Positions 1 to 64,000 of a stretch of 64,000 nt of DNA are shown in pieces. Under the pieces are notes generated by a model. That model had not been told where the DNA came from, did no database searches, and saw nothing but the letters and a program-made list of their open reading frames with translations. The translations under genes were made by a program, and so were the position numbers. The DNA lies in contig NC_086097.1 in assembly GCF_963921235.1 (NCBI RefSeq), positions 62,126,001-62,190,000 of the forward strand. The letters are read 5' to 3'. Origin of the DNA: Mobula hypostoma. Lineage: Eukaryota. Numbering within the stretch: position 1 is the stretch's first letter; each line of letters opens with the position of its first letter.

Positions 1-1516
1 GGACTAAAGTATTTAATAATTAACGAACAAAACTAGACTGAATACAACACTTATCAACATTTGGATGTGTGTGGATCTCCTTTTCCATCTTAAATTGCAC
101 GTGGCTTCTCATTGATATGAAGACAAGCTTTTGTAGACTATTAATTCAGCAATTGTGACTGCTTTTGTATTTAGTCCTTATCAGTGTAGGAACAAAAATA
201 TAGTTGAGTGTTGTTGATCTCACATCTTCTTACATCTTTCTGTTTTCAAATCAACATCTCTCTAAATTGCCCTGGCTTATTTTTTAATTTATTCTTAAAA
301 GGCAGAGATTACTTTTAAATATTTCATTTATTGCTAATCCTCATTGCCCTTGAGATAGTGGTGTTGAGCTGTCATCTTGAACCACTGCAGCTCATGAAGT
401 GAAGACATTCTCATTCTGCTATTGGGTAAGCATTTTGCATTTTTAGAATAACCTTCACATCCATTTCAAATTACTTTACAACCAACAAGGCACTTTTTAA
501 GGTACAGTCACTGTTATAATATTATAATGTAACTAGGCAGTTCCAAGTTATTAACCTGGTATCAAGGACTTGCGCCATAGTCTGCACAAGGATAACAATA
601 GTACTGAATTTACTCACTCATCACACTTGCCCCATCTTCTGCAAGCCTTGGTTGACATCAGGAGCGCAACCTAAGAAAATTTGCTGCATGTTCCTTCTGT
701 GTTGGAGCTTAAGACAAATATATACAACAGCCCAGAAGATCTGCAGGTCCAGTACCATCACAAGTTTGAGTTATTACTAGAGAATATTGTGAGTAGCTAA
801 GATGTCAACATAACAGCTGCTTAATCTCGTGAATTTACACCCAGAGTGATCAAAAGCAGAAATACAAATGCCAGAGATTTTATGTAAATGCAGAAAAAAG
901 CTGATAATTCTGATGCATTTCTTTTGCCTGGTATCATCATGTTGTAGATGCCATTGAAGATGCTATATATTTCCAGCACTTTCTATTTCAAGTAGCATAT
1001 TTTCAAATGCTCTTCATTCCAAGGAGCCTTGTAGCTGCAACTGCCCGAATTGTAAATATCACAGAGCAGCTTTGTTTACTCAGGGTTTCATGCTCACAAA
1101 TTTTGTTTGTAGCTCATTGAAAGGCAATAATTTAGTGCTACAATTAAATTATTTCTCTTCACAACATACAGAATTGCAGATGTACAGAGCTTTGGCTTTA
1201 TAGATAGTAGAGTGACTAGAAGCAAGTGCAATCTGACAGCTGCACTGTTATTTTCATGCAAATGCTATTTATCCATCGACAAAAACTGTAGCTGGCACAA
1301 GCAAAAATAATTTTCTGTTTTTCTGTTATGTGGTCTTACCAACGACGAAGCAGCTGAGATTGGTTGTAAATGGGACAAAGCACCATTGATGCATACTTCT
1401 CTTTCATTTCCTACTACTATTGTATGTGCGGGGTGAAAATGAGCATGCGGGGACATGATAGAATAATAGTCAAATGACTGGACAAGTATCCAAAGGCCAT
1501 GACTATTGAAAAAGGA

Positions 1517-2348
1517 TCCCGCGCTTTCCCAATGTATATGATAAATAAACTCTTCTCAGGCTTCCAGTCGAGTACAGGTATCGATTTTAACTGACGTTTC
1601 GATGACAAACTCTGCCACTTTCATCGGGGATGACGCCTAGGCACATCTGGTCCATTGGTATATATAAACCCCGCCATCTGTCTCTCCTCATCGGTTTGTC
1701 CTCATCCAATCAGGATTCCGCTGTCCCATATTGTTTACAATCAAATTCCAGTTCTTACTTAGAGCAAAATCTTCGTCTTTGGTAAAATCTTTTTCCTCTA
1801 GTTTTATTTCAATGGCTTCCTTCACCAGGCAATCACAAAAGCCATTGGTGTGGCACAGTAGTTTTGTACCATTGATGGCAATCCTATGGCCATTGCGAAT
1901 GCAATGCCCTGCTACCATCGATTTGGGTAACCCAAACCGATACACCTCTCGTTTTCATTGATGCAGGTTTCCACCGTGCATCCATCTGGCCAATATACAG
2001 TCACAGTCACTAGGAGCCCTGTAACCACCAGCCAACCTGAATCCCAGGACATTGCTCACCCACATAAGCTGGGATCTGGGTTTGTAGGTTGTATTAATAT
2101 GGTATTTCTTCAGGATTCTACAGGTCCTTCCTGAAACCATGGAAGTATAGGGAAAGCAGGTGATAGCGGTGGGATCACCCTCATTGTTAAGTTTCCTGGT
2201 TTTCCTGGTTTCTTGGTTATTATAAACAAGGTGCAACAGCAGAATCCCAATTGATTAAGGATTAACCAATGAAGAGAGATGGATGAAGTGGTTTATATAT
2301 ACCACTGGACTAGACGTGCCTAGGCATCGTCCCTGATGATGATGGCAG
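1517..2348 (-). mobile_element. Penelope-like element (Poseidon/Penelope type), 3' part with GIY-YIG endonuclease remnant, pseudo-LTR and inverted pLTR copy
   Basis: Minus ORFs 1955-2236 (PYTSMVSGRTCRILKKYHINTTYKP) and 1688-1945 (KSMVAGHC...KEAIEIKLEEKDF.KDEDFALSKNW) match the Penelope RT C-term/GIY-YIG region; 2290-2348 is an inverted copy of about 1611-1670. Confidence 0.85.
1588..1632 (-). ncRNA. Degenerate minimal hammerhead ribozyme in Penelope pLTR
   Basis: Minus strand reads CCGATGA-aagtggcagagtttgtcatc-GAAAC-GTC; the inverted copy at 2333-2339 keeps the canonical CTGATGA. Confidence 0.6.
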
Positions 2349-2361
2349 TAACTAAATTCAA

Positions 2362-3325
2362 GTACCTCCTTGTGCAATTGGATCCTCGATTTCCTCATTT
2401 GCAGACCCGAGTCAGTTCAGATTAGCAAAACCATCTCCTCCAAAATCTTCATCAGCACAGGTGCGCCACAAGGCTGCATGTTTAGCCCCCGCTCTAATCA
2501 ATTTACACTTATGACTGTGTGGCTAAGCAGAGCTCCAAAGCTATATTTAAATTTGCTGATGATTCCACTGTCATTGGCCGAATCAATGATGGTGACAAAT
2601 CAGTATATAGGAGGGAGATTGAAAATCTGGCTGAGTGGTGCCACAACAACCTCTTTATGTCAGAAAAAACAAAAAGCTGATTATTGACTTCAGGAAAAGG
2701 AATCCAGAAGTCCATGAGTTACTCCTCTTTGGAGGATCAGAGGTAGAGAGGTCAGCAACTTTAAATTCCTTAGTGTTATTACTTGAGAGGACCTGACCTG
2801 GGCCCAGCTCTTAAGTACAATTTCAAAGAAAGCACTGCAGTGCCTCTACTTCCTTAGAAGTTAGTGAAGATTTAGCATGACATCTAAAACTTTGGCATAC
2901 TTCTGTAGATATGTGATAGAGAGTATATTGACTGGCTAAATTACAGCCTGGTATGAAAACACCAATTCCCTTGAACGGAAAATCCGACAAAAAAGTTACG
3001 AATGTGGCCCAGTCCATTACGGGTAAGCCCTTCCCACATTGAGCACATCTACATGGAGTGTTTTTGCAGGAAAGCAGCATCCATCATCAGGGACCCCCAC
3101 CACCCAAGTCATGCTCTCTTCTCACTGCAGCCATCAAGAAGAAGGTACAGGCGCCTCAGGACTCACACCACCAGGATCAGCTGGCGATCAGTTGTTACTC
3201 TTCAAGCATCAGGCTCTTGAACCAGAAGGGATATCCTCACTCAATTTCACTTGCCCTATCACTGTACTGTTCCCACAACCTATGGAATTGCTTTCAAGGA
3301 CTTTTCATCTCATGTTCTCGATACT
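2362..3325 (+). mobile_element. Rex1/Babar-type LINE, 5'-truncated RT fragment
   Basis: Frameshifted motifs [23 protein letters not shown], and the C-terminal KAASIIRDPHHPSHALFSLQPSRRRYR. Confidence 0.85.
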
Positions 3326-3327
3326 TA

Positions 3328-4290
3328 TTCAAAGGTTCAACGGTTCATTTATTATCAAAGTATACAAATCTGAAATTCTTCTTCTCTGGGTGGTCATGAA
3401 ACTAAGAAAAAAAAGAAAGGCAGCACTATCATCAACCCCCAAAAACCCACCTCCACAAAATAAAATGAACAAGACAGAACAGGCAAATCGAGTCCCAAAT
3501 CTCTCTTCCCACGTTAAAAAATGAACTAAACAGATCAGGCACAGTGACTCTCAAATCTCTCCTCCTGCACAAAAAATAAACAAAACAGAACTGGTACATT
3601 GACACCTCCCCCTCCCCCCCAAGTTCCCCTTACCGCACAAAAAAGCTAGAAGGATCAGGTGAAAAACACAGAATATAAAAAATCCATAATACTGAAAAAA
3701 TGTCTATAGTCCAAGTCCACATCCAAAACACAGAAAACCTGGGCAACACGCTCCAGGCAGAGCAGCAGGTTCTCCCTGCTCCAGTACAGGGCGATCAAAA
3801 GACAAGCAGCTGGAACTCACCTTCTGCAATAGCCTCGAAGCTTCAATTTCACTCATTTCTTTAGTCGGCCACAATTGAAACTTCAATCAGCGAAATAGCG
3901 TCAATCATCAACTTGTGCCCCATCCTGCAGCCTTCTTGCCACAAAGTTTGCACACACTGTCTCTGTCTCCCGGAATCCTCTCGGAGACTGCAAAGTGCTG
4001 GAACAAGCAAACGATCTCCAAACTTTTGCATTTTCCTCAATGTTTCAATCTCCCTCAATACTTTAATCAGTGAACAATGGAAGCTTGAACATCGGCTCAC
4101 ATGCCATCCTGCAGCCTGCTCGCCATGAAGTTCCTGCACGCTGCCTCTGCCCCCTGGAATCTTCTTGGAGACTGCAGAGCACTGGAACACCCAAACAAAG
4201 TCCAACTGCAAATCATAGGCTCCAACAGTTCCAAAATCAAATCCAAAATGAAAAACAAGCGTAAAGCATATAGAAGAAGTGAAATATTAA
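3328..4290 (-). mobile_element. Non-coding retroelement-like repeat of unassigned family, with a ~105-bp internal direct repeat (about 3915-4020 and 4101-4206)
   Basis: Its 3' end (gaagaatttcagatttgtatactttgataataaatgaacc) is shared with the + strand copy ending near 58172; no coding motif recognised. Confidence 0.5.
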
Positions 4291-4301
4291 GTGAAATATG
4301 A

Positions 4302-4577
4302 GTTATTAACTTCAAACTTTCTGAATTTTCACTCAAATAGTTGAACTGCATGTGCATGTAACGAGAGCTGTACAACTCATCTCCTTCTACCTTAGGCCAC
4401 AGACTTATCAATCACCCCTGCTGTGGACCGCTTCTACAAAGAAGGGATCCATATGCTCCACGACAGCTGGACTATGTGTGTACATGTAGGAGGGGACTAT
4501 GTTGAAAAATAAATATGCCAGGTTTTCTAAAATAGACTCATTCTACCTTAGGCCACGAACATATCAATCACCCCTCG
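4302..4577. mobile_element. Mariner-type non-autonomous DNA transposon fragment (one end)
   Basis: Ends in ttctaccttaggccacgaacatatcaatcacccctcg followed by TA, a mariner-like TIR end (TA-CGAGGGG on the opposite strand); the TIR-like motif is also repeated internally at about 4385-4418. Confidence 0.65.
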
Positions 4578-4579
4578 TA

Positions 4580-4646
4580 CAGTACTATGCAAAAGTCTTA
4601 GGGACCCTACCTATATATATGTGCATAAGACTTTTGCACAGTACTG
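4580..4646. mobile_element. 67-bp Tc1-like mini-MITE
   Basis: TIRs cagtactatgcaaaagtctta / taagacttttgcacagtactg around a short TA-rich core; flanked by TA (left) and CA (right). Confidence 0.75.
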
Positions 4647-4729
4647 CATATGTACAATTGGTTATAAATTTATTTTCCACATTTGTACTTTTGTACTTAA
4701 CGTTAGCCATTATGATTAGGGAACTGCTG

Positions 4730-4935
4730 AATTAGTGTAAAATCCCATCTGGTTTGATAATCTCCTACAGGGGAGGACATATGTTGTCTTTACTCAGACT
4801 GGTCCACCTACAATGTTGACTCTTAACTTCAGACTTATCAGTGAACTTATCCCTCAAGAACACTTTGAAACAGCATCAAAGTAATCAGGGATGAGGAATA
4901 ATTGCTGAGTTTATTGGAGACATACACATCATCTG
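4730..4935 (+). mobile_element. Old Deu-domain-like SINE fragment
   Basis: aaaatcccatctggtttgataatctcctacagggagg...aatgttgactcttaac resembles the DeuSINE central domain; heavily decayed. Confidence 0.45.
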
Positions 4936-6007
4936 AACAAATCAAAAGGGAAGTATTGCAAGGAACCCTTAAGCAAAACAATATGTAAGTTCCCTTTGTC
5001 CAAAAATGTAGAAATTCATTTGTATTAATTGAAATCGGGCATTTGCAACGAGTCAACATCAGGTAAATATATCACTGCATCATTGGTGCTAATATCCCAA
5101 CTTATTTCCTACCCAAATCCTAACCAGGCCTAGTGATAGCAGATGTTTCCTGAGTTTTACCACAGCTTACAGGTTTCACACTCGGTCACAAAGCATTCTG
5201 TCTTGGAAATTGTTATTCCTTTATCATCACTATATCTGAGTGTATTCCCACACTGTTGTCAGTTGGGAAGACCTCAAATTCTCCACCTGATAGCAAAGTG
5301 GGAATACTCTCACCAGAACGACAAAGCTCAACATTACCTTGCCAGTCAGGGATTGGCAATATATGCTGGTCTTGATAGCAGTATCCACATCTTATAAATA
5401 AGTAAAAAATGACAGGCTTTGTATCAGAAAGAGGTCAGGAGTGAAAATTTATAAAACGGTTCCCCACCACCAGAAGCAAAGCCTGAACTTGTCTGTGCCC
5501 TAACAATGATCCACGGTGTTACAGGCTTTTTTCTTTTAAATCCTGTTTGCATTTGACAGTCTAGAAAGTGTAGTTATGATTTGGGAAAGTTAGAGTCAAT
5601 GCTAAAAAATAGAATAAAGGAACATAAATGCAGGAAACTTAAAATGAAATCCTGAAGTGCTGAACAGGTAAGCTGCCTGTTGTATTCCATTTGATTCTCA
5701 GCTGCATTTGGGTTATCTTTCTCTCCTTCCCTAGTTTTCCCTACCTTACTTATCTGGATGTTCAAATAACTGGCACATCCTTTTCATGTTTGCTGTTTGG
5801 AAACTCCTATGTCCTTTTCATTTCCTCCCATCACTTCCCTCACACTTTCTGACAACCTGCTTTCTCATTCAACCCGATTCTATGAGTGACATATCCTCTG
5901 ATTTTATGAGTGACATATCCTTTGATTTCCTCCAACTGTTCTCTATTTCACACTCTGTCTTTCTAACCTCCACCAGATATTGGCCCCATATCTTAGAAAG
6001 AATGTAT

Positions 6008-6200
6008 TGTCATTGTTGAGAATCCAGAGGAGGTTCATGAGGATGATTCCAGGAATGAAGGTGGTTAACACATGAGGAGCATTTGTCAGGTTTCAGCCTG
6101 TACTCGTGAGGGTCTAGAAGAATGCGGGGGCGGGAGGGTGGAATCTCATTGAAACCTACGAAATGTTGAAAGGACTAGATAGGGTGGATGTGAGAGGATA
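6008..6200 (+). mobile_element. CR1 LINE 3' region, left half (interrupted; continues at about 9722)
   Basis: QRRFMRMIPGM / SLEXRRMRG..LIETYEMLKGLDRVD-type CR1 ORF2 C-terminal sequence. Confidence 0.8.
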
Positions 6201-6203
6201 GAG

Positions 6204-9200
6204 CCATAGAACCATAGAACATTACAGCACAGAAATAGGCCCTTTGGCTCTTCTTGGCTGTGCTGAACCATTTTTCTGCCTAGTCCCACTGACCTGCACC
6301 TGGACCATACGCCTCCATACACCTCTCATCCATGTACCTGTCAAAGTGTGTCCTAAATGTTAAAAGTGAGCCCGCATTTACCACTTCATCTGGCAGCTCA
6401 TTCCACACTCCCACCACTCACTGTGTGAAGAAGCCCCCCCAATGTTCCCTTGAAATTTTTTCCCCTTCACTGTTATCCCATGTCCTCTGTTTTTTTTTCT
6501 CCCCTTGCCACAGTGGAAAAAGCCTGCTTGCATTCACTCTGTCTATACCCATCATAATTTTATATACCTCTATCAAATCCCCCCTCATTCTTCTATGCTC
6601 CAGGGAATAAAGTCCTAACCTATTCAATCTTTCTCTGTGACTCAGTTTCTCAAGTCCCAGCAACATCCTTGTAAACCTTCTCTGCACTCTTTCAACCTTA
6701 TTTATATCCTTCCTGTAATTTGGTGACCAAAACTGCATATAATACTCCAAATTCTGCCTCATCACTGCCTTATACAACCTCATCATAACAGTCTAACTCA
6801 ATACTTTGATTTATAAAGGCCAATGTACCAAAAGCTCTCTTTACGATCCTATCTACCTGTGACGCCACTTTTAGGGATTTTTGTATCTGTATTCTCAGAT
6901 CCCTCTGTTCTACTGCACTCCTCAGTGCCCTGCCATTTACCTTGCATGTTCTACTTTGGTTTGTCCTTCCAAACTGCAATACCTCACACTCATCTGTATT
7001 AAATTCCATATGCTATTTTTTAGCCTATTTTTCCAGCTGGTCCAAATCCCTCTGCAAGCTTTGAAAACCTTCCTCACTGTCCACTACACCTCCAATCTTT
7101 ATATCATCAGCAAATTTGCTGATGCAATTTACCTCATTATCATCCAAATCATTGATATAGATGCCAAATAACAATGGACTCAGCACTGATCCCTGTGGCA
7201 CACCACTAGTCACAGGCCTCCACTCAGAGAAGCAATCCTCCACTACCACTCTCTGGCTTCTTCCATTGAGCCAATGTCTAATCCAATTTACTACCTCTCC
7301 ATGTATACCTAGCGACTGAATCTTCCTAAATAACCTCCCATGCGGGACCTTGTCAAAGGCCTACTGAAGTCCATGTAGACAATATCCACTGCCTTCCCTT
7401 TATCCACTTTCCTGGTAACCTCCTCGAAAAACTCTAATAGATTGGTTAAACATGACCTACCACGCACAAAGCCATGTTGACTCTCCCTAATAAGTCCCTG
7501 TCTATCCAAATACTTACAGATCTTATCTCTTAGTACTCCCTCCAATAACTTACCTACTACCGACATCAAATTTACTGGCCTATAATTTCCCGGATTACTC
7601 TTAGAGCCTTTTTAAAATAACAGAACAACATGAGCTATCCTCCAGTCCTCCGGCACCTCAACCGTAGATACTGACATTTTAAATATATCTGCCAGGGCCC
7701 CTGCAATTTCAACACTAGTCTCCTTCGAGGTCCAAGGGAATACCCTGTCAGGTCTTGGGGATTTATATCCTCTGATTTGCCTCAAGATAGCAAGAACCTC
7801 CTCCTCCTCAATCTGTATAGGTTCCATGTCCTCACTACTTGTTTGCCTTATTTCCATTGACTCCATGCCAGTTTCTTTAGTAAATATAGATGCAAAAAAA
7901 CCCATTTAAGATCTCCCCCATTTCTTTTGGTTCCAAACATAGCCGACCACTCTGATCTTCAAGAGGACCAATTTTATCCCTTACTATCCTTTTGCTCTTA
8001 ATATACCTGTAGAAGCTCTTTGGATTATCCTTCACCTTGACTGCCAAAGGAACCTCTTGTCTTCTTTTACCCCTCCTAATTTCTTTCTTAAGTAGTTTTT
8101 GCACTTTCTATACTCTTCATGCACCTTATTTGCTCCCTGTTTCCTGTACATGTCATCCGTCTCTCTTTTCTTATTTATCAGAGTTCCAATATCCCTTGAG
8201 AACCAAGGTTCCTTATTCTTATTTGCTTTGCCTTTAATCCTGACAGGAACATACAAGCTCTGCACTCTCAAAATTTCTCCTTTGAAGGCCTTCCACTTAC
8301 CAATCACATCCTTGCCAAAGAACAACCTGTCCCAACCCACGCTTTTTAGATCCTTTCTCATTTCTTCAAATTTGGCCCTTTTCCAGTTTAGAACCTCAAC
8401 CTGAGGACGAGATCTATCTTTATCCATGAAACTAATAGTGTTAAGATCACTGGAACCAAAGTGTTCCCCTACACACACTTCCGTCACCTGTCCTAACTCG
8501 TTTCCTAATAGGAGATCTAATATTGCATCCTCTCTAGTTGGTACCTCTATATATTGATTTAGAAAACTTTCCTGAACATATTTTACAAACTCTAACCTGT
8601 CTAGACCTTTAACAGTATGGGAATCCCAATTAATACGTGGAAAATTAAAATCCCCTACTATCACACCTTTATGTTTCCTGCTGTTGTCTGCTATCTCGCT
8701 GCAGATTTGCTCCTCCAATTCTCACTGACTATTGGGTGGTCTATAATACAACCCTATTAATGTGGTCATACCTTTCCTGTTTCTCAGCTCCACCCATACG
8801 GCCTCGGTAGACAAGCCCTCTAATCTGTCCTGCCTGAGCACTGCTGTAACATTTTCCCTGACAGGCAATGCCACCCTCCCACCCCTCATTCCTCTGCCTC
8901 TATCTCATCTGAAACATCAGAACCCGGGAACATTAAGCTGCCAGTCCTGCCCCTCCTGCAGCCAAGTTCCACTAATGGCTATAATGTCGTAATTCAATGT
9001 GTCAAACTACGCCCTCAGCTCGTCAGCCTTGCCCACGATACCCCTTGCATTGAAATAGACACACCTCAGAAGATTATTACCATCACACACAACCCTTCTA
9101 TTTGTGACTTTGCATGAACTTTTAACATCATTTATTTTCACCTCCACTCCACTATCTGCTCTGGCACTCTGGTTCCCATCCCTCTGCAAATCTAGTTTAA

Positions 9201-9720
9201 ACCCTCCCTAAAAGCACTAACAAATCTCCCTGCAAGGATATTGGTCCCCTTGTAGTTCAGGTGTAACCCATCTCTCTTGTACAGGTCCCACCTGCCCCAG
9301 AAGAGGTCCTAATGATCTTAAAATCTGAAACCCTGCCCCCTACACCAGTTCCTCAGCCACGTGTTCATCCGGCAGAGCATCCTATTCTTACCCTCACTGG
9401 CACGTAGCACAGGTAGCAATCCTGAGATTACCACCCTCGAGGTCCTGCTTTTTAACTTCCTATCAAGCTGTCTATACTCACTCTCCAGGACCTCCTCACT
9501 CTTCATACGTCATTGGTACCGATGCGTACCATTACCTCTGGCTGATCACCCTCACACTTCAGAATGATGTGCACGCGATCAGAGGCATCCCTGACCCTGG
9601 CACCACAGAACCTCCTCTCTGTACCTCTAACTATCGAGTCCCCTATCACTACCGCTCTCCTCTTCTTCCACTCTCCCTCCTCCACTGCAGAACCAGACTC
9701 AGTGCCAGAGATCCGGCTGT
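6204..9720 (-). mobile_element. Near full-length CR1 LINE (ORF1 esterase + ORF2 APE endonuclease/RT), frameshifted
   Basis: ORF1 AVVIGDSIVRG...VRIGTNDV (SGNH/GDSL esterase); ORF2 YFNARGI, VGDFNFP, LDLLLGN, QHGF..GRSCLTNL, GVPQGSVL, KFADD, LEYYMQFWSP; 3' tail of ttctatgg repeats at about 6204-6220. Confidence 0.95.
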
Positions 9721-9721
9721 C

Positions 9722-10062
9722 GATGTTTTCTATGTTATGATAATCCAGAACTAGAGGGCACAGCTTCAAAATTGAGGGCTACCTTTTAGAACAGAGGTAA
9801 GGAGGAGTTGTTTTAGCCAAAGAGTAGTGAGTCTGTGGAATGTTCTGCCACAGACTGCGGTGGAGGTCAAGTCCGTGGGTATATTTAAGGTGGAAGTTGA
9901 TGGTTTCCTGATCCTGATTGGTCAGGGCATCAAAGAATATAGTGAGGAGGCAGGTGTATGGGTTTGAGTGGGATCCAGAATCAGACATGATGGAATGGCA
10001 GAGCAGACTCAATGGGCTGAATGGCCTAATTCTGCTCCTATGTCATATGGTTTCATAGTCTA
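9722..10062 (+). mobile_element. CR1 LINE 3' end, right half of the element broken at about 6200
   Basis: RTRGHSFKI...FSQRVVSLWNVLP, then the CR1 3'UTR gggctgaatggcctaattctgctcctatgtcatatgg. Confidence 0.85.
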
Positions 10063-10499
10063 AAATTGCAGGCTTCCTTATTGTATTTGACATTATAGAC
10101 AGACTATACCCCTAAGTAACTAAACCAATGATGCCCCAAGAGAATAGATTATAAAATCTTACCAACATTTGCACCTCTAATTCTCAGAAAGTTGTAGGTG
10201 ATGCTTCAGTAGTCTTGAATGTAGTCTCCTCAAAAGACAGTTAGTATTACTGCCAGACGGATTCAATCCTGACTGAGAAAGCTGCCTGTGCAATTATTGC
10301 ACACTCTCTCTCTCCCAATCCTCTGTTATCAGGGACTTGATGAGCATGTGAGAAAAACTAGGTTGTGGGGAAATAAATGGGGGAATGGAGCCGGTGGGGG
10401 GGCGGTGGAATGCACAAACAGCTGGTAAAAAATGTGCCAACTGGCCTCCTATTATGTTGTAAAACAAATGAAAAACCTTATACATACCAAAAAATGAAT

Positions 10500-10872
10500 T
10501 GTTTGTTTATTTTGGGCTATGATGTATGACAAAGGCAATATTGATCTTTCCATAACCATGATTGTTCCTGACATATTTTTCTACAGAACTGTTTGCCAAT
10601 GTCTTCTTCTTCTGGGCAGTGTCTTTACAAGTTGGTTGACTCCAGCATTATCAATATTCTTCAGAGATTGTCTGCCTGGTGTAGGTGGTTGCATAACCAG
10701 AACTTGTGATGTCAACCAGCTACTCATATGACTACCCACCACCTGCTCCCATGGCTTCACATCACCCTGATCGAGGTGGGCTACAACATGTCCAAGGGTG
10801 ACCTGCAGGCTAGGGGAGGGAAGAAGTGCATTACATCTCCTTTGGTAGAGACATATCTCCACCCCACTACCA
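10500..10872 (-). mobile_element. SINE with RTE-type 3' tail
   Basis: Minus strand ends cccagaagaagaagacattggcaaacagttctgtagaaaaatatgtcaggaacaatcatgg, resembling the RTE/BovB-type 3' stem; ~370 bp and non-coding. Confidence 0.6.
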
Positions 10873-11330
10873 AGACAATCAATATATGAAATATGTGAAA
10901 TATATGAATAGCCTGTAGAGAGGAGGGGTTTAGAAATGTTGAAGTTCAGTTTATTGTCATTCAACTGTACACATTAATAACACCAAATGACAGAACGTTC
11001 TTCTGGACCAAGGTGCACAATACAGTACATACAGTATAACTCACACACATAGCCCATAAGGTAATATTATCACAAATAAATTATCAAATACTAAGGTGCA
11101 TTTATAACACGTGTTAAAAAGTGAACATTATAATATTACTGCCTCTTCATACGTCATGAGACAGGGAGTTCAGTAGTCTTACAGCCCGAGAAAAGTAGCT
11201 GTTTTCCATCCTGACAGTTCTTGTCCTAGTGCAAACACGAGCAATTCCGCAGATGCTGGAAATTCAAGCAACACACATCAAAGTTGCTGGTGAACGCAGC
11301 AGGCCAGGCAGCATCTCTAGGAAGAGGTAC

Positions 11331-11366
11331 AGTCGATGTTTCAGGCCGAGACCCTTCATCAGGACT
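11331..11366 (-). ncRNA. Minimal type I hammerhead ribozyme motif
   Basis: agtc-CTGATGA-agggtctcggcct-GAAA-c-ATC-gact: helix I AGUC/GACU, helix II hairpin and conserved core boxes. Confidence 0.7.
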
Positions 11367-11416
11367 AACTGAAAGAAGAGATAGTAGAGATTTGAAAGCT
11401 TTCTCTTCTTTCAGTT

Positions 11417-11452
11417 AGTCCTGACGAAGGGTCCCGGTCCAAAACGTCGACT
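11417..11452 (+). ncRNA. Minimal hammerhead ribozyme motif, probably inactive (GAAA to AAAA)
   Basis: agtc-CTGACGA-agggtcccggtcc-AAAA-c-GTC-gact. Confidence 0.6.
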
Positions 11453-14079
11453 GTACCTCTTCCTAGAGATGCTGCCTGGCCTGCTGCGTTCACCAGCAAC
11501 TTTGATGTGAGTTCTTGTCCTAATGTCACAATACCTGCTTCCTTATGATAAGGGTTCAAAAGTGCTTGTTAGACGGATGGGAGGGATCATTCACAAAGCT
11601 AAGAGTCCTGCATACACAGCACTCTGATAAATAACTCTGATGGGTGAAAGATGATAAACTCAGCAGTCCCCATAATCCTTTATAGGGACTTGCGGTCAAA
11701 TGACTTGCAAATTCCATACCAGGTGGTGATGCAACTGGTCAGAACATTCTTGATGGTGCTCCTCTGAAAATTAATTAAAATTGGGGGAGGGAGCCTCACT
11801 CATCTCAATCTCCTCAGGACGTGGAGCTGCTGCTGTGCTTTTTTGACCAACAAGGTGATGTTGAGGGACCAGGTCAGATCGTCTATTATGTGCACTCCCA
11901 AAAACGTGTCACTCCTAATTCTCTTCACAGAGCTGCCGTTAACGTGCAGTGAGGAGTGGTCAGTCTGCACCTTTCTAAAGTCCAGAATCATCTCTTTGGT
12001 CTTGTCCACACTGACACTGAAGTTGTTGGTGCTTACACCATTCTGCTGGCCACTCTATTTCCACACTGTATTTCGTATCACCGTCATTGCTGACGAGGCC
12101 TACCACTGTCCTGTCATCAGAAAACCTGATGATTCAGTTTGAAATGGATCTAGCAATGCAGTCATGCATTAGCAGCAGTGGGCAGCGTACAAAGCCCTGG
12201 GGGTGGGGTGGGGCACCGGTGTAAGGTGTGATGGAGCTAGAGATGTTTCTGCCAAGACAGACTGACTGTAGCCTCTCTGTCAGTAAGCCCTCAATAGACG
12301 ATATTATACGGTTGTATACCTAGTTGTTATTTCCACAACTACTCATATATATTCCTAGCAGTCTAGATGTATTCAGTGATAATTCTGACTTTAGTGCTGC
12401 ATCAGTGCTAATTGTACTTCATACCACACAAAAACGCCATTCTTATTCATCAGAACTTACAGAAAATTGGAAATCACCCTTGTTCTCAGAACCAGAAACA
12501 ACCTCACCATCTGATACTTGATCAGACTCTGTTAGTGAACATACTGATTGGATAGGCGTAGATAAGCCATGAGTTTCTTCCTATAGACGATCAGGGAAAT
12601 TTGATCTGGAAATCTTTTTACACCCTTACATATATTCCAAACTTCCAGCTTCATGATTGTGAACAATTCTGAAACCCATGTGGAGCTTTTCACATTCAGT
12701 AGCAAACCTGATAGCAGGCATTAATTGGCACCTGTATGCTCGTTGAGAATGTTTGCTAGCTTAGTAAGAAAACAAAGTTCTTTGCACCCTAATTGCCATT
12801 CAGTTCAACACCTTTGTTATTAACTTATTGACATAAAATCACACTTGAACTACATTACAAGGCTTCTTGGAACATGTTCACAATATTGGTCATTTTCGAT
12901 TTGGAAGAGGAATACCATGAAAGCAAGCCCAATAATTTGCACCCAGACCAAGATCTCCATGCATGATTTCAGAACAGGCATCTATATATGTTTGGATAAG
13001 GGTTTCTTCACCTTAGCTAACAAAACCATTGGGTGCCTCAGTAATGTGGTCCCAAATGCAGAGTCGCGTAATATCATCTACCTTCTTTCTTCGATCCAAA
13101 AGCAAAATACAGTAAATGTTGGAAAACTGAAGTAAAACTCTTGCTCTGAAATATCAGTTGGATTTCATCCTCAGATGCTGTCTGATCTGATGAACATTTC
13201 CAGCGTTTTCCATTTTTATATTAATCTTCTCCGTTCCGCACCAATCATGAAGGAACCATCTCATTGATTTCAATACCTAAATCTTAATCAGCATATTTTT
13301 TGCTTTCTTGGCCTCCTTTGTAAATGTTTATGTGTCTGCGATAACTGCAAAATTACTTGACTAGCATGTTTTCCTTGAGGACTCTTCAGCAATCATGTTT
13401 AGTCATAAGAAACGAACAATGCGCCTACACTTCTGTTACCTTGGGACTAGCAGAATAGCAAATTCAGCTTTTCCAGAAGACATTCTGTAATCGTAAAATA
13501 TAACAAATCTGAGAGAACTGGGCACATCTGTCTCCTGCTTGACATTACATAATCACCAGCTTTGCTTAACTTTAGAGATTTACAAGCAAATTGCAGACAT
13601 TTTTGAACTATATTTTATTATAGAAACTGACATGAATTTGATTGATGCTGACATTAATATGGAGCAAATCTTGTTTGCTGATATATTGCACAAAACCATG
13701 TGATAAGTTTACGAAATAAGAAAGAAAAGTATATCAAATTAATTTCAAGGTTATCTTCTCCAATAATTGTGATTGGCTTTTTGGTAAGTCTTAGGTTGGG
13801 TCAAACTTGTAGCTCCGTATTCCGTTATTTCATTCCTTGTGACCATATGATGCGGAATATGATGTTGTTCAACTTGCACACATCTCAATGCCTTCACCAT
13901 CTTGTCTTGGTGTTTTTTTATGATATTCTTACATTATGTTAGAGCTATTTTGTGACTGGTTTAGAAAAAGCAGGAAGAAAAATTTGTTCATGTTAGCAGA
14001 TGGATGGATCAGGAGCAACAGATTTAAAGATTTGATCAAAAAATGCAAGGAGATATTTATGAAAAAACTTTTTTATATG

Positions 14080-14910
14080 GCCCAATGTATCCATGTGAAT
14101 CAATGTGCTAATTCCATTTGCCTGCTTATCACCCATAATCCTTTAAACTTTTCCTATCCATGTACTTGTCCAAAGTCTTTTAAATAGTAACATTCAAACT
14201 TCTATCACCTCCTCCGGCAGCTTATTCCACATATCCACCAGCCTCTATGTGAAAAGCTTGCTGCTCAAATCCTCAGTAACTCTCTCCACTCTCATTATAA
14301 ACCCATGCCATCTAGTTTTAGAATTCCTACCTTAGAAAAAAGATTGTGACCATCACCTTATCTATCCTCCTAGAGATTTTATAAACCTCAGTCCGATCAC
14401 TACTCAACCTCCTTTGAGCCAGGGAAAACAGTCGGAACCTATCGAATCTCTACTTGCATCTCAAGCCTTTCAATCCAAGTAACAGTCCCATGAATCTCTT
14501 TTACATCCTCTCTAGTTTATTCATATACTTCTTTTATAGAAAGGTAATCGGAACTGCATACGTCTAGCCTAACCAATGGCATCTCAACTCCTATAATTAG
14601 TGCCTCCACCAATGAAGGCAATCATATCATTCACCTCCTTTGCCACTCAGTCTACCTTTGTTTGCAATTTTAAGGAACTACATACTTGTACCCCTATGTC
14701 TTTCTGTACAACACTCCCCATTTCTCTGGATTCAATGCATACTGTATGTTCTGCAATGATTTAACTCCCCAAAGTGCATTTGCTGTGCTGTGGCCATTCC
14801 TTGTCTACTTTCTCAGTTAATCTCAATCCTGTTGTAAATTTAGACAATCTTCTTTACTGTCCATCCTACTCCGGATTTTTTTTTTCATCTGCAAATTACT
14901 CAATTTCCTC
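14080..14910 (-). mobile_element. Decayed CR1 LINE 3' fragment
   Basis: Antisense CR1 ORF2 C-terminal sequence, similar to 6330-7120 but with many more lesions. Confidence 0.7.
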
Positions 14911-15254
14911 ATTACCTATTTACTTAGTACTTATGATCTCTGAAGGTTAATCAATTGCTGATGGTTCAATTGGGATATTTGATGTTTTGGAATCTTTATC
15001 GAGAACTGATACCTTCTCCCGGTCACGTATAGACTCACTGGTACCTTTCCTAATCTCCTACATCCTCCTCTATACCAGATAAGTCAGCAGAGTTGTGCTA
15101 CGCCCTCTTGAATCGCCAGCATTTGCAGAATTTTGGTAAAGATTGTGCTGCACTGATCAGTAAACACTGCAGATGGGAAGTTCAGCTGAATTAGAGACAC
15201 CTTTGATTGGTCAATGAGAATTGAGTCCATTATCAGCTCCCTATTTGACAGGGC

Positions 15255-15882
15255 CATTGCCATATCAACCTTGAGAGACATGGTGCCTATATCAGAGATG
15301 CTTATGCCAGCTTGACCAACTGCAGCAGCATCACCTATGTTCTCTGATGAAAATCGCCTGGCGAGACAAGGTCTCCAATACCGAGGTCCTCTCTCGAGCC
15401 GGAACGTCAGCAGTTTCAACCTTGGTGATGTCAGCTAACTGCGCTGGCTGGACATGTTGTCAGAATGCCTGACGGAAGACTGCCCAAGGACATCTTGTAC
15501 GGCCAACTGTCTAGTGGTACTCGAAAATGAGGAGGCCAGCTCCATGGTAAAAGGATGTTCTGCACAGGAACCTCAAGAAAGCTGACATTGCCCCAACAAC
15601 ATGGAAGGACCTGGCTCAAGTTCGCTCACAGTGGAGGGACGCCATCAGAAAAGGTGTGGACGCTGCTGGGAACGAGCTCAACGAGGCAACAGAGGAAAGG
15701 CACAGGAAACGCCACAACAGAGCTTCTGCCCTGCTGCCCCTCCAGGCCTCACCTGCCAAGCATGTGGCAAGCAGTGTCTGTCAAGGATCGGCCTGCACAG
15801 CCACTCCAGAACGCACATATCAAACCCCACTAAGTGACTGGAAGGAACCATCATCATCCTATGGGATGGATAGCCAGAGAAG
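15255..15882 (+). mobile_element. RTE-clade LINE 3' fragment
   Basis: MKIAWRDKVSNTEVLSRA, then (frameshifted) GHVVRMPDGRLPKDILYGQL and the terminal C2H2 finger CQACGKQCLSRIGLHSHSRTH. Confidence 0.9.
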
Positions 15883-16169
15883 ATTTATAGGACATAGGAT
15901 GGAGAGAGAGAAAGAGAAAGAGATGGAAGGGGAATGAAAGAGAGAGAGAGAGAGAGTGGTGCTGAAAAGTTCCAAGTTCTCCTCTGCGTGTCTCCTTTAA
16001 TTTAAAGATATAGTTCTCTACCCATTCTCCATCCAAGGGTGTGGGTCAGACCCCTGGCCTTCACATCAGCTCTTCTTAGCTTTCTATTCCTCACCTATTC
16101 TTTTTTCCCTCTTCTCTTTCATTTCCGGTCTCCTCTTTCTCTCAACCTTTCACCTCTTCCTCTCGTGAA

Positions 16170-16445
16170 ACAGTAGCATTGTGGTTAGCACAGCGCTTTA
16201 CAGCACCAGCACCCAGGTTCAATTCCTGCCACTGCCTTTAGGGAGTTTGTATGTTCTCCATGTGACCGCGTGGGCTTCCTCCCAGTGCTCTGGTTTCCTC
16301 GCATGGTTCATAGACACACTGGGTGGGAGCTTAACAGGGCATTGTAAGTTGTCCTGTGATTAGGCTCGGTTAATTAGAGGTTGCCGGGCAGTGTGGCTCA
16401 AAGGGCCAGAAGGCTTACTCTGGGCTCTACCTCAATAAATAAATT
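16170..16445 (+). mobile_element. tRNA-derived V-SINE (HE1-like)
   Basis: A box gtagcattgtggtta, B box ggttcaattcc, V-domain gcgtgggcttcctcccagtgctctggtttcctc, tail aataaataaa. Confidence 0.85.
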
Positions 16446-16970
16446 CTGTTACCTCTTTTTACTCCTTTCTCTCCGCCCCACACTCTCTCTCTCTCCCACT
16501 TCCCTCTTCCTTTCTCACATTCCCCATCCCTCCAATTCTTGCTCCCCAACACCATTCTTTATCTCCCTATTCAACCTTTCACTGGTTTCTTTACCCCCCC
16601 AATATCTCATTCCCCTCTCCACTTCTCCCCCACTTTCTCATTTCTTTACATTCAATGCAAAATATTTTTTCTTGTGTAGTGTTTACAATTATGAGCATTC
16701 TATTATTACTGAGCATTGTGATCAAAATAACAATTAAGTTGAGATTAATTACAATCAGTTTTAATCACTTGACAGCTTTAATTACAATGTTATAATTTAA
16801 TAGCATTGATAATATCATGCTAATTCATGTTGTATTGTTATTCTACTAATAAACATAGTAAATAAACTTTTTTTCAAGAATTCAGTATTTCATTTTTTTT
16901 ATTCAGAGTATATTACTGTTATATTTTAATTTTTTTTGAGTCACTTGTAGGTTCACGTATTTGAAGCGTT

Positions 16971-17225
16971 TGTGGCAGCTCGCCCACGCAGCAAGCGAAC
17001 CGGCTCCAGCAGTCGCGGGCGAGTCTGCAGCCAACGGCAACCGAGAGGGCTCTGAGTGCGGGGCAGACCTCAGCCTGGAAGCCAACACCACTTCCGCCCT
17101 GCAAAGAGCAGGGAATGCTGGGAGCGGGCACTTAAGCGCATGTGGATTGAAACAGCAAACAGTTTAACCAGACCCTGCTCGACTCAGTGTGTTGCTTTCA
17201 CTTGTTGCGTATCAGCGCGACCACA
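16971..17225 (+). repeat. 5' LTR of the CsRN1-like element
   Basis: TG...CA; direct repeat of 20669-20923. Confidence 0.95.
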
Positions 17226-17226
17226 T

Positions 17227-17240
17227 TGGTGACCCCGATG
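17227..17240 (+). promoter_or_regulatory. Primer-binding site for tRNA-Trp
   Basis: TGGTGACCCCGATG is complementary to the vertebrate tRNA-Trp 3' end (TGGTGACCCCGACG) with one CpG-type change. Confidence 0.85.
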
Positions 17241-17263
17241 GTCCAACGGCATTTGGACCCAGC

Positions 17264-17968
17264 ATGAACGACTCGGCTCTGCAGAATGCAGTTTCCCTTA
17301 AACTGTCAACCTTTTGGACCACTCAACCCCTGGTCTGGTTCGAGCAAGCAGAGGCCCAGCTCCAAGTCAGGCAAATTGTCTCAGACGCCACCAGGTATTA
17401 CTACGTGGTGGGCACCCTCGACCAGGAGACAGCGGGCCGTGTTATTGACTTTCTGCATCAGCCCCCGGCAACAGACAGGTACAAGGCACTCAAGGCCTTG
17501 TTAATCTGCATATTTGGCCTCTCCGGCTGTGAACGGGCCACGCGGTTACTGCATATGGATGGCATGGGCGACCGCGCGCCATCAGCCCTGATGAGCGACA
17601 TGCTAGCACTGGCAGACTGCCATAAGTCTTGCCTGCTTTTTGAACAGATCTTCTTGGAGCAAATGCCAGAACTCATCCACCTCCTGCTAGCAGATGAAGA
17701 CTTCAGAGACCCGTGCAGGGTGGCTGCCCGCGCGGATGTGCTTTGGCGTGCCAAACAAAATGGCGGAACCACCATCAAAATTAGTGCTGCGGCACGGCCG
17801 AAAGTCCAGCCCTCCCACACCTCAGCAGCGAAGCACGTAACACTCACACCAAGGGACAGCACCACTTCTGAGTCTGGGTGTTTTTATCATCAAAGGTGGG
17901 GTTCCGGGGCCCGCCGGTGCCGACTGCCATGCTCGTTCCAGGGAAACGCCAGGGCCAGCTGTCACTGA
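17264..17968 (+). CDS. gag: Gag of the CsRN1-like element (open frame)
   Basis: NAVSLKLSTFWTTQPLVWFEQAEAQ and a CHCC-type knuckle CFYHQRWGSGARRCRLPC. Confidence 0.85.
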   Translation: MNDSALQNAVSLKLSTFWTTQPLVWFEQAEAQLQVRQIVSDATRYYYVVGTLDQETAGRVIDFLHQPPATDRYKALKALLICIFGLSGCERATRLLHMDGMGDRAPSALMSDMLALADCHKSCLLFEQIFLEQMPELIHLLLADEDFRDPCRVAARADVLWRAKQNGGTTIKISAAARPKVQPSHTSAAKHVTLTPRDSTTSESGCFYHQRWGSGARRCRLPCSFQGNARASCH

Positions 17969-20600
17969 TGGCTACGGCGGCTGGTCACCGTGATAGCCTC
18001 TTCTACGTTTGGGACAAGCACTCCGGGCGTAGATTCCTGGTGGACACAGGGGCGGAAATCAGTGTCCTACCCCCCTCGAACCATGATACCCGAACTACAA
18101 GAACAGGACCGGAACTTATGGCAGCCAACAGCAGCACCATCTGCACCTATGGCACAAGAACCATCCCCTTGCAGTTCTGTTCCAGCCGCTTTACATGGAC
18201 ATTTACGCTGGCCGCAGTATCACAGCCACTGCTGGGTGCGGACTTCCTCCGCGCACACTGCCTGCTCGTGGATTTGAAGGAACGACGATTGGTCGATGCA
18301 AAGAAGTTCCAGACTTTCTCCCTCGGTGAGGCCAAGTTACTGGCCCTGCACCTGAACTCCGTCACTTATTCAGACAATGAGTTCGCCAGAGTGTTATTGG
18401 AGTTCCCATCTATCATCACGCCGCAGTTTTCCTCAACAGACCCCAAGCATGGCGTGAGGCACTACATCCCCACACAGGGACTTCCCCTTCATGCCCAGGC
18501 CCACAGGCTACCGCCCGACAGGCTCCGCCTCACGAAAGTGGAATTTAAGAAGATGGAGGACATGGGGATTGTGCGGCATTCTGACAGCCCGTGGGCCTCC
18601 CCACTCCATATGGTGCCCAAGTCTGCGGGAGGTTGGAGACCGTGCGGCGACTATAGGAGGCTGAACAATGCCACCACATCCGATCGCTATCCGCTACTAC
18701 ATATCCAGGACTTGACGGCCAACCTGCACGGGGCGCGCATCTTTTCGAAGATTGACCTAGTCCGAGGGTATAATCAGATCCCAGTCCACCCGGACGATGT
18801 ACCCAAGACAGCCCTCATTACCCCACTTCGGCCTGTTCGAGATCCTCAAGATGCTGTTTGGGCTAAAAAACGTGGCACAGCCGTTCCAGCACCTGATGGA
18901 CGCAGTGGGGCGAGATCTGGACTTTCTGTTCATCTACCTGAATGACATACTTATCGCCAGCCGCTCCCGCCAGGAATATCTTGCACATTTATGCCTTCTC
19001 TGCCATCGCCGGGTCGACCTCCCTACTGCCCTCACTGTGGATGCGGCAGTTGGCGACATGCTCGAGCAGCTCATCGAAGGCCAGTGGAAGCCGTTCGCTT
19101 TTGTCAGCCGGCATCTACGACCCCTGGAACTTAAGTACAGCGCTTTCGACAGGGAGCTGCTGGCCCTGTACCTTGCCATCCGGCACTTCAGGTATTTCCT
19201 GGAAGGGAGGGAGTTCACGGCCTTCACAGACAATAAGCCCCTCACTTTCGCGTTTGCCAAAGTGTCGGACCTGTGGTTGGGCCACCAGCAACACCACCTG
19301 TCGTACATCTCGGAGTTTACCACCACGATCAAGCAAATCTCCGGGAAGAACAACATGGTAGCTGATGTGCTGTCACGCACCTCCATCCAATCAGAGCACT
19401 CTCTGTCTCTGGGGGTGGATTATGCGGCATTAGCTAAGGCGCAACGACTGGACTGCGAGATGCCGGCATACCGAACTGCAGTCTCAGGACTCCGCCTCAA
19501 AGACATACCCATTGGGCTCCGAAGGTAATGAGCTGCTTTGCGATGTGTCCACTGGGCAACCTCGACCCATTGTTCCGACCGCTTGGAGGCTCTGCGTTTT
19601 CGACGCCTGGCACGGTTTAGCCCACCCCTCCATCCGGGCGACCATCCGGCTGATCGCAGACAGGTTTGTGTGGCATGGCCTACGCAAGCAGGTTGAGCAC
19701 TGGGCCAGGACATGCACGCACTGTCAAACCTCCAAAATCCAGAGGCACGTGAGGGCCCCACTGCATCCCTTCCAGGTGACACATAGGAGGTTTGAACATG
19801 TCCACGTGGACATCGTTGGCCCACTGCTGGTTTCGAGAGGAGCGAGGTACTTGTTCACCATGGTGGACAGGTTCACGAGCTGGCTGGAAGCTATCCCACT
19901 TGCTGACACGGCCACGGAGACATGCGCCAGAGCTCTGATTACCACCTGGGTGGCACGGTTCGGACTCCCTGCCCATGTCACTTCAGACAGGAGTGCGCAG
20001 TTCACATCGGCTTTGTGGTCTGCACTGGCATAACTCCTCGGAACCCAGCTCCACCGAACGACTGCTTACCACTCGCAGTCCAACGGCCTGGTGGGACGCT
20101 TCCACAGGCACTAGGTCAGCCCTGATGGCACGCATCCGAGGGCCAGACTGGGTTGACGAACTCCCCTGGGTGCTGCTTGGCATCCGCACGACACCCAAGG
20201 AGGACCTAGCCACATCATCGGCCAAACTTGTTTACAGTGCCCCGCTCACAGTTCCTGGTGTGTGCCAGCACCCCGTGGCCAGGAGGACACACCTACAGCG
20301 GTCCTAACTAAACTCTGGGAGCAGCTTGGAACACTTGCCCCAGTCCCGACATGGAACAACACCATCTTTCGTACCCAAGAACCTACAAACAGAGCAAGTA
20401 TGTTTTTGTTTGCCAAGGCGCGCAAAGACCACCCCTGCAGCGACCATACGAAGGACCCTGCAAGGTGGTGCGCCATAACGGGACGACCTGCGTTCTCGAC
20501 ATCGGCGGTCGTGAAGAGACTTTTACCATTGACTGTCTCAAACTGGCGCATCTAGACCTTGAACGCCTGGTTGCGGTGCCACGACGAGGCCAGTCACCTA
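17941..20600 (+). pseudogene. pol: pol (PR-RT-RNaseH-IN) of the CsRN1-like element, frameshifted and internally deleted
   Basis: FLVDTGAEIS, SPWASPLHMV, CGDYRRLN, FIYLNDILI, YSAFDRELLA, HGLAHP...CTHCQ, HVDIVGPL, TSDRSAQFTS, RPYEGP. Confidence 0.92.
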
Positions 20601-20668
20601 AAAGAACTGACAGTGTGCAGGCTGTGGACTCTGTACCTCCTAGCGCCTGTTCAGGGGTGGGGAGGTCA

Positions 20669-20923
20669 CGTCACGGCTTGCCCAGGCGGCAAGCGAACCG
20701 GCTCCAGCAGTCGTGGGCAAGTCCGCAGCCAACGGCAACTGAGAGGGCTGTGAGTGCGGGGCAGACCTCGGCCCAGAAGTCGATGTCACTTCTGCCCCGC
20801 AAAGAGTGGGGGATGCTGGGAGTGGGCAATTAAGGGCATGCAGATTTAAACAGTAAACAGTTCAACCAGACCCTGCTCAACTCAGTGTGTTGCTTTCACT
20901 CGTACCGTATCAGCGTGACTACA
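20669..20923 (+). repeat. 3' LTR of the CsRN1-like element
   Basis: Direct repeat of 16971-17225, preceded by a PPT and followed by the TSD CGTT. Confidence 0.95.
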
Positions 20924-20981
20924 CGTTCCTTATTCTGAAACTCCTTGTACACAACTTGATTTCAATATGCAATGACAGATA

Positions 20982-21433
20982 CACTCAATGTATCTGTTTA
21001 AGCCCCTCCTGTACCTCCTGAAGTGGCCACTGAGTATACGTTCATGGCCTTTGGCTGCCGTAGCCCATCCTCTTCAAGCTTCAACATGTTGTGGGTTGTG
21101 AGACACTCTTCTGCACACCACTGTTGTAACATGTGGTTATTTGAATTCTGTGCCTTCCTGTCAGCTCAAATCAGTCTAGCCATTCTCCTCTGACCTTTTT
21201 CATTAACGAGGTGTTTTCACCCCCAGAACTAGCACTCACTGGATGTTATCTTGTTTTTCACACCATCAAACTCTACAGAATGTAGTGCATGAAAACGCCA
21301 AGAGAAGAGCAGATTCCGAGATACTCAAGCCACCCTGTCTGGTATCATCAATCGGTCAAAGTCACTGAGATCACATTTCTTCTTCATTCTGATGTATGGT
21401 CTGAACAAAAACTGAAACCTTTAATGATGTCTG
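20982..21433. mobile_element. Tc1-like non-autonomous element, left part (continues 31703-31805)
   Basis: TA-cactcaatg start and internal aagtggccactgagt TIR-like motif; the right end tacctagtaaagtggacattaagtg-TA lies at 31781-31807; split at ctg by the Gypsy insertion. Confidence 0.7.
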
Positions 21434-21784
21434 TGTAACGTTCCGTTATATTGGCTCGTGTATGTCTAAGGAAAATCCCACCCAGCACCTGCCTCAACAC
21501 TCCCCACAGGGTCGGTTGCCCCCCGAATCAATCCCAAACATCAATCATCAGCCAGTGCACTCAGTAAATTTTAACAAGAACACTTTATAGATATTACTAA
21601 TTCTATGACATTAATATAAATTTGTTACAGAGAGGAAAGTAATGAAAAAAAAAGGCGCCAACACTTATCAAAGTCCAAGTTCTTCGTGCGCTGCCGTTGG
21701 AGCTCAATCGAATCTGGACGACCACCCGAATCCTGTCGACTCACGGCTCGGGACCACCCGGAGTGATCGACCAGAGCCTGTCCG

Positions 21785-24700
21785 CACGTCCGCGGTCCTC
21801 CCCATCTCTCCACCGTCCTCCTCGTTTCTCCTCCAACTCCCCGTCTCTCCTCCGTCCTCCCCGTCTCTCCACCGTCCTCCACGTCTCTCCTCTGACCTCC
21901 TGCCAAAACCCCCGTCCACCATCCTCCCGGTCTCTCCTCCGACTCCCCGCCAAAAACCCCGTCCACCGTCCTCCCCGTCTCTCCACCAACTCCCCCCAAA
22001 AACCCCGTCCACCGTCCTCCTTGTCTCTCCACCGACACCTCGTCTCTCCTCCGACTCCCCACCAAAAATCCACGCACATCCGCCATCCTCCCCTTTCTCT
22101 CCTCCGACTCCCCGCAAAAACCCCGTCCGCTGTCCTCCCCGTCTCTCCTCCGAGTGCCCGCCAAAAACCCAGTCCACCATCCCCCCGTCTCTCCTCCGAC
22201 TCCCCCCAAAAACCCCGTCCACCGTCCTCCCCGTCTCTCCACCGTCTTCCCCGTCTCTCCTCTGACTCCCCGTCTCTCCACCATTCTCCCAGTCTCTCCT
22301 CCGACTCCCCGACAAAAACTCGTCCACTGTCCTCCTCGTCTCTCCTCCGACTCCCCATCTCTCCTCCGTCCTCCCCGTCTCTCCACCGTCCTCCTCGTCT
22401 CTCCACCATCCTCCTCGTCTCTCCTCCGACTCCCCGTCTCTGCACCGTCCTCCTCGTCTCTCCTCCAACTCCCCGTCTCTCCTCCGTCCTCCCCGTCTCT
22501 CCACCGTCCTCCACGTCTCTCCTCTGACCTCCTGCCAAAACCCCCGTCCACCATCCTCCCGGTCTCTCCTCCAACTCACCGCCAAAAACCCCGTCCACCG
22601 TCCTCCCTGTCTCTCCACCAACTCCCCCCAAAAACCCCGTCCACCGTCCTCCTTGTCTCTCCACCGACTCCCCGTCTCTCCTCCGACTCCCCACCAAAAA
22701 CCCCCGCACATCCGCCATCCTCCCCGTCTCTCCTCCGACTCCCCGCAAAAACCCCGTCCACTGTCCTCCCCGTCTCTCCACCGTCCTCCCCGTCTCTCCT
22801 CCGACTCCCCACCAAAAACCCCTGCACGTCCGCCGTCCTCCCCGTCTCTCCTCCGACTCCCCCCAAAAACCCCGTCCACTGTCCTCCCCATCTCTCCTCC
22901 GACTCCCCCCAAAAAACCAGTCCACCATCCTCCCCGTCTCTCCTCCGACTCCCCCCAAAAACCCAGTCCACTATCCTCCCCGTCTCTCCTCCGACTCCCC
23001 CCAAAAACCCCGTCCACCGTCCTCCCCGTCTCTCCTCCGACTCCCCGTCAAAAACCCCATCCACCGTCCTCCTCATCTCTCCACCGACTCCCCGTCTCTC
23101 CTCTGACTCCCCACCAAAAACCCCCGCACGTCCGCTGGCCTCCCCGTCTCTCCTCCGACTCCCCCCAAAAACCCCGTCCACCGTCCTCCCCGTATCTCCT
23201 CCGACTCCCCCCAAAAACCCCGTACACCGTCCTCCCCGTCTCTCCTCCGACTCCCCGTCAAAAACCCCGTCCGCCGTCCTCCTCGTCTCTCCTCCGACTC
23301 CCCGTCTCTCCACCGTCCTCCCTGTCTCTCCTCCGACTCCCCGCCAAAAACCTCGTCCACCGTCCTCCTCGTCTCTCCTCCGACTCCCCCCAAAAACCCC
23401 GTCCACCGTCCTCCCCGTCTCTCTACCGTCCTCCCCGTCTCTCCTCCGACTCCCCGTCTCTCCACCATTCTCCCAGTCTCTCCTCCGACTCCCCGACAAA
23501 AACTCGTCCACTGTCCTACTCGTCTCTCCTCCGACTCCCCATCTCTCCTCCGTCCTCCCCGTCTCTCCACCGTCCTCCTCATCTCTCCACCGTCCTCCTC
23601 GTCTCTCCTCCGACTCCCCGTCTCTCCACCGTCCTCCTCGTCTCTCCTCCAACTCCCCGTCTCTCCTCTGTCCTCCCCGTCTCTCCATCATCCTCCACGT
23701 CTCTCCTCTGACCTCCTGCCAGAACCCCCGTCCACCATCCTCCCGGTCTCTCCTCCGACTCCCCGCCAAAATCTCCGTCCGCCGTCCTCCCCGTCTCTCC
23801 TCCGACTCCCCACCAAAAACCCCTGCACGTCCGCCGTCCTCCCCGTCTCTCCTCCGACTCCCCCCAAAAACCCCGTCCACTGTCCTCCTCGTCTCTCCTC
23901 CGACTCCCCACCAAAAACCCCCGCCCGTCCACCGTCCTCCCCGTCTCTCCTCCGACTCCCCGTCAAAAACCCCATCCACCGTCCTCCTCATCTCTCCACC
24001 GACTCCCCGTCTCTCCTCTGACTCCCCACCAAAAACCCCCGCACGTCCGTCGTCCTTCTCGTCTCTCCTCCGACTCCCCCCAAAAACCCCCGCACGTCCA
24101 CCGTCCTCCCCGTCTCTCCTCCGACTCCCACCAAAAATCCCCGCACGTCCGCTGGCCTCCCCGTCTCTCCTCCGACTCCCCCCAAAAACCCCGTCCACCG
24201 TCCTCCTCGTCTCTCCTCCGACTGCCCGCCAAAAACCCCGTCCACCGTCCTCCCCGTCTCTCCTCCGACTCCCCGTCAAAAACCCCGTCCGCCGTCCTCC
24301 CCGTCTCTCCTCCGACTCCCCGTCTCTCCACCGTCCTCCCTGTCTCTCCTCCGACTCCCCGCCATAAACCTCGTCCACCGTCCTCCTCGTCTCTCCTCCG
24401 ACTCCCCGTCAAAAACCCCTGCACGTCCACCGTCCTCCTCGTCTCTCCTCCGACTTCCCCCAAAAATCCCCACCCATCCGCCGTCCTCCCCGTCTCTCCA
24501 CCGTCCTCCCCGTCTCTCCTCCGACTCCCCGTCTCTCCACTGTCCTCCCCGTCTCTCCTCCGACTCCCCGTCTCTCCGCCGTCCTCCCCGTCTCTCCTCC
24601 GACTCCCCGCCAAAAACCCCGTTCACCGTCCTCCTCGTCTCTCCTCCGACTCCCCGCCAAAACCCCGTTCACCGTCCTCCTCGTCTCTCCTCCGACTCCC

Positions 24701-25960
24701 CGTCAAAAACCCCGTCCGCCGTCCTCCCCGTCTCTCCTCCGACTCCCCGTCTCTCCACCGTCCTCCTTGTCTCTCCTCCGACTCCCCGCCATAAACCTCG
24801 TCCACCGTCCTCCTCGTCTCTCCTCCGACTCCCCGTCAAAAACTCCTGCACGTCCACCGTCCTCCTCGTCTCTCCTCCGACTCCCCCCAAAAATCCCTAC
24901 CCGTCCACCGTCCTCCCCGTCTCTCCACCGTCCTCCCCGTCTCTCCTCCGACTCCCCGTCTCTCCGCCGTCCTCCCCGTCTCTCCTCCGACTCCCCGCCA
25001 AAAACCCCGTCCACCGTCCTCCTCGTCTCTCCTCCGACTCCCCGCCAAAACCCCGTCCACCGTCCTCCCCGTCTCTCCTTCGACTCCCCGTCAAAAACCC
25101 CGTCCGCCGTCCTCCCCGTCTCTCCTCCGACTCCCTGTCTCTCCACCGTCCTCCTCGTCTCTCCTCCGACTCCCCGTCAAAAACCCCTGCACGTCCACCG
25201 TCCTCCTCGTCTCTCCTCCGACTCCCCCCAAAAATCCCCACCCGTCCGCCGTCCTCCCCGTCTCTCCACTGTCCTCCCCGTCTCTCATCCAACTCCCCGT
25301 CTCTCCGCCGTCCTCCCCGTCTCTCCTCCAACTCCCCACCAAAAACCCCGTCCACCGTCCTCCCCGTCTCTCCTCCGACTCCCCCCAAAAACCCCGTCCA
25401 CCGTCCTCCTCGTCTCTCCTCCGACTGCCCCCAAAAATCCCCACCCATCCACCGTCCTCCCCGTCTCTCCACCGTCCTCCCCGTCTCTCCTCCGACTCCC
25501 CGTCTCTCTTCCAACTCCCCGTCTCTCCGCCGTCCTCCCCGTCTCTCCTCTGACTCCCCGCCAAAAACACCGTCCACCGTCCTCCTCGTCTCTCCTCCGA
25601 CTCCCCGCCAAAACCCCGTCCACCGTCCTCCCCGTCTCTCCTCCGACTCCCCGTCAAAAACCCCGTCCGCCGTCCTCCCCGTCTCTCCTCCGACTCCCCG
25701 TCTCTCCACCGTCCTCCCTGTCTCTCCTCCGACTCCCCGCCATAAACCTCGTCCACCGTCCTCCTCGTCTCTCCTCCGACTCCCCGTCAAAAACCCCTGC
25801 ACGTCCACCGTCCTCCTCGTCTCTCCTCCGACTCCCCCCAAAAATCCCCACGTGTCCGCCGTCCTCCCCGTCTCTCCACTGTCCTCCCCGTCTCTCCTCC
25901 AACTCCCCGTCTCTCCGCCGTCCTCCCCGTCTCTCCTCCGACTCCCCACCAAAAACCCCG
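21785..25960. repeat. Expanded complex C/T-rich minisatellite inside the 3' LTR
   Basis: Irregular array of ~20-bp modules (cgtctctcctccgactcccc; cgtctctccaccgtcctccc) and longer modules containing aaaaacccc; ~4.2 kb. Confidence 0.95.
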
Positions 25961-28900
25961 TAGCTGGACGAACTTTACCTTCTGATCATACCTCCTTTTA
26001 TTCCGCTGGTTCTGCTTGGTGGCTGCTGCCTCAGCCAACTCGTACGCCCTTTTCAACTCTCTCCTCATATCGGACATGTACTTCAGACACGGCTTCGAAG
26101 GTATTTCCCCCGCTTCAGTCCCAAAACACAGATCAATGGGCAATCTCGCTTCCCGTCCGAACATCAGATAGTAGGGCGAGTACCCCGTAGCATCATTGTG
26201 AGTACAATTGTAACAATGAACCAAATGGGCGATGTGCCGACTCCACTTACTCTTCTGTCCAATCTCCAAGGTGCCGAGCATGTCCAGCAGGGTCCGGTTA
26301 AACCTCTCGGGTTGAGGATCACCCTGCGGGTGATAGGGGGTGGTTCTGGATTTCTCAACCCCAAGCATATCCAGTAATTCATGGATAAGCCTGCTCTCGA
26401 AGTCCCATCCCTGACCACTATGGATCCGCCGGGGAAGGCCATAATGAACAAAGTACTTCTCCCGTAACACCTTCACCACTGTAGTCGCTTTCTGGTCCTT
26501 AGTGGGAAACGCCCGAGCATATCCAGTGTAGTGATCCGTGAGGACCAAGGCGTTCGTGGTGTTGCTGGTGTCTGGCTCAATAGACAGGAAATCCATACAC
26601 ACCAGGTCCATGGGTCCCGCACTCTGCAAGTGGGATAACGGGGCCGCCTGTGCAGGCAGGGTCTTCCTCCTGACGCAACGGCTACAGGTCTTACAGTATT
26701 CTTCCACCTCCCCTCTCATCCGGGGCCAGTAAAACCGGTCCTTGACTAATCCATAGGTCTTCTCTACCCCCAAGTGCCCGGAATCATCATGTAGAGCCTG
26801 GAGCACAGTCTTCCGATACTTCTCAGGCTGACCAGCTGCCAGCGCCGGGGGTGGTCCGGAGGCGACGTGACCCGGTACAGGACGTGGTTCTTCAGCTTCA
26901 ACCGGGGCCACTCCTTCAGTAGTAGGGGAACGGAGGCATGTTTCGCCTTCTCCACCTGCCCCATATCACCCCGGCTAACCGTGTACCAGATAGTGCCAAT
27001 GCTCGGGTCATCACGCTGAGCCACCCCCTCTTCCTGGGGACTCAACTCCGGCAGCTGCCTGTTCCTCAGAGCAGTCACATTACAGTAAACAGTGGGCAGC
27101 GCGTCATCATCAACCCCCAATTGATCCACTGCCCTATCCGTTCGCATCGGGGCTCCTACTTCCCCGTCGCTCCCAACTTGACACATGGCCTTTACTCCCG
27201 GGGCAGGGACACTCTTCCACTCCTCAGCCATGCCCGACTCGTCGTGCGCCCGACGAGACAGGGCATCTACATCGATGTTCTGACTCCCCGGGCGGTACTT
27301 CAGGCTGAACTCATAGGCAGACAAGGCTGCTAACCATGGTGCCCAGTAGCGTCCAGCTTTGCCGAGGTCAGGATATAAGTGAGGGGGTTGTTGTCAGTTC
27401 TCACCTTAAACTGGGCCCCATATAGGTAGTCACTCAACTTGTCCACCACCGCCCATTTCAACGCCAAGAACTCCAGCTTGTGAGTGGGATAGTTTCTCTC
27501 AGATGGCGACAAGCTCCGGCTGACAAACACTACCGGCCTCAATCCGTTGCCCTGTTCCTGGTACAGGACAGCCCCCAGACCCTCGTGACTGGCATCAGTG
27601 TGTTCCGGGGATCAGCAAAAGCCAACACTGGGGCCTGTGTCAGCGCCCTTTTCAGAGATTGGAACGCCTCCTCACATTGAGCATCCCACCTCAATCCAAA
27701 AGGCTCCCCCGGGTTCAGGTATCCTCCTACCTCCGACCCTCGGTCTCCCTTCCTCCTCCTCCCCACAGGTGGATAACCACACAACAGCTGGTTCAGCGGA
27801 TGACTCATTTTCGCATATCCTTTCACGAATCGCCGGTAATATCCGCAAAACCCCAAAAACGAGCGTAAGGCGCTCACCTTCTGAGGTCTCGGCCAGGTGG
27901 TTACTGCGGCTATCTTACCCGGATCAGTGGCCACTCCATTTCGCGAGATTATGTGCCCGACATAGCTGACCGACGTCTTACAGAACTGACATTTATCCAG
28001 GGAAAGTTTTAACCCTTCCTCCTTCAGCCGACTCAGCACCTTCAGCAGCCGCTCCTCATGTTCCTCCAACGTAGATCCAAACACTATCAGGTCGTCCAGG
28101 TACACCAATACCTCCAGCAGGTTCATGTCCCCCACTGTCTGCTCTATGAGCCGCTGAAAGGTGGCTGGGGCCCCCGAGATGCCTTGGGGCATTCGTTCGA
28201 ACTGGAAAAATCCCAGGGGGCAGATAAAGGCCATCTTCTCTTTACCGGTCTCACTCATCGGAATCTAGGAATACCCACTCCGCAAATCCAATATGGTAAA
28301 CCACTGCACCCCACTCAGACAGGCCAAGGCATCTTCCACCCTCGGGACCGTATATTGGTCGGGAACAGTGCGCCGGTTCAGGGTCCTGTAGTCCACGCAC
28401 ATGCGTACCTTCCCATTTTTCTTCCTTGCCACCACTATGGGGGACGCATAGGGGCTTCGGGACTCCGCGATAATCCCTGCATCCTTCAACTGCCGCAAGT
28501 GCTGCCGCACATCTTCCACACCTGCTGGGGCCAATCGCCGTGACATTTCTCTAAACGTGGTGTCATTTGTCACTTGGATAGTGTGCCAAGTGCTCTTGGA
28601 ACATCCCACATCAAACTCGCCCTGAGAAAAAACACCCCCTAACTTCAGCATCTTCTCCACCAGCCTGCTCTTATACGCCGGCGGTACAGGGGAGTCTTCA
28701 AAATTAAAGGCCTCCTCGGTCAGCCGCCCCCCGTTCTCCAATAGTTTTCCTCCAGTGGGCTTCACGGGGGCGCTGGACATCACCATCACTGGGAACAAGT
28801 GCACGAGGGGCATCCCGCGCTTAAAGGTGATCTCCCTCTCCGTTATGTTCCTTACCATCACCCCCATCCGCCGTGCCTGTACAGCTGAGGGCCTCTGCAA

Positions 28901-29029
28901 TTCAGGTCTCACCAGTGCTCCATCCGGAATTTGGGCTTGTTCTTTCTGGGGTTCCATAGCGGGTTTCTGGGAACGTGTTCCTCCTGAGACTCCAGTCCAT
29001 TCCCTCACTGAGCCTCTCCTAAGTTTCCC
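25961..29029 (-). pseudogene. pol: pol of the PNMA-type Gypsy element (protease deleted, integrase C-terminus truncated)
   Basis: SPYASPIVV, MCVDYRTLN, LDLRSGY, MPQGISGAPATFQ, LVYLDDLIVF, YPTHKLEFLALKW, HDDSGH...CSRC, CMDFLSIE, TTPYHPQGDPQPERFNRTL. Confidence 0.92.
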
Positions 29030-30318
29030 AATACCTCTACCTTCTTAGTAGCCCGGGGGCCCTCCCCCCTCGGAGCATCTCATCTCTCACAATCCCTGCG
29101 CAAGTGACCCGCTTCCCCACAGCTGTAGCACACCCCCTTCCACTCACATTCCCGCCGGAAATGCCCCTCTCTCCCAGAGTTATAGCACCCACTACCCGCC
29201 GCCTCTCTCCTCCCGATACACTCCCTCGGGGACCCCTTAGATTTCTCTGATCTCACCCCGGCTACGACCTCCTGAACCGCTGAAGACCATCCCCGGGGGT
29301 CCGAGCCCCCTGGTCGGCCCAAAGCACTCTCCTCTGCCCGTACCTCTCTAATCAGCTGCCCGAATGATGGAGGGGGTCTCCACTTAAATGACTGCCGGAT
29401 ACTCCAAGCCACCCTGTCATCCTCCCGGGAACCTCTACATATCTGGCTCATCCTCAACTTCGCCACTTCGTCCTCCCTCACTACCCCTCGTCGCCGCAGC
29501 CCCGTAAGCTTTCCTTCCAGCCGGAAAACGTATTCTGAGAGCTTGTCTCCTCTCCTCTGCCCCATTTGTTGAAACTCCGCTAAATATTTCCAGGGATCTC
29601 CTGACAGTCCAAACACTTCCTCCAAAGCGTCCAAACACTCCGATAGGGAAGCCGAAGGGGCGTGCCGCTCTCAAATCCCAGACCACACGGGCTGCCCCGC
29701 CCCTTAAGTTTCCACCAGTCGCTGTCTCTTTTCCTCATCCGAAACTGGCCACACCTCTAACAACTGGGATGTATCCTCAATCCAGGTATCATATTCATCC
29801 TCCCCTCCCGGGGTGGGCCTGGCTCCCGAGAAAATTCTCAGCTTCGGGCGGGGCCCCTCAACCCTTCTCGCCAGGGAGGTAATGGCAGCCGCTAACTCAG
29901 AGGTCTCAGCACGTCCAGGGGGATAGGGCCTGGCCAAGCCTTCCCACTCCACTCCTCCACCCCTGGCTACTGGTACCTCCCCTGGGGCCTCATCTAGCTC
30001 CTCCTCCGGCACCTCCTCACTTGCGTCCTCCGGGAGGGTGTGGAGACCCCACGGCCCTGCCTCCCCCTGGACGTGGACTGTCGCTGGTAGTTCCAAAGTC
30101 ATGACGTCGGCACTCGTCCGCACCAACATCCATCTGGACTCCAGTTCTTTCCCACCCCTACTAGCTATAAGTTCTACCTGCCCGATACCTTTAATCAAAC
30201 TCAACCCTCGCACCAGTACCTCTGCCGGAATGCAATAATCGACCCCACTTAGCATGCATGCATGATTCACCGGTACCACCTCCAATTCACACCAATTTAC
30301 AATCTTATCTCGATCCAT
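29020..30318 (-). pseudogene. gag: gag, PNMA (paraneoplastic Ma antigen)-like, two CCHC knuckles; one frameshift and one stop
   Basis: MDRDKIVNWCELEVVPVNHACMLSGV N-terminal domain; KLRIFSG...EYDTW...WPVSDEEKRQRLVE capsid region; QRRGDKLSEYVFRLE; CYNSGREGHFRREC and CYSCGEAGHLRRDC. Confidence 0.9.
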
Positions 30319-30366
30319 CTTCACACCACTTAACACGACGACTATTACAGCTTTACCGAAAATCCA

Positions 30367-30387
30367 AATCCAGGACAGTAGCCCCCA
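30367..30387 (-). promoter_or_regulatory. Primer-binding site, tRNA-Pro-like
   Basis: TGGGGGCTactgtcctggatt, 2 nt from the LTR, versus the Pro PBS TGGGGGCTCGTCCGGGAT. Confidence 0.7.
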
Positions 30388-30389
30388 CT

Positions 30390-31702
30390 TGTAACGATCC
30401 GTTATATTGGCTCGTGTATGTCTAGGGGAAATCCTACACAGCACCTGTCTCAACACTCCCCACAGGGTCGGTTGCCGCCCGAATCAATCCCAAACATCAA
30501 TCATCAGCCAGCGCACCCAGTAAATTTTAACAAGTACACTTTACAGATATTACTAATTCTATGACATTAATATAAATTCGATATAGAAAGGAAAGTAATG
30601 GAAAAAAACGGCGCCAACAATTATCAAAGTCCAAGTTCTTTGCGCACTACCATTGGAGCTCAATCGAATCTGGACGACCACCTGGATCCTGTCGACTCAC
30701 GGCTCGGGACCACCGAAGTGATCGACCGGAGCCTTTCCGCACGTCCGCCGTCCTCCCCGTCTCTCCTCCGACTCCCCATCTCTCCACCGTCCTCCCCGTC
30801 TCTCCTCTGACTCCTCGTCTCTCCACCGACTCCACATCTCTCCACCATCCTCCCGTTTCTCCTCCGACTCCCCGCCAAAAACCCCGTCCGCCATCCTCCC
30901 CATCTCTCCTCTGACTCCCCGTCAAAAACCCCGTCCACCGTCCTCTCCGTCTCTCCTCCGACTTCTCGTCTCTCCTCTGACTCCCCGTCTCTCCACCAAC
31001 TCCCCGTCTCTCCACCGTCCTCCCTGTCTCTCCTCCGCCTCTCCGTCTCTCCACCAACTCCCCGTCTCTCCACCGTCCTCCCTGTCTCTCCTCCGCCTCC
31101 CCGTCTCTCCACCGACTCCCCATCTCTCCACCGTCCTCCCCATCTCTCCTCCGACTCCCCGTCTCTCCACCGACTCCCTGTCTCTCCACTGTCCTCCCCG
31201 TCTCTCCTCCAACTCCCCGCCAAAAACCCCCGCACGTCCACTGTCCTCCCCGTCTCTCCTCCGACTCCCCATCTCTCCACCAACTCCCCGTCAAAACCCC
31301 CATGCACCGTCCTCCCCGTCTCTCCTCCGACTCCCCGCCAAAAACCCCCGCACGTCCACCGTCTTCCCCGTCTCTCCTCCAACTCCCCGTCAAAACCCCC
31401 ATGCACCGTCCTCCTCGTCTCTCCTCCGACTCCCCGCCAAAAACCCCCGCACATCCACCGTCCTCCCCGTCTCTCTTCCGATTCCCCATCTCTCCTCCGA
31501 CTCCCCGCCAAGAACCCCCGTCCCCAGTCTTATGATACAGCATGGTATCCGAAAACAAAACGATACATGACTACCCATTGGCTAATAGCACCCTGCTATC
31601 TCTAATAACCCAAGCAACTGTCTAGTTAGAGACTGTCTCAGCATTCCCCAGTATAACATAACAAAAGAAGCCATTTTAAATTTTAAAAAAAGACCCCATA
31701 CA
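30390..31702 (-). repeat. 5' LTR of the PNMA-type element, with ~0.8 kb of the same minisatellite (about 30740-31525)
   Basis: 30390-30745 is a close copy of 21434-21790. Confidence 0.92.
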
Positions 31703-31805
31703 CTGCATATTTTATACATTGAGTTTATGTTACATGATGAGCTGATTAGGTATTTATATTAGGAATTAGGTGTACAGCTGTACCTAGTAAAGTGGACATT
31801 AAGTG
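31703..31805. mobile_element. Tc1-like non-autonomous element, right part
   Basis: Ends in TIR-like agtaaagtggacattaagtg followed by TA. Confidence 0.7.
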
Positions 31806-32489
31806 TACGTCATTGGGAGTAAAATATGGGAGGCCTCAAAAGGGAATTATACAGGGACTCAAGAGAGAATAATTTGAATGGCTTTGAGGAATGAGCAGGA
31901 GAATTTGGGTGACGGACGTCCATTGAACTAGGTGGGTTTCTACAATGAGGCAGTATATTATTGATGACCTTTTTCTATTCCAGATTTTGTTTAATTGCTT
32001 GAAATAAAATCTCAGCTGCCATAATGGTATTGAAAATCAGATTTCTGGATTGAGGATACAAAACTCTGACTGCTAGTCCAGTGACTTAACCTGTATGATA
32101 CTATAGCCTCTGCCCAAATCGGTTTATTCATATAACATTTAATTTGCCTCCTTTCAATTTCAAAAGTTTAGCTGCTTTAAATTTGAGATTATCCGCAGCA
32201 CTGATATTCCTCCCCAGTCTTGTTCTAGCATCAAGTCACATCCACTCTTCACCCTACCATTAAGCAGCAACCATTATCCTTATCTATCAGTCCCTCTGTA
32301 GAAACACTCCTCCATCTCTGTAACTTCCTCCAGAGCTACAAACATCTCAGTTCCCTGCCCATGGATGATATTTGCAGAAGTTTAAGAATGAACAACTGGA
32401 TATGGTACACCCATTCATTCAGAAGTTCTTTCTGATGCTATAGGTGAGAGAGGAATTGATCTGTGGTACTCCATGTGCCAATCCGAATA

Positions 32490-33186
32490 GAGAACTTAGA
32501 ACAGTACAGCAGAGGAGTAGGTCCTGCAGCTCACAATGTTGTGTGATCCAATTGACATAGTAATCAAATGGTTAACCTAACTAATCCTCTCTGCCTTCAC
32601 AATGCCCATATTCTTCCATTTTCCTCACATTCATGTGCCTCTCTAAATCTCTTTTAAAACTCTCTAGTGTATCTACTCTACCACCACCCCAGGCACCCAC
32701 TACTTGATGTGTAAAAAAACTTGCCCCTCACTAATTTCCTATGAAACTATGCCCCCTCACCTTAAGTTCATCCCCTCTGTTATCAGACATTTCAACGCTG
32801 GGAAAAAGATACAGTCTGTCTACTCTACCTATCCCTTTCATGCTCTTATAAACCCTTTTCAAATATTCCCTCAGGCTCTGCTGCTCCAGAGAAAACAACC
32901 GGAATTTCTGCAACCTCTTGTTCTATCACATATCTTCTAATCCAGGCAGCATCCCGGTAAACCTCATGCACTCTCTCCAAAGCCATGATACCTTTCCTAT
33001 AGTGAGTTGATCAGAACTCCAGATGAGGCCTAACTAGAGCTTTAAAAAGATGCAACATAACTTCCTGACTTTTGAACTCAATGCCTCGACTAATTTCATA
33101 AGCATTCCATTAGCCTTCTTAACCACCCTATCAACCTGTGTAACCACTTTCAGGGAGTGATGAACTTGGACCTCAAGATCCCTCTG
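32490..33186 (-). mobile_element. CR1 LINE 3' part (continues 33561-33579 and 38340-38800)
   Basis: Minus ORF LFSLEQQSLRE.LKRVYKSMKGIGRVD..LFPSVEMSDNRG; tail near 32490. Confidence 0.8.
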
Positions 33187-33189
33187 AGG

Positions 33190-33560
33190 CATTACCTATT
33201 TGAATCATACTGAATGGTGAAAGGCCTTGATATACTGGATGTGGAAAGAATGCTTCCTCTGGTGGGAGAGTCTCAGACCAGAGGACACAGCCTCAGAATA
33301 AAGGGGAGTCCTTTTATAACAGAGATGAGGAGGAATTTCTTTGGCCAGAGAGTGGTGAATCTGTGGCATTCTTTGCCACGGGCAGCTGTGGAAGCCAAGT
33401 CTTTATGTGTATTTAAGGCAGAGGTTGATAGATTGTTGATTGGTGAGGGCATGAAGGGATATAGGGAGAAGGCAGGAGACTGTGGCTGAGAGGAAAACTT
33501 AGATCAATCTCTGGGCCAAATCGCCTAACTCTGCTCCTATATCTTACGCTCTATGGTCTT
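33190..33560 (+). mobile_element. CR1 LINE 3' end inserted into the minus-strand CR1
   Basis: ORF 33214-33489 TRGHSLRIKG...RRNFFGQRVVNLWHSLP; tail ctatggtctt. Confidence 0.85.
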
Positions 33561-33579
33561 AGCAATACCGTTAAGGGTC

Positions 33580-33803
33580 AAGGCAAGTCACTTTTTATTG
33601 TCATTTCAACAGAGTACACAATAAAAATGAGACAACATTTTTCAGCGCCATGGTGCTACGTGAATAATACAAAAATTACACTGAACTACGTAAAACAACA
33701 CAAAACTACACTAGACTACAGACCTACCCAGGACTGCATAAAGTGCACAAAATAGTGCAGGTATTACAATAAATAATAAACAAGACAATAGGCACAGCAG
33801 AGG
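33580..33803 (-). mobile_element. Rex/Babar-like LINE 3'UTR fragment (continues 38301-38340)
   Basis: caagtcactttttattgtcatttcaac... resembles the LINE 3' end at 10945-11000. Confidence 0.55.
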
Positions 33804-34045
33804 TGATGCACTATCAACTACTCCAAAAGACTGGAAGTAGAGTAAATAGTGAAAGGCTTTTATTAACAGTAAAATTGACCCACGTCCATGCTGAATATCT
33901 GTCCTGGACTGAGGGAGGAGCAGTCACACAATCACCTTTATTCAGGGGTCTGTGTGAGAAGCCACAGGAGCAGTCAGCAAACAGGCGTGTCCAGGCATGT
34001 CCAGACAGGTAACCCAGTTACAACCTATATACATGGTTTACCACA
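33804..34045 (-). repeat. 3' LTR (242 bp)
   Basis: Direct repeat of 38069-38300 with an extra ~10-bp tgtccaggca duplication. Confidence 0.95.
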
Positions 34046-34197
34046 TTCACCCCTCCTTTTTTTTTAAAAAAAGTCCCACGGGGTGCAGCGACTGACAATA
34101 TTTAAAACAAGTATATTTACAGGTTAAGTCTATCAGGCGGTTGAGTCCGTCGCTGTGATCTACGTAGCACCGGCGGTGATTGCACCGGCGATGGCGG

Positions 34198-37060
34198 TTA
34201 TGCTGGCTCCGGCCTGACTTCAGGTGCCAGCACGTTAGGCGTCGGTAATCTCTCGTGCGTGTGCGTCGCGCCCGGTATGGAAGTGTCGTGTGGTGTCTGT
34301 GTAGGGGTTGGAGTGTGCAGTGTCTCGTGGGTACATATATCAGTGGGTATGGGGTTAATAGTCACCATGGAGTGTTCAGGGTAGGGGCCCGGTGCCCCTG
34401 CGGGTGCCAGGTCGCGGATGGAGACCGTGTCCTCCCACCCATCAGATAAAACCACATAGGCATACTGGGGGTTTGCATGAAGTAAGTGAACCCTCTCGAC
34501 CATCGGGGAGTATTTATTGCTCCTCACATGTTTCCGGAGCAGCACTGGCCCCGGGGATATCAGCCAAGTTGGTAGGGTGGTCGCGGTGGTCAACTTCCTG
34601 GGAAAAGAAAAGAGTCGCTCATGAGGGGTGGCATTGGTGGCTGTGCATAACAGGGAGCGGATGGAGTGGAGTGCCTCGGGAAGGACCTCCTGCCAGCGGG
34701 AGACTGGAAGTCCCTTTGACCTGAGGGCTAAGAGTGTGGCTTTCCACACCATGGCATTCTCCTTCTCCACCTGTCCATTCCCCCGGGGATTATAGCTCGT
34801 GGTCCTACTAGTTGCAATTCCCCGAGCCAGTAGGTATTGGCGCAGCTCGTCACTCATAAACGAGGACCCTCTGTCACTGTGGATATAGCATGGGTATCTG
34901 AACAGAGTGAAGAGCTTGTGCAGGGCTTTTATAACTGACGTGGTAGTGGTGTCGGGGCAGGGGATGGCGAAGGGGAACCACGAGTACTCGTCGATAACGT
35001 TAAGAAAGTATACATTGCGGTTGGTGGAGGGAAGGGGGCCCTTAAAGTCAACACTCAGATGCTCAAACGGGTGGGTGGCCTTGATGAGTTGTGCCTTTTC
35101 AGGTCGGTAGAAGTGCGGTTTGCACTCTGCGCAGACTTGGCAGTCCCTGGTCATTGTCCTGATTTCCTCAAGGGAGTAAGGCAGGTTCCGGGCTTTCACG
35201 AAGTGGAAAAGCCGGGTGACCCCCGGGTGACAAAGATCAACATGTAGGGTGAATAGCCGGTCAATCTGCGCGCTGGCGCATGTTCCCCGGGATAGGGCAT
35301 CGGAGGGCTCGTTGAGCTTCGCAGGCCTGTACATGATGTCATAGTTGTAGGTGGAGAGTTCGATTCTCCACCTCAGAATTTTATCATTTTTGATTTTGCT
35401 CCGCTGTTGGTTACTAAACATGAATGCGACTGAGCGCTGGTCAGTCAGCAGGGTGAACTTTTTGCCGGCGAGATAGTGCCTAATAGCTTCCGCTATGGCC
35501 TGGGCCTCTTTCACCACCGCGGAGTGCCGAATTTCAGGCCTTGAAGGATACGGGAGAAGAGCGCCACTGGTCTTCCTGCCTGGTTGAGGGTAGCAGCCAG
35601 CGTAAAGTCGGAGGCGTCACTCTCTACTTGGAAGGGAATGACCTCATCCACCGCATGCATTGCTGCTTTGGCAATGTCCCCTTTTATGCAGCTGAAGGCC
35701 GCACAGGCCTCGGCTGAGAGGGGGAATGTGGTGGACTTGACCAGGGGGTGGACCTTGTCTGCATAGTTAGAGACCTATTGGGCGTAATATGAAAAGAAGC
35801 CCAGGCACCTTTTGAGGGCTCTGAGGGTGTTGGGAAGAGGGAGTTCCAACAGGGGGCGCATACGGTCGGGGTCAGGGCCAATGACTCCGTCAACACACCC
35901 AAAGGCCCCCACAAGACACCCAAGGATAGCAAGTCGGGTGGTCCCGAATACACACTTGTCCTTGTTATAGGTGAGGTTGAAAGCTTTGGCTGCTTGGAAA
36001 AATTTTCAGAGGATGTTGTCGTGATCATGCTGGTCGTGACCGCAGATGGTGATGTTATCCAGGTATGAGAACATGGCCTTCAGTTGACACTGGTCCACCA
36101 TCCGGTCCATTGCCCTCTGGAAGACAGATATACCATTCGTAACACCGAAGGGGACGCGAAGGAATTGATAAAGCCTGCCGTCCGCCTCGAAGGCAGTGTA
36201 AGGGCGGTCCTCCCGGCGGATGGGGAGCTGATGGTAAGCGAATTTTAGGTCTATGGTCGAGTACACCTTGTACTGTGCTATCTGATTGACCATATCCGCG
36301 ATGCGGGGTAGAGGGTACGCGTCGAGCTGCGTGAACCTATTGATGGTCTGGCTATAGTCCACGACCATCCTATTCTTCTCCCCGTTCCAAACAACCACCA
36401 CCTGCGCCCTCCAAGGACTTGTGCTTGCCTCAATGACCCCCTCCCTGAGCAGCCACTGCACCTCCGACTTAATGAAAGCTCTGTCCCCCGCGCTGAACCT
36501 CCTGCTTTTAGTTGCCACAGGTTTACAGTCGGGGGTCAGGTTGGCGAACAGCGGTGGGGGAGGGATCTTGAGGGTGGAGAGGCGCCAGCGGTGTCCATAG
36601 TGCGGCTGTTGGCATGATGTTGGGTGGGATGTGCGGGTTGGTGTGTGTGTGTGTGGTCAGTAGCGGGGTATGTGACGTATTCCTACAAAACTGAGGATTT
36701 CCGACAGTGATTGGTGGGAGGGGCCCATCATACTGCATTGTCACGCTTTTCAGGTGCCTCTGGAATTCGAGCCCCTATAGCACAGGGGCACACAGTTGAG
36801 GCATGACCAGTAATGAAAAATCTCGATATTCTGTGCCCTGCACCACTAGCGTCACTACACAACCCCCCCCGGATATCTGTTGTATGCGACCTGGAAGCCA
36901 TGACGATCTTCTGACGATACCGGCCGTATCGCGAGTCCGCAACGCTGCACTGTGTCCAGGTGGATAAAACTCTCCATGCTGCCTGTGTCAAACAGGCAGC
37001 TTGTCCTGTGCCCCTCCACCAGGATGTCCATCATTGACCTTGCAAGCTGGTGGGGAGCAC
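34198..37060 (-). pseudogene. pol: pol of the PBS-less Gypsy element
   Basis: LFDTGSMESFI (PR), SPWRAQVVVV, VVDYSQTINRFT, PFGVTNG, SYLDNITICG (RT), TDQRSVAFMF (RH), HVDLCHPG...CQVC, SVDFKGPLP, HSDRGSSF, GNGQVEK (IN). Confidence 0.92.
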
Positions 37061-37167
37061 TTTGGTCGAGGGTCACGGAAGCCAGGGTTGAGTCGCTGTC
37101 TTGGCCCGGCACGGTGGGGTGCGTGGTGAACACCCGTTGGTCGTAGGCAGTGGGAGGTGCTGCCGAC

Positions 37168-37268
37168 CAAGATGGCCGCCCCCATGTCTTGCACATGGTG
37201 GCGGCGTGCAGGGAAGATGGCTGCCCCCATGTCTTGCACATGGTGGCGGCGTGCAGGCAAGATGGCGA
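37168..37268. repeat. 45-bp in-frame tandem repeat (just over 2 copies) in the gag-PR linker
   Basis: caagatggccgcccccatgtcttgcacatggtggcggcgtgcagg repeated; encodes SLHAATMCKTWGQPS. Confidence 0.85.
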
Positions 37269-37317
37269 CCACCATGCCTCGCTTGCGGCGCTGCTCGATC
37301 CTGCTCGTGGTTTGGAC

Positions 37318-38043
37318 TTACAGGCCTCGACGAAGTGGCCCTTCTTTCTGCAGCTGGAGCAGGTAGCTTCTCAAGCCGGGCAGCATTTCCATGTGCTTCT
37401 CAAGTCTGCAGAAGTAGCACTTCGCGGACTCGCAACTGGCAGCAGCCATGGTCGATTCGCCAGCGAGTTGCGGGGTCTGCAGTGTCCACGAGGCCGTCGG
37501 GAGATCACGTGCCTGTAGAGCTTCAGAGTTGTGCTGAACGGCCTCCTGTGTGTCAGCCAACTCAATCGCTGAACGTAAGCTAAGATGGGTGTGTTCCAGC
37601 AGCCGCTGGCACACATATACTGACTTGGTCCCTGTGAAGAAGGCGTCTCTTACTAGGAGCTCCGCATACTCTTCGGCCATCAGCCCCCGGCAATCGCAGG
37701 CCCGCACGAGTGTCTGTAGGGCCCGGACGAACTCAGTGCTCGAATCTCTGGGCTGCTGCTGCCGCATCACTAAGCGATGTCGCGCATTGACAGTGCTTAC
37801 CGGCCACAGGTATTGTCTTCTGAGGGCGCTCATCGCGCCATCGTAGCTCGGCTGGTCTTGAATCATTGAGTAGACCCGTGGACTGACCCTGGAGAGGAGA
37901 ACTCTGTGCTTCGCGGCTGACTCGGTCACTTCAATGTCCTCCAGGTATGATTCGAAGCAGGCCAACCAGAGTTCGAAAGTGTTTCTGGCTTCAGGTGTTT
38001 GCGGGCCGAGATCTAGCTTGTCGGGTCTCAGGACGTGTTCCAT
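37318..38043 (-). pseudogene. gag: gag of the PBS-less Gypsy element (frameshift within the zinc knuckles)
   Basis: MEHVLRPDKLDLGPQ...FELWLACFESYL, ARHRL..RQQQP, LVRDAF, CYFC. Confidence 0.85.
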
Positions 38044-38068
38044 GCTTTAAAATTACTGTTAATAAAAT

Positions 38069-38300
38069 TGATGCACTGTCAATTACTCCAAAAGACTAGA
38101 AGTAGAGTAAATACTGAAAGGCTTTTTGTAACAGTAAAATGGACCCACATCCATGCTGAATATCTGTCCTGGACTGAGGGAGGAGCAGTGACACAATCAC
38201 CTTTATTCAAGGGTCTGTGTGAGAAGCCACAGGAGCAGTCAGCAGAGAGGCGAGTCCAGACAGGTAACCCAGTTACAACCTATGTATGTGGTTTACCACA
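38069..38300 (-). repeat. 5' LTR (232 bp)
   Basis: Direct repeat of 33804-34045. Confidence 0.95.
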
Positions 38301-38339
38301 AGAGGGCAGTAGGTTGGTATCAGTAGGTAGGTTGGTAGG

Positions 38340-38800
38340 TCTGGCCCTTAACAGTGTACTATCTCATTACATTTGACCTACCATGATGCAACACTTCACA
38401 TTTGTCCACTTCACATCTGCCATTTCTCCGCCCATATCTGCAACTGATCTATATCCTGTTAGATTCTTTGCCAGTCTTCTGTCCAATCCACAAAACCACA
38501 AATCTTCATATCATCTGTAAAGTTACTAACACAACCATTTACATTTTCATCCAGGTCATTTATATACATTCCAAATAGCAGAGGTCCCAGCACAGAACTC
38601 TGTGGAGCATCACAAATCATAGGTCTTCAGCTGGAATAAGTCTTTTCAACCATAGCCCTCTGTCTTCAATGGGCAAGCCGGTTCAAAATCCAGACTGACA
38701 ATTCACCATGGATCCCATGCATCTTAATCTTCTGGATGACCCTCCCATGTGAGAGACCTTGTCAGAAGCCTTACTCAAATCCATGTAGACAACTCCACAG
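38340..38800 (-). mobile_element. CR1 LINE RT fragment (continuation of 32490-33186)
   Basis: Antisense CR1 RT sequence (YMDLSKASDKV; PQSSVLGPLLFGMYINDLD). Confidence 0.75.
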
Positions 38801-38861
38801 GTCCACATGTAAGCTTCATCCCATTGGATCAACATCCAACTGATGATTGGTTAATGGTTAC

Positions 38862-41685
38862 TGTAATGTATTGTGTGAGTATTCGTGGTGTAAGAGTGCG
38901 TATGATGTCAGGACGTAGAGAAGTAAAAATGGAAGTCTGTTGAATAAACGTGGTTGTTCAAGTCACATCAATATTACATGGTGTCAGAAGAAATCACAAA
39001 GAAAATAAAAAGGAAGAGAAGACACGTAAAAGATGTCACAGTTACAGCCAGCATCAAGTTTAAGCCTACAAGGTAATCTTGCTGAGAACTGGAAAATATG
39101 GATTCAGAAGTTTGAGCTGTTTTGCACAACTACCAGCGTAGCTGAAAAGATGGAGAAAGTGCAATGTGCTACATTTCTGCATGTGGCGGGGGAAGAGGCA
39201 ATAAAAGTTTGCAACACGTTTGTCTTCCAAGATGATGAGCAAGATTAAATTGAAGTGTTGAAGAAAAAGTTTAAAGATTACTGCGAACCGAGAAAAAACC
39301 TACCGTACATCCGACACAGGTTTTTCACGAGGGCTCAAGGACCAATAGAGACCACAGACGCCTATTTAACAGATTTGAAGAGCAAGGCAAAAAACTGTGA
39401 GTTCGGACAACTGCATGACTCATTAATACGTGACAGGATTGTATGTGGCATACGAGATGATCAAGTGAGAGGCAGGCTATTGAGAGAGGCGGATTGACGT
39501 TTGCCGTGCCAGCGAGATCACGTCAAGTCAGGTTAAAGTGCTCAATGAAGAGATTGAAGTGCACAAAATAAAAACTGTGAAAACTGACAAGAGTAGGACA
39601 AAGTCAGCTCCACAGGATGATCAAAAGGAAGTTAACTGCAACAGATGTGGTTATGAACATGGGTACGGAAAATGACTAGCCTTTGGTCAGACATGCAAGT
39701 TATGCCAGAAAAGAAATCACTTTGCAAGGATGTGCAAATTGAAGGAGCACGCAAGGAAAATGCATGCTGTGGAACAGAGTGAGGGCAACAGTGACATGTT
39801 CATTGGCACAGTTGAAGTGGGACAGGTGGTATGCATCAAGAATATTGACAATGCAGAGATGGAGGATGAAGATGATTGGACTCAAGATCTGATAATGAAC
39901 AGGAGGAATGTGACATTTAGGCTTGAGACAGGGGCAAAGTGCAATGTAATGTCTGCAGAAACGTTCAACTCTCTGGACATCAGAGGAAGACTGAGAAAAT
40001 CCACCTGCAAGCTTGTTGCATGTTTCGGCCACAAGACGGCACCACTGGGGATAAAAGCACTCACCTGTGTGTACAAAGGTCAACAATATAAGATGGAGTT
40101 TGAAATAGTACAGCAACATGTTCCAACAATACTGGGCAAAGCAACATGTGCAAAGCTAGGCTTGGTGAAGTGAATCTTTGGTGTTGAAAAAGAAAATGAC
40201 ATTCTCAAAGACTTAGATGACTTGTTTTCTGGATTAGGATGTTTACCAGGGAAACAACATATCCAGATTGATCCAACTATTGCACCAGTCGTGCATGCTC
40301 CAAGAAAGATTCCAGTAGCTCTCAGGGATCAAGTAGTGGAGGAGCTGCACAGAATGGAACAGATGGGAGTCGTAACAAGACAAATAGAACCGACCGACTG
40401 GGTGAATAGTATTGTGACAGTGGTCACAGAAAAAAAGACGAGGATTTGCATGGATCCACAAGATCTCAACCAAGCCATCAAAAGAGAGCACTATCCGCTG
40501 CTCACGGTTGAAGAGGTTGTCTCCTGCATGCCTAATGCAAAATACTTTTCAGTATTAGATGCAAATCAAGGTTTCTGGCAAATCAAGCTGGATGAAGAAA
40601 GTTCCAAATTATGTACTTTCATCACGCCCATACAGAGATATCATTTCCTGCACCAACCCTTTGGGATTTCTTCTGCATCAGAGGTATTCCAGAGATCCGT
40701 GGCACAAATGATTGAAGGCCTGGACGGGGTGGTCAACATCACTGATGGTTTGCTGATATGGGGTGACACAATTGAGGAACATGATCAGAGACTGAGGAAG
40801 CTCCTAGACAGAGCACGTGAGTACAACCTAAAACTCAGTAAAAGTAAACGTAAGATCAGAACTACAGAGATTAAATACATAGGTCATGTACTCAGCGCTG
40901 ATGATGAAAAGGTCAGAGCTGTGGTACAGCTACCACCACCCAAAGACAAGCAAGAACTATTGAGGTTCATGGGCATGGGTATCTTGCCAAATTCATTCCC
41001 AACTTATCAGAGGTCAGCGCTCTACTCCGAAAGCTACTAGAGAGCAACACTGAATGGCATTGGGAAGACGAACAAAAGAAAAGTTTGACACATTGAAGCA
41101 GTTGGTTACCAATGCACCAGCACTCAAGTTCTATGATGTTAATAAACCAGTGACAATGTCTGTTGATGCCAGTTCGGAGAGAATAGGAGCTGTTATACTG
41201 CAGGATGGGAGGCCTGTGTCATATGGATCATGAGCACTTACAGACTGTCAATGCTGGTATGCTTAAATCGAGAAGGAATTACTTGCCATAGTTTAAGGGT
41301 GTGAGAAGTTCCACCAATATGTATATGGCAAAGAAATCCAGGTTGAGAGTGATCACAAACCACTTGAGAGCATCTTCAAAAATCCACTCTACTAAGCTCC
41401 TATGAGGCTGCAAAGAATGCTTCTCAGGCTACAGAGGTACACTCTCACAGTCACCTATAAGCCAGGAAAAGAACTGTACATCGCTGATGCTTTGAGCCGT
41501 GCTTACCTCAAAGAGCAAAAGGAAGAGTTGCTAGGAAGAGAGCTGGAGGTCAACTGGGTTACACCTCACTACCCATCTCTGAGGAGAAGTTGAACATGTT
41601 CGGGAAAGCAACTGCAGATGATACTGAAATGCAAATGCTAAGAGACATTACAATGAATGGATGGCCAACAGAAAGAAAAGATGTT
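38862..41685 (+). mobile_element. Ty3/Gypsy element (Mag/SURL-like), 3'-truncated, many stops
   Basis: 117-bp LTR 38862-38978 (tgtaat...attaca, with AATAAA); PBS TGGTGTCAGAAG (tRNA-Leu type); gag GNLAENWKIWIQKF, IRDRIVCGI; PR LETGAKCNV; RT RICMDPQDLNQAIKRE, LDANQGFWQ; RH SDHKPL, ADALSRA; no integrase core or 3' LTR. Confidence 0.92.
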
Positions 41686-42472
41686 CCACTTATGGCCCTT
41701 ACACTTCCTCCCTCACCACCATTCAGGGCCCCAGACAGTCCTTCCAGGTGAGGCGACACTTCACCTGTGAGTCGGCTGGGGTGATATACTGCGTCTGGTG
41801 TTCCCGATGCGGCCTTCTATATATTGGCAAGACCCGACGCAGGCTGGGAGACCGTTTCACTGAACACCTACGCTCTGTCCACCAGAGGATGCAGGATCTC
41901 CCAGTGGCCACACATTTTAATTCCATGTCCCATTCCCATTCTGATATGTCCACCCATGGCCTCCTCTACTGTAAAGATGAAGCCACACTCAGGTTGGAGG
42001 AACAGCACCTTATATTCCGCCTGGGTAGCCTCCAACCTAATGGCATGAACATCGACTTCTCTAACTTCCGCTAATGCCCCTCCTCCCCTTCACACCCCAT
42101 CCTTTATTTATTTATTTTATATATTTTTTATTTCCCCCCCTTTTTTTTCTCTCCCTCTTTTTCTCTCCCTCTGTCCCTCTCACTATAACTCCTTGCCTGC
42201 TCTCCACCCTCCGGGCTCCCCTCCTCCCTTCTCTTTCTCCTCAGGCTTCCCGTCCCACGATCCTTTCCGTTTCCAGCTCTTAGATCCACCCCTCCCCTCC
42301 TGTCTTCTCCTATCATTTTGGATCTCCCCTCCCCCTCCCACTTTCAAATCTCTTACTAGCTCTTCTTTCAGTTAGTCCTGACGAAGGGTCCCGGCCCGAA
42401 ATGTAAACTGTACCTCTTCCTAGAGATGTTGCCTGGCCTGCTGCGTTCACCAGCATTTTTTATGTGTGTTGC
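41686..42472 (+). mobile_element. Penelope-like element (Neptune-like), 3' part with open GIY-YIG domain and hammerhead tail
   Basis: ORF to 42074: FTCESAGVIYCVWCSRCGLLYIGKTRRRLGDRFTEHLRSV...RLGSLQPNGMN; pyrimidine-rich 3'UTR; hammerhead motif. Confidence 0.92.
42374..42409 (+). ncRNA. Minimal hammerhead ribozyme motif
   Basis: agtc-CTGACGA-agggtcccggccc-GAAA-t-GTA-aact; core boxes intact, helices I and III mutated. Confidence 0.65.
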
Positions 42473-42899
42473 TCTATATTCAGCGCTGTTTGTTCTTTTT
42501 GCCACTTTGATACACTTAAGTATGGCATGATCTGTATGAATGGCACACAATCAAAAGCATGATTGGCATTGGCATTGGCTTATTATTGTCAGGAATAGTT
42601 AAGGACCTCCAGCAACGGACATGCTTCAGTGCTGAGTATGTGTCACACAGCTTAGTGTCCCAGTTTAATATCTGCCTCAACTTCCCCCCCTGTTTTATAT
42701 TTCAAGGTTATCAGCAGGTTTAACTCTAAACTATGCACATTAATGGGCTGTGGAAATAATCCAATGTGTCAGTAATAATATCCAAGCAAAAATGCAGGGT
42801 GAAGAAGCTCTATACATTTTCTATTGGATGCTACAGGACAAAAGGAATTATTTGTTCTTTCAGGTCTGTAGAACACAATTATCATTCTTATGTAAAAAT

Positions 42900-43870
42900 A
42901 ATCCAGCACATAATTCTCCACAACTTCCACCATCTCGAACAGAATCCCACCACCAAGCACATTGTTCCCTCTCCCCACCCACCTACCACTTTCTGCAGGG
43001 ATCGAGCCCTATGTGACTCCCTTCTCCATTCGTCCCTCCCCACTGATCTCCCTCCTGGTACTTATCCTTGCAAGCAGAACAAGTGACACATCTGCCCCTA
43101 CCCCTCCTCCCTCACTACCATTCAGGGCGCCAAACAGTCCCTCCAGGTGAGGTGACACTTGACCAGTGAGTCTGTTGGGGTCCTCTACTGTATCTGATCT
43201 GACCTCCTGTGTATTGGTGAAACCTGAGTTAGATTGGGAGACCACTTCACAGAGCACCTATGCTCCATCTGCTGGACAAAACAGGATCACCCAGTGTCCC
43301 CACTTCAATTCCCATTCCAACAGGACAGTCCATGGGCCCCTCTACTGCTGTGATGAGACCACACTCAGGCTGAAGGAGCAACACTTTATATTCTGTCTAG
43401 GTAGCCTCCAACCTGATAGAATGAACATCGATTTCTCTAACCTGCCAAATGCCCCCCCTCCCCTTTACCATTCCCCATTCCTATTTCACTCTTGCACCTT
43501 AGCTCCCACCTGCCCATTACCTCCCTCTGGTGCTCCAACCCTTTCCCTTTCTCCCACTGTTTTCTACCCTCTCCTATCAGATTCCCTTGCTCTAGCCCTT
43601 TATCTCTTCCACAAATCTACTCCCCAGCTCTTTACTTCACCCCTCCCCTCCCAGTTTCACCTATCACCTACCACCTGAATTTCTTTCTCCCCACCCCCTA
43701 CTTTCATACTCTGACTACTCATCTTTTTTTCCAGACTTGCTGAAGGGTCTCGGCCTGAAATGTCAACTGTTTACTTTCTTACCAACAGTTGCTGCCTGGC
43801 CTGATGAGTTCCTCCAGCATTTTGTGTGTGTAGCTTCAACTTCCAGCATCTGTAGATTTTCTCATGTTTG
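42900..43870 (+). mobile_element. Penelope-like element (Neptune-like), older copy
   Basis: IILHNFHHLEQNPTTKHI...FCRDRALCDSL...PGTYPC and LKEQHFIFCLGSLQPDRMNIDFSN; degenerate hammerhead at about 43735-43770. Confidence 0.85.
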
Positions 43871-44271
43871 GGATTTTTATATATAATTCTTCTTTATTAT
43901 TCAGAATATTTGGTTTCATTTAATGAAATAAAAGTTTGGTCATTTATTGCAAAGCATCAAGTGAAATCAATGAAGTCACCAGACACAGAATGCAGAATTT
44001 TATTAGGAGTTAGAAATATTGATTCTTAAAATCTGAAAGACTGGCAGATCCAATCGTAATAATTATAGCCTCATGAAGATTTTGTACCAAGTTCACTGCT
44101 GACTCTAGCGATTTTAGGGCTAATATAGATCGAATATTTATTGGACAACTATGTGGCACATGAGCTCCCTGTGCATATATGAGAGCATTTTTTAAATTAG
44201 TAGAAAGTGAATGAAACATGCCATTGACAATAAGTATACAATAAGTATACAACAGTGTTTATTAATTTTTT

Positions 44272-44515
44272 TTAATTTATTGAGATACAGCACAGAGTAG
44301 GCCCCTCTGGTCCTTTAGAGCCGAGCTGCCCAGCAACCCCCAATTTAATATCAGCCTAATCACCAGACGATGTATGATGACCAGTTAACCTAGCAACCAG
44401 TACGTCTTTGGAACATGGAAGGCAACTGGAGAACCTGGAGGAAACTAACATGGCAGCTGAAATTGAACCTGGGTCGCTGGTACTGAAAAATGTTGTGCTA
44501 ACCACTAAACTCCCA
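44272..44515 (-). mobile_element. tRNA-derived V-SINE (same family as 16170-16445), internally deleted
   Basis: Antisense of tagtggttagcacaac...ccaggttcaatttc...gtttcctccaggttctccagttgccttcca...tatctcaataaa. Confidence 0.75.
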
Positions 44516-44939
44516 TGGCACCCCAATTTTATTCATTCACTGAATAATAACATTGGCTGACAAGGCTAGCAGTTACTGTTGGTATATGCGATTAGTATAG
44601 TTTGACATAATAGCACAGACATTGTGCTAACTATTGTTCAATGTTCTATCCACTATATTAAATTAATATTTAAGGCTAGATGTTGTATTCAAATTTATAA
44701 GAAGAATTTGTGTTTACAGTATGTATCACTTCTAGCAAAGTGAAATATTCCAAAACACTTAAGGGTGAGAGGAAACAAATAAAATTTGATTCAAAGTTGC
44801 AAAAGGAATATATCTAAAAGGAGGGAATAAAATCAGTGAACTAAAATCTGGAATATGGAAGAGGCCAGAATTAGAGGAAGATGAATAAAATCCCACAGTT
44901 TGAAACAGTGCTAGGTGCCAGTTGAGAAAAATGTTTGTC

Positions 44940-45295
44940 TGTATTAATTTATTTTGTTCACTCGCTGGCAAAGTGTTTGCTGCTCATAACCAGTTGCTTT
45001 TGAACTCAGTGGGTCAGTTCCGAACGCAGGCAAAAGTCCATCACCTTGCTTGTGGTTCTGGAGTCACACTGAGATCAGGCCAAGCAAGGATGAGAGTAGC
45101 CCTTTCCCAAAGAGCATTCATGAAACAGCTTATCTGTTACTAAATAACCAGTACAATAAATGTACCTTTTTCATTAAAATGCCTGATTTACTTAATCAAT
45201 TGATTTGTACTTCTGATTGCTTTGATGGGTTTTGAAGTAAAAATCATTTGTCCGATATATGTACAAATCCAGCAACATAAACATAATGCTATTAT
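44940..45295 (-). mobile_element. Old Deu-domain-like SINE
   Basis: gtggttctggagtcacactgagatcaggccaagcaaggatgagagtagccctttccc resembles the antisense Deu domain; related to 4730-4935 and about 31920-32110. Confidence 0.45.
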
Positions 45296-46677
45296 ACCCG
45301 TTAAGCCAATTGATTGAATTTATTGTTACAACAGAATTTAAACTGATAAACCTGGAAGTTGTATTTACTCACAAAGGATCTGCTACTAAGGCACAGCCAC
45401 AGGACCTCAAGGAGAATTTTCACTGTTAGCCTCCTGCAACAGAGTTTGGGATAACAGGCAGCCCTAGGCCCAGTTGTAGCCAGGTTGGAGTGTGATGTAG
45501 GAATCAGTAGCCTGGCCCCAATGAGCAGACGTTGCAGATACGAGGGAAGGTAACAAGAAACTAGGATGATGTGTAAGGGAGTAACAATGAGGGAACTGAG
45601 TCCTGGAGTCTGTGGAGCTGGGAGGAGTAAGATGTCAAGGTCTGGGTCTGGGAGGATCATGCTGGGTTCAGCAGATTAGAAGATTAGGCTCTGAAACTGG
45701 AGGCATCTCAGGGTTGAGAAGCTGTGCAGTGATTAGTGGGAGGATAGTTCTAATCCTCTCTTACATGCTTCATTTACTGAGGAGTTGTGAATGAAATTAA
45801 ACATTCTCTAATCATCAGTGAGTATTGCCACCTCTTATGTGATGGAAGGGACATCACCAATGAATCAGCTGGATTAGCCCAGTGCAGTGATTACTTGGCT
45901 AACTTATCAAAGAGTGACAGCTTAGCTGTAATTATAACCTAATACCTTTTAATGTAATTAGTCAAGTGTATAGCATTGTCTTTTGAGTTTGTTATTGAGT
46001 ATCACAGTTGCTGGCACATCTCTTTGAAGGGTTGTTGCTGCAAATAACTGATGTACTGTTCACTTGTAGATAATACACTCTTTGTTATAATTATCTTCTA
46101 GATGATTTATCATTTCCTTTCAGTCTATTTGCGCTTTCTTTGAAAAAAAATAGCATTTGTGAAATGCTCATTTTTTTGCTTCACTTGAATCTTTTGCTAT
46201 TGACATCTGGACACTTCCTGCTGTGCAGCAGTCGTTCACATCGACTGGAATTGGCAGTCTTATTAAAGTTCCTCTCGAGCTTGAAGCTGTGCACATTCAT
46301 GTCCGTGTGCCTGGCTGCATCGACTGGTATTGCTGTTCAAAGTGCAGACATCACGTTCATCTCTTTGAGGAGTTATAGTTGTTGTTTATTGCTTCTTTTG
46401 GAGATATTAGCACATGTACTGCCTGCACTATTATACCTAATTAATTGTGAACAATAATCACACTGATAGCTTGTACTGAATTATTTCATGCTTGGATACC
46501 TCATACCTGCATTGCTGTTTGTTTCACTAATCATTAATCATTAGATTTTTCCCAAAGAACTAAATGTGGGATTAAATTCAAAGTAAGGGTGCAGGGAGAA
46601 TTGAAAAAGAACAATAAGTCTGTTATGAAAATTTGAAGTGTGACAAAGAATGAACTAGAATGATTCAGCAATGAACT

Positions 46678-48868
46678 TGTCACAACGGGGGCATTGGGAA
46701 TGGACTCAAATGCAAGGCACAGGCACTGAAGTACAAGGAACAATACTTGACTTGAGTAGGGACATGACAGGATACAGACAAAGAGCAGGCACAAGAAAGC
46801 AGACTTGGGCTTGGACCCCGAGCCAGAGACTGGACAAGGACCCAGAACCTGGGACTTGACTCGGGCTCGGACTCCAGAACTAGGCGAGGACAAGACGAGG
46901 CTACAGGACTGGACATGGCTTGGGTGAGGAACTCCTGGGTAGGGCGAGACGCAAGGACAGGTAAAGGCACATGGACAGGACTCGGATAGGACTGGACTAG
47001 GCACGGACTGGACAAGGGCCTTCAGGAGCACGGAGCCTTGGACTAGAAGAGACAGGAGCACGGAACACAGAGCCAGGACTCCTCCTTTGGAACAGGACGT
47101 AGGGCTGGGACTCATACACAGAATGCTGAACAGGAAGAGACAGATCCTATAACAAGGTGGTGGCAAACGGCCGGACCTGCCTAGCGAAGGCTTGGACACA
47201 GACAGGCAATTCCACACAACGAAAGACAGTTCCTTATCTTGACCTAACAAGGCTCCAGTCTTGCTCTAGCGGTAAAATTTCAGCGATACAGGCAGGGTAT
47301 ATGGGAGGGTATGCAGACTGGGTGAGCAGGCAGAGAGTCAGGCGCAGCATCCAGGCAGAGAGTCAGGCAAGGGTGGGGGGGGAAAGACAGGGAGGGGAAC
47401 AGGACAGTCCAGCCGGGAATCCCTGGTTTGCAGAGGTATTTATGTCTCAGCCCCAAAACATGTGCCCACAGCAGAAACTGGGGAAAACCAGAAAACCCAG
47501 AACAAGAAACCATGGACCGGACCGTGAAATTGAACACGGACTCCACGGACCAGACCATGACAGTACCTCCCCCCACCCCCATGGGGTGTCCTGGCGACCC
47601 AAAAACTTTTCCCAGACTATGGGCGACACGGGTCGGTGGGGGGAGGGGCATTGAATAGCAGAGAATCAGGAAGGCAAGAGTAAAACAACAGTGTCTGTGT
47701 CGCTGGGTCCAAGTCTGGCTGGGTTGTTCTGTCACAATAGGGGCATTGGGAATGGACCCAAATGCAAGACACAGACACTGAAGTACAAGGAACAATACTT
47801 GACTTGAGTGGGGATGTGACAGGATACAGACAAAGAGCCAGGGACAAGAACGTAGATTTGGGCTTGGACCCCGAGCCAGAGACTGGACAAGGACCCAGAA
47901 CCTAGGCCTTGCCTTGGGCTCGGGCCCCAGAACCAGGCATGGACATGACATGACTGCAGGACTGGAGGCTGGGGTCTTGAGGTATGAGGATGGAGGCAGG
48001 CTCGGGGCCTTGAGGCTTAAGGCTTGGAGGCAGGCTCGGGGCCTTGAGCCTTGAGGCTTGGAGGCAGGCTCGTGGTCTTGAGGCTTGGGTCTAGGGTACT
48101 TCGAGTCTTGGGTATGAACTCCGAGTCAGAGACTGGGCAAGGACCCAGAACCTGGGACTTGACTCCGGCTTGGACTCCAGAACTAGGTGAGGACAAGACG
48201 AGGCTACAGGACTGGACATGGCTTGGGTGAGGAACTCCTGGGTAGGGCGAGACACAAGGACAGGTAAAGGCACACGGACAGGACTCGGATAGGACTGGAC
48301 TGGGCACGGACTGGACGAAGGCCTTCAGGAGGACAGAGTCTTGAACTAGAAGAGACGGGAGCACGGAACACAGAGCCAGGACCCCTCCTTGGGAACAGGA
48401 CGTAGGGCCAGGACTCATACACAGAACACTGAATGTGAAGAGACAGATCCCAACACTAGGTAGTGGCAAACAGCCGAACCCACCTAGTGAAGGCGAGGAC
48501 ACAGAGAGACAATTCCACATAACAAAAGACAGTTCCTTATTTTGACCTAACAAGGCTCCGGTCTTGCTCCGGCAGTAAACCTTCAGCGATACAGGCAGGG
48601 TATACAGGGGGGTGGGTATCCTGGCTGGGTGAGCAGACAGAGTCAGGCGAGGTATCCAGGTAGAGAGTCAGGCAAGGGGGAAAAAGACAGGGAGGGGAAC
48701 AGGACCGTCCAGCCAGGAATCCCTGGTTTGCAGAGGTATTTATGTGTCAGCCCCAAAATGAGAATCATGTGCCCACAACAGAAACTGGGGAAAACCAGAA
48801 CCCTGGAACAAGGAACCATGGACCGGACCGTGAACCGGAACATGGACTTTACGGACCGGACCATGACA
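46678..48868 (-). mobile_element. Non-autonomous LTR element (two long LTRs, 167-bp internal region), Sushi/chromovirus-like
   Basis: LTRs 46678-47562 and 47730-48868 (tgtca...tgaca); 5-bp TSD GAACT; PPT gggggtggggggaggtac; internal region begins gaacaacccagccagacttggacccagcg. Confidence 0.92.
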
Positions 48869-49640
48869 GAACTAGAAATGGCAAGTGAAAAATTTAATTA
48901 TTTGACAGCCTTAGATGTGAGGTAATATTGATCAAGCATTTACTTTTCTTTTTTATATTCTCTGAAATAGATTTATATTTCACCAAGTCACTACCCGAGA
49001 GCATAACAAACATAATGAGTTGCAGGTGGATCTGCCACAATCCCAATCGCAGCGTTGACTACGGTCAAGTAGGGTTGCATCATCACACCATTCCTCCTCC
49101 CAAGTAACTGAAAGCATAGAAGTTAGAAGTTCTGCAAATCAGAAATTAAAATATTGAAATACAGTAAATGCTCAGCAAGTCAGGTAGCATTTGAAGAAAA
49201 GAAATCGTGCTGATGTTTCATGTCAAACACTTTGTCTGAACTGGGAGTAAATGCAAATTAGTTTCAATTTGCAGAGAAGGTGATGAAAGTATGGAAATCA
49301 CAAAGGGAATGTCACTGTTAGGGTTAAGTCAAGGTTTACATATAATGAGCTATTCAATAGGTACATTTAATGTCAGAGAAATCAATACAATATACATCCT
49401 GAAATTCTTTTTCTTTGCAAACATCCACAAAACCAGAGAAGTGTCACAAAGAATGAATGACAGTTAAATATTAGAACCCCAACGTCCCCCACCCCACAAT
49501 TATTACGTAAAAGCTGTGAAATAATGTTTCAGAGCTATAGCAGGGAATTAAAAGTAAAAAGAGTGTTGACTTTGCCCAACAGATCAGACAGTCCCTGCAG
49601 AAGGAGAAAAACTGAGTTGTGTTGACATGACTGACCTTAC

Positions 49641-50582
49641 TGTCAGCCCTGCTCCTGCAGGCTCCTCCCAGTATCCACCCAGTTAATAGGATTCACCTGT
49701 TGCTCATTCCAGACATATTGCCTGCAGCCTATTTAATCCCAGATCTCATCCACACTCTTTATTCACTCATCAGACTAGTCAGCCTCATCCTACCTGCCTG
49801 TTGTGTTTAGTATCTGTTCTCTTTTGGTTTGTGGCAGCTCGTGGCTTGATATTTTGCTGTCTAATATTAAAGTCATCTGTTACTGCTGAATAATCCCTGT
49901 TCTGCTTCTGGGTCAAGCCTCCTCTACACTTCCTAAAAGGATGGATGAATCCTCAATTAACTCATTCACAAAGGAAGTCATCAGCTGACACAAGTACACA
50001 ATCCAGAAACAGCAGGAAATCACCGACGATCTGCTCACCACTCTTCTAATTCACTGCCTCAGTTCAGCAACTCCATGCCAGTCAACTTCCTCCCTCTGAG
50101 CTCTTGATTCTCATGCCTGAATGCTTGGGTGGATCTTCAACATGAGGCTGCAACTCCCTGTCCCAGTGCATTTTATACTTCAAGCTCCAGCCATCTTTGT
50201 ATTCGATCAACCAGGCCATGATCTCCTTCCCAATCTTTCTCTTGACTGGGTGAGTTTTGACCTGGGACACCATTAACTGGTACCATAAACACCCACTTTC
50301 TAACAAATAAGTGGATTTCACCATTGAGATGCGTTGGGTTTTCAGACCACCCTGGAAGTGGAAGGGAGGCAGCTGGTCTGATAGTTTGTCTGTGTCAAGG
50401 CCCATGCTCCATGCTGGATTACACCATGGAATCCAGGACCCTCAAGATGGAGTTCAGCTGGAATGTGAAAGTGCTGCTGGTCCATTACCATCACGTGGCT
50501 TGTCATTTCGCTGTCTAATATTAAAGTAATCCGTTACTGCTGAATCATTTCCACTGTTCTGCTCTTGGGCCATTTTCTGACA
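49641..50582 (+). mobile_element. Old Sushi-like LTR relic: 5' LTR, partial gag, terminal part of the 3' LTR
   Basis: 49848-49917 is repeated at 50493-50570; decayed gag LSQCILYFKLQPS and DHPGSGREAAGLIVCLCQGPCSMLDYTMESRTL...WN resembles Retrotrans_gag of the PEG10/Sushi type; starts tgtca and ends tgaca. Confidence 0.75.
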
Positions 50583-50779
50583 CATATAGTGGAAACGGAT
50601 TTTTTAAAAATATACACACACCTGGTATTTCCCACTTTTAATTTCTTTATTTAGTTTCTAACGGCCTGTGTAAGGATATTGTTGCCTCCATTTGAATAGG
50701 GCCAGCAACTCCAAGAAGAAAAGTGATTCAGTTAATTTACTAAATTTTGATTTCTTTTAAAAACTATTTGTTAGAGCTT

Positions 50780-51749
50780 TTCTAGGGTTGGAATCTTGTC
50801 CAGTTCTATTTTCTCTGGCTGTTGTGGGATGCGATGAATTGCTGAGTCTTGGACGATGCGGCTGGCGATGAAGAGAGTCTGGAAATGTTCCGACCAGCGG
50901 TTCAGGATGGACGTCTTGTCTGTGAAGAGCGCCTGACCCTCTGCACTGTGCAAGTGACTCTGGACCTGGTGCAAAGGGCTGTACACCGCTCTCAGGGCTT
51001 CATAGAACTCTCTGTAGTCACTGGTGTCTGCGCAAAGCTGAGTTCTCTTTGCGAGGTTGGTCCACCACACGTTCTGAATCTCCTGAAATTTGCACTGGAG
51101 GTTGCTGCATACAAGGCAGAAAGCTGCTTTCTTTTCAGGACACAACGGCTGAGGAAGGTGCGCCTGGTGGGCAGATCTCTTCTTTGCCAGCAATTCTTGG
51201 ATGTCCTGGTTGTTTTCATCAAACCAGTCCTTGTTCTTCTTTGTGGAAAACCCTAGGACTTCTTCAGAGGTATGCTGTTGAATCGAGGCCATGCAGTTGC
51301 AGATGCAGCTGTGCTGGGCAGGGCACGTCTCCAGGATGGAGGATCATCACCTGCCCAAGACTGTGCTGTATGGCGAACTCTTCACTGGCCACCGTGAAAG
51401 AGTGGCACCAAGGAAGAGGTAGAAGGACTCTCTGAAGAAATCCCTTAGTGCCTATCATATTGACCATCGCCAGTGGTCTAATCTAGCCTCCGATCGCGAG
51501 GCCTGGCAACACATCATTCACCAGTCTGTCTCCTCCTTCGAGAACGCACATAGGGCTGGCATTGAGGACAAAAGGAGAAGGAGGAAGAACCGTGACACAG
51601 CAGCACCAAACCCAGAACAGAATTTCCCTTGCACCTGCTGTGGCTGGACCTGCCTGTCCTGTAGTGGCCTCGTCAGCCACCAGCGAGACTGCAGAAGACA
51701 TGGGCAGCCCCCTTCTTAAATCTTCATTCATGAAGCCAAGCCATGATGA
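50780..51749. mobile_element. RTE LINE insertion with inverted 5' segment
   Basis: 50780-51285 minus (KNKDWFDENN...ILNRWSEHFQTLF); 51285-51749 plus (WAGHVSRMEDHHLPKTVLYGEL, C2H2 finger, gatgat tail); TSD tgttag(a/t)gctt at 50769-50779 and 51750-51760. Confidence 0.88.
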
Positions 51750-52055
51750 TGTTAGTGCTTCAATTAAATTTATTTTAATTGTTGTAAACATTTTGTTTTT
51801 GTTTCTATTTAGACATATCTAATTCAGTTTTAATCATCTGACTGTTGGACTTATCTTAAAAATCAATTCAAATGTCTTAGGTAGTGGCAAGCTGTCAAAG
51901 GAAATCAACAGTCTGGAGGGAGGTCTAATCTGTCTTGGAACAAAAGGTTCAAGGATGATCACGCCCATGCATCGGAATGATCACTGCAGATGTAAGGCAT
52001 AAAAGTGTGGCTGGAGATGTTGCTGATCATATCTGAGGGTTGACAAATTGGGTTT

Positions 52056-52930
52056 TGTAGCCTGGGGAAAAGTACACACTCAGGATAACAAAGACTTTTT
52101 TGGGTTTTAATTCCTTTATTGGTTTTCGATGTTTAAGTGCCAGAAGAGGGTCGCGAAACAAAACGAATGAATTTACAACCAGTTCTTGCCATTACAATCT
52201 CAGTTTAACTTTCACTCCACACCCCTTGTGTATGGACAGAATTGTGTATGCAGTATAAAAAATACCAGAACTAATACGGTACTAATACGGTGGTGGCAAT
52301 TCTGAAGGAACACAATACAAACAACATTAGAATCCCATTCACCCTGCATCTTATACATAACAGCGAAAAATGTAAGCGAATACATCTCATCTAAGACATA
52401 CACACGTGCTGAACTTCCGAACAGAGACTAAACATTCATGTTACGCAGTTACATGCACAATCAGTCCTGATACAATAAAGTTAGACAAATGGTACACTTT
52501 GGCACAACTTTTACAAGGTATTTCCTGGTAGTTAAATTATAGGAAGACTGACCTACTTGGATGGTAAGTAACTTGGTATAAGTCACGCTACCTACCATCG
52601 ATTTCTTCACTCGTGGAAATCTAAAGCATCCACACGTAAAACATGTCAAATTACTGATATTCTCGATCCGCCAACAAGCAAAAACGAATTCACATGGATA
52701 TTGTCAATTAATGCTCACCTTTCCTCACCATGCCCAGCACACTCTGGGAGGACCCAATTCCAATGCCCTACCACGTCTTCAGCAGGAAACAAAATGGTCT
52801 CCCCACTATCCTGTGCGTGCATACTGACATCACCATCTCCCTTAAAGGCACAGACAACTATTCTAGCATTACCCAGATGCTAGTGCACATTTAACGATAC
52901 TGAATTAGATCTGATGGTCACCCGGTTACA
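52056..52930 (-). mobile_element. Candidate solo LTR (~875 bp)
   Basis: Termini tgtagcctggg ... cccggttaca (imperfect inverted repeat, TG...CA); minus-strand AATAAA ~60 nt from the left end; tgggt near both flanks. Confidence 0.55.
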
Positions 52931-53284
52931 TGGGTAAGAAAACTGGAGGTGGTACCAAAAGCTGAAATAGAATAAACCATCCTAGAATCATCACTTCTTA
53001 GAACAAATTTATGGATATACATGGAGGAAATAAACACACCTGAAATTTTGAATTTGACATTGAGTCCTGAAGGCTGTAACATTCCCAGAAAAGGAGCAGT
53101 TCCTTAAGATTACATTGAGTCTTAATGGAGGTCAGGGACTTAAAGTTTAGAGTGGGAGTGGGCTGGACAGTTAGTATGACACACAACTGGAAGTTTAGGG
53201 ACAAAAGAGACTACCTAATATGCAGGAAAAATAAATTGCTGGAGGAACTCAGTGGATCAGGCCTATAGAGGCAAAGGGATGGAT

Positions 53285-54310
53285 CATTTCAGAAACTTGA
53301 TTGTGACATGGGAAGGAAATCTTGTCACTGATTGTCTGTGTGGCGAACTTTGTGTGTTGCGGTTTGGAATTTTGCCCACATCGGCTCATAAATAGGATCG
53401 AAGTCTATGTGTTTGTTCACAAAGTTGTTCATGGAAAACCACACTTCCAGGAATTCTCTTGTATGCCACATGATTGCTTGCACCATGAAGTTCACTGATG
53501 CCCAGTCAACTTTGTACCTCTCTCGATTTTCATGGGTAGAGACTTGGGACAGTTGGTCGTGTCGCTCTACAGCCAATTAATGTTCATGGATCCTTCTGGA
53601 TAGTTTTCTCCCTGTTTTGCTAACTTGATATTTCCTGCAGTCCCTGCATTGGATTTTGTAGATTACATTGGTCTTGGTTCATTCTTTTGGTCTGCAAAGT
53701 ACTGTCCTGAATATTGCTGATGGCTTGTGTGTGACTGAAGTTCTATGTTCTTGGAGTAGTCAGGCTGTTATTTCTGAGATGTTTCGAATGTATGGAATAA
53801 TACGTCAGCCAGACTGGGAGAAAACTATCCACAAAGATCCATGAACATCAACTGGCTGTGAAGCCACATGACCATTTCTCCCTAGTCTCCACCCATGATG
53901 ATTGAGAGGGGCATCAGTGAAAGTGATGGCACAAGCAAACACACGGCATACAAGAGAATTCCTAGAAGTGTGGTTTCTCGTGAACAATTCTGTGAACAGA
54001 CATGTAGACCTCAATCCTATTTATGAGCCAATGAGGGCAGAATTCCAGGCCACAATGCACAAAGTTTACCACACAGCCAATCAGGAATGAGATTTCCATC
54101 CCACATCACAAATGAGTTCCCAAAATGACGTTCTATCAGCTGATTGAAAAGTATGCAAAGGCCCAGATTTCAGAGGACACAACACAATCACCAGAGCACT
54201 GACGACATCTTCTTGAATGGTGACGAAATGTTTGCAAGTAAACTGCCAGGATCAGAGAACAACTCAAGCCAACCATAACCATCTGAGCTACACATTCTCT
54301 GAATTATTTC
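53285..54310. mobile_element. Penelope-like element (Poseidon type) as an inverted pair of GIY-YIG segments
   Basis: 53325-53804 minus and 53805-54090 plus both encode REFLEVWF..N.VN.H.D..PIYEPM; the pLTR with hammerhead follows on +. Confidence 0.85.
54196..54235 (+). ncRNA. Degenerate minimal hammerhead ribozyme motif
   Basis: gca-CTGACGA-catcttcttgaatggtgac-GAAA-t-GTT-tgc. Confidence 0.55.
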
Positions 54311-54507
54311 CATTATTTTCATAAATTAATGTGTTATAGGTATTTTCCAAGTGCCTAGTTCACAGCTATTCCTCATTAATTCTAACATTGTTTCCACTAC
54401 TAAATTCAATTACGTAATTGCTACAAAATGCAGACAAACTTTGCTGAAAGTAAATCTGAGACAGTAAGGCATTGCTGCAGCTCAGTTTTGATTTAACACA
54501 CTTTAAA

Positions 54508-54810
54508 GGTGACAGAGTGGCGTAGTGTGTAGTGCTGCGGCTTCGTTGCTCCAGAGACCCGAGTTTAATCCTGATCTCCAATGCTGTCTGTGTGGAGTTT
54601 ACATGTTCTGACCACTTAAGTTTCTTCCCACATGCCAAAGACATGCCATTTGGTAGATTACTAGTCATTGTAAATCACCGCAGGAGAGTAATAGAATCTG
54701 GGGAAGTAATGGGAATGTGGGGAGAAGTTTAAAAGTGCTATCAGTGTAGATCAGTCTTGATGATCAGCATAGATCCCATGGGCCAAAAGGCACATTTCCA
54801 AATTTATAGC
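54508..54810 (+). mobile_element. tRNA-derived V-SINE (HE1-like)
   Basis: A box gtggcgtagtg, B-box-like gagtttaatcc, V-domain tctgtgtggagtttacatgttct...ttcttcccacatgccaaagac, CR1-like tail atgggccaaaagg. Confidence 0.75.
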
Positions 54811-55689
54811 ACTAGAACAATTTCTACTCACCAGCTGAGTATTTACTTGGATCTCTTGATGACAAAGGGTGAATTGTAGCTCTCATGGAAAAAACTCACA
54901 GAATTGGGACTAAGAAATAAATCCCCCTCAGTGGAGCAAGTAACAATTTCAGATGACCCATAAATGGCATCTTTACCAACACTGATTTGTACTCAGTGAG
55001 AATGTGCACTCTTTTGTATTTGGTCGTATTAGTGATTTGTCGTTTTGTCCCTCACAACTTAAGTGTTTGATTAACTTGATTAAAACACACGATTTTCTCT
55101 CGTTCATTGTAATACTAATCGTGTACCTATGACAGGAGAAGAAATTATTCAGCAAAATACTGGATTAGAACAAGGATAGTTACAACCACATTTTATATTA
55201 GACCATTAAACTGTTCTTGTGCTGATACAAACTGTCAATTCAAATGCAATATTCTAAAGTGCAAGCATTAACTTGTTATGCTTCTGGCTGCAGACACACT
55301 TCTAACTTTTTCTCTAGCTCTTTTTCTTTTCCCCTCTCTTTTTCTCAATCATTCTTCAAACTGGACTTAGAATGGAACATGCTTAACTCCAATCATCTGT
55401 GCAGATGGAGCTTCCTAAATGCTTTAAGTGTCACCTTAAGCAAAATTCCTAAACTGATTCAAACACTGGTTTGTGTGAAGCCACTCCATAGACCACCCAG
55501 TAATTTCCAGCTCATGCTAATCAAAATTATTGATAAACAAACTTATGACTTTTATGATTAAATATAACTCCATTGTCCCAATCAATCAAACAACAATAAT
55601 TTCTAAGTAGATCTGACAGTTAATCACAATTAGTGCATTCCCAATTTCTTCAGTGAAACGTGTTGTATAGCAAATGAAAAGAGAAAAAA

Positions 55690-55930
55690 AACCTACAGAT
55701 GCTGGACGTTGGAGATCTGCAGATGCTCAAAATTTGAAATCTAAACAAAAAGAAAATGCTGGAAATCTTCAGCAGTTCAGACCGCATTTGTGAAAAAAGA
55801 AAAATTTGAGTTAACATTTCAGATCCAAGCCATTCATCAGAACTAGCTACAAGACAAAAACAGTTTTCTACAGCAGAAATGGTAGAAAGAGAGATGAGTA
55901 CAACTAAGGGAGTCTCTGACAGGATAAAAC
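55690..55930 (-). mobile_element. Old Penelope-derived tail fragment
   Basis: ctgcagatgct...aaaatgctggaaatcttcagcag...ttcatcagaact pattern shared with the younger tails; similar remnants at about 13100-13215, 49130-49245 and 57640-57740. Confidence 0.55.
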
Positions 55931-57317
55931 AAAATAGTTTAACAGCAGCAGGTAATTGTTTACCAAGTAGTGCAGAGGAAAGCGTTTGTATTCTTCTTCG
56001 AAAACTTGGTTGTATTGAAGTCAGTTCGGTCGGAAAAAGTGAAACGGATTTACATTTTTTAGTTGTTGAGTAGAGCAATGAATTAGGATAGAAGTTAGTT
56101 TCATTCTTTGCCCTTTCATCATTGGTCTAATTTAGATTAGGTCCTAGGCCAGAAATACATGAATATTCAAAATCATCATCCTTGTTTTCAAATCCCTCCA
56201 TAACCCCACTTCTCTTTTTATCTCTCCACTCCCCCACCCAATCAACAGCCTGCTTGAAATAGTTGCTTTCCTCCAACTCTAACCTTTGATACAGTCACAA
56301 TTTCCTAAGACAAGAACTTCCTAGGGCAGACAGCAAGTACTTATTCCAATACTAAGGTGAAGCGGCGTGACCAGGGCAAAAAATCTTTAAATTTGCTTCT
56401 TACCTGACGGTGTTGTACCAAGTTCCAACAAATAATGCAGGAATCACTACCTTTACTATGATTTTGAGGAGAAAATATGCATCAGTGTGATGGAAAATTA
56501 GAATCTCCATTAAGGTGTTTTTTTTTCTATGAATTTAACTGGAAACCATGGCTATTGCTGTTTATATTAAAAATAAATCTTCTAACAGAGGAAGGTGTCT
56601 GTACGTTCACCAGTCACAATGATACAGTTTCAAAGAGACCATGGCAAACTTTTTCCTCAAAAATTGTTTCAGTCTCCCACAAGCTACTATCATAAAATCC
56701 AACAAAGATGAAAATGTCTGATGCAGCACTGAAAGGAATCAGCATGACCCTTAAACAGAACAATGACGATTGTGCTTAATGGTGGAATATTGGTACATTA
56801 ATCACAAAAGTACTGAAAATTGGATATTTTTTTGTAGATCTCACTTGTGCAGTTTGTTTTTCTGATAAAAATAGATTACCAATGCATGATTCACAGAGTG
56901 GTTATGTTTATAGAAATACTTCCCTATCAGTGGTATCAATCTCATTTTGTGGAATGCATAGTTAGTGAGACTGATGACAAAATACAGATGCAGAAAATGA
57001 ATAAAATGGCACGAATTAAATAAGTTGAATGAAAAGTCATGAAACTGTAGAGTGATAGCGAATAGAAACAGGCCATATAGTCCACTGAGTCCATTAAGCA
57101 ACCATAATATTGTTCTAAAGATTTAATTTATTCTTAGCATGTGGACAACTGTCAGGTTAACATTCATTATCTGTACATGGTTGCCATGAACACCTCTCTG
57201 AGGTGCTGCCATGTGACAGTTTCATGTGACTCATTGGCTTGTTGGGCCACTTCAGGAAGAAGACAGGAGTCAAACTTTGCTCATAATCAGTCTTCTTTCT
57301 TTGCCCATCAATCTGTT

Positions 57318-57423
57318 TTTTACAAACTGATTCAGAAAGATCACAAACAATCCACTGGAACCTATATCTGCTTTTACAAACTGATTCAGAAAGATCACAA
57401 ACAATCCACTGGAACCTATATCT
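57318..57423. repeat. Perfect tandem duplication, period 54 bp
   Basis: ttttacaaactgattcagaaagatcacaaacaatccactggaacctatatct occurs at 57318 and 57372. Confidence 0.95.
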
Positions 57424-57744
57424 TGCAATATCTGCTACCAATACTGCCCCTGAGAATAAACTGTCCTCTGAAACATCCCGAAGTACAAAAAAGCTATATT
57501 CAGATGATGATGATGCAAAATTAAGTATTGTATGATTGGCAGATTGGTTACTTTTAAAGTAGTGATTCTCCTTTTTTGTGAACTGCATAGAAACATCAAA
57601 GATTTTTTCATTGGCTCTAATCTCAGATTACAAATTCAAAATACTCAGATACCAGAAACTTCAGACAAAAAAAAACATGCTGGGAATACTCAGGCAGTGT
57701 TCATGGAGAGAACTCATATATCGACAGGTCAATCTACTGCCTTT

Positions 57745-58172
57745 TAATTGCTCTGCTACTGGAGAGAGGAGACTGTCTTTTGATCGCTGGTGAGATTGCT
57801 GTGCTACGGAGAAGGGAGACTGCCTTTCAGTCGCTAGTGGGATTACTCACTGCTGGAGAGGGAAAGACCTGTTGCTGTGCCTGGAGAATGCTCCCTAGGT
57901 TTTCTGTGTTTTTGATGTGGACTTGGACTATAGCCTTTATTTAGTCTTATAGTTTTTTAATACTCTGTATTTTTCACCCAGTTTTCCTCGTTTTTTGTGT
58001 GTGCGGGTGGGGGATTTGGGGTCCATATGCCTGTTCTGTTATTGTTTGTGTTTGTGTTTTGCAGGGAGGCAGGATTTAGGGGTTGCTGCCATTTTTTTCT
58101 TTCTTAGTTTCTTGGCTATCTGGAGAGGAAGAATTTCAGAGTTGTATACTTTGATAACAAATTAACCTTTGA
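57745..58172 (+). mobile_element. Non-coding retroelement-like repeat sharing its 3' end with 3328-4290
   Basis: Three imperfect ~48-bp units (attgct.tgctac.ggaga..ggagactg) and the terminus gaagaatttcagagttgtatactttgataacaaattaacctttgaa. Confidence 0.5.
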
Positions 58173-58644
58173 AACTTTCAGTAGTTGATTTTTATTTTTT
58201 CAGTCATTAGTTTTCAAACTTATTGTTTTCATAATGTTGCAATAACTTTTATATTTCCTAAAGATTTTCTTTTAGCCCTCCAATAACATGTTTATCAGTA
58301 GTACCTTTTCATTAATTAAGCAGCAATGAACAGTATTTGTCAATAAATCCATCTGCCAGTCTGTAGGAAGTGACTGTCACCAAAAATAAACACATTTTTT
58401 TAGATGTAGCAATAACTTTTGTTTTCTGCATTTTTGTCTTACTTTGTTGTCATATTCAGTCTATATTGTTTCAACACTTTAACAATTTCATTCATATTTT
58501 GTTTGTGTAACTTCTTTAAATTTTTTTGGAGTTTTTGATGGTTTAATATTTATTTTGCATTTCTCCTCCTTGTTTCTGCTGTTTAAATATGAATCAGAGA
58601 ATAATCAATAACTAAATTGATGAAGCCATTAACCTCTCTCTTTT

Positions 58645-59337
58645 AACCTCCAGGTTGAGTCGGTGGTGAAGAAGGCGAATGCAATGTTGGCATTCATTTC
58701 TAGAGGAATAGAGTATAGGAGCAGGGATGTGATGTTGAGGCTCTATAAGGCGCTGGTGAGACCTCACTTGGAGTACTGTGGGCAGTTTTGGTCTCCTTAT
58801 TTAAGAAAGGATGTGCTGACGTTGGAGAGGGTACAGAGAAGATTCACTAGAATGATTCTGGGAATGAGAGGGTTAACATATGAGGAACGTTTGTTCACTC
58901 TTGGACTGTATTCCTTGGAGTTTAGAAGAATGAGGGGAGACCTCATAGAAACATTTCGGATGTTGAAAGGCATGGACAGAGTGGATGTGGCAATGTTGTT
59001 TCCCATGATGGGGGAGTCTAGTGCGAGAGGGCATGACTTAAGGATTGAAGGGCGCCCATTCAGAGCAGAAATGCAAAGAAATTTTTTTAGTCAGAGGGTG
59101 GTGAATCTATGGAATTTGTTGCAACGGGCAGCAGTGGAGGCCAAGTCATTGGGCGTATATAAGGCAGAGATTGATAGGTATCTGAGTAGCCAGGGCATCA
59201 AAGGTTATGGTAAGAAGGCAGGGGAGTGGGACTAAATGGGAGAATGGATCAGCTCATGATAAAATGGCGGAGCAGACTTGATGGGCCGAATGGCCGACTT
59301 CTGCTCCTTTGTCTTATGGTCTTATGGTCTTATGGTC
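58645..59337 (+). mobile_element. Young 5'-truncated CR1 LINE
   Basis: Uninterrupted 190-aa ORF 58663-59235 (LYKALVRPHLEYCGQFWSP...FFSQRVVNLWN); three copies of the tcttatgg tail. Confidence 0.95.
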
Positions 59338-59503
59338 TCTTTAATAATGGATGCACTTGATAGCTTGATCCTACTGATTTCCATGTATTTTTCTTTTATT
59401 AAATTCTTCTAATTCTCTATAACTTTTGAATTAACTGCAAAGTCACATCTCAGTCTTTTACCCACTTTTACCCACTTTTACAACCAATAGTGATAAACAT
59501 TGC

Positions 59504-59597
59504 AACACACACAAAGTGCTGGTGGAATGCAGCAGGCCACCAGTGTTTTGTGTGTGTTGCTTGAATTTCCAGAATCTGCAGATTTCCTTGTGTTTGC
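59504..59597. mobile_element. 94-bp Penelope-tail hairpin insertion with perfect 14-bp TSD
   Basis: TSD gtgataaacattgc at 59490-59503 and 59598-59611; fold-back aacacacacaaagtgctggtgg / ccaccagtgttttgtgtgtgtt. Confidence 0.88.
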
Positions 59598-59888
59598 GTG
59601 ATAAACATTGCCATGTTTCAATTTTTTTGAGAAAATTACCGTTAATTTACTCTTAATATCTTTTGTTTCAGACTCATAGCTAAAGATAATATCATGTGGA
59701 TGCTTAACCCATTTACCTTAGAATTTCCTTCTGTTAATTTCAGCGAGGGGTTAATCCTATAATAACAATGGGAGCATAATGTTAGGTGAATGTTTTATGT
59801 ATTTGCATATTAATATCATACAGCCCTAACCTCAGAGCACTTTTCAGCTCTAAGTATGAATGAACAGTTCTATTGACATATTCAGTTC

Positions 59889-60270
59889 CTTTTTTTCCAT
59901 ATATACCTAATAGAACGAAAAAAAACCCAGAAAAAAAACCTGCCGTGCAACTAAACTAACAAAGCAAAGCAATGGGCTAACTAGGTATATACTAGACTTT
60001 GAACAATTCAACAATCACGTCCTCAAACCCGACCTCCGCTAATAACAGATAAAATCCATGAAGGGAATGTATATATGGTCAGAGAGAAAAAAATAGTTAT
60101 ATTAAATGAAAATATTGCATAAATGATCTCCAGGTCTGTTCAAATTTAACTGAAGTATCATAAAGATTACTTCTGATTTTTACCAAATTTAAACACTGTA
60201 TCATTTGAGAGAACCAAAAAAATGTAGTTGGGGCATTAATCTCCTTCCAATGTTGTAGAATACATCTTTA
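59889..60270 (-). mobile_element. L1/Tx1-clade LINE 3' fragment
   Basis: T-rich start; antisense ILQHWKEINAPTTFFWFSQMIQCLNLVKIRS, homologous to the C-terminus of ORF 62678-63343; flanked by ttgac(at)attcagttc repeats. Confidence 0.75.
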
Positions 60271-60329
60271 TATATATATTTGACATTCAGTTCTTGAAGA
60301 TCTCCACTGGATTTTATAATTTAAGTTAG

Positions 60330-63300
60330 ACCATAAGATCATAAGACATAGGATCAGAATTAGGCCATTTTTCCCATTAAGTCTGTTCCACCATTCCACC
60401 ATGGCTGATTTATTATCCCTATCAAACCATTCTCTCGCCTCCTGCCCATATCATTTGACACCCTAACTAATCAAGAAGCTATCAACCGCTGCTTTAAATA
60501 TACTGTATGACTTTGCCTCCACAGCTGTAAAAAGCAATGAATTCCACAGATTCAACGCTCTTTGGTTAAAGGAATTCTTCCTCATCTCTGATCTAAATGG
60601 ATGTCGTTCTATTGAGGCTGTGCGCTCTGGTGGTAGACTCACCCACTAAAGGAAAGATCCACTCCTCATCCACTCTGTCTAAGTTTTTCAATACCTGATA
60701 AGTTTCAACGAGAACCTGCCCTAATTCTTCTAAACTCCAGTGAGTATAGGCCCAGAGCCATCAATTGCTCATCATACATTAGCCTTTTCGTGCCCGGAAT
60801 CATTCTTGTGAAAATCCTTTGGGGCCTTTCCAATGCCAACAAATGTTTTCTTCAATAAGGGGTCAAAACCTGCTCAGAATACTCCAAGAGCAGTCTGATC
60901 AATGCCTTATAAAGACTCAGCATCATGTCCTTGCCCTTACATCCTAGTCCTCTCAAAATTAATGCTAACATTACATTTGCCTTCACCACAATTGACTCAA
61001 CCTGCAAGTTAAACTTTGGGCAATCCAGCACAAGGACTCCCAAGTCCTTTTGCACTTCTGATTTTTGAATTTTATCCCCATTTAGAAAATAGTCTATGCC
61101 TTTATTCCTTTGAACTAAATGCATGACTACACACCTCCCTACACTATCTGCCACTACTTTGCCCAATCTTCCAATCCATCTAAGTCCTTCTGCAGACTTC
61201 CTGTTTTCTCAACACTACCCACCCCTCCACATAGCTTCATATTCTCTGCAAACATGGCTACAAAGCCATCAATTCATTCACCCAAATTGTTGACCTATAA
61301 CATGCATCCTTCCTGCAATACCTTGGGCTCTCATCTTGTAAGCAGCCTCAGGTGCAGAACCATGTCAAAGGCCTTCTGAAAATACAAGTAGACAACATTT
61401 ACTGACATTCCTTTGCTTACCCTGCTGTTATTTCTGCAAATATTTCCAACAGTCAAGATTTCCATTAAGAAAACCATGCAAACTTTAGCTTAACTTAACA
61501 TGTGCTTCCAAGTACCCCGAAAGCTCATCCTTAATAATGGTCTCAGACATCTTCCCAGCCACCGAAATCAGGCTAGCAGGTCTATAATTTCCTTTCTTCT
61601 GCCTCCCTTCATTGTAAAAGACATTTGCAATTTTCCATTCCTCTGGAACCATTCCAGAATCTAATAATTCTTGAACGATCATTACTAATGCCTCCACAAT
61701 CACCTCAGCTACTTCTTTCAGAACATCTGGTCTAGGTGACTTATCTACCTTCAGCAGACCAGTTATCTTCCCAGTTATGTTCACCATAGTAATAGTAACC
61801 ACAAGATTGCCCCAGACACTCTTGAATTTCTGTCATACTTCTGGTATCTTCCACAGTGAAGCCAGATGCAAAGTGCTCATTAAGTTCCTCCGCCATTTCT
61901 TTGTTCTCCATTACTACCTCTCCAGCGTCATTACCAGCAGACTGATACCCACTTTCACCTTCCTTTTACTCTTTATGTATCTGAATAAACTTTTGGTATT
62001 GTCTTTGAAATTATTGGCTAGCTTACCTTCATATTTCATTTTTTTTCCCCTTATGGCTTTTTTATTTGCTTTCTTAGTTTTAAATAGCTTTCCAATCCTC
62101 TAATATTCCTCCATTTCTTTCCTGTATTATATGCCCTCTTGTTTGCTGTTATGTTCTCTTTGACTTTGTCAGCTACAGTAGCCTCATCCTCCCTTTACAA
62201 AACAACTTCTGCTTTGTGGTGTATCTATCCTGTGCCTTCCAAATGACTCCCAGAAACTCCAGCCACTTTCTGCTCTGCCATCATCTCTGCTAGTGTCTCC
62301 TTCCAATCAGCTTTGGCCAGCCTTACTCACGCCTCAGTAATTCCTTTTATTCCACAGTAACACAGATACCTCTGACTTTCTTTCCTTCTTTTCAAATCTT
62401 TTTATTGTTATATTATACAAAAGAAATAACACGAGTACATTGAAGTAACAACACTTACAATGTCTCAAAAAAGACATTATCTAAAAGATTGAAAAAAAAA
62501 TTTGTGGTAACAAAAAAAACCTACTAAGCAGAAAAAGTGGGAAAAAAAAACCATTAGGTGTACAACCCCGGAGCCATGCATCATACAAAAAGCTTCTAAA
62601 AATAAACATCAAACCGCCAGCAAGAAAAGAAAATATACCAAAAAATTTACAATTAGATCGTGGAATAAATCTACCAATTAGCTCAAATGATAATAACGAG
62701 CAAATGAGCCCCATCTTTTCACAAAATCAAATAAAGGTTCAAAGGTTTGACTTCCAATTTTCTCCAAACTAAGACATAGCATCACTTGAGAGAACCATTG
62801 TGAGAAAGTGGGAGCTGATGTATCCTTCCACTTCAACAAAATGGCCCTCCTAGCTATCAATGTAACAAATGAAATAACATGTTGGTCAGACAGAGAAATA
62901 CCATGAATATTTTGAGGAATTATTCCAAAAAGCACAGTTAATTTATTAGGTTGTAGATTAATTTTAAGTGCTTTAGAAATTGTTGAAGAAACTGACTTCC
63001 AGAACTGTTCCAATATAGAACTAGACCAAAACATGTGTGTCAGTATAGCTATCTCAGTTTTACATCTATCACAATAACTATCAACATTAGAAAATATTTT
63101 AGAAAGTCTCTGCTTCGTCAAATGATAACGATGTACAATTTTAAATTGAATCATTGAATGGCTAGCACAAATTGAAGAAGAGTTAACCAACTTCAAAATG
63201 TACGTCCAATCCTCTGTCATAAAACTCAAATTGGGTTCCTTTTCCCAATCCTGTTTAATCTTAGATAAAGGATGCTTATCCCATTGTAATAATAAATTAT

Positions 63301-63730
63301 AAATTCTTCCAATAGAATCCTCGATCGAAGGATTCATACTCATAACAGGTCAGCCTCCAATATGTAAGGAATGACTATATCTACTCCTTCTCAAACTGCA
63401 GGGTGAATTCTATCATCTTATGACCAATGCCTCCTAAGATCTCCTTTACATTAAGCTAAATAATTAAATGTGGTTGATCACACAGCCCCCAGTCCAGAAT
63501 TGCCTTGCCACTCAAACACAGCTAGTCTAAAAAGCCATCTTTTAGACATTCTACAGATTCTTCTCTTGGCATCCAGCATCAGACTGATTTTTTTTCCCAA
63601 TCTACCTGCACATTGAAATCCCTCAAAACAATCATAACATTACCCTTCTTTCATGGCTTTTCTATCTCTCTCTAATTTGTACTCCACATCCTGGCTACTG
63701 TTCAGACCTTTCAGGGTCTTTTTATACTGT
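60330..63730 (-). mobile_element. Decayed CR1 LINE interrupted by an L1-clade fragment
   Basis: KSPRPD, VPEEWKIANV, GNYRPASLISVAGK, LYKALIRLLLEYSEQV; tail ccataagatcataagacatagg at about 60331. Confidence 0.85.
62385..63362 (-). mobile_element. L1/Tx1-clade LINE, 5'-truncated, ORF2 C-terminal zinc-finger region
   Basis: ORF 62678-63343 IQFKIVHRYHLT...CDRCK...LTHMFWS...FWK; AATAAA and A-rich tail near 62400. Confidence 0.9.
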
Positions 63731-63734
63731 TGGC

Positions 63735-64000
63735 AATACATAGAAAATGCTGGATAAACTCAGAAGGTCATACAGTATCCATTGAAAAGAACTGTCACTG
63801 GGCTGAGACCTTCATCAGGACTGGACAGGAAGGCAGAATAAAAAGGTGGGGGAAGGGGAGGATGATAGGTAGGTGATAGATAAATCCAGGCAGATGCAAA
63901 AGGCAAAGGGCTGTAGGGGAAGGGATTGGGCAGGAGAGGAGAGTGGACCATGGGGGAAAGGGAAGGAGGAGGGGCAGCAGGGGAAGGAGACAGGCAGGTG
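63735..64000 (-). mobile_element. Penelope-derived 3' tail, running off the window end
   Basis: aaaatgctggataaactcag...gggctgagaccttcatcaggact followed by a purine-rich tract, the antisense of the tails at 42100-42470 and 43450-43870. Confidence 0.75.

What the first reader, a model, noticed from the sequence alone, without database searches (positions are those of the whole stretch)
38053..38137. Gypsy element whose primer-binding site is an antisense copy of its own LTR AATAAA segment (candidate tRNA-independent priming / polyA-occlusion hairpin)
Seen: directly after the 5' LTR the element strand reads attttattaacagtaattttaaagcATG. There is no TGG (complement of the tRNA CCA end), and gag starts only ~25 nt from the LTR. 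Positions 38053-38067 (+ ttactgttaataaaa) are the exact reverse complement of the LTR segment at 33858-33872 (15/15) and match the 5' LTR copy at 38123-38137 at 13/15. On the element strand this segment contains AATAAA ~55 nt from the LTR end. Established: Tf1/Sushi elements self-prime by pairing the PBS with the very 5' end of the transcript. Inference: here the partner seems to lie inside R, over the probable polyA signal, so the hairpin can form only at the 5' LTR. It could both hide that polyA signal and supply a primer after cleavage. The gag and pol look unlike chromoviruses, so this would be a separate origin of self-priming. It may already be noted in repeat databases; I cannot check.
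Basis: partly seen in the sequence, partly recalled or inferred. Interest (0 to 1): 0.8.

Follow-up and report, generated by a model that had tools for sequence, protein, structure and literature searches.

The report
Self-priming hairpin in animal Gypsy clade
This dead jumping gene of a ray-like fish, and its relatives from other hosts, has no site for the usual host tRNA primer and instead keeps a 13-16-base match to its own terminal repeat, so the lineage probably starts copying itself from its own RNA, in a layout that differs from the known yeast example; this is untested.

Summary
Observation confirmed. The 15-mer after the 5' LTR is the exact reverse complement of the LTR segment carrying AATAAA. 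It is not a deletion: none of 30 own-genome copies has a TGG primer site. It covaries: a second family in the genome and six families from other hosts each have a different LTR arm and a matching different post-LTR arm (13-16 Watson-Crick pairs; cross-family at most 11). In 8 of 9 families pairing starts at +2 after the LTR's CA, the register a primer needs (LTR end confirmed by a second LTR in 4). A ninth, decayed family fits only partly. A conserved TATA + Inr predicts transcription starting 35-38 nt upstream of the arm, unlike Tf1. A polyA-type hexamer ends the arm in 7 of 8 families, so masking it is plausible but not universal. The clade is monophyletic, lacks a chromodomain and has a Mag-like gag; a separate origin is likely but not shown (AU p=0.24). 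No RNA-end data; the tRNA test covered only three isotypes. Verdict: probable clade-wide self-priming, a new variant of a known mechanism.

The parts
38301..38305 (-). Target-site duplication CCTCT, upstream copy
   Evidence: flanks
38069..38300 (-). 5' LTR, 232 nt, TG...CA
38202..38207 (-). TATA-like box (GAATAAAGG); the homologous place in family B is TATAAA
   Evidence: function inferred
38172..38177 (-). Initiator-like TCAGTC; predicted transcription start at 38175, 38 nt before the arm
   Evidence: found in 23 of 30 family-A and 28 of 30 family-B copies, 31-32 nt from the TATA-like box in most; prediction only
38123..38137 (-). LTR arm in the 5' LTR (candidate self-primer end); 13/15 complementary in this copy, 15/15 in 19 of 30 copies
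38069..38122 (-). 54-nt loop of the hairpin (rest of R and U5), predicted to form further duplexes
   Evidence: folding predictions
38068..38068 (-). One unpaired base between the LTR's CA and the paired stretch
   Evidence: same register in 8 families
38053..38067 (-). Antisense arm at the primer-binding-site position
37321..38043 (-). gag, first open piece (241 aa), starting 26 nt after the LTR
36858..37370 (-). Zinc-knuckle/protease piece (weak Pfam aspartyl-protease hits below cut-off)
35687..36656 (-). Reverse transcriptase, in two open pieces
   Evidence: (RVT_1 E 5.6e-18)
34201..35616 (-). RNase H end and integrase; no chromodomain hit
34046..34065 (-). Polypurine tract ending ...GTGAA before the 3' LTR
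33804..34045 (-). 3' LTR, 242 nt
33858..33872 (-). Arm copy in the 3' LTR, with the probable polyA signal AATAAA (33859-33864); no partner downstream
   Evidence: predicted mostly unpaired in the 3' context
33799..33803 (-). Target-site duplication CCTCT, downstream copy

Best explanation
A decayed copy of a Ty3/Gypsy lineage that primes minus-strand DNA synthesis with its own RNA. Shown from sequence: a 13-16-nt arm inside the LTR pairs with the bases that follow the 5' LTR, starting one base after the CA, and both sides change together between families. Inferred: transcription starts about 35-38 nt upstream of the arm; the arm pairs with the PBS-position sequence as soon as that is made (possible only at the 5' LTR); the RNA is cut at the arm's 3' end, most likely by the element's RNase H as in Tf1, which leaves a 3'-OH one base from the LTR end on a roughly 50-nt capped fragment; RT copies the 23-54-nt loop; the stretch between the polyA signal and the polyA site of the 3' LTR supplies the repeat for the first strand transfer. 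In most families the arm ends in the polyA hexamer, so the same duplex hides that signal at the 5' LTR only, as a second use.
For: No TGG in 30 of 30 family-A copies or in 8 of 8 family representatives. Families A and B differ at four arm positions and all four are compensated on the other side. Eight families each pair best with their own LTR: 13-16 nt against 4-11 across families; 0 of 3,000 shuffles reach the observed run in seven families, 2 of 3,000 in the eighth. Pairing starts at +2 in all eight and +1 never extends it; a polyA-hiding or translation hairpin would not need this register, a primer does. Sushi-like elements of the same genome show the same +2 register with a 10-nt arm, while the CsRN1-like element in the window has an ordinary TGG site. 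TATA + Inr at 31-32 nt spacing upstream of the arm in families A and B. Predicted arm-PBS pairing probability 0.86-0.99 in 15 of 16 folds; the hexamer region is 1-5% unpaired in the 5' context against 25-94% in the 3' context in those folds. Further duplexes flank the stem, as in the three-duplex Tf1 structure (bioRxiv 10.1101/2022.12.06.519325, passages).
Against: No RNA start, RNA end, cleavage product or primer-DNA junction was seen (contigs only; no polyA-tailed retrocopy). TATA + Inr was found only in families A and B; no comparable pair in C-H. The LTR end was confirmed by a second LTR only for A, B, G and H; for C, D, E and F I chose the CA by eye, so their +2 register is partly circular. 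The ninth family (L108, one decayed copy) has only 9 pairs from +1, a loop of about 120 nt and no hexamer. One family-C copy (L063) pairs at only 9 of 14 (11 with G-U). Family G folds differently when 40 nt upstream are included (pair probability 0.01). The arms are A/U-rich (8-33% GC, duplex -10 to -21 kcal/mol). The hexamer is outside the arm in family C. Tf1 cleavage was shown for an arm at the very 5' end (PMC7175516, passages); whether it works with a 5' overhang is unknown.
Confidence: 0.55

Rival explanations
1. Self-priming exactly as in Tf1: the packaged RNA starts at the first base of the arm, so the primer is just the first 13-16 nt, and the upstream TATA/Inr is irrelevant or a second start.
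For: Same register as the Sushi-like elements; folds are at least as good when started at the arm, and family G folds correctly only then; no TATA/Inr pair upstream of the arm in families C-H.
Against: TATAAA + TCAGTY at textbook spacing in 28 of 30 family-B copies and the homologous pair in 23 of 30 family-A copies, 35-38 nt before the arm in most; my motif scan found no TATA-like match about 30 nt before the arm in A or B; the polyA hexamer would sit about 10 nt from the cap.
Confidence: 0.18
2. The hairpin's job is to hide the polyA signal at the 5' LTR (or to set gag translation), and the primer is something else: an internal tRNA fragment, another host RNA or a protein.
For: A hexamer AATAAA/ATTAAA/AGTAAA ends the arm in 7 of 8 families and is predicted paired only in the 5' context. 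The tRNA test was narrow: 20 genes of Lys, Cys, Thr; the best run was 4 Watson-Crick pairs, or 10 with G-U allowed, on the D arm of tRNA-Lys.
Against: Eight different PBS-position sequences track eight different LTR arms, which no conserved host RNA could match; fixed +2 register; family C keeps the hairpin although its AATAAA is in the loop; the hairpin occupies the only place where a primer can bind.
Confidence: 0.12
3. [quoted passage not shown]
For: The 3' copy is predicted to be largely single-stranded and lies near a natural RNA end; sequence covariation cannot tell the two LTR copies apart.
Against: The 5' arm is 23-54 nt from its partner and pairs first; trimming the 3' end would remove the repeat needed for strand transfer on that molecule (inference).
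Confidence: 0.1
4. Chance match of A/T-rich sequence, or a normal PBS deleted in this copy.
For: Both arms are very A/T-rich.
Against:: fixed in the family, covarying across families, far above shuffles and window background.
Confidence: 0.01

Closest known systems
Tf1/Tf2 of Schizosaccharomyces pombe and the Tf1/sushi group of chromoviruses (incl. Tj1, Tosmo, Tcn1)
   Same: No tRNA PBS; sequence after the 5' LTR pairs with an LTR segment; polarity right for priming; extra duplexes beside the central one (PMC7175516, PMC4600332, bioRxiv 10.1101/2022.12.06.519325; passages). Sushi-like copies in this genome share the +2 register.
   Different: [quoted passage not shown] No chromodomain or Tf2-1 SH3 hit; gag has two CCHC knuckles and resembles Mag-type gag.
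Predicted self-priming Ty1/copia TAR lineage (Houba, Osr-1) of plants
   Same: A second, non-chromovirus lineage predicted to self-prime from sequence alone (PMC6317226, passages), so repeated origins are already proposed.
   Different: Copia superfamily, plants; no overlap with a polyA signal mentioned in the passages read.
Mag lineage / Cigr-1 clade of animal Ty3/Gypsy
   Same: Single gag-pol ORF of about 1,200 aa, short LTRs, gag similar to the Mag-like element in the window (E about 1e-9). Recalled, from no call: Ciona Cigr-1 has 245-bp LTRs and one 3,630-bp ORF, which fits this clade's sizes.
   Different: RT-RNase H does not group with the window's Mag-like element with support. No Cigr-1 or MolGy reference sequence was available, so the clade's published name is unresolved.
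PolyA-occluding hairpins of retroviral R regions such as HIV-1 (recalled, no call)
   Same: RNA structure hides AAUAAA at the 5' LTR.
   Different: There the hairpin is local to R and present at both LTRs and priming is by tRNA; here the partner lies outside the LTR at the PBS position.

Membership tests
Ty3/Gypsy (Metaviridae) LTR retrotransposon | TG...CA LTRs, 4-6-bp target duplication, PPT | tested here: met
Ty3/Gypsy (Metaviridae) LTR retrotransposon | Domain order gag-PR-RT-RNase H-IN | tested here: met
   best PDB matches are Ty3 RT
Tf1/sushi chromoviruses | Chromodomain at the integrase C-terminus | tested here: not met
   No Chromo or SH3_Tf2-1 hit in the window pieces or in 5 of 5 clade proteins scanned; the Sushi-like control L107 hit SH3_Tf2-1 but also gave no Chromo hit in the piece scanned
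Tf1/sushi chromoviruses | RT-RNase H nests within the chromoviruses | tested here: inconclusive
   Clade is one branch (100/100) apart from three Sushi-like rows, which group with CsRN1-like rows at 95/93; AU test does not reject clade + Sushi (p=0.44; p=0.24); no Tf1, Ty3 or plant chromovirus reference in the tree
Tf1-type self-priming | Post-LTR sequence complementary to an LTR segment, no tRNA PBS | tested here: met
Tf1-type self-priming | Partner segment is the very 5' end of the RNA | tested here: inconclusive
   Promoter motifs predict a start 35-38 nt upstream in families A and B; no RNA-end data
Tf1-type self-priming | Three-duplex structure around the PBS | tested here: inconclusive
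   Extra R:U5 or U5 stems predicted in several families; no covariation count made for them
Tf1-type self-priming | RNase H-dependent cleavage releases the primer | not testable with these tools
   needs biochemistry
tRNA-primed Gypsy | TGG-starting PBS matching a tRNA 3' end | tested here: not met
   0 of 30 family-A copies, 0 of 8 family representatives; control CsRN1-like element has one
Half-tRNA or tRNA-fragment priming | PBS matches an internal tRNA segment | tested here: inconclusive
   Only 20 tRNA genes of three isotypes tested: best 4 Watson-Crick, 10 with G-U
Cigr-1 clade or a MolGy clade | RT/RNase H monophyly with the named reference elements | not testable with these tools
   No reference sequence found; the Cigr-1 resemblance is recalled

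The most novel reading that the evidence does not exclude
A widespread animal Ty3/Gypsy clade outside the chromoviruses evolved self-priming on its own, with a new layout: the primer end lies inside the transcript and coincides with the polyA signal, so one short duplex both sets the 3'-OH for reverse transcription and silences the polyA signal only at the 5' LTR.
Probability: 0.4. Interest if true: 0.8.

Novelty: new variant of a known kind. Interest (0 to 1): 0.62.

Why it matters
Self-priming has been demonstrated only in fission-yeast Tf1 and predicted for its chromovirus relatives and one plant copia lineage (PMC6317226, passages). A covarying hairpin across a non-chromovirus animal clade would add another lineage that does without tRNA, which bears on whether hairpin priming is ancestral or arose repeatedly (raised in PMC3601003, passages). 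If the arm is internal, cleavage cannot depend on a free 5' end as in Tf1. The overlap with the polyA signal offers an economical answer to how a very short LTR is read through at one end and terminates at the other. Such elements would also lack the target for host tRNA fragments (inference). In practice, LTR finders that require a tRNA PBS will under-call this clade.

Tried and rejected
PBS deleted in this copy: rejected. Chance: rejected. RNA evidence: no RNA holder listed; four runs laid were contigs of guessed type and showed no start or end, so nothing on expression either way. Search for polyA-tailed retrocopies to map the polyA site: 0 matches. Rfam: 0 matches at E up to 1 over the element. 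Viral collection: no relative with the gag-based alignment; one distant locus L072 with the pol-based one, outside the clade. Rows dropped before the family count: of 11 metagenome loci, L061 and L068-L071 had no usable 5' junction and L062, L067 had the junction without the arm; of 10 GTDB loci, L080-L082 had no 5' junction; of 11 further stretches, nine had no gag start, L109 no intact start, and only L108 was usable. L039 was not parsed. Eight other-clade elements served as tree outgroups only; the fetched stretches did not show their LTR junctions, so they are not PBS controls. The bacterial promoter scan is not meaningful here. Naming the clade failed. My working label 'Gmr1-like' for the window element at about 25787-30483 is wrong as a classification: its order is RT-RNase H-IN, not the inverted Gmr1 order. 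Literature: ten searches listed no paper describing self-priming in this clade. Not held, hence unread: Levin 1995, Lin and Levin 1997 and 1998, Atwood-Moore 2006, Esnault and Levin 2015, Simmen and Bird 2000. Repbase and GyDB entries could not be searched, and I recall that Repbase notes call some animal Gypsy families self-primed, so prior notice cannot be excluded. Supplements not seen: PMC6238403 file 2; PMC8556966 files 11, 13, 14; all but file 1 of PMC13524379.

Full report
1. The observation. The element lies on the - strand from 38300 to 33804, with LTRs of 232 and 242 nt (217 of 232 aligned bases identical), TG...CA ends, a CCTCT target duplication and a polypurine tract. Its coding region is broken into five open pieces in the order gag, protease, RT, RNase H, integrase. 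One base after the 5' LTR comes a 15-mer that is the exact reverse complement of the LTR segment 54 nt from the LTR end (15/15 to the 3' LTR, 13/15 to this copy's 5' LTR); there is no TGG, and the gag ATG starts at +26. Shuffles (3 of 20,000 reach 15; 0 of 5,000 exceed 11) and the window background (8 of 9,269 CA sites reach 13) exclude chance.

2. It is a family trait. The host genome is 3.48 Gb; the closest named proteins come from devil rays and stingrays. A search with the LTR-gag junction gave 43 matches from 40 scored candidates, of which I took the best 30, the window included. None has TGG after the LTR. Nineteen of 30 pair perfectly over 15 nt with their own 5' arm; over all copies 435 of 450 positions are Watson-Crick, 4 G-U and 11 mismatched. 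One copy (L020) has a two-sided, non-CpG change.

3. It covaries. A second family in the same genome (B, 30 loci) has a different arm and a matching different post-LTR arm; all four positions at which A and B differ within the shared 15 nt are compensated. In B, 8 of 29 parsed copies are perfect over 16 nt, with 436 of 464 positions Watson-Crick, 20 G-U and 8 mismatched. Relatives from other hosts came from metagenome contigs and from what appear to be eukaryote contigs inside GTDB genome bins; their hosts are unknown. They gave six more families (C: L063-L066; D: L073; E: L074; F: L075; G: L076-L078; H: L079). In one representative of each of the eight families the longest Watson-Crick run is 13-16 nt, starts at +2 after the LTR's CA, and is not extended by +1; against the other families' LTRs the best run is 4-11 (11 between G and H, 10 for G or H against C); 0 of 3,000 shuffles match it in seven families and 2 of 3,000 in F. 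The loop is 23-54 nt. Limits: the LTR end is fixed by a second LTR only in A, B, G and H, and was chosen by eye in C-F; some copies are degraded (L063 9 of 14, L064 13 of 14, L077 12 of 14); a ninth family, one decayed copy (L108), has only 9 pairs from +1, a loop of about 120 nt and no hexamer. Loci without a 5' junction are listed under Tried and rejected. Controls: the CsRN1-like element in the window has an ordinary TGG site; two Sushi-like elements from the same genome have a 10-nt arm in the same +2 register, 241 and 362 nt from the LTR end and without a hexamer.

4. Where the arm sits in the RNA. The upstream AATAAA of family A (LTR position 94) lines up with TATAAA in family B; an initiator-like TCAGTY follows at 31-32 nt in most copies (Inr found in 28 of 30 B and 23 of 30 A copies). 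This predicts a start at window 38175, 35-38 nt before the arm, and leaves the arm's AATAAA as the only canonical polyA signal in the family-A LTR transcript. No such motif pair was found in families C-H, and no RNA ends could be observed. A hexamer AATAAA, ATTAAA or AGTAAA ends the arm in 7 of 8 families; in C it lies in the loop, and G has a second one there. Folding predicts the arm-PBS duplex at 0.86-0.99 in 15 of 16 folds (G fails when 40 upstream bases are added), with the hexamer region paired in the 5' context and more open in the 3' context, and extra stems beside it.

5. Mechanism. Shown: the conserved, covarying, fixed-register duplex in place of a PBS. Inferred: that it primes. The register is the key argument, since only a primer must end next to the LTR boundary, and the element has no other primer site. 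By analogy with Tf1, where the first 11 bases pair with the PBS and RNase H cuts after them (PMC7175516, passages), a cut at the arm's 3' end would free a primer, here probably a capped fragment of about 50 nt; the segment between the hexamer and the polyA site would serve for strand transfer. Hiding the polyA signal at the 5' LTR is a plausible second use but cannot be the whole reason, given family C. Odds: internal-arm self-priming 0.55, exact Tf1 layout 0.18, priming from the 3' arm copy 0.10 (self-priming in some form about 0.8), occlusion only with another primer 0.12, chance 0.01. The tRNA-fragment rival was tested on only 20 genes of three isotypes: best 4 Watson-Crick pairs, 10 with G-U; the stronger argument against it is that eight unrelated PBS sequences follow their own LTRs.

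6. What the clade is. Homologous single ORFs of about 1,200 aa are numerous (469 and 439 hits), with named hosts among copepods, shrimp, an isopod, a nematode, a tunicate and a sea anemone; the LTRs of those named records could not be examined. On RT-RNase H the clade is one branch at 100/100 with a long stem (H and C were not in the trees, H's piece being too short). No chromodomain or Tf2-1 SH3 hit was found; gag has two CCHC knuckles and is closest to the window's Mag-like gag (E about 1e-9, against E 0.003 or worse for Sushi-like). So it is not filed as a chromovirus. But deep forks are open and the AU test does not reject a clade + Sushi grouping (p=0.44; p=0.24), so independent origin is likely, not shown. 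The published name is unresolved; a fit to Ciona Cigr-1 in ORF and LTR size is recalled and untested.

7. Novelty. Self-priming is known (Tf1/sushi; predicted for plant Tcn1 and copia TAR: PMC6317226, PMC4600332, bioRxiv 10.1101/2022.12.06.519325, PMC6934838, PMC3601003; passages read in each). Passages of PMC6238403, PMC8556966, PMC13524379, PMC12440569 and PMC2774666 on animal Gypsy clades did not mention it. Ten searches found no description for this clade, but the primary Tf1 papers, Simmen and Bird 2000, Repbase and GyDB were out of reach. Earlier notes of this scan propose self-priming in unrelated copia and protist lineages (unchecked) and none matched this clade by sequence. Verdict: real, clade-wide, probably self-priming; a new variant of a known mechanism whose distinctive points (internal arm, overlap with the polyA signal) rest on motif prediction. 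Interest 0.62.

Noticed in passing
window 16978-20923 (+): CsRN1-like Gypsy element with 248-nt LTRs (86% alike) and an ordinary TGG-type PBS; used as control.
   Followed up: partly
window about 25787-30483 (-), with arrays at about 21615-26190 and 30576-31605: Another Gypsy element (order RT-RNase H-IN) flanked by long, strongly skewed tandem arrays of a roughly 19-20-nt unit, perhaps expanded inside its LTRs.
   Followed up: no
window about 39030-41040 (+): Broken Mag-type Gypsy gag-pol just beyond the element's 5' flank; no LTR pair found.
   Followed up: partly
window 37168-37282: Three tandem 45-nt repeats in the gag-protease linker; similar repeats occur in ray homologues.
   Followed up: no
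window 35287-35377 (+): ARAGORN calls a 91-nt tRNA-Ala inside the pol region; probably a false call.
   Followed up: no
L027; L005, L008, L011, L020: L027's arm carries family-B-like bases in a family-A LTR (possible recombination). Four family-A copies share one change in the post-LTR arm; it is compensated in L020 and gives a G-U pair in the other three.
   Followed up: partly
L106, L107: Sushi-like elements of the same genome carry a 10-nt self-priming-type arm 362 and 241 nt from the LTR end.
   Followed up: partly
L073-L081; G001-G004: Several GTDB bacterial genome bins hold contigs with many LTR retrotransposons (up to 159 matches in one bin), most likely host DNA; P0083 is labelled a bacterial integrase although it belongs to this clade.
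   Followed up: no
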